Source of the DNA: Lepidodermella squamata
Taxonomy: Eukaryota; Animalia; Gastrotricha
NCBI GenBank assembly: GCA_047495785.1
Contig: JBLDXI010000036.1
Coordinates: forward strand, 62,001 to 126,000
DNA: 64,000 bases
Reading direction: 5' to 3'
Notes under the pieces: generated by a model
Told to the model about the DNA's origin: nothing
What the model saw: only the letters and a program-made list of their open reading frames with translations
Databases searched by the model: none
Made by a program: the position numbers and the translations under genes
Shown here: one piece after another, positions 1-64,000 of the stretch
Position numbering within the stretch: the first letter of the stretch is position 1
Layout of the letters: each line of letters starts with the position of its first letter

Positions 1-280
1 GGTGATGATTCGCCAATTTCATGGTGATTTTATTGTAGTTCACCTCATGAAAAAAAACAACCCATAACAAAAATAGAAATATTATCGATTATCGATTATC
101 GAAAATAAAAATCATCTGATCGGCACTAACATTATATTTATGGAAAGTACTGACCACGGATGTCTCAAAAATAAAAAAAATTTCATCCCGGTTTTTTCGT
201 GTGAATTCGAGTGACCCTCTCAATTTTCCCGCCAAATTTAAAATGCGAAATTTAATAATAATTCGATTTGATAATGAAAC

Positions 281-648
281 CTCGATTTCATCAGCTGAGC
301 AGCTCGTCTTGCCAGGCAAACATCGCATGTTGATTGTTTTGTAATTGAAACAGCTTCGAGCCCACTACAAACAATTATTAATAATAATCTGAGATAGAAA
401 GAATCAAATGAAACTAACTCCAGTTTTGCACGCTGACAAAGTCGCATAGGTTCCTCCGAGCTGGGAGGAAAAAATTATTAGGAAAAATGGGGTCAAATTT
501 GGGGTACCTGATACTCCTGAAGAATCGAACACTGTGTTTTGCAGCCATTGAACGCATCGTTCGTCCTCGAGAAGCATCGCACATACGTAGAAGCATCGGC
601 TGCTTGAATCAGTGCAACGATAACGCAAATAAACGCCAATGGTATCAT
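281..648 (-). CDS. Secreted 4-Cys-module family gene (type A), 5' exons; the rest is unclear or off-window
   Basis: Exons 648-508, 460-419, 364-281 with GT-AG introns give MIPLAFICVIVALIQAADASTYVRCFSRTNDAFNGCKTQCSILQEYQ|LGGTYATLSACKTG|WARSCFNYKTINMRCLPGKTSCSADEIE. Signal peptide; colinear with the gene starting at 17367. Confidence 0.8.
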
Positions 649-966
649 CGCGGGGAAATCGTGATTTTAAAATGAATAAAGAAATAAATAACACATTGAA
701 ATGAATGAAATAAAACGCTCATTCAATTTCCGCTGCGAATTTAGGTCGCGTGTTCACGGGTTGTTTATTTCGATAAACGCCAACCCGTGGCGACTTGCCC
801 TGAATAAAGTGTCCGTTTTTTTAGTCACGGACTATGCTGTTATATTCAGGTGATGAGATAAATGTTGTGATCTCGATTAACAATGTAGAATATAGAGCCA
901 TTTTCTAGATAATAATGCTTGAACCTGCTTCGATTTATTCAAAATAACTTCTTTTTGATATTAGAC

Positions 967-1035
967 CAGCGGTTCCCAAACTTTTTGTCTCGTAGGACAC
1001 AGCAGTGTCCTATAAGAATAGCTCGTAGGACACCT
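967..1035. mobile_element. hAT/Charlie-like terminal fragment
   Basis: CAGCGGTTCCCAAACTTTT resembles hAT/Charlie termini and is followed by repeated CTCGTAGGACAC; no partner end seen. Confidence 0.4.
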
Positions 1036-1397
1036 TGATAAAATAAAGCAATTTGATTGGGAATGGATAACAAATGTTGAGTTACAAATTGATTGCTTGT
1101 GTAAATTGGTTTTTGATGGCAAGGGAGCTCAATATTTATAAAATCGCTAAAATAAATTGCGTAGACCTAATCCTGTAAATCGTAGCCAAACTGTAAAGTG
1201 TCACCTGTGCACGCACTATGTAAACAAATCGCGTAAAGTGTAAACATAAATGTGAAGCTGTAGCCAGATGTAGTAAATTGCAAGCTGAAACAATTAAATT
1301 GCCACTCTATCCAATTTTATTATTAAGAACGAGAAATTGACGAATTTTGACGACTTAATGTCCTCGCAATTAAATGAAGTCACAAATCAGACATAAA

Positions 1398-3787
1398 TTA
1401 GGCATTTCTACCCCCTCTTCCGCGCCTTCCGCCGCGGACACCACGACTTCCACGACCACCACCACGAGTACCACCACGAGCCCCACGACCGCCGATGGCC
1501 AAGCTGGTACTCTCCGGACTAGGAACAACTGAAGCAAGCCTGCCACCACGGCCACCACGGCTACCACGGCCACCACGGCTACCACGGCCACCACGGCCAC
1601 CACGGCCTCGCTTGACCGGAGCTGTAGCCCCGCTGCCTTCTTCATTTCGTTCTTCATCTTCATCAACCTCGTTTGGCTTGGCACGAGTTGGCTTTTTCGA
1701 CCGCTTGGACTGCGGCTCTTCAACAGTCACGACTTGATCGGTCTCCTGGGCCTCGTTCGGTTGCGTTTCTAGGGCGAATTGCGTCTCCTTGGGACGGCCT
1801 CGACGCCGCAATTTTTCTACCTTTTGCTTTAACCTGGCGGTGTTGGGCGGAACAAATTTCTTCGGCAAATCGCGAATCGCCACTCCAAGGGAGTGCACAC
1901 AAATGTGCTGTTTTGCGAAGGTTACGCACGAACAGGAAAATCGCTCACCATTGCGCGTAACACAGCTGTAATTAAGGAAATAATTACACAATCATAGCAA
2001 TTAAGACACAATCACTTACCAATAATCGAGAATAAAGCTTTTATAGCTATTCCACGTTGGCCACGAACACTTTTTAAGGCTTTTCATGTACGAACAAGCC
2101 TCTTGTTTTGTGATTTCGTATTTAAAATCGGCCGGAATTTTTCGGAAGTAGCGCTCCGGCTCTTTGATGACTCGATGCCATCTCGACGGTCACGTGACCA
2201 CTTTGGAATGATTTCATCGCAAATCAGATTAAGCAATTCACGCAACGGCAAGCGCTCACGCAAGGTGTGCAACTTCTTTATCAAATTATTGTACGATTCG
2301 ATGCCGTTGTTGGTAGACGGTAAACCGGGTGCGTTGCCCTCCTACCAACAAGCGCGACTGGCGTAGTCAAGCCATTGACCTTTGAAGTAATGCAGAAACC
2401 GCTCAGCCTCCGGAACTGCCTCCCATCGGTTCAAGAACAACCGACGCGCCTCGACAAACATAGCTTTTGATCGCGCGACCTGTAAAATCTTAATATCTTC
2501 TTTTACGACGTCCCTCAGCTCGGCTGGTAACAACTTCAAGTGCTTGTCCACGTTCATGTTGACATGGGCCCAGCACATCTGCTGTAACAGCTCCTCAGAA
2601 TACGCGGCCTTACCAAAAACGGCTTCAAGTGCATTAGCGATCGCATCCGCTCCGTCGCGCACCCCAACAGCAGGTTGGCGCATTGCATCGCCTTAAAGAG
2701 AAGAGCAAACATCATTCAAATTAATCACTCTCACAGCGTCTCACAAACCGGTAATAAGCGGATATTGGTCTTTTACTGCGCGGAAAATGGCCTCGAAGTC
2801 GTATTTTGTCTCGCCGCTACAAACTGCCATCGCGGTCGGATGAAACTGATTGTTCTGGTCACTAGTCCCAACCATCAAAACCGGGAAGCCCATCCAGGTC
2901 AGCTTGTATGTCCCGTCGGCATGAAATGGCCCGTCATGCTGGTGAAAGGCCAGATTGCGAGGAGAAGAAATGACTATCCGAAATTCCTGCTTATCGGTTG
3001 GGCGGAAGCTGGGCTTCGTCTCCACGTGTAACACGTGAGCTTTCTCAGGATCGGTCGGAACGATTCGGCGGGTTTCTGCAAAATCGACGAAATCCTCGAG
3101 CTTGAATGGTTCAGCGTATATTTGGCCGCCATTGCGCAATTTTCTGAGCTCATAAGCGATTTTTTCGGTTGATATCGTATCAATAATTTCGCTCAAAGCA
3201 GGAATTTTGCGAAGATAATTCTTCATGTCTTCCGGCTTTTTGATTAAAGCCATTTCATAGCCCTTGAAATTGAATGATTTTCAATTTGGATGTTGAGAAT
3301 TTAACGAAATTGAACATACTTCTTTGATTTTCTCGACCACATTTGCTGGTAGACCACGGCCATATGACTCATGCCCAGAGTGGTCGCATTCAGTCGCGTA
3401 CAGTGAGACCGCCTGCTTGTCTGGGTGTAGGTGGTAGCAGATTTCGGCAAAACACGTCCGGCCAGCGCCACCGCCGCCCCGGCCACCCAACGGGCAATGA
3501 CGCTGATGTTTGGTCGTTCCATCTTTTAGGACTGTGACCTTACTGTAGCTCCAGTCACTGAACCCATGTTCGGCTGCCATGGCCTTGGCATGCTCATGCG
3601 CCAGATCGTAACTGTCGAATGTTTGCACGTGAAACCAGGTCCTCTTGGTCACTGTTTTAGCCGGCTGTTCGGCCGGTCCCATAAGGTTCTCGTTGTCGTG
3701 GTCTTGGTCTCGGCCATCAACATTTTCCGCCTCGGCATCTCCTTCCAACACAATGTCCTCCGGGTCAAGATCGTATTGCTCATCCAT
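1398..3787 (-). pseudogene. Mutator-like (MULE) DDE transposase with N-terminal Zn-binding domain, SWIM finger, AT-hook and RGG tail; decayed
   Basis: FHADGTYKLTWMGFPVL (D1), VRDGADAIANA (D2), CWAH, STNNGIES (E); SWIM CSCVTFAKQHICVH; RRRGRPK. Introns at about 3319-3263 and 2753-2693; in-frame TAG at 2342-2344 (CW*EG) and a further break near 2084-2020. Confidence 0.9.
1543..1608. repeat. 9-bp tandem repeat (ACCACGGCY)n encoding the RGG/RGS tail
   Basis: About 7 copies visible directly. Confidence 0.85.
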
Positions 3788-4116
3788 GACAAGTTTACGT
3801 TATTTCAATTATCAACTGCGATTTTATGAGTGTGGATTACAGCTTGCGGTTTTCGGCGGCGACTTGAAGTTTCGCGCTACGATTTACACGCTTTGTCCAC
3901 AAAACACTGGTTAAGGTGGCGCATCGCATGTTTTGTTTACACTTTGCGGATTAAGGTAGCGCGCGCACACACTTTGAATGACACTTGTCAATTTTGAGAG
4001 ACTACACGTCTTGACTACGCAACTTAGGCCACCCTTATAAAATCCCGGTTAACGCCAGCGAAGCGAGACAATTTTTAGAATTCGACACTGAAAAACGACG
4101 CATAACATTTTAAAAA

Positions 4117-4663
4117 GCTCAATTCCGGGCCCATATTAGACCATCTTCCGGCCACTAACCCAACACCCGCAATCGAATCGATTGCACCACAGGTTCCGCA
4201 TGAATAACAGTCACAAATAATTTAACTGATTCGCATGAAACAAGTCCTGATTTTCAACAAATTTAAAACCGCACGCAAAGATGTTGAAGGGTTACTTTCA
4301 AATATCGCGTCGGTATTTATGCCAACAAATAATTCGGACAATTCTCTATCGATTGAATATATGGTGTTCTCGCTCGAAAAAATTGAAATAAAAAATATTT
4401 ACGCGTACCTTAAATTTTGCGCGCTAGTTGAGAGCGCGCGCACGCGCAAATGGAAAGTTGGAGTGCTCGTAAAACCTTTTAATTTAAATTTTTCTCGCGA
4501 GATGCCAGAAACCGCTAGAATATTTGACATCAGCGCGCGCGGCCGAAATGTTGTATAAAATTTTCGACTTGTCGTTCGCGCGCGCACAAGTCCATTTTTA
4601 CCCTCTAATTGCGCAACCGACGCTTGGGAGCCGGACGGAACTAATATGGGCCCGGAATTGAGC
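4117..4663. mobile_element. Mutator-like MITE (family M1)
   Basis: TIR GCTCAATTCCGGGCCCATATTAG / CTAATATGGGCCCGGAATTGAGC, flanked by 9-bp ATTTTAAAA on both sides. Internal sequence matches 53316-53948 in inverted orientation. Confidence 0.8.
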
Positions 4664-4986
4664 ATTTTAAAATGAGGTAACGCCTTGGGGTTTTTCCAGA
4701 AATGCACTCATCAATTATGAAAGTTCAACTAATCATGTCGTTAGGTGCAATCTGTAACGTTTTTAAATAACAGGGGAGATAGGCCAGTTTCAAAAATTCT
4801 ATCATTTATTGTCTCAGAGATTCAGCCATACCACGCGGAAAACCGGTTCCCGTCCGGAGGATTTCATAAAATAATTTATAAATTATTCAAGTAAACCTAA
4901 AAATTCTTTGAATTCAAGATTTTCAGGCATGTTATTCTTTTTATCGCTTTTGTGCGTACCCCCTAGCACTCAGACCTAGTCGGAAC

Positions 4987-5340
4987 CCTGAGAGCACCTG
5001 ATACTCTTGAAGAATCAAGCATTGGGGTTTGCTGCCATTGAATGCGTCATTCGTCCGCACGTACGTAGCAGCATCGGCTGACTGAATGAGACCGATAATA
5101 ACACAAATAATAGCCAATGTTGTCATTCATGTAAAATCGTGATTTTAAAATTAAAAAAAAAAAATGAATGAAATAAAACGCTCATTTAATTTCTGCTGCG
5201 AATTTGAGTCGCGTGTACAGGGGTTGCTTATTTCGATAAACGGCATCACATGGCTTGCTCAGACTAAGGTGTCCGTTTTTGAGTCACGGACAAGCATGTT
5301 AAATTCTCAAAGGGATGAGATGAGTTTCGATTAACGATGT
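4987..5340 (-). pseudogene. Orphan exon 1 plus upstream region of a type A 4-Cys gene
   Basis: MTTLAIICVIIGLIQSADAATYVR(CFSR deleted)TNDAFNGSKPQCLILQEYQ from ATG 5126; 5130-5340 is homologous to 655-890; no downstream exons found. Confidence 0.75.
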
Positions 5341-6114
5341 ACAGCAAAACTACTTTCCTTACCTTCGCTACCCAGGACTCTTATCTTATCACAAAAACAA
5401 CTTTCATCCTTTTCTTTTTCTTTTAACCATAAACGGAAATAGGTACGATTTTTTAGGAAATTTCGAATCAAACCATCGCGTATTTTTGATCAAACCGAAA
5501 CAGATGATTTGGAGTAGTTTCGATCGATTCGAAAGCGCCGAGGATTCGATGAGGTCCATCATTATTTAGCGATAATTAACGCTTCGTTATTAGACTGCTG
5601 TGGGTCGTGGCCTGGCAAGAATTGTGATCATTTCCGCTTTATTGCACTTCCGCTTATTGGCTCTCATTTCAACTTTGAACATTTTGAAAACCGAAACGAA
5701 TGGAAAATTGGAGAAACGTTGCAACGATAACCTACGCTTCTAATCTACTAGCGGCCGCTGAACGGTTTCACTACGAAAGGGAAACCTCTTGAGTCTTGAG
5801 TTATATCGGTTATAGAAGTGTTCAACGTCTTTTTCAAAACGTTTTTGGAATGTACAAAATTTGGAATGTTTTGACAATTTGACCTCACCGACATTTTTAT
5901 TGCGTTATTGGTGATGCCACGTAGCAGTCGCGTGCCCAGCTAGCGTATATGTATTCTCGTTTTTTTCCATCCTTGAATTATTTTATTTTCGTTCCAATCG
6001 CGTAGTTGATTTTCATTGCGCAGTTAGCTTCGTGTCAATTTGTTATGAAAGACTTTTCAACTTCAATTGCAAGTTTGTGTGTATCTTTAGACCTACAATT
6101 TTAATCTTGAAAAA

Positions 6115-6754
6115 ATGGATACAGGGGTGTTGGATCTATCGCGAAAAAAGGCGACTATCATTTCAATTACCACGATAGCACCATGGGCTTCCAAGGTAGC
6201 AGAGTCAAACTTGGTCACATTCAGCTCAGAGCGTAGATCAGCTTTTCAACCTTACTCAACGACTCGAACCCCATGTGAAACTGCACCATTTAGTTCCGAA
6301 GATTCCCAGAGGCTGCTGGTAAGGTTCAGTAAATTTTATTATCACGTTGCTGATCATCTTGTTCTTACAGGTCAACCCTTTATCCGAATCTTGCGTCGAA
6401 TTGGAGTCAAATTTGAACACCAAGAAGCCTTTGAATTCAGTTTTTGTATGCGATTACTGTCCCAAACGCCGGGTTTATACCACGCGTAACGGCTTTCGGC
6501 TTCACGTTAGAGCGCGCCATTTCGAGAAATTTGCCATGACGTGCTTCACGTGTTCGCGGCTGTTTGAGAACGCCGCTCAGCTGCGAATTCACTTGTATCA
6601 GCACAGGAGATCAGCACAGCTTTCGACCAAACGAGGCTCGGCAGCATCGCAAGTAAATTTCTCGCCCAAAGGCTCTTTGAACTCGGAGATTTATTCCCCT
6701 GATCGAGTCTCGCCAAGTTCAACCATTGATGATGAATTTATAGAGGTTGATTGA
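6115..6754 (+). CDS. Two-finger C2H2 zinc-finger protein (~195 aa)
   Basis: Exons 6115-6318 and 6371-6754 (GTAAGG...TTACAG, phase 0). Fingers CDYC..HVRARH and CFTC..HLYQH; N-terminal VLDLS; AATAAA near 6814. Confidence 0.85.
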
Positions 6755-8653
6755 AACGAATCCAGATGAGAATTATTGGAAAAATTGTTGATATGACTCA
6801 AATTTACTCGAATAATAAAAGCTTTATAGCGCCTTAATTTCTAAATGGTTTTTGAAGAGTTTTGAGTTTAAGATTAGTTAGAACCTAAAATCCAACTATC
6901 ATGGGAAGGTTGGTTCGGAAACCTTATTCCAGCCTTGCCACTGGAACCTTTTCGGTCAATCGCCTTAAAAAAGGCTGAAAATCTCATGGCTTATCGAATT
7001 TTATGAAATTATAGCTCTTCAACCATAATTTTTGAGGTTGTCAAACTCGACCTCGTTGACTATGCCTTCGTAGGATGAGCAAGTTAGATTAAGGTAGTAA
7101 TACTAACCAAAACAATATAAAATTCAGCTGGCAGCAGTGTTCCGATTTTTGCCCACTGGACCACGCTCAGTGGCAGACACAAAAAAATATTCCTTATTAA
7201 AACCGTTGAGAAAAGGGGTAGGGGTATAGTTAATTGGCGTACACTTTTACCTTATGAACCTTATGAAGCCAGCCAGGTTTAGGGATTTCCCGAGTTGAAA
7301 ATTCGCAAATTCGTGCTTTCATATCGAAAATTTGCTCGCTTCGCTCGCTGATATCTATTTTCCTTTTGTTTTCCATTCTCCTAAGCCAACAGTTCCCATT
7401 CTCATTAGACCCAATTTTCAATGATCTGGGATCTGGAATCGGTCCGGAAGGAAGTTAGGAGACCGAAAATTCCTTCCTTTTTATAGAAAAAACCAGCTTC
7501 GAGATGCTCATTTTTCGCATTTTCAGAGGCGAATCGCCGAAAAATCGGCTCGCTACGCTCGCATTCTAGTCCATTTCGTTTGTTTCCCTGATTTCATAAA
7601 AGGCAATATAAAAGACCTTACTCCTTACTCCCCTAGAACAGCATTGAAGACTTCAGGCTTTCAGCTTTGGGAAATAGCATCTGCAATTTTTCAATCGCCT
7701 ATTACCTAGTTTCGCGAATTATGCGAACTTCGAACCAATCTACAGCAGCTTAGCGAAAAAAACGAAAAGAAATCAAAGAAATTCCGAATTGGCGTACACT
7801 TTTTCGCAATTTTTTTCCAGTGGCAGACACTGTCGAGTCGCGAAAAAAAATCGGAGGACTGGCTGGCAGACAGGCAAGCTTTGGTCATTATCCTGGGGGA
7901 AAACGTTTTTCATCCGTCTTCCGAATTCCGAAAGTCGCACACTGGTGATTTGGTTTCATTATGTTATAAATAAGGCTATATTAAGAAAACAATTATAGCT
8001 TGATCAAATTCAGGTTCATGAATTGATGGGCATGTCTTGAACTTCGGCAAAAGAAAAACCAAGGCCATTCCAATGACTTTCGAATTGCCCCTTGCAGGGA
8101 GAGAAGTAGCGGAGAGACTGGGAGTACGGTACTCCCAGTTCACCCGGCCTCAGTGCTCCGAGTACGGGGGAGAAGAGGGGTAAACAAACCTCTTTTTCGT
8201 CTTCCTCATTTTAGTTCATTCATTTTTCATTCAGGTATCCTCATTTTCGTAAATCTCGTCTTGCTCCGTTCAGATTGGAATTTATTTTTAATTTACTTGG
8301 GTAGCATTTCAACCCATCTTTCAACCCATCTGTCTCTCAGAAACATGGTATACTTTTGAGAGACAACATTGAATCAGTTCCTATGATGGGAGTAAATTTT
8401 TCGTGAAGCTTTGATGACATCCTTGCCTTTTAACTATTAATTCCGTTTCAAGTGACTTTAGGAAGTTGGATCAAGTATCATTTTATAAACCCTCATTTTC
8501 CGACTTCTGCTCCGAAAAAACCGATGGCAATTGAGTCCGTGGATATACTTTTAAAACAATAAAGCATTTTTAGATTTCGATTTCCGATACTTTGAAGTTA
8601 CTCTGGCCTTTTGGATCATAAGGATTTTATTCATGTTTCATTTAAACGTGATA

Positions 8654-8880
8654 CTGTATACGACGTAATTTTCGTTGTGTTTTTATTTTCGTGATTTGGG
8701 GTTTGGGGCCTGTACTTTAATTTTCGTGGGTTTTATTTTCGTGGTTACATCTGGCAACGAAAATGAAATAAATGGAGGTTTTAAATTTCGTGGTTTTTAT
8801 TTTCGTGGTTTTTGACCTCGATAACGAAAATTTCCGCCATAACGAAAATTAAGTCGCAACGAAAATTACGTCGTATACAG
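8654..8880. mobile_element. Tc1/mariner-type MITE
   Basis: 24-bp TIR CTGTATACGACGTAATTTTCGTTG with TA TSD (8652-53, 8881-82); the paralogous site near 21455 is empty. Confidence 0.9.
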
Positions 8881-9223
8881 TACTATTTGTTTTATTTTTT
8901 TATTCATGAGTTTCATATCCATGAAAAATGAAATCGTTGGAAAGCTCAGCTTCCCATTCTATGGAGATGCAAGATGAATAAGATTCAACGAAGTAGAGAT
9001 ACAAGAGTTCTCTGTAATACCGGCGAACCTCTCCCTGAGATTATGGTATGTTTTGAAAATTCAGCGCGTTTCTGGCAGATATGATATGACGAGCGACCGC
9101 GGTATCGCCGATTTCTTATCGCTGAAACTGCAGAGAATGAGTCTGATAATAATGTCACTCATTTATTGAAATGTTGTTCCTATTTCTGCCTGCTTTTCAC
9201 TCTTTCACAATTTCAGCTTTGTG

Positions 9224-11704
9224 ATGAATATGGAACCAAGGACGTATCGATCAATATCGGAGTTCACTGTTGTTAAACTCTTGTGTTATGGCCGTCTACG
9301 ACAATCTTATTTGTACCAACGTAAAGCGAGCCCTCAGGAGCAACTGGTTATCAAAGAAACCAACTTGACAAGCCTTCGCAAGGAATTTGAGAAAGACTTT
9401 GACAGAATTGCTGAAATTCTCCACGAAAGAGTGAGTTTCCGTCAATTAAGGCATCTGAAATGGTCGCCGTTTTTCTAATTTGAATTATCGTCATAGTTGA
9501 AATGAGATTACTTTTTATCGAATTTACTTTATCTCAAGTTTGAAAAATTTCGAATTTCAGGATTTGTTAATGGTCAATATCAGCCATGCCAACATTGTCA
9601 AAGTGTTTGCCACTTTTGAAGGTAACTTCCTACTTCCCTTAGTTCGCAGTAATAGTTTTCCAACTATAGAGACATATTCTGGTCAAGAGTTTTCTTCTCG
9701 CAACTGCATGATGAAATATTTAATGATGGAGTTGTGTGGAGGAGGAAGTTTTGAAAGCCTTATCGGGACTGAGACAGTACCCATCCCGGAAATTATGCTT
9801 CAAATTTGGTCCCGTCAAGTCGTATCAGCTTTGGCGTATCTTCACGGTCGAAGTATCGTTCATCGCAACATAACGACGAGCAACTTACTACTTACCGAAG
9901 ACCGTGGCACAGCGAAACTAGCTGACTTGGGAATCATCGAGAAATTAGACACGTAAGGCTGAAAAGGGGCATTCAACCGTTTTTATATGAGATTTTATAT
10001 CCCAAAAAGTGGCTCCAAAATCTCTGCTCTAGCGAAGTGGAGCACTTCACCTCCTGAGGTATGGAACGATGAACCGAAATCACCTGCAAGTGATGTTTGG
10101 TCGTTGGGATTTGCGCTCTTCAAATTAGCCAACTTCAAAGAACCAGTATGAGAAAGAAGAACCTACGAGATCATGTAGAACAAGTTTTATTATTTTTTCA
10201 GTTCATCTCGAGGGTGGATATTTTGAGGTAAACCGACAAGTTGAATTCAGTTTTAGCAAGCTGAAATTTGTTATATTTTAGTAATAATATGAAGCCGTTT
10301 GACCAGTCCGGCGGCTATTCAGATGAATTTCGGGATTTTGTCGTGCCGATGCTAGCCGCGACTCCTGGCGATCGACCGACCTCAACTCAGCTTCAACAGA
10401 ACAGTTTTCTGTTGAAATCAGCACACATGCGGTATACGAAGGTATGATTGAAAGTCTATAGATGGCAACTGAATTGTTACAACCATGCATATTCTTCAGC
10501 CCGACCAATCAGTCGCCGAACCCAACAAAGATGCTGTTAGGGTATATTCGGAATATTGTACATATTTCACAGTTGATCCATGCGGTGTACATTAAAATTA
10601 CTAGGAGCTGTTTGACTGCGTATGTCGGCGGAAAGACTTGTTGAAATTGGTGCAGTTACTGTCGAACAGTGATCTCGGTCTTAGCGCTAACTGCAAAGAC
10701 GAAAAGGGGTGTCCTCTGTTGTACCTTGCTGCCCGGGAAGGCTGCAACCACTTTGTGGAAATTCTGGTCAGGCAGTTTGAGGCAGACATTGGGTTTTGTA
10801 ATGCAAATGGCTGGACGGCACTGCACATCGCCGCACGGGAGGGCCACGTCGACGTGGTGAGGATGTTGGCTTGCGAGTTCCACGCCGACGTGAATATGGC
10901 CGACAAAGATGGCTCGACGCCACTGTACGCTGCCGCCTGGAGTGGCCAGGTCGAGGTGGTGAGGTGTTGGCTGGCGAGTTCCACGCCGACGTGAATATGG
11001 CCAACAAAGATGGCTCGACGCCACTGTACGCTGCCGCCTGGTATGGCCACGTCGAGGTGGTGAGGGTGTTGGCTGGCGAGTTCCACGCCGACGTGAATAT
11101 GGCCGACAAAGATGGCTCGACGCCACTGTACGCTGCCGCCTGGTATGGCCACGTCGAGGTGGTGAGGGTGTTGGCTGGCGAGTTCCACGCCGACGTGAAT
11201 ATGGCCGACAAAGATGGCTCGACGCCATTGGACATCGCCGCCACCTGGTATGGCCTCGTTGAAGTGGTGAGGATCTTAGCTGGCGAGTTCCACGCCGACG
11301 TGAATAAGGCCGACGAAGAAGGCAGGACGCCACTTTTCGGCGCCGCCTGGTATGGCCGCGTCGAGGTGGTGAGGATGTTGGCTTGCGAGTTCCACGCCGA
11401 CGTGAATATGGCCGACAAAGATGGCGAAACGCCACTGTACGTCGCCGCCAGGAATGGCCACGTCGAGGTGGTGAGGATGTTGGCTGGCGAGTTCCACGCC
11501 GACGTGAATATGGCCAACAAAGATGGCTGGACGCCACTGTACGTCGCCGCCTTGAATGGCCACGTCGAGGTGGTGAGGATGTTGGCTGGCGAGTTCAATG
11601 CCGACGTGAATAAGGCCGACAATGGTGGCTGGACGCCACTGCGCCTCGCTGTCTCATTAGGCCACGTCGCAATAGCCGAAGTGCTCCGCGTGGCTAGTCG
11701 CTAA
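9224..11704 (+). pseudogene. Pseudokinase + 10 ankyrin repeats, copy 1 (frameshifted)
   Basis: Same 7-exon structure as copy 2; VIKE, HRN, DLG, PPE and SDVWSLG motifs. A 1-nt deletion near 10963 (GAGGTGTT vs GAGGGTGTT) splits the ankyrin ORF. Confidence 0.85.
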
Positions 11705-12625
11705 GCTTTCTGCTGATTAAGGATTAAGCGCAACATCATCGAAATACTCAAACAGACAACATCAAAATAGCTCATCGTCAAATGTTCACCTAGACACACA
11801 ATGACTCGTTAATGTCTCGGCAAACTTCAGCGAAACTACATAGAAAATGATGTAGTAATAAATCGCTATAGTCCTATAGCTATAATAAAGCACAAAACTG
11901 TATCCCAGAGAAAATGGGCTCGAATATCGCTGAATAAAAACGAATCTGTATGCGTCATTTTCTTTTGCGAGTGTAAAGACGCTAGAACTGCGAAGACCTA
12001 GCCATGGAATGCGAATGCTGCGACGCAACTTCAACTTTGAGGAAAGCGCACCTGGTATTTTAATTTTATCATATCAAGAAAAATACAGTTGAGTGATATC
12101 CACGTTAGGCTCATCAGCCGCTAATAAAATTCGAATAAAAGCATTCAAATTTGAGGTTTGGAAATATGCTGATCGTAGAGAACCGTGAATCGGACGGTTA
12201 ACGGAACACAATTTTGCATTAAAATTGTATTTGCTTAATTTTTTTTTAGATTCTGATAAATTATGAGAAATCTATATCGGGCGGGCGTTCGAATAATTCA
12301 AATAGTGCGGTCGAAAAATGCTGGGATAAAACCCTCGGCAGCCTGAAAACATCACCTTCCAATTTGAAGGCATCTTTGATAGTTTGATAATGATTGTCGA
12401 ACCGATTCGGCAGCTGGTAGCCGACATTATCTCGATGCTACAATAACGCTGCGACTGAGGCAGGGCTAAATGCTGATATTTGCATCGCACTTGATGATTG
12501 CCCGGACGACGAAGAAACTGTTCATGCCGTGGTTGAGACACTTGAAAGCGAGAATCGTTACCAGGACCAACGCGTAGTTGTGATCCTAAGTGATTATTAT
12601 CCTATTATCCTATTATGTTTGACTA

Positions 12626-15600
12626 TTATCCTACTTTGCCAGGACCTATTGGGCAGGTTTCTTCACAACTACCACCCGTCGTCGAATCGTAGCAGAGTTT
12701 CGCAGTCTATCAAAGTACAACCCTTACTGTTACTATCAGTTATTTAGCAAGACCTACTCCAATTTCGTATATGGAAAGTTGCTGGCAGATCACGTAATTA
12801 GCTGTATCGTTGCAATTCACGGCTTGATATTCGATTGCAAACTGAGAGTAAACGACGACGAAGCAACTTTCAACAGGTCCGTTATTGTTTTGGATGGGTA
12901 GTTCAAACGTGAGCGCGGTTCCGTCTTCCCAGAGTTCCGAAGCTTCAGCAGGCATGTACAAGCCAAACCAGGCTTTGACATCAGAGCTTCTTCCAGAGTT
13001 GACAACGAGCTGCTCAAAAAAAGTTTTATCCAATAATGTTTTAACGGTCGCAATTTGAGCGTCGTTTTGCCGGCAGAGATCGGAGGCCTCGGCCTTAGTC
13101 ATAGGCGTTGATCCGCCGAAAATCGAGAAACTTTTTTGAGTAGCATGGCAGCTGGAGGATCCATTTACGAATATTTCAGACGCTGGATGCTGCGCTTCAC
13201 CCGCAAAGCAATTGCTGTACCGGCAGGTGAACTTTCCACCTGGCGCGACGCAGGTGTATAACCTGGTCAAGCAAAAAAAAAATGGTATTAGTTAGTTCTA
13301 GTTATCCAAGTTATCTCAAGTATAAAGCAATAGGGATGATTTGCCTATTTTCAGTTACAATAGTTTTTAATTATGGTTTATGGTAATCGATAGCATCCAA
13401 ACTCACGGCGTGGCACAGGCTTCAAAGGTTTCGTATGTTAAACCGTCCGGGTTCAGCGTCTACACAAAAACAAACTATTTTCTTCAGGCTGATAACATTT
13501 CAGAAGAATCTACCGTGTTAGCTGGGCAAGATAGTGCTTGGGGAATGCAAACCGCTGGCATACCGGATGTATCATCCAGACATTCGACGAATGGCCCCTG
13601 TGACAGTATATTTTATTATGATTGCAATCAAGAAAACAAATTGCTCACCTTCCTCACTGCAATATTGCAATTTGCGTAACTTTCGGATTTTGGAGTAGTC
13701 GATGAACCGAATGTACTGATCTAGAGAGATATTCAATTTTATGGCTGAAGGTGCCATAAATAAAATTTAGGCCCAACCTCGTACTTGCCGGGGCCAGTTG
13801 GACAGGTATCGAAACAGCCGCCACCCTGCATCGAATCGAAGCACAGCTTCACGCTCTAGGAACAACATTATTAATCATTGTTGGTAGGCAATTTTCGTAG
13901 ACCTACTCCAATTTTGTATAGATCATACTTTTCGCAGATCACATAAGGAGCTGTATCGGTAGAGCAATTTCTAGGTTGAAACGCGAACAGAGTTGCACCA
14001 TAGGCAGCAACTCTGTGGCAAGCTTCAACTGGCTCGTCATTCGCAAAAAAGCCAAATTCTGGATCAGCAGTGGTGTACTCGGTTCCGTCTTCCCAGAACA
14101 GCCGATTTTCAGGCGATTTTCGCAAGCCAACCCAGGCCATGAAATCGGTAAAATCAAGCGAATCCTGTGAGGCTTTTTGTTGAGCAGCCATCACAGCGGC
14201 AGAAATTTCGTCATCGGTTTTCATCATCGCAATTTGAGAATTGTACGAAGCGCATAGACTGATCGCCTCAGCCCTGGTCATCTGCGTATCTCCAAAGACA
14301 TTGAAGTTCTTTACAGCTGCATTGCAGTTGTTGTAGCCAAACTTTGAGGTTTCATACGATGGATATCGCGTTTCTATGGCAAGGCAGTTGCTGTATCGGC
14401 AGGTGACCCTCCCTTGTTGAGTGACGCAGCTGTACAATCTTCAAAAAGGTCAAGTATGATAAACCAGTGAAAGATTTCGCAATTTCGCAGAAGGACACAT
14501 ATTGGAAGATTCACTGCGCACATGAACTATCCGAATTTCCCTTAATTACCCTCAACTATACAAATTACCCACACTTGCGTGTCGAAGTCCGACCAGAACC
14601 CTTACGAAAGCCTAACCCTAACCCCAATTCTGAAAACTTGCTTGCTGTACCAACTTGCTCAAAATCTAGAAAAAATAAGATTCACTCGCAAAGATTTATG
14701 GCAAATGGCAAAGTAAACAATGTAAACAGAACTCACGGAGTGGCGCAGGTTTCGAAAGTTCCGTATGTTACACCATTCGGATTCCTTGTCTAAAATATAG
14801 CCAAATGGTCAATCTTATTTCACAAGTATTCAGACCAATTCTACCGTGTTAGCCGGGCAAGAAAGCGATTGAGGAATGCAAACCGCTGGGAATCCCGTTG
14901 CAATATCGAGGCATTCAATAAATGGACCCTATGAGTAAAGTCAAAGCAGTGAAAGCCAATTAGGAAAACCAATGGGTTACCGTGATGTTACCGCGGCAAA
15001 ATGCAAGACTATCGACTTTTGGAGTTTCCGCTGAACCGTATGTGCCGACCTAGGAAGATCCAATAATACAGAGCAAAATGAAATTACTAATTCAGAGGGG
15101 CTCACTTCGTATTTGCCAGACCCCAATGGGCAGGTATCCCCACAGCTACCACCCTTGATCGAATCGATACACATTTTCACACTCTTGAAACGTAATGACA
15201 TATGATTCGATACGAGGCATGAGAAAGCCTTACCCCAGTTTCCACCTCAGCTACTTTCTCGCAGAGAGCGTAGGGCAAAGTCGCGTTGCATAGAATGGCA
15301 TCGAAAGAGTATCTCCAGTAATTGATATTTCTATTATAGAACATGACGACGCAAACATCGATTGGCTGAAGGTAGAGATTGTGATTCTTGTCGAAGTAAT
15401 TTCCATAAATCCAACTCCATTGCGAATCAGTAAACTCGTAAGGAGTTCCATCGGCCCAAAACAGCGAACCATTGGCGTATTTTTTCAGACCAACCCACGC
15501 TTGGAAATTGTTTGAGCTAATATCATCTAGGATGATTTTCCACGCGCTCGCATCGCCTGCTTTACCAAAATCTTCATCAGTCTTCGGCATTGCTAGCTTG

Positions 15601-17367
15601 CCATCGTTGGCAGCGCACAACTCGATAGCCTCGCCTCTGGACAAGAGTTTCGATGCTCTGACAGCGAAATACTGCTTCACGGCGGCTTCACACTTGTCTG
15701 AGGTTGTGGACCAAGCTATGGCCGGGTTTCGAGTTTCTCCCGATAAGCAGCCGCCCAGTCGACAGTTGACAGATCCATCTGTTCCTTCACATCGGACGTA
15801 CCTTAAGAGATTCAATGAAAACAACATATCGTTAGCGTCGTTCAATAACTTAGATTTGGGAAACCCGAGCTATACAACGTATGTTCGTAGGATCCTAGAA
15901 GGATCCTAGCGAAGTAGGATCCAAGAATCAGGCCTTAATTTTACGACCAAAGCTGGTACCAATACCACCTAGGCCCGTTGAACACTGGGGTCCTTCGCGC
16001 ACTGATTTTTCTCTATGTGTATAGATTTACAATTTTACTAAAAATAATCCATTTTTGTTTACATTTCCAAAATCTCAGCAAAATACCTGGGATAGTGTTA
16101 AAACTTACCCGTAAGTCGCTCGGTTATGGAGACAGTTCGCATAATTCCTCGCGAAATCATTGTACGTTAGGAAAGTTGAAGCCTAACACATGCAAATGAA
16201 ATAGATTCAATCAACCAATTCGCGCTGAATTTACCAGCTGCATAGGAGACAGGCATCGGTTCCGGCAAACCAGGCCATTTTTCGCTAAGCACAGCGAGGC
16301 TGGCTGTTTAAAGCAATTAATTTTGACCCTTAAAATTCAGTGAAATATCAAACAAACCCCACTAAGACAATGCGTTTTATCGGCAAAACTGTCAGAGCTG
16401 AATTCCTGAATAACAACAATTTAGCCTATCGCATTCTCTTCGTGTTGTAGACTTACACTTGTCGTGGATGCGTTGCATTGGGCTGGCTGGCAGCCAACAA
16501 ACGATCGATCGCTTTTTGAAAAACATCTGACGTGTGGCTGGTAATCGACTGTATTCCGAACGACTAAAATACAAAAAAATGATTGAAAACTAAAAACTGG
16601 GCTTTGAATCTTACTATTCGAGTTATCCATACAAATCCGAGTGTTAACTTCCCAGTAGCCCACAAAAGTCTAAACACAGATTTAGCAGGGAGAATAATAA
16701 TCAAACGACGAAGTTGAATATCCTACCCAGTTGTTAGGGCAACTGCCTATTTTAGGGATGCAGATAGGTTGTCCTTTGTTATTGCATTGCGTCGCTGGAA
16801 AATTCTGCGAAACCAAGAATGAAGATTTAAATTTGGGTTTTCCTAAAATACTTTTGAACAAACCAGAAAGTTTGGAATTTCTGTACGACACCTCTCGTAC
16901 ATCGGTCCGAAATAATTGCCAATGTACCTCGATATCTGAAATTATCAAATGAAAACTTGCGAATAAATCGAGAATTTTCGATTTTTGTAAACCTCAATTT
17001 CATTAGCTGAACAGCTGTATCTACCGGGCAAACATCGCATCGAGATGGATTTGTAATTGAAACAGCTGCGAGCCCACTGCAAAGGGAACATCAAAAAATA
17101 GAAATCGAGTGGTATCTGAAAACACTCACGCCAATTTTGCAAGCCAGCAGTGATGAAAAATTGCCTCCAAGCTATGATGATAAAATTTCAAAGCCTTTGA
17201 ATAGACAGATTAACAGATTTTCGCACCTGATACTCTTGAAGAATCGAACATTGGGTTTTACAACCATTGAACGCGTCATTCAGCCGCGAAAAGCATCGTA
17301 GGTATGGGACCGCATTGGCTATTTGTAACAGCCAAACGGCAACGCAGATTATAGCCAATAGTTTCAT
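12626..17367 (-). CDS. Secreted multi-exon protein: tandem 4-Cys modules + three C-type lectin domains (type A)
   Basis: ATG 17367 (MKLLAIICVAVWLLQIANA signal peptide). About 22 exons stay in frame (17367-17227, 17171-17130, 17076-16993, 16935-16864, 16804-16727, ...); CTLD exons lie within ORFs 15177-15845, 13871-14437 and 12740-13270. The last exon (from 12706) runs into TAA at 12626. Confidence 0.8.
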
Positions 17368-18515
17368 GGCAATAAAAGATCCTAATTAAAAGTAGAGTAT
17401 TGAAGAAATACGAGCCAATTCAATATTAGGTTAAAGCTCCAAATCTTAGCTGAATAATATGTGATATCGTTGGGGTTCGGATGTCGTAAAATGAAAATGA
17501 AGATGAATTATTGAAGCTTAAATTTACAAATAAATGATTTGCGAATTTTAATTTATGCCAGCATTGCGCATTATTTTATGAGCTTGACGCGTGCCGCCAG
17601 TATTGTTTCTATTAAAAGAATGAAATGGCGACAGCATAATGAAAAACGTTCATTCATGGACCTACGCAATGAAAATAAACCTGAAAAAACCCATATTTTT
17701 AAGGCGAATCACCGTTGCAAAAAAATGCCCGGGGACCTTGGACAAAGTCCGCATGACCTAAAAAAAAAATCGCGATTTAGGCTGTTTGTTCAATGACCTT
17801 GTAACAGAGACGAATTTCTTTTTAAATTAGGTTAAAAGGCGCAGGTTGAATTCGAATTCGAATTTGTCTGTTGAAATCCTTCCTATTCAAGATGAATGCT
17901 TAGTCGGTTCAAAGCTCTAGGCTCTAGACTCTGAGTGTTCAAATTGGTGGTGAAATGTGATATAAATCAGAAATCTCTGTATAGTGATTCTCAAATCCTG
18001 GCACGCGTGCCAATCCTGAAAACGCTGAATATTACCTGAAAATATTAGTAACCGATATTACGCTACAAATCAATTGATTACAGAATTATTTTTCAATAGC
18101 AAAATGTTTTATTGGTTTTTCTTATTGATATTTCTTGTTGATCTGAATGAGTTATCGTGTGTCTCATATTTATTTTTTTAAATAATTGAACCACTTATTT
18201 TAACCCGGATCCGGGCTCTGAATCGCCCCATTTCCGGCGCGCCAATAAATATTGCGCAATTATTTTTTTCCTGGCGCCGTTTGGCAAAACATAAAACACC
18301 GACACCACGTCCTTAATTGTAATAATTTAAAAAACACCGACATCACGCGCTTTTGCCACAGTGGTGATTCTTCGAACGCGTGATCCTCGGAAAAAATGAA
18401 CCAGCAGTGGTCGTATTTCCTTCATTACAATTTTCGCACTATTTTATTTTGTATCACAAGCCTTTTGTTCCTCAAATTTTTAGTTAATTTTTTGTTGAAG
18501 TTTGTCATATTCAAA

Positions 18516-19698
18516 TGATTGCGAATTTCAACCCTCTGCTTTTGCTGCTGATGATGCTGGCATGTATTGGTGGCTGCTGTTGGCAAGAAGCCGTTGAACT
18601 GGGTTCGGTGCTTCTCACGGTTCAGCAACCGATTCACCAACTGTGTGCCAGCTGCCGATTGATGTGATCCTTTCAATGAATATCAAGTTTGTTTCATTTG
18701 TTTACAAATCCCGCAAATACTACTTTTTGTATTCATAGCTGGGACCGATTTACCGAAAACCAGGCGCCAGGTGCTTGTAGCCGTGGTGTGGGTTTCCATC
18801 TTTTCCCATTTTTTTCGATTGTACTCCGATTTATGTACTTATAGCATGGTCGAATGTGCTACAAATACGAGGCGTTGACTCCATTTTGCGTGCCTGGAAA
18901 TATCGGCTGTAACAAGCAGGGTGAAAGACGGTAGGTCCGAGTTTTAAAATTAGATTTCTGAGTAATCTAGTTCGGCGTGATTTTTTTATTCGGCTTCCAT
19001 CCAAGTTTTGATTTCCAAAGTGCAGCATTTATCTCTAATAAGTTTTTCGCATCTTATCTTTCTGGGTCGATTTCCAGCTGTTCTGGTTCGGAAATCCGAA
19101 TCCACTCTTGAACCTGAGATTCAACCTCAACGAATGCGATAAGAAACGAACTGTTTTCAATGTAAGAAATTCTGAAATTTTAGAGATATGTTTAGTTCGT
19201 CTTTTTGTAGAATTTGCCTCAAGGCGGCAACAAAAGTGTCGCAGCACAGTCATGCATCAATAACGGTGGTCAGTTAGCTCAAATTAGGTCAGACGACGAA
19301 CTGAAGTCAGCTAGGGCGGCGTTGCGGGCTGTTCAGGCTGGTCAGGCGTGGATCTCTCTCGTTGGTTCAAACAGAGTGCTCAAGAGGGACGATGGTTCCG
19401 ATTTCAAATTTATGGCTTAACAGTGGGGTCTATCAATTCGCAATCCTGGATGCGCCTATTCTTTTTCGGCGCGGAATTCAAATTTGAAATCTCCGACTTA
19501 GCGTATTTTCCAAGAAAAACACCGATTCTCAACTTCAGTATTACAAATTCTCAACTTCAGTATTACACTCTCAACTTCATAGTTAAGTGTACATGTCTGA
19601 TTCTACACCAGTCGGATTATCTACCAACTATTACTATGATACATTTCCTTGTGATGTGAATTTTGTTCAAGCTTTATGCGAACGATTTACGTCTTGAG
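18516..19698 (+). pseudogene. Type B 4-Cys/CTLD gene, decayed
   Basis: KPLNWVRCFSRFSNRFTNCVPAAD*CDPFNEYQ, GRMCYKY, LFWFGN..LNLRFNLNEC, then a broken CTLD (GGQLAQIRSDDEL...ALCERF). Stops, frameshifts and an internal deletion relative to the 29823 gene. Confidence 0.8.
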
Positions 19699-20289
19699 CT
19701 AAATTCTTCATTTAAATGCTGTATTATTGGGCAGTCAATAGCATGTGGAGTGAAATGTGGAAGCGATTTAATGTAGAGCAAGATGTATCAATAAAGTTCG
19801 ACTAACGGAGGCTTAATAATCACTGAGCACCTCATTGACATATTCTGTGAGCTGTGAGTTCCTGTGAGTTCAAGGCAGAACTTCTTCTTTTCTTTGAGGC
19901 TGAAATGATACAGAAAATTTGATTCTGTATTCCGAACCATCTTTTACTGGAACCAAATTTACGGTTGAGCGGAATCAAACTTGCATTTCGAGAAACAAAA
20001 TTCGTAACATGCCAGGATGAGTTTCTTTAATAATTCTACAAATTTCAGTCGAATCACGAGTTCTTTATCGTTCTCGTAGAAAATGTTACGCTGAATTTAC
20101 GCTGATGGTGATTATTGTAGAATTATTGTGGCCAATCTTGAAAAGCTGGTTCCGCTAAAGCATATTGGATTCCTCTAACGCAAATTAGGGTCAAATTTCA
20201 AAAATTTGAATTCGCAGTCCATTTAACATGTCTTCACATTTGCACGTGAATGCTAATTTTTTTATTTTGTTTTATTTTGCCTCCAGCAG

Positions 20290-20779
20290 TCCGCGTATTT
20301 CCGTTGCGTTGACAAAGGAAGCGCGTCAGTTCGATGCCTGCCAGACACAATTGGCTACGATGCGAACACAGAAGTTCGAATTCCGGCTGCTGGGACTTAT
20401 CCGGACGAAGATTTCTGCAATGGCATGCAAAAAGTGTACACTGTAGTGCTTTTGGACGATACCGGCAATAAAACAGTCGGAGCACAGGCATGCATTGTGA
20501 GCGGTGGTCAGTTAGCTCAAATTAGGTCCGATGACGAGTTGGCGTCGGCTAGGTCAGCATTGTCGAGTGGTACAACTGATGGTATGACATCTCTCTCTCT
20601 AGGCAAAACAGCGATTTGAAGTGGGATGATGGCTCCGATTTCGAATTTCATTATGCTCAGTGGGCTGCCCTACCTACTGATGGTTGCGTTGTTATGTCGT
20701 TTTCCGCATTTCTGACCGACTATTACTACTTTTCTGTTGACTGTGAGCTTTATGCGAGCGATTTATTCCAAGCCCTTGA
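20290..20779 (+). pseudogene. Decayed 4-Cys+CTLD exon (probably part of the 18516 gene)
   Basis: SAYFRCVDKGSASVRC...GGQLAQIRSDDEL, a frameshift, then KWDDGSDF...LCERF. Confidence 0.75.
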
Positions 20780-21811
20780 GTTTTGAAAACTTGTCAATTC
20801 CGGCGTTGTGCCAGACAGATGAGTGAGTGGACGTGGAAATGAAAGGATATTTACATTGTACCACCATCGCCACATGGCTACAAGCCAAGAAAAAAACATG
20901 GATGTGATTCATCACTGTGCTCACTATGCTAAACACAACCTTCAATGATTCATGCTACTGTCCAATGAATAAGAGTTAATAGCCAATTCGGCAGCTGATT
21001 CGCAGTTAAAGTATGACACATTTCTTGCAAATTTGCCGCTGACTCGGGAAATGTCAGATCAATTCAGCAAGACACAAATTGCCAGTGGAAAAAATAAAGA
21101 CGCAGTATTGTATCAGTTCCTATGGTGGGAGTAAATTTATCGTGAAGTTTTGATGGAAGATGGAATCCTTAACCCTGATTCCGTTTCAAGTGACTTTAGG
21201 AAGTCAGATCAAGTATCTTTTTCTAAACCCTCATTTTTCGACTTCTGCTTCGACTTCGTTTCCAAATCACCAAGTCCGAAGTAAAGAAGAAAAGATGAGA
21301 AATGTGTGAAGGAAAGAAAAGAAAAAAACCGATGACAATTGAGTCCGTAGATATACATGAAACAATAAAGCATTTTTCCATTTCGATTTCCGATACTTTG
21401 AAGTTACTCTGGTCTTTTGCGTCGTAAGGATAATTCATCTTCCATTCAAACATGATATTATTTGTTTTACTCTATTATTCATGAGCTATACATCCATGTG
21501 CTATGAAATCGTTGTAAAGCTCGGCTTTACATTCTATATTCTATATTCTATACAGATGTAAGATAAATAATTTTCTACGAATTCGTCGTAGAGATAAAGA
21601 AGCCAAACGTTCTCTGTAATACCGGCGAACCTCTCCCTGAGATTAAGGTATATACAGCGCGTTTCTGGCAGATATGGCGAGCCACCGCGGTATCGCCGTT
21701 TTCTTATCGCTGAAATTTCAGAGAAGTAGGCTTATTACAATGTCGCTCATTTATTGAAGCTTTGTTCCTATTTCTGCATGCTTTTCACTCTGTCATCATT
21801 TTCAGTACGTA

Positions 21812-24153
21812 ATGAATATGGAACCAATGACGTATCGATCAATGTCGGAGTTCACTGTTGTTAAACTCTTGTGTTATGGCCGCCTACGACAAACTTATTT
21901 GTACAAACGTAACGAGAGCCCTCAGGAGGAAGTGGTTATCAAAGAAACCAACTTGACAAGCCTTCGCAAGGAATTTGAGAAAGACTTTGACAGAATTGCT
22001 GAACTTATCCCCGAAAGAGTGAGTTTCCATCGATATACATTTCCTGGGAGTGTTTTCCGTTTTTTATTACTTTAAATTTTAAATGAGGCTACCCAGTAGA
22101 AAAATTGGGAAGAGTCTGTAAACCTAAATAATTTTTAAAAATTTTCGAACTTCAGGATTTGTTAATGGTCAATATCAGCCATGGCAACATTGTCAAGGTT
22201 TTTGCAGCTTTCGAAGGTAAATTCCTACTTCCATTAGTCCTAAGTAACAGTTTTCCAACTATAGAGACATACTCCGGCCAAGAGATTTCTTCCCGAAACT
22301 GTATGATGAAATATTTAATGATGGAGTTTTGTGGGGGAGGAAGTTTTGAAAGCCTGATCGAAACTGAGACTGCACCCATCCCGGAAATAATGCTTCAAAT
22401 TTGGTCCCGTCAAGTCGTATCAGCTTTGGCGTATCTTCACGGTCGAAGTATCGTTCATCGCAACATAACGACAAACAACGTACTACTTACCGAAGACCGT
22501 GGCACAGCGAAACTAGCTGACTTGGGGATCATCGAGAAATTAGACACGTAAGGCTGAAAAGGGGCATTATATGAGATGTTCCAAACAGTGGCTCCAAAAT
22601 GTCTGCTCTGGCGAAGTGGAGCTCTTCACCTCCTGAGGTATTGAATAAAGAACCGAAATCACCTGCCAGTGATGTTTGGTCGTTGGGATTAGCGCTTTTC
22701 AAATTAGCCAAAGAATCAGTATGGGAATGAACCTACTAAATCACTTGACAAGTTTCAATATTTTTACAGTTTATCACGAGGGTGAAAATTTTGAGGTAAA
22801 CCGACGAGTTGAAATTAGTTTTAGCAAGCTGGAATTTGTTATATTTTAGTGATAATATGAAGCCGTTTGACCAGTCACGCGGCTATTCGGATGAATTCCG
22901 GGATTTTGTCGTGCAGATGCTCGCCGCGACTCCTGGTGATCGACCGACCTCAACTCAGCTTCAACAGAACAGTTTTCTGTTGAAATCAGCACCCATGCGG
23001 TATACGAAGGTATGATTGATATTCCATATGGCATCCTCATTCGCACAACCATGCAAATTCTTCAGCCCGACCAATCAGTCGCCGAACCAAACAAAGATGC
23101 TGTTAGGGTAATTCAAAATATTGTAAATGTTACGCTTGATCCAAGCCTTGTAAATTAAATTACTAGGAGCTATTTGGCTGTGTTTGTCGGCGGAAAGACT
23201 TGTTGAAATTGGTGCAGTTACTGTCGAACAGTGATCTAGGTCTCAGCGCTAACCTCGAAGACGACGATGAGTGTTCTTTGTTGTACCTTGCAGCTCGGGA
23301 AGGCTGCAACGACTTTGTGGAAATTCTGGTCAGGCATTTTCAGGCAGACATTGAGTTTCGTAATGGGAGTGGCAGTACACCAATGCACATTGCCGCCGAG
23401 AAAGGCCACGTCGAGGTGGTGAGGATGTTGGCTAGCGAGTTCAACGCCGACGTGAAAATGGCCGACAATTATGGCATTACACCACTGTACGTCGCCGCCG
23501 AGAATGGCCACGTCGAGGTGGTGAGGATGTTGGCTGGTGAGTTCAACGCCGACGTGAATATGGCCAGAATAAATGGCTGGACGCCACTGTACATCGCCGC
23601 CTGGTATGGCGACGTCCAGGTGGTGAGGGTGTTGGCAGGCGAGTCCAACGCTGACGTGAATAAGGCCAGCAAAGATGGCTGGACGCCACTGTACATCGCC
23701 GCCTGGAATGGCGACGTCGAGATGTTGAGGGTGTTGGCTGGCGAGTTCAACGCCGACGTAAATAAGGCCAATATTTATGGCGGTACGCCAATGTACATCG
23801 CCGCCTGGAGTGGCGACGTCGAGGTGGTGAGGATGTTGGCTGGCGAGTTCAACGCTGACGTGAATAAGGCGGACAATTATGTCATCACACCACTGTACGT
23901 CGCCGCCGGGAATGGCGACGTAGAGGTGGTGAGGGTGTTGGCTGGCGAGTTCAACGCCGACGTGAATAAGGCCAACAAAGATGGCTGGACGCCACTGTAC
24001 GTCGCAGCCAAGAATGGCCACGTCAAGGTGGTGAGGATGCTGACTGGCGAGTTCAACGCCGACGTGAATAAGGCCAACAAAGATGGCCGTACGCCACTGC
24101 ACATCGCCGTCTTCTTAGGCCACGTCGAAGTAGTGAAGGCTCTGGGTGGCTAA
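21812..24153 (+). CDS. Pseudokinase + 9 ankyrin repeats, copy 2 (intact, ~647 aa)
   Basis: Exons 21812-22018, 22156-22547, 22589-22718, 22770-22795, 22850-23009, 23066-23107, 23167-24153 join in frame (1944 nt). HRD is HRN, DFG is DLG, Gly-loop is degenerate; 34-aa TPLY..A..G repeats. Confidence 0.85.
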
Positions 24154-24194
24154 GCTTTCTGCTGATTAAGCCACCCAGAGTTGAGGGCTGTGAT

Positions 24195-26198
24195 CTAAAA
24201 TAAGGTCAAACTCACAGGGGGATCGGGAGCGAACTTCTCGCACACCGCATATGGAATGTGGGTGTTACAGTCGAACGATTTGTATACCACTGGGGTTGCG
24301 TAAGTTCCATCGTCGGTAGGAGCCAGGGCAACACAGGCTTCGTCCGGTGGTGAAACCCACTGGCTCGCAGTGTTCGTGAAGCTGGAACCGTCGTACCACT
24401 GAAACTCGCCGTTGTTGTGGTTCAGGCCAATCCACGCAGATTCAATGACAACACCACCGGCTTGGTACGCCTGCAAGTTGTAGATGGCATAGGTCAAATC
24501 ACCGGCCGACATTATTGTCGCGAGCGAGCCGTTGATAGCTTGGCCCTCTGCCATTGCGCCGCCCCGAGTTGCTGCGGTTAGCTCAGTGACGATTAGCTTC
24601 TTGACAGATAACGCGCACTTGGCCTGGTCCGGGAAGACGCGGTAGCCTGGGAATCGGTCTTCAGTCGCCGAGTCACAGCCAACGCCGGTGCTTGATGTGC
24701 ATCGAACTATTGACCTGTTAGTTTTCTTGGCGCAGCGAACAAAGCCGACCTGAGCCTGATGGGAAAGGATAGGAGTACTTAAATATTTTTCCTAAATTCT
24801 ATGAAGCTTTCTGAACCTTAGGTCAAAGCTAAAGCAGAATAAAATCATTCTTTGGAATTTTGCATTTTCTAGAGAAAAGTTTCCCTGGAACTTACGGCAG
24901 GGGCAAGATCAGCGAGGCAGCTGCCATAGTTCATTGGGAAGCTCTGCGTGGATGCGAACAGCTTGATCTAAAATGAATTGGTATGCTGAAAATTAATTAG
25001 CTTCGTCCAGCGTTTAAAATTTACTTGATAAAAGTTCTGGGGGCAAATGGCGTAGCACGACTTGGCTCCAGCTCCATCCATGCATTGAACAGCTTTCTGT
25101 TTGAAAAATCACAAGTTAGGATGGTATACGATTCACAATTTCCTACTCACCCCTAAAACGCAGTTCTCCAAATTCGAGTAGATACTGTTTGAGTAGACCT
25201 GCGTCTCCGTGCTGGCTGAACAGCCGACGCTTCGTGGTTTGCAGAGATTGAACTGGCCGGAAGTTTTGCTGAAACAACGAACATGCTGAGTCTCGCTGAC
25301 CGGAACAGTCACTGAAAAAATAAAACAAAAAAGTAGAACGCGAGGCCTGGATTTCGATCAAATTGCAATGAAAAAAATATTTTAAAAAATTTTTGGAAAT
25401 TTTAAATTGAGAGGAATTAATCTACCTTGGCCGTTGGTGCAAAGGCCGAGATTGCCATACAGCGTTGTGCTAGTGTTCTGGAAAAAAATCAATTAGGCTG
25501 AAGCCATGACCAATTCGATTTTAGACTTACCGAACTATTCGGACAGGTGAAGGAATCTGGAACGCACGTTTGGATGGTACCGTTCAATGTGCAACGCCTA
25601 AATTGCAAATTCTAGGGAAAATGAGGAATATGCAAAAAGTTAGCAATCATTAAAATGTCTCACGCTGAAAGTGACCCGTCTCGCCTCGCATGCGTTGAAG
25701 TTGAATTTGAAACTCAGCGTAGCTGCTGTGTTGGCGAACCAGAAAAGCTAGGCAAAACAAGATAATTTTATGCGAAATTGTTTTGTAAATTGGTTACTTA
25801 CGTTCATTTCACCTCCAAGCAAATTGCAACCCAGGTTTCCGGGCCCGCATGATGGGGTGAGAGCCCCATATTTGTAGCACATACGGGCATTCTAATAAAT
25901 AAAAAAATTGCACACGAAAAAACAAAATTTTAAAAATTTGCTAACCCCAGGTACCGACTCGCAGGAAAACCGGCCCTTGCTGTGAAATAAGCAATTTTTG
26001 AATACAGATTTTATATTTAGGTTCAAGAGACCTGAAAATCACGAAGAGGATCACAGCCAGTAGCCGCTTGAATGCAGGTCGTGAATCGTTCGTTCGTTCG
26101 TGCGAGAAGCATCGCACCCAGTTGGTTGGCCTCGACCTGCCAAAGGCTGGATCGACCAGGGCGATCAGACATAGCAGAGCTAAATAAGTTAGAGCCAT
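24195..26198 (-). CDS. Type B secreted 4-Cys-module + CTLD gene (10 exons; compensated frameshifts)
   Basis: ATG 26198, signal peptide. Exons 26198-26032, 25979-25946, 25891-25802, 25747-25664, 25611-25531 and others; final exon AQVGFVRCAKK...WIGL...WYDGS...AVCE. Confidence 0.65.
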
Positions 26199-28492
26199 CA
26201 AAAATAAACTTTTCAGTAGCTGGAAAATTGAATGAATGAATTTGAAGAATGGCTCTCAATTTCAACGTTCTCTTTCAGGCCATACGTTTGCGGCGCCGTT
26301 CATCTCTCTGTGTCATGGCACGCTCCGCCAAACACTGGCCGCAAAAATCGTGTGCTGATCTTGTTATTTTTGACCAAGTTCAATTTCGCAGACATTTGCT
26401 GAGGTTTTTATTACAAAAATAGATTGCTGGAAAATTTGAACGCACTCGGTATAGTGAAAAAAGTTGACGTCATTGGAAAGAAACTATAATACGAAGAAAA
26501 ATCATCCTAGTTTATTTTTGGACAATATTTTCTGGTTCATTCTACAATATTTTCGATGACATTCGATGATGGCTCGCCGAAAAATTAATCACAACGCTGA
26601 TCGAACAATAGTACCTCGGTTTTAAAAAAAACGTAACTTTTGATATTTCGCCGAATACCCGCTGATTTAGTCGAAATATGTTTGAGACAAATGGGACCAC
26701 CTGCCAACGATAGCGCAGAGGATTTAGAGCCTGTCCATGTCAGTAAATTATAATTTCTTGTTTTATAATTGACATTACAAAGACTTCACTATGTTTCGAA
26801 CAGCTTTGGACATAATCAGCGGGTATTTTCGGAGTTGTTGGCGAGAAAATCCATTTTGTTGGTGAAAGTATGCCAATCGATAGCGGTTTCCGTTGCATAG
26901 GTGAGAGTCCACAATTTGATTGTGAAAACGCAAAGTTGATGGTAGAAATTATATTTCCCCTTCCGCGTTAAAATATACCCTGAATTTGCTGGTGATTTTT
27001 TAAAATTATATAGTCAATTTTGACTCGCAAGATAGATCCTAATATTTTGATTTCAGGCCACTGGAAAATTCCAAAAATTAGCAAATTAGTCTCCGCTAAC
27101 AGGAGGACCCGAATTCAAAAAAATGATTCGACACGGTACGGCTTGGGGCAATCTTGAAGCTTCCAAGTTGACTAGAGATTTCAACCAAATAAAACGAGGA
27201 AAATTTGAAGATTTTCTACTAAAAAAGCTCCAAAACCTTAAAAAATCGCCGAAACAGGGGGATAAATTCTCATTTTTGTTGTGCGGTCTTGCCCCTCCTC
27301 TGTCGCTTACTGGAACGATTCCAAAATAATGCCACAATTGATCTCAATAAATTGGATTGATGTATAAGATACATCGTATTCCATCTTCTTTACTTCATTC
27401 TCTCACGAATAATTTCAGATCAAAAGAATCATAAAAACCTCTCGCATAAGACGTTGTCAATGAGGTAATCGCAAGTTATTGTTCTATAGTAGAAATCGCT
27501 ACTTGGATACTGATTGATTGCTTGATATTGATACGAAAAATACACGCAGCCATCAGGCGAAGAATTGATAACCCACTGCGATGCAAATTGATTGAAGTCC
27601 GAACCATCGTCCCATTTGAATACGCCGTTTTGCCCTTGAAGAGCCACCCAGTTATTGCCGATTCTTGGTGGACCTTTCAGCAGCTGTCTGGCGGCCGCCA
27701 GCTCTATATCTGACCTAATCGAAGCCATCGTAGCATTTTGTTGCGCGCATTTAGCCGAACCGGCGTCATGATTGCCTACCCCCAAAGGTAATACAAAGTA
27801 TTGCTTGACCACATTTTGACAGCTGGTCTCGTCCGCATAGTTGACTGTAGCCGGAATTCGAATTTCAGTAGCCGCGTTACAGCCTGGTCTGTCGCCGACG
27901 CATGGAACCACGGCGTCACTTTTGCCAACACAACGTAAATAGGCAGACTGTAAAATATTAAAAACATTTGTTATTCGAAATTCACACATCTTCGATTCCC
28001 TTAGCATTTCGAAGGGTACAAAAGGGCACATAATTAAGGACATTGAAAAAATCACACAAATCAATTATGCTAAACAATTCAAACTTGAAAACCCAAATCA
28101 AATTTAGATATTAGAATTTTCCTGTTTAATGGCATTAAATAAAGTACTTGTTTAAACAAGATTTTGCCTTGCTTCACCTGTGTGAGGTCTTTGGGACAGG
28201 CTGCGTATGACAGTCGATCGGAAGAATCCTTGCAGGAAACAGCTTTCTGTTAAAGAAAACCCGCATGGTATGTCAAAGCTCGAACATTTATTTAGTGTTT
28301 AAAATTACGCCGAGCAGGCAAGATTCACGGTTGACGTAAACTTGAGACGAATATTGCCGAGTTTCGCTGCTAGCATAGCAGCCAGAGTTCTGCGGTCGGC
28401 AGTTGTTGAATTTTCCAGTTGTTGAATCAAAGCAACGGATATGCGGCTTCTCGCTGATAGGAACGGTGACTGCAAGTTGAACAGATCACAAT

Positions 28493-28685
28493 TAGTGTGC
28501 GGGAGTACGTGAGGAGATGGGTATAGGGGATACGTGCACCCCACCTCGAGTGGTCCAGGCAAAAGAACCCAAAAAAACCACATGAGAACCACATAAAAAC
28601 CGCAGGACCCTGTAGCCAGATGAATTCAGAGCTGAAAATACCCAAACGTCAACCCCACCCCTCGGGGATCCTACTTCATCCACTG
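28493..28685. mobile_element. Degenerate hAT MITE (family H1)
   Basis: Ends TAGTGTGCGGGAGTAC / GATCCTACTTCATCCACTG resemble those of 57128-57278. Confidence 0.6.
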
Positions 28686-28814
28686 AAATTGGTCAAGCTA
28701 AGGCATCTTCGCTCTTGAACGAAATGCAGAACCAACAATAACTTGAGAAGTTTACTAACCTGATCAATTGGCGCAAGAAGCGAGATCGGGATACAACGTC
28801 GATTCAGTGACCTT

Positions 28815-29088
28815 TAAATAATAAAAGATACAATCTAACTTCCCTCGAAGTAATCGGTCTCTTCGTTGGAGCCCGTGGTACCATCACCAAGTTCTTCCGC
28901 GACTTCGCAAAACGTCTCGAACTACCGCAGTCACTCATGTGCGACATCGTCATTTCAACGATAAAAGACTCATGCAAAATCATAAATAATCATTTGTACA
29001 GAAAGAATTAGTTAAATGTAAATACCCGCGTCTATAGGCAAACTGTTACTTAGTATCAGTCGGATCATTGTTTTAACAATAAACTACT
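28815..29088 (+). mobile_element. 5'-truncated non-LTR retrotransposon (RLE type; R2/NeSL/Utopia-like), 3' end
   Basis: KRYNLTSLEVIGLFVGARGTITKFF...CKIINNHLYRKN* (stop 29008-10), 3'UTR, AATAAA-CTACT tail, ACCTT target duplication. Confidence 0.75.
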
Positions 29089-30406
29089 ACCTTGTTAAAC
29101 TGAATCTTGGTCGAAAAATACAACTTACCCAATTGTTCGGGCAAAAGTAAGGCTCTGGAACACAGGTTTTGGTAACGTCAGTAGAAGTGCATCGTCTGAA
29201 TTTTAATTTCTAGAAAAATGATACAAACAATTATTAATAGAGTTTGGGATTTCAGCAATTCCGGAATTCTCACATCGAAAACAGCTCTTTTCTTCTCGCA
29301 TTCGTTTAGGTTGTAACGGAGATTGAGAGTCGGCAACCGGTTTCCGAACCAGAAAAGCTGGGAAAAATGGAGACAATTTATTTCTGGATTAATAAAAGTT
29401 ATTTTTGCTCACGTTCATTTCACCGGGTCTGTTGCAGCCAACATTTCCGGGCATTCACTTTGGAGTTAGAGCCTCGTATTTGTAGCACATCCGAGCATTC
29501 TACATAATTTTGAGAAACATTATTCTCCAAGACAAAGAATAGGGAAATAATCCTTACTCCTCGTTCGCAAACGCCAATCTTTCGAAAAATTTGGGCCCAA
29601 CTGTCAATAAAGAGAAAATACCAATAAAGAATAAAGATTTCTGTAGATAATTCGACTGACTAACCGAATATTCGGTGAGTAGATTACAGGCATTGGAAGC
29701 CAGTACGCAAGACGTGTATCTATTGCTTAGCTGCGAGAAGCATCGCATCCAATTCAAAGGCTTGCTACTTTTAGCTAGCCCAACAACCACAACACAAAGC
29801 ATAAACAAATGACAGGTATTCATTATCCGAAATAACCGAAATAAATTCTAGACTTCAATAAATGAATTAATGAAAAAATAAAGTGAATTAGAAATGAGGT
29901 CGATTTTCCCTCGATGACAGACAGAAACTTCTTTTTTTAAATTTTTACGCGCCGCACGCTTTCGTCTCACATATCAACAATAGCCTTTTGGCTGGGAAAT
30001 TGAAGGCTATAGCAAAAAATCCCGATTATCTAAAGATAGCTCGTCTCTTGGCCAAAGTTCATTTGCGATTCGAGACAAAAAAAATCGATCCGGAAAGTAA
30101 AACGGTGTTCTGATTTCCTAACAACAGACATAAGACGCCTGTTTTTGAGTTCATTCAAGCATTTGTGAATTACGTAATCGAAATCACGCGTCCTCGAGAT
30201 TTTTCCGATTTATCGCGAGCCCTGCCTAGGGGCGCAAAAAAACCTGGAAAGCTTTATGATGAAATGCAGACAAATCGCAAGGTCACCTATTTTTAGAAAG
30301 TGTCGCCAGACAACGCGTGTGAAGAATAGCTATCTATGAAACTATAACGCTCATTTTCATTCTAGCATTTGTTCTCTTTTTTGATAATAAAGACCTTTTT
30401 ATTATA

Positions 30407-31830
30407 ATGGCTATTCGCATTATAATTTTCCTGGGCTTTGCTGGATCGGCCTTCTCAGTCGACTACAAGCGCTGCTTTTCCCGGGTCAATGATACCTTTA
30501 CTGGTTGTAAATTGGCCTGCTCTTTCTTCGACGAAGTTCAACTCGGACTCGCTTTGCCGTCAACTGCCAGTTGCTTACAAGGGGTGAGATTCTGCGATTT
30601 TCAGAATCAAAATTAAATATTAAAGTGTGTTTATTTCAGTCCGCTAGAAGCTGTTTCAACTACAAAAGAATCAACGTGCGGTGTGTCCCTCGCAACTTGG
30701 CCTGTTCATCGATCGATGAAGTCATGGTTAGCCGTGAAGATTTTTTTGATATTTTCCGTAAATTTCATTACTTCACATATAGACAACTGAGTTTCTGGGC
30801 AATAATTTCGAAACACAGTATAAATTTTGCAGGACAACTGTCAAAAACTTTCTGGTCAGTCTTTTCTCTATTCAATATTTAATTGTTAAATGCGATTTTT
30901 TTAGAATGTTCAAGCTAAGCTATGCGACAAAAATGGCCAGCGAACTTGTATTCCAATCAATGGATCACGTCCTAAGGGTGGGGTAAGTGGAAAATATTGA
31001 ATAAATTGGACTTATTTTTTCCCAATTTTAGAAAATTATTGGTTATTGGACTAGGACGTTGATGTGTATGGGGCAAGAAAATCGTGAGTTTCTCGATCGA
31101 TGGCAATTATTTTTGAATTATTCATTTGTTTAGTTGTGAGAAGCGACGCAGATTTCGTGTCGCACTATCGATGCTTTCTTCAAAGCGACCGGTCATTTGC
31201 GGGCTGCCGAACAACACCTTGCAAAGCGGACAGCATGACGCAGGTAAGCCGATGATTCATTTGATTTTCGCTCATTGAAATTTATTTTCTTTTATTCAGT
31301 CCTATAGTCAGTGACTTTGATTTGATTTGATTTGATTTGATTTATTCAGTAAATCACAGGTCTTTGTAAATCAATCATTTCAAATCAAATCCCCAAAAAA
31401 TCGATAGTAAATCAATCAAATCAAATCATCAGGCCTGTTTAAATCAAATCAAATCAAATCTTTCGCATAGGGAAACATGAGTATCATGGTAAATTTCTGG
31501 GGATTCTTTCAAATTTCAAGCTTCGTTTTAGCACTATGAGTATGAAGGGGCATGAATAGCTCCAGGCTTTGGAAAACAGTAGTTTTCAAGGCAAATGTGA
31601 GTTCTCATGTTTAGCAACAGGGGAATTCCGAGAGTTCTTATTTTTATAAATCAGCAGTAAATCAAAAATCAAATGGGCTAAATTTAAATCAAATCAAATC
31701 ATCTTGAAATTTTCTAAATCAAATCATCAAAAAATGGCCTAAATCAAATCAAGTCTCTGCCTATAGTGCAGGAGCATACATAGATGAAGCTCATCTAGAT
31801 GAAGCTCATTGCGTCGCTCTAATCATCAAC
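30407..31830 (+). pseudogene. Type A 4-Cys gene disrupted by a MITE and truncated
   Basis: Six open exons (MAIRIIIFLG...RCFSRVNDTFTGC | SARSCFNYK | TTEFLGNNF | NVQAKLC | KIIGYW | HYRCFLQSDRSF). Exon 7 is interrupted at 31309; no CTLD exons follow. Confidence 0.8.
31309..31759. mobile_element. hAT MITE with (AAATC)n subterminal repeats
   Basis: TIR CAGTGACTTTGATTTG / CAAATCAAGTCTCTG; 8-bp TSD CCTATAGT. Confidence 0.9.
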
Positions 31831-31967
31831 TGGTCAAAACAAAATCGCCTCTCTGAATATTTTCCAGTCCTTGTACGATCACGCGAAAATCTAAGTACAT
31901 TACGCCAATCCTACGACCATTTTCAAATATTTTGACACTGATGGCGAGTTGAAAATTTTTTAACGAG

Positions 31968-32849
31968 ATGGGAGAAGCGACTTTCATGGGAGACATCCAA
32001 AACATGACTCATGTGACTTTCAATACTAATTCTATGGTTCCAATTTTGATGATGTTGAAAAACTACGATCTCCACAATTTTCTTCGGAGAATCGTCCAGC
32101 CCATTCTCGATCGAACTTCCGCAACGGAAATCGATGTATCCATTTTAATTTCAGCGGCATTGGGGATATTGCTACCAAGACCACGTGATGAATTGGCTAA
32201 ACTATTTAAGCGATTTGTTATGGTAGATTCAGCAAAGTGGGATAATTCTTACAAAATCGGAGTTCAAATTCGACTGGGAGATGAAAATGAATTCTTCATG
32301 GACCCTGAAGAAGTTTTGTGTTACGGCGAATGGTTGCCAAACAAATTCTAGCTGCTAACAGGTCTAAATTCATAATTTTCCTAACTGCAGACAAATTATT
32401 GGAGTCAAGCCGGTCTCTAATTAAGGAATCGATTATTCAAAAAATCAATAATCGATCGATCGAAATCGATATTGTGTCTACGAGCGATCGATGCCCCGAA
32501 GTCGAAGCTCACCATTCTCAATATGATGCCAAAAGATGCGAGTCAGACCTGGTTGTTCTACGCACGGACTTTCCTCGATTTCTACGTTCTGACACGCATT
32601 GATGAACTCGTGATTTCGCGTAGTGGTTACAGCGAAATGGCCTCATTTCACAGCCTGCGACCCACTTTGCGGTACTTTGTAGAAAATGTAGATTCGCCGA
32701 GAGAGGCGTTGGTAAAATCGTGCCTCTTGAGCATGGCTATGGTGAAGCGATTCGGTTTGAGAATGCTGGCAAAGGTATGTCTTGCCAGTTTCAACATTTC
32801 AACCGAATCGGCACAACGTTCGCTTTTGAAGTTTGTGATTGAAAGTTGA
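31968..32849 (+). pseudogene. Fucosyltransferase-like (alpha-1,2/1,6 superfamily) remnant
   Basis: Three overlapping frames carry motif I KIGVQIRLGD, motif II IIFLTAD and motif III FLDFYVLTRIDELVISRSGYS; two frameshifts and no evident introns. Confidence 0.65.
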
Positions 32850-33184
32850 CAGAATTCGATGAAATTAAAACGATGCGTCCCGCTGTCACCATGCATAATG
32901 AAATGCCGACTTTATTCAGCTGATTTGCGCAAAAAAATATTTTATATTTAATTAAGTTACGGGATTTTAAGATAACAGGATGGCATGAATTATAGCAAGA
33001 AAAAAAATCAATATCAACTGACATGTTGCTCATGATCAAGTGCATTTGGCCTTATAAGCAACAGCCAGAATTGAATTCAAGTCGCAGCATACCTAAAAGA
33101 TGCCAGAAACGATTAATCACTTTAATTAGGTTTAGATATAGATGCAAAATGATGACAGTAAACACAGACAGTCATCGATGATCA

Positions 33185-34683
33185 TCACTCGACGGAGATC
33201 TCGCAAACGACGTGCTGGCTCATACTAAAAACTTCAAAGCACCCAGCTCGGTTCAGGTGTACGAAGGCCGCGTCGCCGTCAAGAGTCAAATGAACCATCG
33301 CGCACGGTGCTTCCTCATCCGGAAGGAAAGTCCAAAATCCATGAGGTGCTTCATCAATGATAGATCCATCCGCCCATTTCACAACACCATCGATATAGAA
33401 TGCCCCGACCCATGCGCGATCTACGTTCAGAAATGCCATCAGCTGCCTGATTGCAGCCATGTCATCAGCTGTTTTCACCGTAGCAATTCTCAAGTTTGCA
33501 TTCTCGCACGTAGACGTAGCGTAGGTCACGTTGAAGTTGAATTCTTTCGAAAGGATCGTGTATTGCCTAACGGCGCTTATGCCGAGGTGATAAGTCTCAC
33601 AAACAGCGCTTTTCGAGTAGGCTTCACATAGATGATCGTTCAATTTGAGGTTGTCCAACGATTCCCAGTCAAATTGGGTATATTCCACGCACATTTCACC
33701 GCCCGGCTCGCCTGGTGCCCACAGGTGAAACGCCGTGAAAGCAGAGCCGTCAATCCATTGGAAGGCGCCGGAATACTTGTCCAAGCCTATCCATCCCGAG
33801 GAGAAGCCTGCAATCGCAAGAGCTGACCGAATTCGTCCTTGTTCTTGCAGTGTTTTGACAGTAGCGAGTTGCCCAGATTTAGCCACACAAAGGTCTCGCG
33901 CCTCGCTGCGACTGATATCCCTCTGCTTGTTAGCTATGAAGATCGTTTTAACGGCGCTGTTGCATAATCTTTCGGAGGGAAAAAATGAATCGAGCGGGAA
34001 GGGGACTTCTTCCCGTTCGCAGCCGGCAGTTGCCAATCTGCAAGTTACCCTGCCACCCCTTGTTTTCGCCACGCATCTCACATAGCTACCATTCTATATA
34101 GGTAGTTTTAAATTCAATTAAATTTGTGAAAAAGGCACATGTTTTGCCAGAACATTCAAAGCAAATTAGGGTAAGGTTACCTAAATCTGCTTAAAAAAAT
34201 CCATTTTTTTTCAAACGATGAGGTTCAAGACCTTAATGTGTCTTATACCAATTCAACCATGCTGAATTCGAATTTTGATGAATTGGAATCTCCCGGCTCG
34301 CCTGGTGCCCACAGGTGAAACGCCGTGAAAGCAGAGCCGTCAATCCATTGGAAGGCGCCGGAATACTTGTCCAAGCCTATCCATCCCGAGGAGAAGCCTG
34401 CAATCGCAAGAGCTGACCGAATTCGTCCTTGTTCTTGCAGTGTTTTGACAGTAGCGAGTTGCCCAGATTTAGCCACACAAAGGTCTCGCGCCTCGCTGCG
34501 ACTGATATCCCTCTGCTTGTTAGCTATGAAGATCGTTTTAACGGCGCTGTTGCATAATCTTTCGGAGGGAAAAAATGAATCGAGCGGGAAGGGGACTTCT
34601 TCCCGTTCGCAGCCGGCAGTTGCCAATCTGCAAGTTACCCTGCCACCCCTTGTTTTCGCCACGCATCTCACATAGCTACCATT
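33185..34683 (-). pseudogene. Orphaned duplicate of the terminal exon(s) of the giant CTLD gene
   Basis: Identical to 46993-48491, but its upstream exons are not included in this duplication unit. Confidence 0.75.
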
Positions 34684-34881
34684 CTATATAGGTAGTTTTA
34701 AATTCAATTAAATTTGTGAAAAAGGCACATGTTTTGCCAGAACATTCAAAGCAAATTAGGGTAAGGTTACCTAAATCTGCTTAAAAAAATCCATTTTTTT
34801 TCAAACGATGAGGTTCAAGACCTTAATGTGTCTTATACCAATTCAACCATGCTGAATTCGAATTTTGATGAATTGGAATCT
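33702..34881. repeat. 590-bp direct tandem duplication
   Basis: 33702-34291 equals 34292-34881; CC microhomology at the junction. Confidence 0.95.
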
Positions 34882-35013
34882 CCTGGCACAGTCCATCGGA
34901 AACTATCGGGAACTTGGCAAATGACGTTATTCTACGGCCAGATTTGGACTTAGCATGATAAAATTAGGTAGTGTAAGAAAAAGGACAGCAAGATTCGCTT
35001 TTGCATGCATTTT

Positions 35014-35351
35014 CATTGTGTGACCACTTAAAAGTCCAATCCAATGCGCACGCTGATTGGTCAATCGATCGTTGCTACGACTCCCGGATGAAACGTTCAG
35101 TCGTGCGATCCATAAGATTTTTTGCAACAAGTGTTTTTTGCCGCAGTAGTTTACCACGATTAATATGGAGTTTACGCTCGTGGTCAATGGAAACCGGGCA
35201 GAGGGCGTGGCAAGGTCATTTTTTAAATAAATATAAAATATTTTATTAGTGGATCGCACGACGGAAATGTTTCATTCCGGACTCATTATCAACGATAAAT
35301 TGGCCAATCAGCGTGCGCGCCTAAGTTAAACTTACCAGTGGTTCCACAATG
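35014..35351. mobile_element. Degenerate foldback/MITE
   Basis: ~100-bp imperfect inverted arms (GCGCACGCTGATTGGTCAAT / ATTGGCCAATCAGCGTGCGC; GTCGTGCGATCCA / TGGATCGCACGAC). Confidence 0.6.
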
Positions 35352-35433
35352 CTAGCCTTGAATTGGGAGTTAGGCAATCGCTAATATACCTAATTTCTTT
35401 CAGCCATTTTATTTCGATGCGCATTTTGCTGTA

Positions 35434-36320
35434 CCGGGGCGGGGTACAATTGTGACAGGTACAAGGTACAAGTTTGACAACTTTTTTTCTACGACCTTAT
35501 GGCCTACCTGCGGTTGACTTCCCAAAATTTTGGAAAAATATCTAACAAATCCCTTGGCTCCTGTACAATAAGGGTATCGATTTTTCTGAATTCGATTCCA
35601 TTATTGACTGCTGATTTTTGGAATCGAATCCTCGAAAACCCTAAAATCACCCCTCTGGATCACCAGGGCGGTTTTGGATAGAATTCTTTACACCAAAATG
35701 AAGCTGGCGTTTAGGTGGTAATAATTGAAGTGAAAGCAGTCAATTTTAAAGAGCCAGTTCCAGGTAAATTACCTGCAAAGTAGCGATTCTGGAGGAGCAA
35801 GTTTGATAACTCGTTAGAACGATTTTTACAGCAGGTACAATTTTGACAACTCAGAAAGCTACCTTGAAAGACTTCTTAATCAAGTTTTGGATGGCACTCC
35901 GATAAAGCCCGTCTCATGTAGATAATTCTAGAATTTTTCACAAATTCTAGTACCGTTCGTTTATTTTTGGTGAGTTTCGAAGCAATACCTTGAAAACAGC
36001 GTTTTAATAAAAAATCAACAAATCTCAATTACCACCACGTACACGATGAATCACTGCTGACGCTAGATGATCAAGTTGAAATAGGGGCATTACCATAGAG
36101 TTGTCAAAGTTATACCAACTTGTCAAAATTGTACCTTTCTTTCGGGCCATTTTCCTCGTATGAAATACCTGGATCAGGCCGTGTAAAAATTACAAAAACT
36201 ATGCCCAGGGCAAGGGGGTTCTAACGGTGTAAAAATTTGGTTAGAATTCACCTAAATTGATTTTCTAGAATGTTTTACCAAGTTGTACCTTTTTGTTGTC
36301 AAAATTGTACCGTTCCCCGG
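35434..36320. mobile_element. Non-autonomous Tc1/pogo-type element
   Basis: TA|CCGGGGCGGGGTACAATTGTGACA ... TGTCAAAATTGTACCGTTCCCCGG|TA; internal GGTACAA-TTGACAAC repeats. Confidence 0.85.
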
Positions 36321-36759
36321 TATGTTTATTTGAAAGGTTCAAACTTGTTAAGCATAGTTTAGTTTATAAATCCACAAAATTTGAACCCAATAGGACGCAA
36401 ATTGAGCGAGTATGCAGTTTAGGTTCAGAAGTGAAGTTTTTATGCAGATTTATAGCACCCTCGAGCGATTTTAAATTTTTGTCTTTTTTGACTTTCATAA
36501 ACGATGGCTCCCTAACGGTGAGGTGTTGGCTTATGAGATTTTGTGAGCTTACTGGAATGGGTTCTGACTGCTCATGCTAAAATTTGAGCCCGGAGATCCT
36601 CATGGTTATGGACTGACAAGCGTTTGAAAAAATTGGAAATTTTTTATCCAGATTTATGGACGACAGCCGATAGCCATCAACGGTTTCATCAAAGTCGGTA
36701 AACAACATTAGGTCCCATATTCAGCAATGGTTTGCCGTAGCAACATTTTGAACTTTCAT

Positions 36760-37961
36760 AACTCAGCTTCAACAGAACAGTTTTCTGTTGAAATCAGCAC
36801 CCATGCGGTATACGAAGGTATGATTGATATTCCATATGGCATCCTCATTCGCACAACCATGCAAATTCTTCAGCCCGACCAATCAGTCGCCGAACCAAAC
36901 AAAGATGCTGTTAGGGTAATTCAAAATATTGTAAATGTTACGCTTGATCCAAGCCTTGTAAATTAAATTACTAGGAGCTATTTGGCTGTGTTTGTCGGCG
37001 GAAAGACTTGTTGAAATTGGTGCAGTTACTGTCGAACAGTGATCTAGGTCTCAGCGCTAACCTCGAAGACGACGATGAGTGTTCTTTGTTGTACCTTGCA
37101 GCTCGGGAAGGCTGCAACGACTTTGTGGAAATTCTGGTCAGGCATTTTCAGGCAGACATTGAGTTTCGTAATGGGAGTGGCAGTACACCAATGCACATTG
37201 CCGCCGAGAAAGGCCACGTCGAGGTGGTGAGGATGTTGGCTAGCGAGTTCAACGCCGACGTGAAAATGGCCGACAATTATGGCATTACACCACTGTACGT
37301 CGCCGCCGAGAATGGCCACGTCGAGGTGGTGAGGATGTTGGCTGGTGAGTTCAACGCCGACGTGAATATGGCCAGAATAAATGGCTGGACGCCACTGTAC
37401 ATCGCCGCCTGGTATGGCGACGTCCAGGTGGTGAGGGTGTTGGCAGGCGAGTCCAACGCTGACGTGAATAAGGCCAGCAAAGATGGCTGGACGCCACTGT
37501 ACATCGCCGCCTGGAATGGCGACGTCGAGATGTTGAGGGTGTTGGCTGGCGAGTTCAACGCCGACGTAAATAAGGCCAATATTTATGGCGGTACGCCAAT
37601 GTACATCGCCGCCTGGAGTGGCGACGTCGAGGTGGTGAGGATGTTGGCTGGCGAGTTCAACGCTGACGTGAATAAGGCGGACAATTATGTCATCACACCA
37701 CTGTACGTCGCCGCCGGGAATGGCGACGTAGAGGTGGTGAGGGTGTTGGCTGGCGAGTTCAACGCCGACGTGAATAAGGCCAACAAAGATGGCTGGACGC
37801 CACTGTACGTCGCAGCCAAGAATGGCCACGTCAAGGTGGTGAGGATGCTGACTGGCGAGTTCAACGCCGACGTGAATAAGGCCAACAAAGATGGCCGTAC
37901 GCCACTGCACATCGCCGTCTTCTTAGGCCACGTCGAAGTAGTGAAGGCTCTGGGTGGCTAA
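36760..37961 (+). pseudogene. 5'-truncated copy 3 of the kinase-ankyrin gene (ankyrin exon intact)
   Basis: Begins at the duplication junction inside kinase exon 5; ORF 37008-37961 is identical to 23200-24153. Confidence 0.85.
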
Positions 37962-38002
37962 GCTTTCTGCTGATTAAGCCACCCAGAGTTGAGGGCTGTG
38001 AT

Positions 38003-40006
38003 CTAAAATAAGGTCAAACTCACAGGGGGATCGGGAGCGAACTTCTCGCACACCGCATATGGAATGTGGGTGTTACAGTCGAACGATTTGTATACCACTG
38101 GGGTTGCGTAAGTTCCATCGTCGGTAGGAGCCAGGGCAACACAGGCTTCGTCCGGTGGTGAAACCCACTGGCTCGCAGTGTTCGTGAAGCTGGAACCGTC
38201 GTACCACTGAAACTCGCCGTTGTTGTGGTTCAGGCCAATCCACGCAGATTCAATGACAACACCACCGGCTTGGTACGCCTGCAAGTTGTAGATGGCATAG
38301 GTCAAATCACCGGCCGACATTATTGTCGCGAGCGAGCCGTTGATAGCTTGGCCCTCTGCCATTGCGCCGCCCCGAGTTGCTGCGGTTAGCTCAGTGACGA
38401 TTAGCTTCTTGACAGATAACGCGCACTTGGCCTGGTCCGGGAAGACGCGGTAGCCTGGGAATCGGTCTTCAGTCGCCGAGTCACAGCCAACGCCGGTGCT
38501 TGATGTGCATCGAACTATTGACCTGTTAGTTTTCTTGGCGCAGCGAACAAAGCCGACCTGAGCCTGATGGGAAAGGATAGGAGTACTTAAATATTTTTCC
38601 TAAATTCTATGAAGCTTTCTGAACCTTAGGTCAAAGCTAAAGCAGAATAAAATCATTCTTTGGAATTTTGCATTTTCTAGAGAAAAGTTTCCCTGGAACT
38701 TACGGCAGGGGCAAGATCAGCGAGGCAGCTGCCATAGTTCATTGGGAAGCTCTGCGTGGATGCGAACAGCTTGATCTAAAATGAATTGGTATGCTGAAAA
38801 TTAATTAGCTTCGTCCAGCGTTTAAAATTTACTTGATAAAAGTTCTGGGGGCAAATGGCGTAGCACGACTTGGCTCCAGCTCCATCCATGCATTGAACAG
38901 CTTTCTGTTTGAAAAATCACAAGTTAGGATGGTATACGATTCACAATTTCCTACTCACCCCTAAAACGCAGTTCTCCAAATTCGAGTAGATACTGTTTGA
39001 GTAGACCTGCGTCTCCGTGCTGGCTGAACAGCCGACGCTTCGTGGTTTGCAGAGATTGAACTGGCCGGAAGTTTTGCTGAAACAACGAACATGCTGAGTC
39101 TCGCTGACCGGAACAGTCACTGAAAAAATAAAACAAAAAAGTAGAACGCGAGGCCTGGATTTCGATCAAATTGCAATGAAAAAAATATTTTAAAAAATTT
39201 TTGGAAATTTTAAATTGAGAGGAATTAATCTACCTTGGCCGTTGGTGCAAAGGCCGAGATTGCCATACAGCGTTGTGCTAGTGTTCTGGAAAAAAATCAA
39301 TTAGGCTGAAGCCATGACCAATTCGATTTTAGACTTACCGAACTATTCGGACAGGTGAAGGAATCTGGAACGCACGTTTGGATGGTACCGTTCAATGTGC
39401 AACGCCTAAATTGCAAATTCTAGGGAAAATGAGGAATATGCAAAAAGTTAGCAATCATTAAAATGTCTCACGCTGAAAGTGACCCGTCTCGCCTCGCATG
39501 CGTTGAAGTTGAATTTGAAACTCAGCGTAGCTGCTGTGTTGGCGAACCAGAAAAGCTAGGCAAAACAAGATAATTTTATGCGAAATTGTTTTGTAAATTG
39601 GTTACTTACGTTCATTTCACCTCCAAGCAAATTGCAACCCAGGTTTCCGGGCCCGCATGATGGGGTGAGAGCCCCATATTTGTAGCACATACGGGCATTC
39701 TAATAAATAAAAAAATTGCACACGAAAAAACAAAATTTTAAAAATTTGCTAACCCCAGGTACCGACTCGCAGGAAAACCGGCCCTTGCTGTGAAATAAGC
39801 AATTTTTGAATACAGATTTTATATTTAGGTTCAAGAGACCTGAAAATCACGAAGAGGATCACAGCCAGTAGCCGCTTGAATGCAGGTCGTGAATCGTTCG
39901 TTCGTTCGTGCGAGAAGCATCGCACCCAGTTGGTTGGCCTCGACCTGCCAAAGGCTGGATCGACCAGGGCGATCAGACATAGCAGAGCTAAATAAGTTAG
40001 AGCCAT
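38003..40006 (-). CDS. Duplicate of the type B 4-Cys + CTLD gene at 24195-26198
   Basis: Identical at +13808. Confidence 0.65.
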
Positions 40007-41236
40007 CAAAAATAAACTTTTCAGTAGCTGGAAAATTGAATGAATGAATTTGAAGAATGGCTCTCAATTTCAACGTTCTCTTTCAGGCCATACGTTTGCG
40101 GCGCCGTTCATCTCTCTGTGTCATGGCACGCTCCGCCAAACACTGGCCGCAAAAATCGTGTGCTGATCTTGTTATTTTTGACCAAGTTCAATTTCGCAGA
40201 CATTTGCTGAGGTTTTTATTACAAAAATAGATTGCTGGAAAATTTGAACGCACTCGGTATAGTGAAAAAAGTTGACGTCATTGGAAAGAAACTATAATAC
40301 GAAGAAAAATCATCCTAGTTTATTTTTGGACAATATTTTCTGGTTCATTCTACAATATTTTCGATGACATTCGATGATGGCTCGCCGAAAAATTAATCAC
40401 AACGCTGATCGAACAATAGTACCTCGGTTTTAAAAAAAACGTAACTTTTGATATTTCGCCGAATACCCGCTGATTTAGTCGAAATATGTTTGAGACAAAT
40501 GGGACCACCTGCCAACGATAGCGCAGAGGATTTAGAGCCTGTCCATGTCAGTAAATTATAATTTCTTGTTTTATAATTGACATTACAAAGACTTCACTAT
40601 GTTTCGAACAGCTTTGGACATAATCAGCGGGTATTTTCGGAGTTGTTGGCGAGAAAATCCATTTTGTTGGTGAAAGTATGCCAATCGATAGCGGTTTCCG
40701 TTGCATAGGTGAGAGTCCACAATTTGATTGTGAAAACGCAAAGTTGATGGTAGAAATTATATTTCCCCTTCCGCGTTAAAATATACCCTGAATTTGCTGG
40801 TGATTTTTTAAAATTATATAGTCAATTTTGACTCGCAAGATAGATCCTAATATTTTGATTTCAGGCCACTGGAAAATTCCAAAAATTAGCAAATTAGTCT
40901 CCGCTAACAGGAGGACCCGAATTCAAAAAAATGATTCGACACGGTACGGCTTGGGGCAATCTTGAAGCTTCCAAGTTGACTAGAGATTTCAACCAAATAA
41001 AACGAGGAAAATTTGAAGATTTTCTACTAAAAAAGCTCCAAAACCTTAAAAAATCGCCGAAACAGGGGGATAAATTCTCATTTTTGTTGTGCGGTCTTGC
41101 CCCTCCTCTGTCGCTTACTGGAACGATTCCAAAATAATGCCACAATTGATCTCAATAAATTGGATTGATGTATAAGATACATCGTATTCCATCTTCTTTA
41201 CTTCATTCTCTCACGAATAATTTCAGATCAAAAGAA

Positions 41237-43631
41237 TCATAAAAACCTCTCGCATAAGACGTTGTCAATGAGGTAATCGCAAGTTATTGTTCTATAGTAG
41301 AAATCGCTACTTGGATACTGATTGATTGCTTGATATTGATACGAAAAATACACGCAGCCATCAGGCGAAGAATTGATAACCCACTGCGATGCAAATTGAT
41401 TGAAGTCCGAACCATCGTCCCATTTGAATACGCCGTTTTGCCCTTGAAGAGCCACCCAGTTATTGCCGATTCTTGGTGGACCTTTCAGCAGCTGTCTGGC
41501 GGCCGCCAGCTCTATATCTGACCTAATCGAAGCCATCGTAGCATTTTGTTGCGCGCATTTAGCCGAACCGGCGTCATGATTGCCTACCCCCAAAGGTAAT
41601 ACAAAGTATTGCTTGACCACATTTTGACAGCTGGTCTCGTCCGCATAGTTGACTGTAGCCGGAATTCGAATTTCAGTAGCCGCGTTACAGCCTGGTCTGT
41701 CGCCGACGCATGGAACCACGGCGTCACTTTTGCCAACACAACGTAAATAGGCAGACTGTAAAATATTAAAAACATTTGTTATTCGAAATTCACACATCTT
41801 CGATTCCCTTAGCATTTCGAAGGGTACAAAAGGGCACATAATTAAGGACATTGAAAAAATCACACAAATCAATTATGCTAAACAATTCAAACTTGAAAAC
41901 CCAAATCAAATTTAGATATTAGAATTTTCCTGTTTAATGGCATTAAATAAAGTACTTGTTTAAACAAGATTTTGCCTTGCTTCACCTGTGTGAGGTCTTT
42001 GGGACAGGCTGCGTATGACAGTCGATCGGAAGAATCCTTGCAGGAAACAGCTTTCTGTTAAAGAAAACCCGCATGGTATGTCAAAGCTCGAACATTTATT
42101 TAGTGTTTAAAATTACGCCGAGCAGGCAAGATTCACGGTTGACGTAAACTTGAGACGAATATTGCCGAGTTTCGCTGCTAGCATAGCAGCCAGAGTTCTG
42201 CGGTCGGCAGTTGTTGAATTTTCCAGTTGTTGAATCAAAGCAACGGATATGCGGCTTCTCGCTGATAGGAACGGTGACTGCAAGTTGAACAGATCACAAT
42301 TAGTGTGCGGGAGTACGTGAGGAGATGGGTATAGGGGATACGTGCACCCCACCTCGAGTGGTCCAGGCAAAAGAACCCAAAAAAACCACATGAGAACCAC
42401 ATAAAAACCGCAGGACCCTGTAGCCAGATGAATTCAGAGCTGAAAATACCCAAACGTCAACCCCACCCCTCGGGGATCCTACTTCATCCACTGAAATTGG
42501 TCAAGCTAAGGCATCTTCGCTCTTGAACGAAATGCAGAACCAACAATAACTTGAGAAGTTTACTAACCTGATCAATTGGCGCAAGAAGCGAGATCGGGAT
42601 ACAACGTCGATTCAGTGACCTTTAAATAATAAAAGATACAATCTAACTTCCCTCGAAGTAATCGGTCTCTTCGTTGGAGCCCGTGGTACCATCACCAAGT
42701 TCTTCCGCGACTTCGCAAAACGTCTCGAACTACCGCAGTCACTCATGTGCGACATCGTCATTTCAACGATAAAAGACTCATGCAAAATCATAAATAATCA
42801 TTTGTACAGAAAGAATTAGTTAAATGTAAATACCCGCGTCTATAGGCAAACTGTTACTTAGTATCAGTCGGATCATTGTTTTAACAATAAACTACTACCT
42901 TGTTAAACTGAATCTTGGTCGAAAAATACAACTTACCCAATTGTTCGGGCAAAAGTAAGGCTCTGGAACACAGGTTTTGGTAACGTCAGTAGAAGTGCAT
43001 CGTCTGAATTTTAATTTCTAGAAAAATGATACAAACAATTATTAATAGAGTTTGGGATTTCAGCAATTCCGGAATTCTCACATCGAAAACAGCTCTTTTC
43101 TTCTCGCATTCGTTTAGGTTGTAACGGAGATTGAGAGTCGGCAACCGGTTTCCGAACCAGAAAAGCTGGGAAAAATGGAGACAATTTATTTCTGGATTAA
43201 TAAAAGTTATTTTTGCTCACGTTCATTTCACCGGGTCTGTTGCAGCCAACATTTCCGGGCATTCACTTTGGAGTTAGAGCCTCGTATTTGTAGCACATCC
43301 GAGCATTCTACATAATTTTGAGAAACATTATTCTCCAAGACAAAGAATAGGGAAATAATCCTTACTCCTCGTTCGCAAACGCCAATCTTTCGAAAAATTT
43401 GGGCCCAACTGTCAATAAAGAGAAAATACCAATAAAGAATAAAGATTTCTGTAGATAATTCGACTGACTAACCGAATATTCGGTGAGTAGATTACAGGCA
43501 TTGGAAGCCAGTACGCAAGACGTGTATCTATTGCTTAGCTGCGAGAAGCATCGCATCCAATTCAAAGGCTTGCTACTTTTAGCTAGCCCAACAACCACAA
43601 CACAAAGCATAAACAAATGACAGGTATTCAT
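41237..43631 (-). pseudogene. Duplicate of the pseudogene at 27429-29823
   Basis: Identical at +13808. Confidence 0.8.
42623..42896 (+). mobile_element. Duplicate RLE-type LINE fragment
   Basis: Identical to 28815-29088. Confidence 0.75.
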
Positions 43632-44214
43632 TATCCGAAATAACCGAAATAAATTCTAGACTTCAATAAATGAATTAATGAAAAAATAAAGTGAATTAGA
43701 AATGAGGTCGATTTTCCCTCGATGACAGACAGAAACTTCTTTTTTTAAATTTTTACGCGCCGCACGCTTTCGTCTCACATATCAACAATAGCCTTTTGGC
43801 TGGGAAATTGAAGGCTATAGCAAAAAATCCCGATTATCTAAAGATAGCTCGTCTCTTGGCCAAAGTTCATTTGCGATTCGAGACAAAAAAAATCGATCCG
43901 GAAAGTAAAACGGTGTTCTGATTTCCTAACAACAGACATAAGACGCCTGTTTTTGAGTTCATTCAAGCATTTGTGAATTACGTAATCGAAATCACGCGTC
44001 CTCGAGATTTTTCCGATTTATCGCGAGCCCTGCCTAGGGGCGCAAAAAAACCTGGAAAGCTTTATGATGAAATGCAGACAAATCGCAAGGTCACCTATTT
44101 TTAGAAAGTGTCGCCAGACAACGCGTGTGAAGAATAGCTATCTATGAAACTATAACGCTCATTTTCATTCTAGCATTTGTTCTCTTTTTTGATAATAAAG
44201 ACCTTTTTATTATA

Positions 44215-45638
44215 ATGGCTATTCGCATTATAATTTTCCTGGGCTTTGCTGGATCGGCCTTCTCAGTCGACTACAAGCGCTGCTTTTCCCGGGTCAATGA
44301 TACCTTTACTGGTTGTAAATTGGCCTGCTCTTTCTTCGACGAAGTTCAACTCGGACTCGCTTTGCCGTCAACTGCCAGTTGCTTACAAGGGGTGAGATTC
44401 TGCGATTTTCAGAATCAAAATTAAATATTAAAGTGTGTTTATTTCAGTCCGCTAGAAGCTGTTTCAACTACAAAAGAATCAACGTGCGGTGTGTCCCTCG
44501 CAACTTGGCCTGTTCATCGATCGATGAAGTCATGGTTAGCCGTGAAGATTTTTTTGATATTTTCCGTAAATTTCATTACTTCACATATAGACAACTGAGT
44601 TTCTGGGCAATAATTTCGAAACACAGTATAAATTTTGCAGGACAACTGTCAAAAACTTTCTGGTCAGTCTTTTCTCTATTCAATATTTAATTGTTAAATG
44701 CGATTTTTTTAGAATGTTCAAGCTAAGCTATGCGACAAAAATGGCCAGCGAACTTGTATTCCAATCAATGGATCACGTCCTAAGGGTGGGGTAAGTGGAA
44801 AATATTGAATAAATTGGACTTATTTTTTCCCAATTTTAGAAAATTATTGGTTATTGGACTAGGACGTTGATGTGTATGGGGCAAGAAAATCGTGAGTTTC
44901 TCGATCGATGGCAATTATTTTTGAATTATTCATTTGTTTAGTTGTGAGAAGCGACGCAGATTTCGTGTCGCACTATCGATGCTTTCTTCAAAGCGACCGG
45001 TCATTTGCGGGCTGCCGAACAACACCTTGCAAAGCGGACAGCATGACGCAGGTAAGCCGATGATTCATTTGATTTTCGCTCATTGAAATTTATTTTCTTT
45101 TATTCAGTCCTATAGTCAGTGACTTTGATTTGATTTGATTTGATTTGATTTATTCAGTAAATCACAGGTCTTTGTAAATCAATCATTTCAAATCAAATCC
45201 CCAAAAAATCGATAGTAAATCAATCAAATCAAATCATCAGGCCTGTTTAAATCAAATCAAATCAAATCTTTCGCATAGGGAAACATGAGTATCATGGTAA
45301 ATTTCTGGGGATTCTTTCAAATTTCAAGCTTCGTTTTAGCACTATGAGTATGAAGGGGCATGAATAGCTCCAGGCTTTGGAAAACAGTAGTTTTCAAGGC
45401 AAATGTGAGTTCTCATGTTTAGCAACAGGGGAATTCCGAGAGTTCTTATTTTTATAAATCAGCAGTAAATCAAAAATCAAATGGGCTAAATTTAAATCAA
45501 ATCAAATCATCTTGAAATTTTCTAAATCAAATCATCAAAAAATGGCCTAAATCAAATCAAGTCTCTGCCTATAGTGCAGGAGCATACATAGATGAAGCTC
45601 ATCTAGATGAAGCTCATTGCGTCGCTCTAATCATCAAC
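44215..45638 (+). pseudogene. Duplicate of the disrupted type A gene
   Basis: Identical at +13808. Confidence 0.8.
45117..45567. mobile_element. Duplicate hAT MITE
   Basis: TSD CCTATAGT; identical to 31309-31759. Confidence 0.9.
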
Positions 45639-45775
45639 TGGTCAAAACAAAATCGCCTCTCTGAATATTTTCCAGTCCTTGTACGATCACGCGAAAATCT
45701 AAGTACATTACGCCAATCCTACGACCATTTTCAAATATTTTGACACTGATGGCGAGTTGAAAATTTTTTAACGAG

Positions 45776-46657
45776 ATGGGAGAAGCGACTTTCATGGGAG
45801 ACATCCAAAACATGACTCATGTGACTTTCAATACTAATTCTATGGTTCCAATTTTGATGATGTTGAAAAACTACGATCTCCACAATTTTCTTCGGAGAAT
45901 CGTCCAGCCCATTCTCGATCGAACTTCCGCAACGGAAATCGATGTATCCATTTTAATTTCAGCGGCATTGGGGATATTGCTACCAAGACCACGTGATGAA
46001 TTGGCTAAACTATTTAAGCGATTTGTTATGGTAGATTCAGCAAAGTGGGATAATTCTTACAAAATCGGAGTTCAAATTCGACTGGGAGATGAAAATGAAT
46101 TCTTCATGGACCCTGAAGAAGTTTTGTGTTACGGCGAATGGTTGCCAAACAAATTCTAGCTGCTAACAGGTCTAAATTCATAATTTTCCTAACTGCAGAC
46201 AAATTATTGGAGTCAAGCCGGTCTCTAATTAAGGAATCGATTATTCAAAAAATCAATAATCGATCGATCGAAATCGATATTGTGTCTACGAGCGATCGAT
46301 GCCCCGAAGTCGAAGCTCACCATTCTCAATATGATGCCAAAAGATGCGAGTCAGACCTGGTTGTTCTACGCACGGACTTTCCTCGATTTCTACGTTCTGA
46401 CACGCATTGATGAACTCGTGATTTCGCGTAGTGGTTACAGCGAAATGGCCTCATTTCACAGCCTGCGACCCACTTTGCGGTACTTTGTAGAAAATGTAGA
46501 TTCGCCGAGAGAGGCGTTGGTAAAATCGTGCCTCTTGAGCATGGCTATGGTGAAGCGATTCGGTTTGAGAATGCTGGCAAAGGTATGTCTTGCCAGTTTC
46601 AACATTTCAACCGAATCGGCACAACGTTCGCTTTTGAAGTTTGTGATTGAAAGTTGA
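45776..46657 (+). pseudogene. Duplicate fucosyltransferase-like remnant
   Basis: Identical at +13808. Confidence 0.65.
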
Positions 46658-46992
46658 CAGAATTCGATGAAATTAAAACGATGCGTCCCGCTGTCACCAT
46701 GCATAATGAAATGCCGACTTTATTCAGCTGATTTGCGCAAAAAAATATTTTATATTTAATTAAGTTACGGGATTTTAAGATAACAGGATGGCATGAATTA
46801 TAGCAAGAAAAAAAATCAATATCAACTGACATGTTGCTCATGATCAAGTGCATTTGGCCTTATAAGCAACAGCCAGAATTGAATTCAAGTCGCAGCATAC
46901 CTAAAAGATGCCAGAAACGATTAATCACTTTAATTAGGTTTAGATATAGATGCAAAATGATGACAGTAAACACAGACAGTCATCGATGATCA

Positions 46993-49900
46993 TCACTCGA
47001 CGGAGATCTCGCAAACGACGTGCTGGCTCATACTAAAAACTTCAAAGCACCCAGCTCGGTTCAGGTGTACGAAGGCCGCGTCGCCGTCAAGAGTCAAATG
47101 AACCATCGCGCACGGTGCTTCCTCATCCGGAAGGAAAGTCCAAAATCCATGAGGTGCTTCATCAATGATAGATCCATCCGCCCATTTCACAACACCATCG
47201 ATATAGAATGCCCCGACCCATGCGCGATCTACGTTCAGAAATGCCATCAGCTGCCTGATTGCAGCCATGTCATCAGCTGTTTTCACCGTAGCAATTCTCA
47301 AGTTTGCATTCTCGCACGTAGACGTAGCGTAGGTCACGTTGAAGTTGAATTCTTTCGAAAGGATCGTGTATTGCCTAACGGCGCTTATGCCGAGGTGATA
47401 AGTCTCACAAACAGCGCTTTTCGAGTAGGCTTCACATAGATGATCGTTCAATTTGAGGTTGTCCAACGATTCCCAGTCAAATTGGGTATATTCCACGCAC
47501 ATTTCACCGCCCGGCTCGCCTGGTGCCCACAGGTGAAACGCCGTGAAAGCAGAGCCGTCAATCCATTGGAAGGCGCCGGAATACTTGTCCAAGCCTATCC
47601 ATCCCGAGGAGAAGCCTGCAATCGCAAGAGCTGACCGAATTCGTCCTTGTTCTTGCAGTGTTTTGACAGTAGCGAGTTGCCCAGATTTAGCCACACAAAG
47701 GTCTCGCGCCTCGCTGCGACTGATATCCCTCTGCTTGTTAGCTATGAAGATCGTTTTAACGGCGCTGTTGCATAATCTTTCGGAGGGAAAAAATGAATCG
47801 AGCGGGAAGGGGACTTCTTCCCGTTCGCAGCCGGCAGTTGCCAATCTGCAAGTTACCCTGCCACCCCTTGTTTTCGCCACGCATCTCACATAGCTACCAT
47901 TCTATATAGGTAGTTTTAAATTCAATTAAATTTGTGAAAAAGGCACATGTTTTGCCAGAACATTCAAAGCAAATTAGGGTAAGGTTACCTAAATCTGCTT
48001 AAAAAAATCCATTTTTTTTCAAACGATGAGGTTCAAGACCTTAATGTGTCTTATACCAATTCAACCATGCTGAATTCGAATTTTGATGAATTGGAATCTC
48101 CCGGCTCGCCTGGTGCCCACAGGTGAAACGCCGTGAAAGCAGAGCCGTCAATCCATTGGAAGGCGCCGGAATACTTGTCCAAGCCTATCCATCCCGAGGA
48201 GAAGCCTGCAATCGCAAGAGCTGACCGAATTCGTCCTTGTTCTTGCAGTGTTTTGACAGTAGCGAGTTGCCCAGATTTAGCCACACAAAGGTCTCGCGCC
48301 TCGCTGCGACTGATATCCCTCTGCTTGTTAGCTATGAAGATCGTTTTAACGGCGCTGTTGCATAATCTTTCGGAGGGAAAAAATGAATCGAGCGGGAAGG
48401 GGACTTCTTCCCGTTCGCAGCCGGCAGTTGCCAATCTGCAAGTTACCCTGCCACCCCTTGTTTTCGCCACGCATCTCACATAGCTACCATTCTATATAGG
48501 TAGTTTTAAATTCAATTAAATTTGTGAAAAAGGCACATGTTTTGCCAGAACATTCAAAGCAAATTAGGGTAAGGTTACCTAAATCTGCTTAAAAAAATCC
48601 ATTTTTTTTCAAACGATGAGGTTCAAGACCTTAATGTGTCTTATACCAATTCAACCATGCTGAATTCGAATTTTGATGAATTGGAATCTCCTGGCACAGT
48701 CCATCGGAAACTATCGGGAACTTGGCAAATGACGTTATTCTACGGCCAGATTTGGACTTAGCATGATAAAATTAGGTAGTGTAAGAAAAAGGACAGCAAG
48801 ATTCGCTTTTGCATGCATTTTCATTGTGTGACCACTTAAAAGTCCAATCCAATGCGCACGCTGATTGGTCAATCGATCGTTGCTACGACTCCCGGATGAA
48901 ACGTTCAGTCGTGCGATCCATAAGATTTTTTGCAACAAGTGTTTTTTGCCGCAGTAGTTTACCACGATTAATATGGAGTTTACGCTCGTGGTCAATGGAA
49001 ACCGGGCAGAGGGCGTGGCAAGGTCATTTTTTAAATAAATATAAAATATTTTATTAGTGGATCGCACGACGGAAATGTTTCATTCCGGACTCATTATCAA
49101 CGATAAATTGGCCAATCAGCGTGCGCGCCTAAGTTAAACTTACCAGTGGTTCCACAATGCTAGCCTTGAATTGGGAGTTAGGCAATCGCTAATATACCTA
49201 ATTTCTTTCAGCCATTTTATTTCGATGCGCATTTTGCTGTACCGGGGCGGGGTACAATTGTGACAGGTACAAGGTACAAGTTTGACAACTTTTTTTCTAC
49301 GACCTTATGGCCTACCTGCGGTTGACTTCCCAAAATTTTGGAAAAATATCTAACAAATCCCTTGGCTCCTGTACAATAAGGGTATCGATTTTTCTGAATT
49401 CGATTCCATTATTGACTGCTGATTTTTGGAATCGAATCCTCGAAAACCCTAAAATCACCCCTCTGGATCACCAGGGCGGTTTTGGATAGAATTCTTTACA
49501 CCAAAATGAAGCTGGCGTTTAGGTGGTAATAATTGAAGTGAAAGCAGTCAATTTTAAAGAGCCAGTTCCAGGTAAATTACCTGCAAAGTAGCGATTCTGG
49601 AGGAGCAAGTTTGATAACTCGTTAGAACGATTTTTACAGCAGGTACAATTTTGACAACTCAGAAAGCTACCTTGAAAGACTTCTTAATCAAGTTTTGGAT
49701 GGCACTCCGATAAAGCCCGTCTCATGTAGATAATTCTAGAATTTTTCACAAATTCTAGTACCGTTCGTTTATTTTTGGTGAGTTTCGAAGCAATACCTTG
49801 AAAACAGCGTTTTAATAAAAAATCAACAAATCTCAATTACCACCACGTACACGATGAATCACTGCTGACGCTAGATGATCAAGTTGAAATAGGGGCATTA

Positions 49901-52900
49901 CCATAGAGTTGTCAAAGTTATACCAACTTGTCAAAATTGTACCTTTCTTTCGGGCCATTTTCCTCGTATGAAATACCTGGATCAGGCCGTGTAAAAATTA
50001 CAAAAACTATGCCCAGGGCAAGGGGGTTCTAACGGTGTAAAAATTTGGTTAGAATTCACCTAAATTGATTTTCTAGAATGTTTTACCAAGTTGTACCTTT
50101 TTGTTGTCAAAATTGTACCGTTCCCCGGTATGTTTATTTGAAAGGTTCAAACTTGTTAAGCATAGTTTAGTTTATAAATCCACAAAATTTGAACCCAATA
50201 GGACGCAAATTGAGCGAGTATGCAGTTTAGGTTCAGAAGTGAAGTTTTTATGCAGATTTATAGCACCCTCGAGCGATTTTAAATTTTTGTCTTTTTTGAC
50301 TTTCATAAACGATGGCTCCCTAACGGTGAGGTGTTGGCTTATGAGATTTTGTGAGCTTACTGGAATGGGTTCTGACTGCTCATGCTAAAATTTGAGCCCG
50401 GAGATCCTCATGGTTATGGACTGACAAGCGTTTGAAAAAATTGGAAATTTTTTATCCAGATTTATGGACGACAGCCGATAGCCATCAACGGTTTCATCAA
50501 AGTCGGTAAACAACATTAGGTCCCATATTCAGCAATGGTTTGCCGTAGCAACATTTTGAACTTTCATAATTTTATTTTGATGCAATTAAATAATTATGCA
50601 AATGAGTTTGAAAAAACCCGAAAAAGAGTTTTTTCTCGAACATTTTGCTGGCAAATTTTTCTTGGTTCTGTTTTTTTCAAACTCATCAAAATCAAGTTCA
50701 TAATGTTGCTACGAGTAATAGCATTCTGGGATTTTGAGAAAAACGTCGCGATGCGTTTGAAAAGGGCTGCTAAGTTTTTATTGTTGTTTATCATTTTTGG
50801 CGTTAATAATTGGAGAGCGGCCCCTTTTAAAAGCAACGCGACGAAAATCTTAAAAGAATCTTACCGGAGGGGGAGGCACATAGGTCTCGCAGATGCCTGC
50901 GTTGGTGTATTTTTCCGAACATGTTACGTCGAAAAGATACCGATCGGGTTGCTGTGCCGTCAGTCTCAGATCCAGCATGTAGATACCACACGAGCCATCG
51001 CCCGATGGTTCTTCGAAGCCCCACTGGGATGTCAGATTTTCAAACGGCGCTCCATCCATCCATGTCAACAAATTTTCGCGACGAGCCAGGCCGACCCAGG
51101 CTTCATTAATCGACTGCTTTGTCATCAAACTGCGAATTTGTTCTTGCTCGCTTGCTGTTTTGATCGTGGCTAATTGGCCAGATTGTTCAGAGCACTGCCG
51201 GTAAGCTGAGTACCAAGACATTGAGTCAGAAATCACGGCGAACAACTGTTTCACCACATTCTGACAAGCGGCTGCATTTTCGTAAACAGACCCGGACGGG
51301 AAGGCATATTCGTCTCGAGAACAGCCCGGCGTTGTAGAGCGGCAAGTAACTTGGCCAGTAGAAATTGAAACGCAGCGAGTGAAGCCGACCTTGATCACGA
51401 AAACAAATATCAGTCAATAATATTTGAATTGTTGAGGAGGGTTGCCCTCACAAAAAATTGAAATATAAAGTTCTCTATTGTATATGGCAATAGAGCACTT
51501 GATATTTCAATTTTTTTGCATAGCGCAGCCACTTTTTACCGTTGCCGAGAAAATCGCACAATAGAGCGAACGAATTGCTCGCCCAAGAGGAAAAACGTTT
51601 TGAGCCAATATTTTTTATTTACAAAATGAAAAATATTCGCCGAAAAATCCGTCCGCGTTTAATTATTCAAACTACAAGTTCAATTATGAGATTTTCTCGG
51701 CATCGGTAAAAAGTGGCTGCGCTATGCTTAGATAAAATGCGCAAGCGATAAAATAAGGGTAAAATAAAATGCGCAAGTGAGGGTAATTCTTTGAGGAATT
51801 CAAACTGATTTCATGAAATTAAGCCCGTTTGGGGAGTTTTTCATCCTTTTATCCAAGATTTTTTTGTAGAAATCCTCAAAAACTCGATGATAACAAAGAT
51901 TATTGGATTTTGCCTTAATTGTTGGGTCAAATCTCTTAGGATTTTTTAACCCTTCAACCTTAAACAAGAGGCATACTTGAAAAGAAACTTACTAGCCTTG
52001 AAGCATTTCAGATTTTTCTGATTTTCCATTTAATATGACCTCTCCCTCTAATTGTAGAGTTTCTGAACACTTTTCTGTTTTTTTTTGTTCGCCCACTCAC
52101 AGCGTGTCCCATATGTAACGCCAGCAAAGAGGATACAGGGAAAAGGATTTACAAACTCTTTAGTGAGAGACGAAGTCACATCTCATTGCCAGAAAAATGT
52201 TAGAAAATTTCAAAAAATCACGATAATACTATAATTTAGTATTTCACTTGATTATGGGATTAAAAAAGTCCGGATAAATTTGGTCCAACCGGGTAAAATA
52301 CCGAAAAATACCAAACCAGTTACCATCGGGATTTTCCGGGTTTTCTCCGGTAAATTTTGAATTTCTTCGGTTAAATCACGGATAAAAGATGAAATTTTCT
52401 CTCGATATGCTTAGTTCCGAAAAATTAGTTTAATTTTCTATAAAAGGTGGCCAAATTAAAAAATAGTTGCGCAACTTCTGTGACACACTGTATGTGACAC
52501 GCTGTAATTGGGAAGAAGATGCGCGGTGATTTGAGATTTCAAAGAGATATATCACTTTTTTAATTTGTTCAATCTGAAAGTAAGGAAAAAGCTTAGGAAT
52601 TGCTTCAACAAACCGGCGTCGTTCGTTTGACGAATGTCTCACAGAGCGCAAACTTTTTCTGGTCGCGACAATTGGCGATTCGGACATGGAAATCGGCCGG
52701 ATAATGGCTTGAGGCGGCAATGAACTCGAGGCTAGAGCATGAGCCATTGCCAATCAGCTCCATAAAGCCCCATGGTGTAGGCGGATTGCTGTACAACTCG
52801 CCATCTATCCATCGCTTCTCCGAGGCTTTGGTAAGACCTATCCAAGCTGAAGTCATCGAATTCGCATTGACAACTTTCCGAGCTTGCGCCAATTCGGTGA

Positions 52901-55900
52901 GAGTCTTGATAGTAGCCAGCTGCCCGTTCCGTAATTGGCACTGACCGTTCGCGTCATGCCAGCCAGGTTGTTTGCTCAACTCGAGGAGAAAATAGGATTT
53001 CATCGCGTTGTTGCATTCTTCAGCACTCGAGAATGAGGTGTCCAAGGGCACTGTTAACTCATCTCGGAGACAGCCAGCCGGCCATGGTCGACAGGTAACG
53101 GCACCGTTAGCTGATCGCGAAACACATCGAGCGTAACCAGTCTGTTAAACCAATGGAATAAATCAGTTTCTAACTACAAGTATAGACAATCAACTTCTGA
53201 CATCAATTGTCGACCAGGCTCAGGGAGTGGCATTCAGCAGAAGCGTTGCCCTTTACACTTTTTCATAAGATTCCCTAATTTTTGGACCCTTAGTCACGGT
53301 GGAAAACGCCAAAATGAACTCAATTCCTGGCCCATATTAGTTTCGTCCGGCCCCCAAGCGTCGTCTGCGCAATTGGAGGGTGAAAGTGGACTTGGAGCAA
53401 AACGCCACATCGAAAATTCTAGAAATTTCAAGACCGCGTGCGGCACAGTCAAATGCCAAGTTGATATGACATATTTTAATTTTTTTCGCGCGAGAATACC
53501 ATATTCAATTGATAGAGAATTGTTTGAATTATTTTTTAGTATAAAAACCGATGCGATACTCGAAAGTAACCCTTAAACATCGTCGTGCGTGGTTTTAAAT
53601 TTGTTAATCAGGGCTGCAAAACATGCAGGATTTCCTGTGCAGTGATTTGAAGATTTCCTGAATTTCCTAAGAGTTTTCTCATATCTCAAACTGCCAGGAG
53701 AATCTGAAAACAAATTAGATATTCAGAATCAGCGCAATAAGTTAGCTTATGTGTGCAAATTTGCGCCCAGTTACCGGAAACTACGGAAAATACCCTTTGA
53801 CCCCTACGGAAAATAGCACGCGCGGCCAAAATTTTGTTTAAAAATTCGACGGCGTTCTGCTCCAAGTCCACTTTTACCTTTTACCCTCCAATTGCGCAAC
53901 CGACGCTTGGGGGCCGAACGAAACTAATATAGGCCCGGAATTGAGCTCCAAAAGACCACGTTGAGGACCCTTCGGTCGTGAAATTTAGGCCCGAAATGCC
54001 CTTTAGTTCGAAGATTTATCCCGAGCCAGACAACAAAATGAGAATTTATCCCACTGTTCGGTTAATTTCGATCAAATTTTTTGTTAATTTCCATCCCTGG
54101 CAGCTCCAGGATCCAAGATCGCACCGCAGACGCCCGAGCAGTAGAATCACTAAATTTATTTTAATTAATTTCTCAAATATCACATCTCTCAATAGTAGAT
54201 CCCTCTAAAATTCACCAAATTTACCTAAAACTCTAAATTGAAAATTTAGGAATATAATTACCAATGTGTTTGAAAGACCGAAGAGCTCGCAAATTGCGCT
54301 GTTTGCAGTACTTTCGCATCGGTCATCAAACATGTACATATTCTCGTGGACATCTTCCTGAGGCACTTGTTCGAGCAACGCGTACTTGGCACAGTCGTCA
54401 TTCCCAGGCTCACCTGGCGCCCATTGCTGGCCTAATGCCGTGAAATTGCTGTTATCTATCCACTTGAAAACACCAGATGATTTTTGCAGACCAATCCAGC
54501 CTGATAGCATTCCTTTGCTGAACAGCAAGCCCCGAACTTGTTCCTGTTCGTCTGCTGTTTTGACAACCGCAAGTTGACTGAATTTCGCAGCGCACAACTG
54601 CCTAGCTGCGTCACGGTTCAGTGGAGACGACGAGCTGGCGACAATAAAAAATTGTTTCTTGACAGTGATGCAGTCAAGATCGTAAGAGAACACGACATCG
54701 GATGGATAGGCCAGCTCGTCGTTATTACAGCTATCGAGACGACATGTTACTTTGTCACCGTCCGATTTATCCCGACATCTGACGTATTGCGGCTGTTTGA
54801 AAAGGATAAGAACGGAACATTAATTGTTTAAATTTACAATGTCATACCTAATTTTTATATCTCGCTAGGACGATAGTGGTTCTCATGAGGGGGTTTGCGA
54901 CCCAAAATTGGGTCGCAGGGGCTTTTCTGATGGGTCGCTGGGTGGACCGCGGGTCGCATGGGTCGCAAGGCAAAAATCATGCAAGGTATAATACCGACCG
55001 GTATAAACCGGTTTAAACCGATGAACAAACCAGTGTTTTTAATATGTGCTAAAATCACTCAAATGTCTTATTTGACAAAGCCAGAGATCGCTAGCACTTT
55101 AGGTTTTGCCGGTTTTATTTGAAAATTTCAACTTGAAAGGCCTGAAACCGCCTAATCATTATAGATTATACCCTACCGGAAGTAAAACTGATTTCACGAT
55201 AGTTTCATGAAAATTTGGGATCTAAGGTAGAATTTTACGCTGAACACGATGGTGACATCGAATCAACCGCATCAGGTATCGATTATATAATCAATTATCG
55301 ATTATTGGTAACTGATCGAGTGATCGATTTTTTTTAATTTTGCACAATCGATTTTATGTGATACAGTGTAGTCTTTCTAAAATATTGCGGCTGTGCGGTA
55401 TTGATCCTGGGGACATAATGACTCTTAGGCGACTTCTGGCTGGCTGTTATATATGAACATGTGAGCTTTTTTGCGTGAAGCAGCCCAGAAACCGGTACCG
55501 GTTTAAACCGGTTTATACTGGTTTGAGTTTAAACCGAATACCCTGAAATCATGTGTCGTGATTAATTGTGATTTATCGGTCTCAATGATTTGGTATAATT
55601 GATTTAGTTCCGTGAAAGTGGGACATTGATTGATTTTGATTGACTGATGGAGGTCCGTGATTTAAGCCGTAAATCATATCAAATCAAATCCAACGCTCCG
55701 GACTGAATTATGAAACAGGAGGGGGCCCTTTGGTCACAAAATTAGGGCCCGAGAAAACCCCCTAGTTCGAGGATCCTACTTCGCGCACTGTTATGAAAAG
55801 AGGAGCGAGGAGCCTCCAAGAACTCTGGGAGAATGTTCGACACATCGACCGTTTGATTTATACGTAAATACCAACATTTCTAGATCTTAAATGTTGTTTA

Positions 55901-58900
55901 GTTTCTTTGTTTTATCAAACTTTTATGTTAGGAATCATAAAATCCCGGGGTTCGATTATAACATAAGGAAAACTCACGGGTGGATTGAATATCTCGCAAA
56001 TGGCGCTTTTCGACTTGGCATCGCAAAAGTGGTCATTCATATAGAAATTGGGTGCGTAACCATCGCGACCTGAATATTGAGTATACTCCACGCATTTGTC
56101 ATTGCCCGGCTCGCCTGGCCCCCACTGCTGGTTCAGCGCCGTGAAATTTGAGCCATCAATCCAGTAGTAAGCACCTGAGAATTTGCTCAAGCCAGTCCAG
56201 CCAGACGAGAACCCTGAAGCTGCTAGGGCTGATCGAACGTCTTCCTGTTCTTGCGAAGTTTTAACAGTAGCAAGCTGCCCAGAATTCGCCAAACAGAGGT
56301 CCCTAGCTTCATCGCGGCTGATATCACTGGACTTATTAGCTATGAAGAACCTCTTATCCAACGTGTTGCAGACCCAATCGGAATCGTATAAAAATACTTT
56401 ATCGAGAGGGAAGGTAACCTCGTCACGATTGCATCCATCAGACGCTAGTCTACAAGTCATTTTACCGCCATTTGATTTCGCAACGCATCTCAAATATCCG
56501 CCAGCCTGGAAAATTCGGATAATTTACGAAAATTCAGTTTGCAGTTTAGCTTACCGGTGGGGGAACGTAAGGTGTATACATTTCGCAGACAGCTGCATCG
56601 TATGCGTCCGAGCAAGGTACGTCATTGAGGTAGAGATCTGAAGGCTGAGATTCTGCCACGCCGTACTCTTTGTAAACGCCACACGAGCCATCGCCTGAAG
56701 GCTCATTGACACCCCATTGCCAGTTCAGGGTGTTCAGAGGTGATCCATCGATCCAGCGTTTAGCGAGCCCCACCCAAGCCTGCTTAACAAATTGCTTTAC
56801 CATGAGGCTTCGAACTAGATCCTGCTCATTAGCCGTCGTTATCGAAGCTAGCTGGCCGGATTTCTCAGAACACAAGGCATTTGCTGCGTCCCACTGCTTT
56901 GGCGAGTCGAATTTCAGTACAAAAAGTTGTTTCGATAAATTCTGGCATGACGCTGTGTTTTCGTAAGTAGCATTCGACGGGTAGGGGATTTCATCGCCAA
57001 TACAGCCAGGGGGTGTCGCACGACAGCTGACTGAGCCAGTTGACATTGAAACACAACGAGCCTTCGACAAGCCGGCCTTTGATAAAAAAGAAAGATGAAA
57101 TAATTAGCGTTGGAAAATGTTGGAAATCAGGGCGCGAAGTACGGGGGAAATGAGGGGTATCGGACCCTCAGTTCGGCAAGCCAAAGTGAAAAAACCCTAA
57201 AAAACTTAAGGGTCCCTTTGGTCATAAAATTGGGGCCCGAAAATACCCCCTAGTTCGAGGATCCTACTTCGCGCACTGTTGGAAATTATCGGAAAATTAA
57301 CCCTTAGCCGCCGTCGCAATGACGTGTTAACTCGGGCACCTTTCAGAAAATCCCTGAAAATCAAGAAGAGGCTAAAATCAAATTCTGAGTCGGCAGAAAG
57401 TCTTACATTTAGCCTTAGATAGAAAACCGAACCTCTTTTTCAAAAGAAATTTACATGGGTTGCCGTTGCTATGACATGTTAACGCGTTTTCATGACGTGT
57501 TAACAAGTCATTTAAAATTTTTCTCACTATTTTCGACCTGTTCGGAATGGCTTTGAAAATTTAGATTTTCAGGAAGAGCTTGTTTCTTCCTATTGATTTA
57601 TCATAATTTATGACGCAACAATGGGTTCGATAGCCCAAATCCTCCGACCACGGTGAATTTTCTCCTGAATTAACGCCTGTACACGTCTTCGGCGGCTAAG
57701 GGTTAACAAGAGAAAACAATAGTGACTACGCATTTTCTAAAGGTTTAACAAACCTCCCCTCCCATATCTTCTACGTAATTTCTTAGCGCTCAAGGTTGTA
57801 CATACCGCAGGTGGTGGTTCAGCGAAAGTTTCACAAAGAGCGAAGCGTCTCTGGTCGCCACAATTGACGATTCTTGGATATATATCGGCTGGTCGGTCAT
57901 TGGAAGGATCGATAAACTCAAGGTTGGAGCAAGAACCATCTCCGCTTGGCGAGAACAAGCCCCAGGGTGTGGAGATACTGTTGTAATTTTCGCCATCGAT
58001 CCAGCGCAATTGAGAGGCTTTAGTTAGACCAATCCAAGCTGTAGTCGTTGAATTCGAAGCTAGAATTTCCCGAGCTTGAGCCAACTCGGCAAATGTTTTG
58101 ATTGTAGCCAGCTGCCCATTTCGGGTCTGACACTGACCGTTCGCGTCATGCCAGCCAGTTTTCTTGCTTAACTCGAGCAGTAAATAGGATTTCATAGCGT
58201 TATTGCATTCTTCAGCAGTTGAGAATGAGGTGTCCAAGGGCACTGTTACTTCATCTCGGAGGCAGCCAGCCGGCCATGGCCGACAGGTAACAGCACCGTT
58301 AGCTGATCGCGAGACACATCGAGCGTAACCAATCTGAAATAAACGAGGTTTAATGAACACTTTAACAGCCAAAAATAGACTGCGTCATCCGATATTTGGA
58401 TACAAATCCTAGATCTGACAAAAAGACAAGTTTCGGAATATTGGGAACTTTCAACAATTTTTTAAACTTTAATGATACATAATTCAGTTCTAAGTTTTCG
58501 ACTTTCGATCCTAGCATGTATTGAAGGCGAAAACTTTTTTCAACCGACCAATCTCTTCCTTTATCCGACCAATGTTTAATTTGATCCGACAACCAAAAAT
58601 GTGACTAAAACCTGCCGACTTGCTTTTTCATAATTTAAAAAATTACAGTAAAAAATTGACAATTCAGATCGTTATAATTCCTACATACGCATGGTAAAAT
58701 TTTGCCATAGAGAAATTGAATTTCTCCATGGCTGAATTGAATCTTTTAAGGCGGACTTTTTATTTCAATTTTTCTACGCTATTTTCACAGGGGTATGACC
58801 CTTTAACACCCCAAAAAGTCGCTCCAGTTAGTGCGCATGTAGGAATAGGATTACTCCATGGCTAGCCATAGAGTATTCCCTTAATCTTTCACCATAAAAT

Positions 58901-61900
58901 TATACGGGTTCAGAGATCGAAATAGTGTGAAAAAGGGGTATGCCTCTAAGGAAAAATCGTTAATCAGCTCAATAATTCAATTGATAAAAAAAATAATAAC
59001 TGGAAATCGAACCAGGGTATTCGATGGGCGGAAGGTCTCGCAAATGGCGCTGTTTGAAGTGCTATCGCAGAAATGATCGTTCATGTACAAATTCTCGTGG
59101 AAATCAGCTTGGCTTCCGTATCGTGTATACTCAGCGCAGTCATCGTTCCCGGGCTCTCCAGGGCCCCATTGTTGGTACAAGGCGAAAAAATCACTGTTAT
59201 CAATCCACTTCAAAACTTCAGATGATTTTTTAAGACCAGCCCATCCCGATGGGATTCCGGCGCTGAACAGCAATGCTCGAACTTGGTCCTGTTCGTCTGC
59301 TGTTTTGACAGTAGCCAGCTGACTCGATTGTTCCGCACACAACTGCCTCGCTGCATCCCGGTTCAATGGAAAGGACGAGTTAGCAATGAACATTTGCTTC
59401 TTAACAGTGCTGCATTTGATTCTAGTAGAGAAAACGGTATCGGATGGGTAGGCTAGCTCGTCCGAGCGGCAGCTATCGGGCCGACATGTTACTATGTCAC
59501 CATCCGCTTTTTTCACACAGCGGAAATAATTAGTCGACTGCAAAAATATCACAATTCGTATTACATCGATGAGGTTTCAAAATTTTGAAGCTAACCTGTG
59601 GAGGCTGAGATTGAAAAGTTTCACAGATAGCGAGAGTTTTCTCGGCGATGCAATCCTGCATTTGAATTTGGTAACCCTCAGGCTGAACCCTTAAGAACTC
59701 GAAGCTTGAGCATGAGCCACTAGTGGATTGATAAACCGAGAGTTGCGGTATTTGCGTGAAGTTTGACCCGTCAATCCAGCGCAAAATAGTTGTTTTCGTT
59801 AGACCAACCCAGGCGGATTCAGCTGATTCATCGCGCAGCAGCTCGCGAGCCATTTGAAGCTCATCAACTGATTTAACTGTAGCCAACTGGCCGCCTTGCG
59901 ACTGACACAGGCCATTTGCGTTGTGCCATGAAGTTGCTTTGCCAGGCCTTAGCAAGAAGTAATGTTTACTTGCCTCGAGGCAGTCAGTCTCGTTTGCGAA
60001 TGTTGTACTGCGAGGAATCGTGGCTTCTTCTCTCAAGCAGCCAGCCGGTAATGATCGACAGTTGACAAGCCCGTTTGAAGCTCGAGAAACGCATCGAACG
60101 AAACCAGTCTAAGAAGCAATATCAAGGGCATTAATACGTTTAATCAATTTAAAAGTAGCGCTTACTAGATTAGCTTGCGTTGGGACGTAGGTTTCGCAAA
60201 TCGTGGCTGGATGCCTTTCTATGCAATCCACATCAGCAAGATACAGGTTCGTAAAATAACCGGCGTCTGTCGCAACCATGCCATAAGCCGCGCAGCTTTC
60301 TGAATTTTCTTCACCTAGCCATAGCGAGGAACCTGGCTCATTTGGCCCCCATTGCTGAGGTAAGCTAACAAAGTTGCTGCTATCGGGCCACGTAAAAACC
60401 CCGTTAGTTTTCACCAGGCCCACCCAAGCTCGGTCAAGCGATCGGGCGAATAGCAATGCTCTCAGTTGATCCTGTTCATCAATGGTTTTGATAGAAGCTA
60501 GATCGCCAGATTTCGCAAAGCAGAGATCTCGCGCTGTCAATTGATCGATAAGATCCTGGGGGGTTACGATAAATAGCCTTTTCTCGGCATTCAGGCACTC
60601 ATCTGCGTTTTCGAACACGGCGTCTAGAGGGTAGGTAATTTCTTCTTTGCGACAGCCAGTGGAGGCAGCTCGGCAAAATGCACTGCCTCCAGCAGCTACG
60701 CAACGAACATAACGGTCCTAAAACCGAAAACAGAAACAGGTAAGGAAAAATATCCTCAAAATCTTCCAGGTTTTGTAACAATTCAAAAATATGAGCCGCG
60801 ACAAGTGAAAACCGTAGCTTACGACATTTTTTTTCAAATTTGAGTTCAACGCATGGTCTAATGCAGTTTTTCGCGCTTGCGACTTAACTAAGAGAATGAA
60901 TGGCACACGAAATTTTCAATAATAGTGAGAAGCCGCTCAAAGCTCAAAGTGAAACCAAGAATTTATGCGCGAAAAGCGATCAATTTTTACTGACAGAAGC
61001 CTGGAGACTATATTATGTTCCAGAAATAATAAATTCCGATGCTGGGTACTGTCCTCTGCTCTACTCTACCTGTAGTAGTTTTCAGACAAAATTCGGAAAA
61101 TAGATAGGAAAAATAGTCCAGCGACAAACAAAAGTCTTAACAGTCATAACAGACAAGAGTCTTCTAAAAAATTTCGAAGGAACCATGATTTTAGCGGCGA
61201 TTTGCCCTTTTCGGACAAACTCAGTATTTGTCCAAGCTATAGAAACCTGACTACATTGATAGCAATGCTGGTTTATCACCAAAAACTAGATTGATTCCAA
61301 AGTTTAATGGGAAAAATGCAATAAGAATGCGGATTTTGAAGTGTTATTTTCAGTCTGCTGCCTTCGGCACGTTAACGTCAAAGGTCATGTTTCCAATTTA
61401 TGGGCGGTTTTTATGTCTAAAAATACTACAATTAACAGGCTTTGAAATGAATATGGTGTTCTCGCTCGGAAAATGCAATGGGGAAAAGTTTTACGCGCAC
61501 CCCAAATTTACCACTTAAACTAGGAAAAAAGCGTGAATTTCATGGTTTTGACGCACTCGCATTTTTAGGTTATAGCATGAAAACTATGCATCGCAGAAAA
61601 AATGGGATTGCACCAGCACATTCCTCATGAAAAACTGCACTAGAAAATCATGAAAAGTCGATGTTGACAAAATTTACCTATCAAACCTTCTTTGCGCTCT
61701 TGTGAAAATTTCTCGCAAGTGCGTAAGCTACGGTTTTCACTTGTCGCGGCTCATATGTGTTCCCCCTTACATTCCCATGTTCGAAAATAATTACCTGTGC
61801 CGTTTCACGAATTGTGTATTTCTCGCAGACAGCTCGACCATACAAGAGGTTGCAAGGGCTACTGGCGAGATAGACACTGGCGGCAAAATCCATTTCATTA

Positions 61901-64000
61901 ATGAACTCGTATTTTGCGCATTTTTCGTAATCGATCGGTTGCCGTGGTCCCCATTGCAGTGAGAAATTACCTAGCGGAGACCCGTCAATCCAGCTTGTTG
62001 TTGCTGTTATGTAGAATCCAACCCATGTCCCAAATGGGTAGAACTCCTTGAATAATCTGCGAACAATGGCTTGCTCAGTTGCACTGTTGATACTAGCAAG
62101 CTGCCCTGATTGCTTAACGCATTCAGCGTTCGCATCTGTGAAAGACTTCATTTCGCCGGTGAATTCAACGTCCTCATCTGTATTTGGGCTGGCGAATTCT
62201 ATCAAATAGAACTCCTTTTGCAGGCTGAGGCATTGCGCTTCGCTTTCGAAGGATTCGTTAGCCGGGAAAGGTAGCTCATCGCTGAGACACCGCTGTCGGC
62301 ATGACGCTGTGCCGGTTGAAACTGACACGCATCTCATGAATCCAGACTATTCAGTTAAAAGAGAAAGTTCAAAGAATGCTTTTTTCACAACCCATAAATT
62401 CTAACCCTAATCCCAATCAATTCCAATTCCTAACTTAATCTCATGCATAATCCTGACCCCAACCATACAGCCCAACCCTAACTTTGAATCCAGGCTATAA
62501 TCTTTCCCAAGTTTAACTGCATTATACTAAAACCCTGAACCACATGAACCCTACCCATAACTAACTCTAAGCCGGATCCCAAGCTCAGAATATCTTTTCC
62601 AACAATGAATTAATCTTCGTCCGAAATCCATAACCCTGAAGCTAACCTTATTTAGCCATAACCCAATCCACAGCATACTGCTAGAATCAACTTTAAGCCT
62701 CACCTTAATCCAATATCCTATTTTTTTCCATCGCTATTGTCGAACCCCAACCAAACTCGAACTGAGTCGAACCCAATCCCCTGCATAACCCTGACCCTAA
62801 CAATAATCCCAAGCTCTAATCATCGCTCATATTCTCCAAGATAGATTGCATTGTTTCCGTAATTCCTAAAATCTGACCCTAACTCTAACCCCAAAGGTAA
62901 CCATGAACCTAACTTTTCTTCCCTTCGTTAGGTCCCTGCCAAATGGAACGCAAAAATCAAACTTCCTTACCGAAATTTGCTGAACGACGTATGTTTCGCA
63001 GACAGCGTAGTTCTTGTATGCTACACATCCGGAATCAGTCAAATAGTAACCACCCACTACCGTATCCGTAGGATGCATGTTGTCATAGGAAAAGCACGTC
63101 CAGTCATTGCTGTTCAGCTGAGGGGAGCCAAGTAGCGGTGATATCGGCGAGTACTTGGCACCATCGATCCATCGCAGTTCGGAATTGGATTTAACCAGGC
63201 CGACCCAAGCCGAGCGCACGTTTTCTGCCGACAACAAATTGCTAGCATGCCTAAGTTCACTAGCTGTTTTCAAAGTCGCAAGTTGGCCACCCTGCGACCG
63301 ACATCTTGCATTTGCTCCGTTCCAATCAAGGCCATTGTTTAGGCTCAGTAGGAAAATCTTCCTTTCGGCTCTCAAACAGTCAGCTTCACTAGCGAAGGAT
63401 TTTCCGACAGGTAGTGTGACTTCATCCCTCGAACAGCCGATAGACAATGGCCTGCATGTAACGGCACCCTCGGCTGATCTCAAAACACAGCGAGCATAGC
63501 CATCCTGTTGAAAACGAATAGTTCAAACTGGACAAATATACTGAGAAAACCACTTACAGGTCTGTTATAAGCCGCGAATGTTTCACATATCGCATTGTTA
63601 GCAAATCCAAAGCAATAGTAGTTTTCCGTCAGGTACGGATTTTCCTGCGAATATCGGGAATATTTCAAACACTGATAACCAGTGATCGGAACAGTATTAG
63701 GCTTCCATTGATCAAAGAGCGCCGAGAAGTCACTGCCGTCTACCCAGCGATAAATGTCATCGCTTTTCAGTAAGCCAATCCAAGCTTCATACATTGACCT
63801 CGAATCGGTATACATAAGGTCCCGCAATTCCTCCTGCTCGTCGGCTGTTTTAACTGTTGCCAACTGCCCTGATTTCGCCGCACATTCATCGTAAGCCTCG
63901 TCGTACGTCACAGAGCCGGCTGATGGGAATGCTTTGAACAGCTGTTTCTTCGCTCCGAGGCATTCTTGCTCACTTGTGAATCGTACGTTCGGAGGAAACG
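46993..64000 (-). CDS. Giant multi-C-type-lectin protein, 3' part (>=14 CTLDs, ~2400 aa in window; 5' end off-window)
   Basis: Exons >64000-63558, 63504-62971, 62346-61795, 60717-60166, 60108-59596, 59537-59013, 58333-57806, 57076-56555, 56505-55978, 54792-54262, 53141-52614, 51389-50865, 47901-46993. All are GT-AG and phase 0; each has RC..C..C..C plus a CTLD (GQLATVK, W[IV]GL, WIDG, A[IV]CE). Confidence 0.88.
47510..48689. repeat. 590-bp tandem duplication creating a truncated extra exon (48491-48100)
   Basis: Same as 33702-34881. Confidence 0.95.
49242..50128. mobile_element. Duplicate Tc1/pogo-type element
   Basis: Identical to 35434-36320. Confidence 0.85.
51518..51727. mobile_element. 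MITE
   Basis: ~38-bp TIR GCATAGCGCAGCCACTTTTTACCG..GCCGAGAAAATC and its reverse complement. Confidence 0.8.
53316..53948. mobile_element. Mutator-like MITE (family M1)
   Basis: Long (~90 bp) TIRs GAACTCAATTCCTGGCCCATATTAG / CTAATATAGGCCCGGAATTGAGCTC. Confidence 0.85.
54982..55545. mobile_element. hAT MITE with AAACCGG repeats, nested in an older hAT-like remnant starting near 54875
   Basis: 8-bp TSD AAATCATG; ends CAAGGTAT / ATACCCTG. The host remnant begins TAGTGGTTCTCA and has GGGTCGC repeats. Confidence 0.8.
55716..55790. mobile_element. Internally deleted hAT MITE (family H1)
   Basis: 8-bp TSD TTATGAAA; right end CTACTTCGCGCACTG. Confidence 0.85.
57128..57278. mobile_element. hAT MITE (family H1)
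   Basis: TIR CAGGGCGCGAAGTA / TACTTCGCGCACTG; 8-bp TSD TTGGAAAT. Related fragments occur near 8150 and 15910-16004. Confidence 0.9.
57301..57702. mobile_element. piggyBac-type MITE
   Basis: TTAA|CCCTTAGCCGCCG ... CGGCGGCTAAGGG|TTAA. Confidence 0.92.
60792..61753. mobile_element. Non-autonomous DNA transposon with TA TSD
   Basis: ~32-bp perfect TIR TGAGCCGCGACAAGTGAAAACCGTAGCTTACG. Confidence 0.9.
62395..62915. repeat. Degenerate (TAACCC)n-like array in an intron
   Basis: Many CTAACCC/TAATCC/GAACCC hexamer variants, G-poor strand; a short similar patch lies near 14610. Confidence 0.65.

Follow-up and report, generated by a model that had tools for sequence, protein, structure and literature searches.

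In the vertebrate RIP kinases RIPK4 and ANKK1, which belong to the TKL group, the kinase domain is N-terminal and the ankyrin repeats are C-terminal; RIPK4 is an active kinase of that group. In ILK and RNase L, an ankyrin array is combined with a kinase fold of impaired catalysis, which serves as a scaffold or regulatory module. Loss of the aspartate of the HRD motif is known from HER3/ErbB3 (HRN) and from the JAK JH2 domains (HGN); these domains partner active kinases allosterically, and HER3 has kept weak activity despite its HRN motif. In plants, dead kinase folds are found in the fast-evolving, clustered gene families that encode the tandem kinase proteins, immune receptors of kinase-pseudokinase type. 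The order kinase, then ankyrin repeats, with a dead active site and in dozens of clustered copies, has so far been described in detail only for Giardia lamblia, where 133 of the 198 Neks consist of an N-terminal kinase domain and 1 to 26 ankyrin repeats and 71% are devoid of key catalytic residues (Manning et al. 2011, PMC3218828). At least one inactive Giardia Nek is cytoplasmic, and removing an ankyrin repeat changed the localisation of one inactive Nek (PMC3218828). The Giardia Nek-ankyrin proteins are defined by ankyrin repeats that open with a TALM motif and, according to the authors, the association of Nek domains with ankyrin repeats is found in no species other than Giardia (PMC3218828). 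Our search of the literature found no description of such a pseudokinase-ankyrin family in an animal.

The gene analysed here, gene B, occupies positions 21812-24153 on the plus strand of a window of 64,000 nucleotides of eukaryotic DNA (C36:62001-126000) in a 121-Mb assembly of 151 contigs; coordinates without a contig name are those of the window. A first-pass annotation had described it as an intact spliced pseudokinase-ankyrin ORF of 7 exons and ~647 aa. Three-frame translation of 21700-24250 revealed coding blocks split by short GT..AG introns (137, 48, 41, 51, 54, 56 and 59 nt), from which a spliced model of 8 exons was assembled with an open CDS of 1896 nt encoding 631 aa and with 14 of 14 splice sites canonical. 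The open CDS and the Pfam domains found in it bear out the intact reading frame, and the difference in exon number and length is minor. The predicted product consists of an N-terminal kinase fold and nine ankyrin repeats, distributed over the exons as follows:

21812-22018, plus strand: exon 1, start codon(s), degenerate Gly loop C-Y-G-R-L-R, beta3 VVIK Lys, alphaC helix with the conserved Glu at its end (…PER)
22156-22216, plus strand: exon 2, beta4 (SHGNIVKV), phase 1 end; splice sites conserved in copy A
22265-22547, plus strand: exon 3, hinge YLMMEFCGGGS, alphaE, catalytic loop HRNITTNN, beta8 and DLG; supported by Pfam Pkinase, PDB matches and paralog alignments
22589-22718, plus strand: exon 4, activation segment, SPPE (equivalent of APE) and SDVWSLG (alphaF); supported by Pfam Pkinase
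22770-22795, plus strand: exon 5, 26-nt micro-exon FITRVKIL, required for the frame
22850-23009, plus strand: exon 6, alphaH-alphaI, conserved DRPT Arg and end of the kinase fold; contains a tandem-duplication breakpoint at 22952
23066-23107, plus strand: exon 7, 14-aa linker PDQSVAEPNKDAVR
23167-24153, plus strand: exon 8, family-specific linker, nine ankyrin repeats (34-aa period from 23365) and stop

This 8-exon model is supported by its conservation in a second copy of the gene within the window (copy A), by the alignment of exons 1-3 to an uninterrupted reading frame and by the alignment of the micro-exon. Gene B and copy A differ by few substitutions in exons and by indels that are concentrated in introns, every splice site being kept, including those of micro-exon 5, which is itself conserved. 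Exons 1-3 align without a break to P0255, an uninterrupted ORF of 189 aa found in publicly available assembled reads (34% identity across 191 residues), and local alignment (P0128) places micro-exon 5 on the post-alphaF helix (PMRxxFLI-type) of STE20-like kinases. Exon 1 is conserved at 28 of 30 paralog loci, and reading through intron 7 of gene B runs into a stop. Given that most paralogs have a Leu at the position of the first Met of gene B and keep the second, translation probably starts at the second ATG (21818). The splice model rests on homology; the Pfam, PDB and database searches were run exon by exon, and the joined protein was used in local alignments only. Neither a signal peptide nor a hydrophobic N-terminus is seen in the translation of the model, which would fit a cytosolic protein.

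The Pfam Pkinase profile was matched by exon 3 (1.5e-15, 57.8 bits for a cut-off of 31.7, profile positions 74-148), exon 4 (6e-5, positions 165-191) and exon 6 (6e-3, positions 229-263), and residues 3-285 of the joined model align to kinases retrieved from the representative-protein search, which places gene B in the eukaryotic protein kinase superfamily (PF00069) with one kinase fold only, between 21812 and 23009. Exon 8 has nine stretches matching Pfam Ank (1.2e-71) with a period of 34 aa, or 102 nt, and qualifies the product as an ankyrin repeat protein (PF00023/PF12796). The motifs noted at first pass (HRN, DLG, a degenerate Gly loop, the VxK Lys, PPE and SDVWSLG) are all correct as judged from the translation. 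The Gly loop reads C-Y-G-R-L-R, in which the middle Gly is kept and the other two of the three glycines are lost. The beta3 Lys is present (VVIKE), and a Glu lies ten residues ahead of the H-x-N-I-V strand, at the position expected of the alphaC Glu. In the catalytic loop, HRNITTNN, the Asp is replaced by Asn and the Lys by Thr, the terminal Asn being kept; further on, DFG is DLG, APE is PPE (SPPE) and alphaF carries SDVWSLG. Under the operational definition of a pseudokinase as a kinase fold that has lost the equivalent of K72, D166 or D184, gene B is a pseudokinase by virtue of D166, which is Asn, K72 and D184 being retained.

The domain order of gene B had been likened to that of RIPK4 and ANKK1. 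The likeness holds for the order of the domains and fails for the relatedness of the kinase: no RIPK was found among the best 60 PDB matches, whether the query was exon 3 or a profile of 17 paralogs, which speaks against membership in the RIP/TKL kinases. The best PDB matches of exon 3 alone were the GCN2 pseudokinase domain, TYK2 (both domains, its HGN-bearing JH2 domain being among the top matches), MAP4K/SLK/TNIK of the STE20 group, ULK3 and NEK1, with STE20-type kinases ranking above NEK1. With the family profile of 17 paralogs, NEK1 was the best single-domain match (6.9e-15), with ULK3 (8e-15) and TNIK (3.6e-14) within one log. These matches suggest a NEK/STE20-like fold, the group assignment being close between NEK1, ULK3 and TNIK.

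A search of 1.84 billion representative proteins returned no close relative, single domains reaching at most ~42% identity. Two matches below 1e-30 in that search were discarded as multi-kinase proteins whose scores were inflated by several domains and whose kinases are of the ordinary HRD type (e.g. P0121, with 15 stretches). A word search with the ankyrin exon retrieved generic ankyrin proteins only (25-55% identity). The relative nearest to the N-terminal half of gene B is P0255, which has GEGGFG and HRD motifs and whose own best match is NEK1 (4e-24), ahead by five logs; it was rejected as a transcript of the same organism, its best match in the genome having 48% identity. The genome contains at least 150 scored kinase exons of the P0255 type, among 547 candidates. 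The family to which gene B belongs may be read as a catalytically dead offshoot of a NEK-like expansion that is itself very large, with its group assignment provisional.

A search with exon 3 identified 30 or more paralogs of close to moderate similarity, in a main cluster on contig C34 and on contigs C78, C4, C40, C29, C17 and C11. The catalytic base is Asn in 30 of the 30 paralogous exon-3 copies, down to 54% identity, in the form of HRN or HGN with one HLN and one RRN, and in an alignment of 17 paralogs reaching the same identity this Asn is an invariant column. The Lys, the Glu, the catalytic-loop Asn and the DLG Asp are mostly retained across paralogs. The DFG position reads D/E-L/I/F-G, some members having a Glu for the Asp. 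Thr replaces the catalytic-loop Lys in gene B and its closest paralogs, and Arg occupies the third Gly-loop position in every paralog with a readable exon 1. As the Asn state, shared by gene B and copy A, recurs in every paralog exon read and is invariant down to 54% identity, the catalytic substitutions are old and have been maintained. The proposal that they are not a product of recent decay was thereby upheld.

About 14 members of the family lie within 200 kb at C34:345-545 kb, with the exon layout of gene B. Repeat number varies from ~4 to 31 across the family, paralog ankyrin ORFs containing from 3 to 31 TPL/TPM motifs, and three family loci (L017, L021 and L022) have stops or frameshifts. 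Two long open frames (L011 and L024), considered as intron-less copies, were rejected as in-frame read-throughs of introns. The family shows clustered birth-and-death evolution.

The main cluster on C34 contains an NB-ARC+ankyrin (NLR-like) gene. Transposon ORFs are present in the window (MULE, 2741-3253) and in the C34 cluster (RT and DDE_Tnp_4). An ANF-receptor ORF from the C34 cluster had no match at E<=1e-20, and the canonical SL1 leader was not found in the genome with 1 mismatch allowed, on which ground a nematode origin was rejected.

Within the window, three ankyrin blocks correspond to two genes only, A and B, and to the product of a tandem duplication:

9224-11704, plus strand: copy A, an older paralog of gene B with ~86-88% nucleotide identity
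36760-37961, plus strand: copy C, a 5'-truncated duplicate of gene B made up of the terminal 58 nt of exon 6 together with exon 7 and the ankyrin exon
22952-36759 and 36760-50567, no strand assigned: two tandem units of 13,808 bp each, 100% identical

The seven kinase and linker exons of copy A are open and carry the same HRN and DLG substitutions as gene B. Its ankyrin exon has 10 repeats, one more than gene B, and loses the reading frame after repeat 3 through a deletion of 1 bp near 10965; given that the deletion falls within a run of G, it may be either a true frameshift or a sequencing/consensus error. Each array is homogenised in a gene-specific manner, most repeats of copy A reading EFHADVNMA and most repeats of gene B reading EFNADVNKA. 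Homology between the two loci is confined to 9007-11721 and 21609-24170, that is, to the gene and ~200 bp upstream of it, and none was detected in the flanks beyond. The third ankyrin block (36760-37961) was rejected as a separate paralog, as it consists of gene B's 3' part carried along in the 100%-identical tandem duplication; copy C is without the N-terminal kinase part, so that almost the whole kinase fold is missing. The junction of the 13,808-bp units shows a 2-bp microhomology (AA), and the left breakpoint of the duplication is at 22952, inside exon 6 of gene B. Considering their 100% identity over 13.8 kb, the units either arose by duplication very recently or are an artefact of the assembly.

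The kinase part of the gene is under purifying selection. Over the kinase and linker (303 codons), comparison of copy A with gene B gave a dN of 0.048 and a dS of 0.162, hence an omega of 0.30 (binomial p=1.2e-5 against neutrality). The median omega of the kinase part over the 105 pairs formed by 15 paralogs was 0.34 (range 0.18-0.68), and the GY+F3X4+G4 codon model (iqtree) fitted to 15 paralogs returned 0.44. A neutral dN/dS in the kinase part, singled out by the first-pass annotation as the kind of result that would speak against its account, was thus not seen in any of these estimates (0.30, 0.34 and 0.44). For the ankyrin exon, the A/B comparison yielded an omega of 0.81, with 1.27 at hairpin/helix-1 surface positions and 0.65 at framework positions, values that are weak, the repeat register being uncertain and the ankyrin exon of copy A possibly a pseudogene. 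In the same comparison the ankyrin exon has evolved about three times as fast as the kinase part.

We favour the reading, to which we assign a probability of roughly 60%, that gene B is functional and belongs to a lineage-restricted family of NEK/STE20-like pseudokinases that expands in tandem and whose members have a C-terminal ankyrin array of variable length. Its product may act in the cytosol as a scaffold or as an allosteric adaptor, with the solenoid of ankyrin repeats binding a copy-specific protein partner and the dead kinase domain providing a docking, dimerisation or allosteric module, plausibly directed towards active NEK-like kinases; the protein itself would phosphorylate no substrate. 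The putative partners, active NEK-like kinases, are encoded in very large numbers in the genome. The location of gene B in a lectin cluster would be the outcome of local duplications, both of single genes and of segments, in a region prone to them, and not of a functional pairing.

Because the Lys, the Glu, the Asn and the DLG Asp are retained, the protein might have residual catalysis, nucleotide binding or nucleotide-dependent switching. Carried further, this would make the family one of atypical but active enzymes rather than scaffolds, in which nucleotide is bound and phosphate is transferred weakly or non-canonically. Conservation of the beta3 Lys, the alphaC Glu, the catalytic-loop Asn and the DLG Asp in close paralogs is consistent with such enzymes, as are the occurrence of an invariant Asn, and not a random residue, at the position of the catalytic base and the purifying selection acting on the whole fold. 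Yet that base is missing in every member read, Thr stands in for the catalytic-loop Lys in gene B and close paralogs, the Gly loop has lost two of its three glycines, with an Arg at the third position in every readable paralog exon 1, and a Glu replaces the DFG Asp in some members; moreover, the GCN2 and TYK2 pseudokinase domains are among the best PDB matches. An active kinase family seems to us unlikely on this balance.

A more specific proposal, and one we regard as rather improbable, is that the HRN pseudokinase-ankyrin genes form an intracellular recognition repertoire of the animal, in which arrays varying in number and in surface residues would bind non-self or damage ligands and the dead NEK-like domain would recruit active NEK-like kinases or the NB-ARC-ankyrin (NLR-like) protein of the main cluster. 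By loose analogy, such a repertoire would resemble the kinase-independent bridging of NEK7 to NLRP3 and the tandem-kinase receptors of plants, and copies located in the lectin cluster, such as gene B, would be recently recruited members.

The lectin neighbourhood of gene B had been given a different meaning at first pass, where the gene was proposed to co-duplicate with secreted lectins. The setting itself is real: the 64-kb window contains 26 ORFs of the CTLD type, some of them confirmed by Pfam, and the cluster extends to ~C36:275 kb. Two of these ORFs adjoin gene B:

19211-20783, plus strand: CTLD-type ORF flanking gene B
24198-24791, minus strand: C-type lectin domain ORF in convergent orientation (custom CTLD HMM, 7e-29), the nearest neighbour, which ends 45 bp away from the gene B stop

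The claim of co-duplication did not survive inspection of the duplications. The one that produced A and B copied the gene alone, between flanks without homology, and the 13.8-kb one carries lectin ORFs but truncates the kinase gene. Linkage of the wider family to lectins fared no better, as the ~14 members at C34:345-545 kb are accompanied by four marginal CTLD-like ORFs (19-24 bits for a cut-off of 22.6). Family members unlinked to lectin genes, which had been named as grounds for abandoning the idea, are therefore what is found on C34, the sole cluster whose flanks were tested directly. None of the best 150 of the ~774 CTLD candidates in the genome maps to C34:345-585 kb, C78 or C17, and one CTLD lies ~17 kb from the family members on C11. 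A weak association between the family and CTLD genes may nonetheless exist, given that 150 of the 774 candidates were scored and flanks were tested directly on C34 only.

We accordingly rate as very unlikely a two-compartment immune locus in which a cytosolic pseudokinase-ankyrin sensor and the secreted C-type lectins surrounding it would function together and be duplicated together. Such a locus would agree with the density of the CTLD cluster round gene B (26 ORFs in 64 kb, and on to ~C36:275 kb), with a 13.8-kb duplication that carries the ankyrin exon together with three groups of lectin ORFs, with the fast evolution of the ankyrin surface positions, with the NB-ARC+ankyrin (NLR-like) gene inside the main family cluster and with the four marginal CTLD-like ORFs in the C34 family cluster. 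Set against this are the A/B duplication, which took the gene only, and the 13.8-kb duplication, which cuts gene B at 22952 and leaves a kinase-less fragment. In addition, the ~14 members at C34:345-545 kb have four sub- or near-threshold CTLD pieces around them compared with 26 strong ones in the window, the best 150 CTLD matches are absent from C34:345-585 kb, C78 and C17, and ~774 CTLD candidates in the genome make adjacency by chance easy. The position of gene B among lectins looks incidental rather than the sign of a functional pairing.

That the copies are decaying, non-functional by-products of a duplication-prone region on their way to becoming pseudogenes, as the frame-breaking 1-bp deletion in the ankyrin exon of copy A, the truncation of copy C, the stops or frameshifts at L017, L021 and L022 and the transposon ORFs nearby (MULE at 2741-3253; RT and DDE_Tnp_4 in the C34 cluster) might suggest, is highly improbable in view of a gene B that is fully open with 14 of 14 canonical splice sites, of kinase parts that are intact in both A and B with an omega of 0.30, of the constraint on the family as a whole and of the location of the copy A deletion in a G run, where it may be a sequencing error. 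The main result is corrective: gene B is real and constrained, and its proposed partnership with lectins is unsupported.

Compared with the known systems, gene B has the domain order of RIPK4 and ANKK1 but is without the catalytic Asp, and its fold is nearest to NEK1, ULK3 and STE20 kinases. In ILK and RNase L the order is reversed, the ankyrin array being N-terminal; both are single-copy conserved genes, unlike the expanding family of gene B, and RNase L has an additional nuclease domain. HER3 and the JAK JH2 domains belong to the tyrosine kinase group and occur in receptor or JAK architectures devoid of ankyrin repeats; their likeness to gene B is an analogy of state and not one of ancestry. 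The plant tandem kinase proteins have two kinase folds where gene B has one, which sets it apart from them, and any immune role of gene B is conjectural.

The closest described parallel is the Nek-ankyrin family of Giardia, with which the family of gene B shares the loss of catalytic residues in most members and the character of a large, lineage-specific family with fast turnover. The relationship between the two is seen at the level of the kinase superfamily only. The Giardia repeats are of the TALM type, whereas those of gene B are ordinary TPLY/TPLH/TPMH/TPMY repeats, which leaves gene B outside the Giardia class as defined by TALM. Catalytic losses are heterogeneous in Giardia; here, one state is fixed across the subfamily, with an Asn in place of the catalytic base and an Arg in the Gly loop. 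Finally, Giardia is a protist, while the present genome is animal-like, with hundreds of CTLD-type ORFs. Independent expansion under constraint in a genome that is animal-like would constitute a second natural case next to that of Giardia, and one that would allow testing what a conserved dead NEK-like fold adds to a rapidly varying binding array.

The ankyrin repeats of the two pseudokinase-ankyrin genes in the window are homogenised gene by gene. In the array of copy A, the older paralog (window 10605-11704), seven of eight repeats read EFHADVN, the next residue being mostly M, whereas all repeats of gene B (window 23167-24153) carry N in place of this H (EFNADVN-type) and are mostly continued by K. 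This gene-specific pattern suggests that, once A and B had split, gene conversion or unequal exchange took place inside each array. Both genes are preceded by an acceptor-like site, which could serve an intron in the 5'-UTR or trans-splicing. Features of the window outside the arrays are as follows.

Window 2741-3253, minus strand: MULE transposase-domain ORF (4e-5), lying upstream of copy A
Window 9207-9223: TTTCAG acceptor-like site of copy A, 6-9 nt before the start codon
Window 21795-21811: TTTCAG acceptor-like site of gene B, 6-9 nt before the start codon
Window 33702-34297 and 34292-34887: 590-bp internal tandem repeat (99.8% identity) in a C-type lectin domain (CTLD)-coding stretch on the minus strand

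Window 22952-36759 is repeated in tandem at 36760-50567 (13,808 bp, 100% identity) with 2-bp microhomology at the junction; the duplication is an artefact of the assembly or else happened very recently. Its cargo comprises three CTLD ORF groups and the 3' part of gene B; the 590-bp repeat is present again as duplicates at window 47510-48695. Genome-wide, CTLDs (at least 150 matches scored, 774 candidates) and NEK-like kinase exons related to P0255, the outside kinase ORF nearest to the N-terminal half of gene B (at least 150 scored, 547 candidates), are very large families.

The main pseudokinase-ankyrin cluster lies on contig C34, where the following ORFs were found.

L034:1694-3085, minus strand: reverse transcriptase, RVT_1 (3e-34)
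L039:1331-5119 (G000:C34:426331-430119), plus strand: family member, 1263-aa ankyrin ORF
L043:2676-4697 (G000:C34:467676-469697), plus strand: NB-ARC/NACHT-like STAND NTPase followed by ankyrin repeats (NB-ARC match, 4e-11 class)
L047:2597-3712, minus strand: DDE_Tnp_4 transposase (2e-17)

The array of the L039 member holds 31 TPL/TPM motifs, as against nine repeats in gene B. The RVT_1 ORF and the DDE_Tnp_4 ORF are each located between family members, and the cluster also encloses an NLR-like architecture, the 674-aa NB-ARC-ankyrin ORF.
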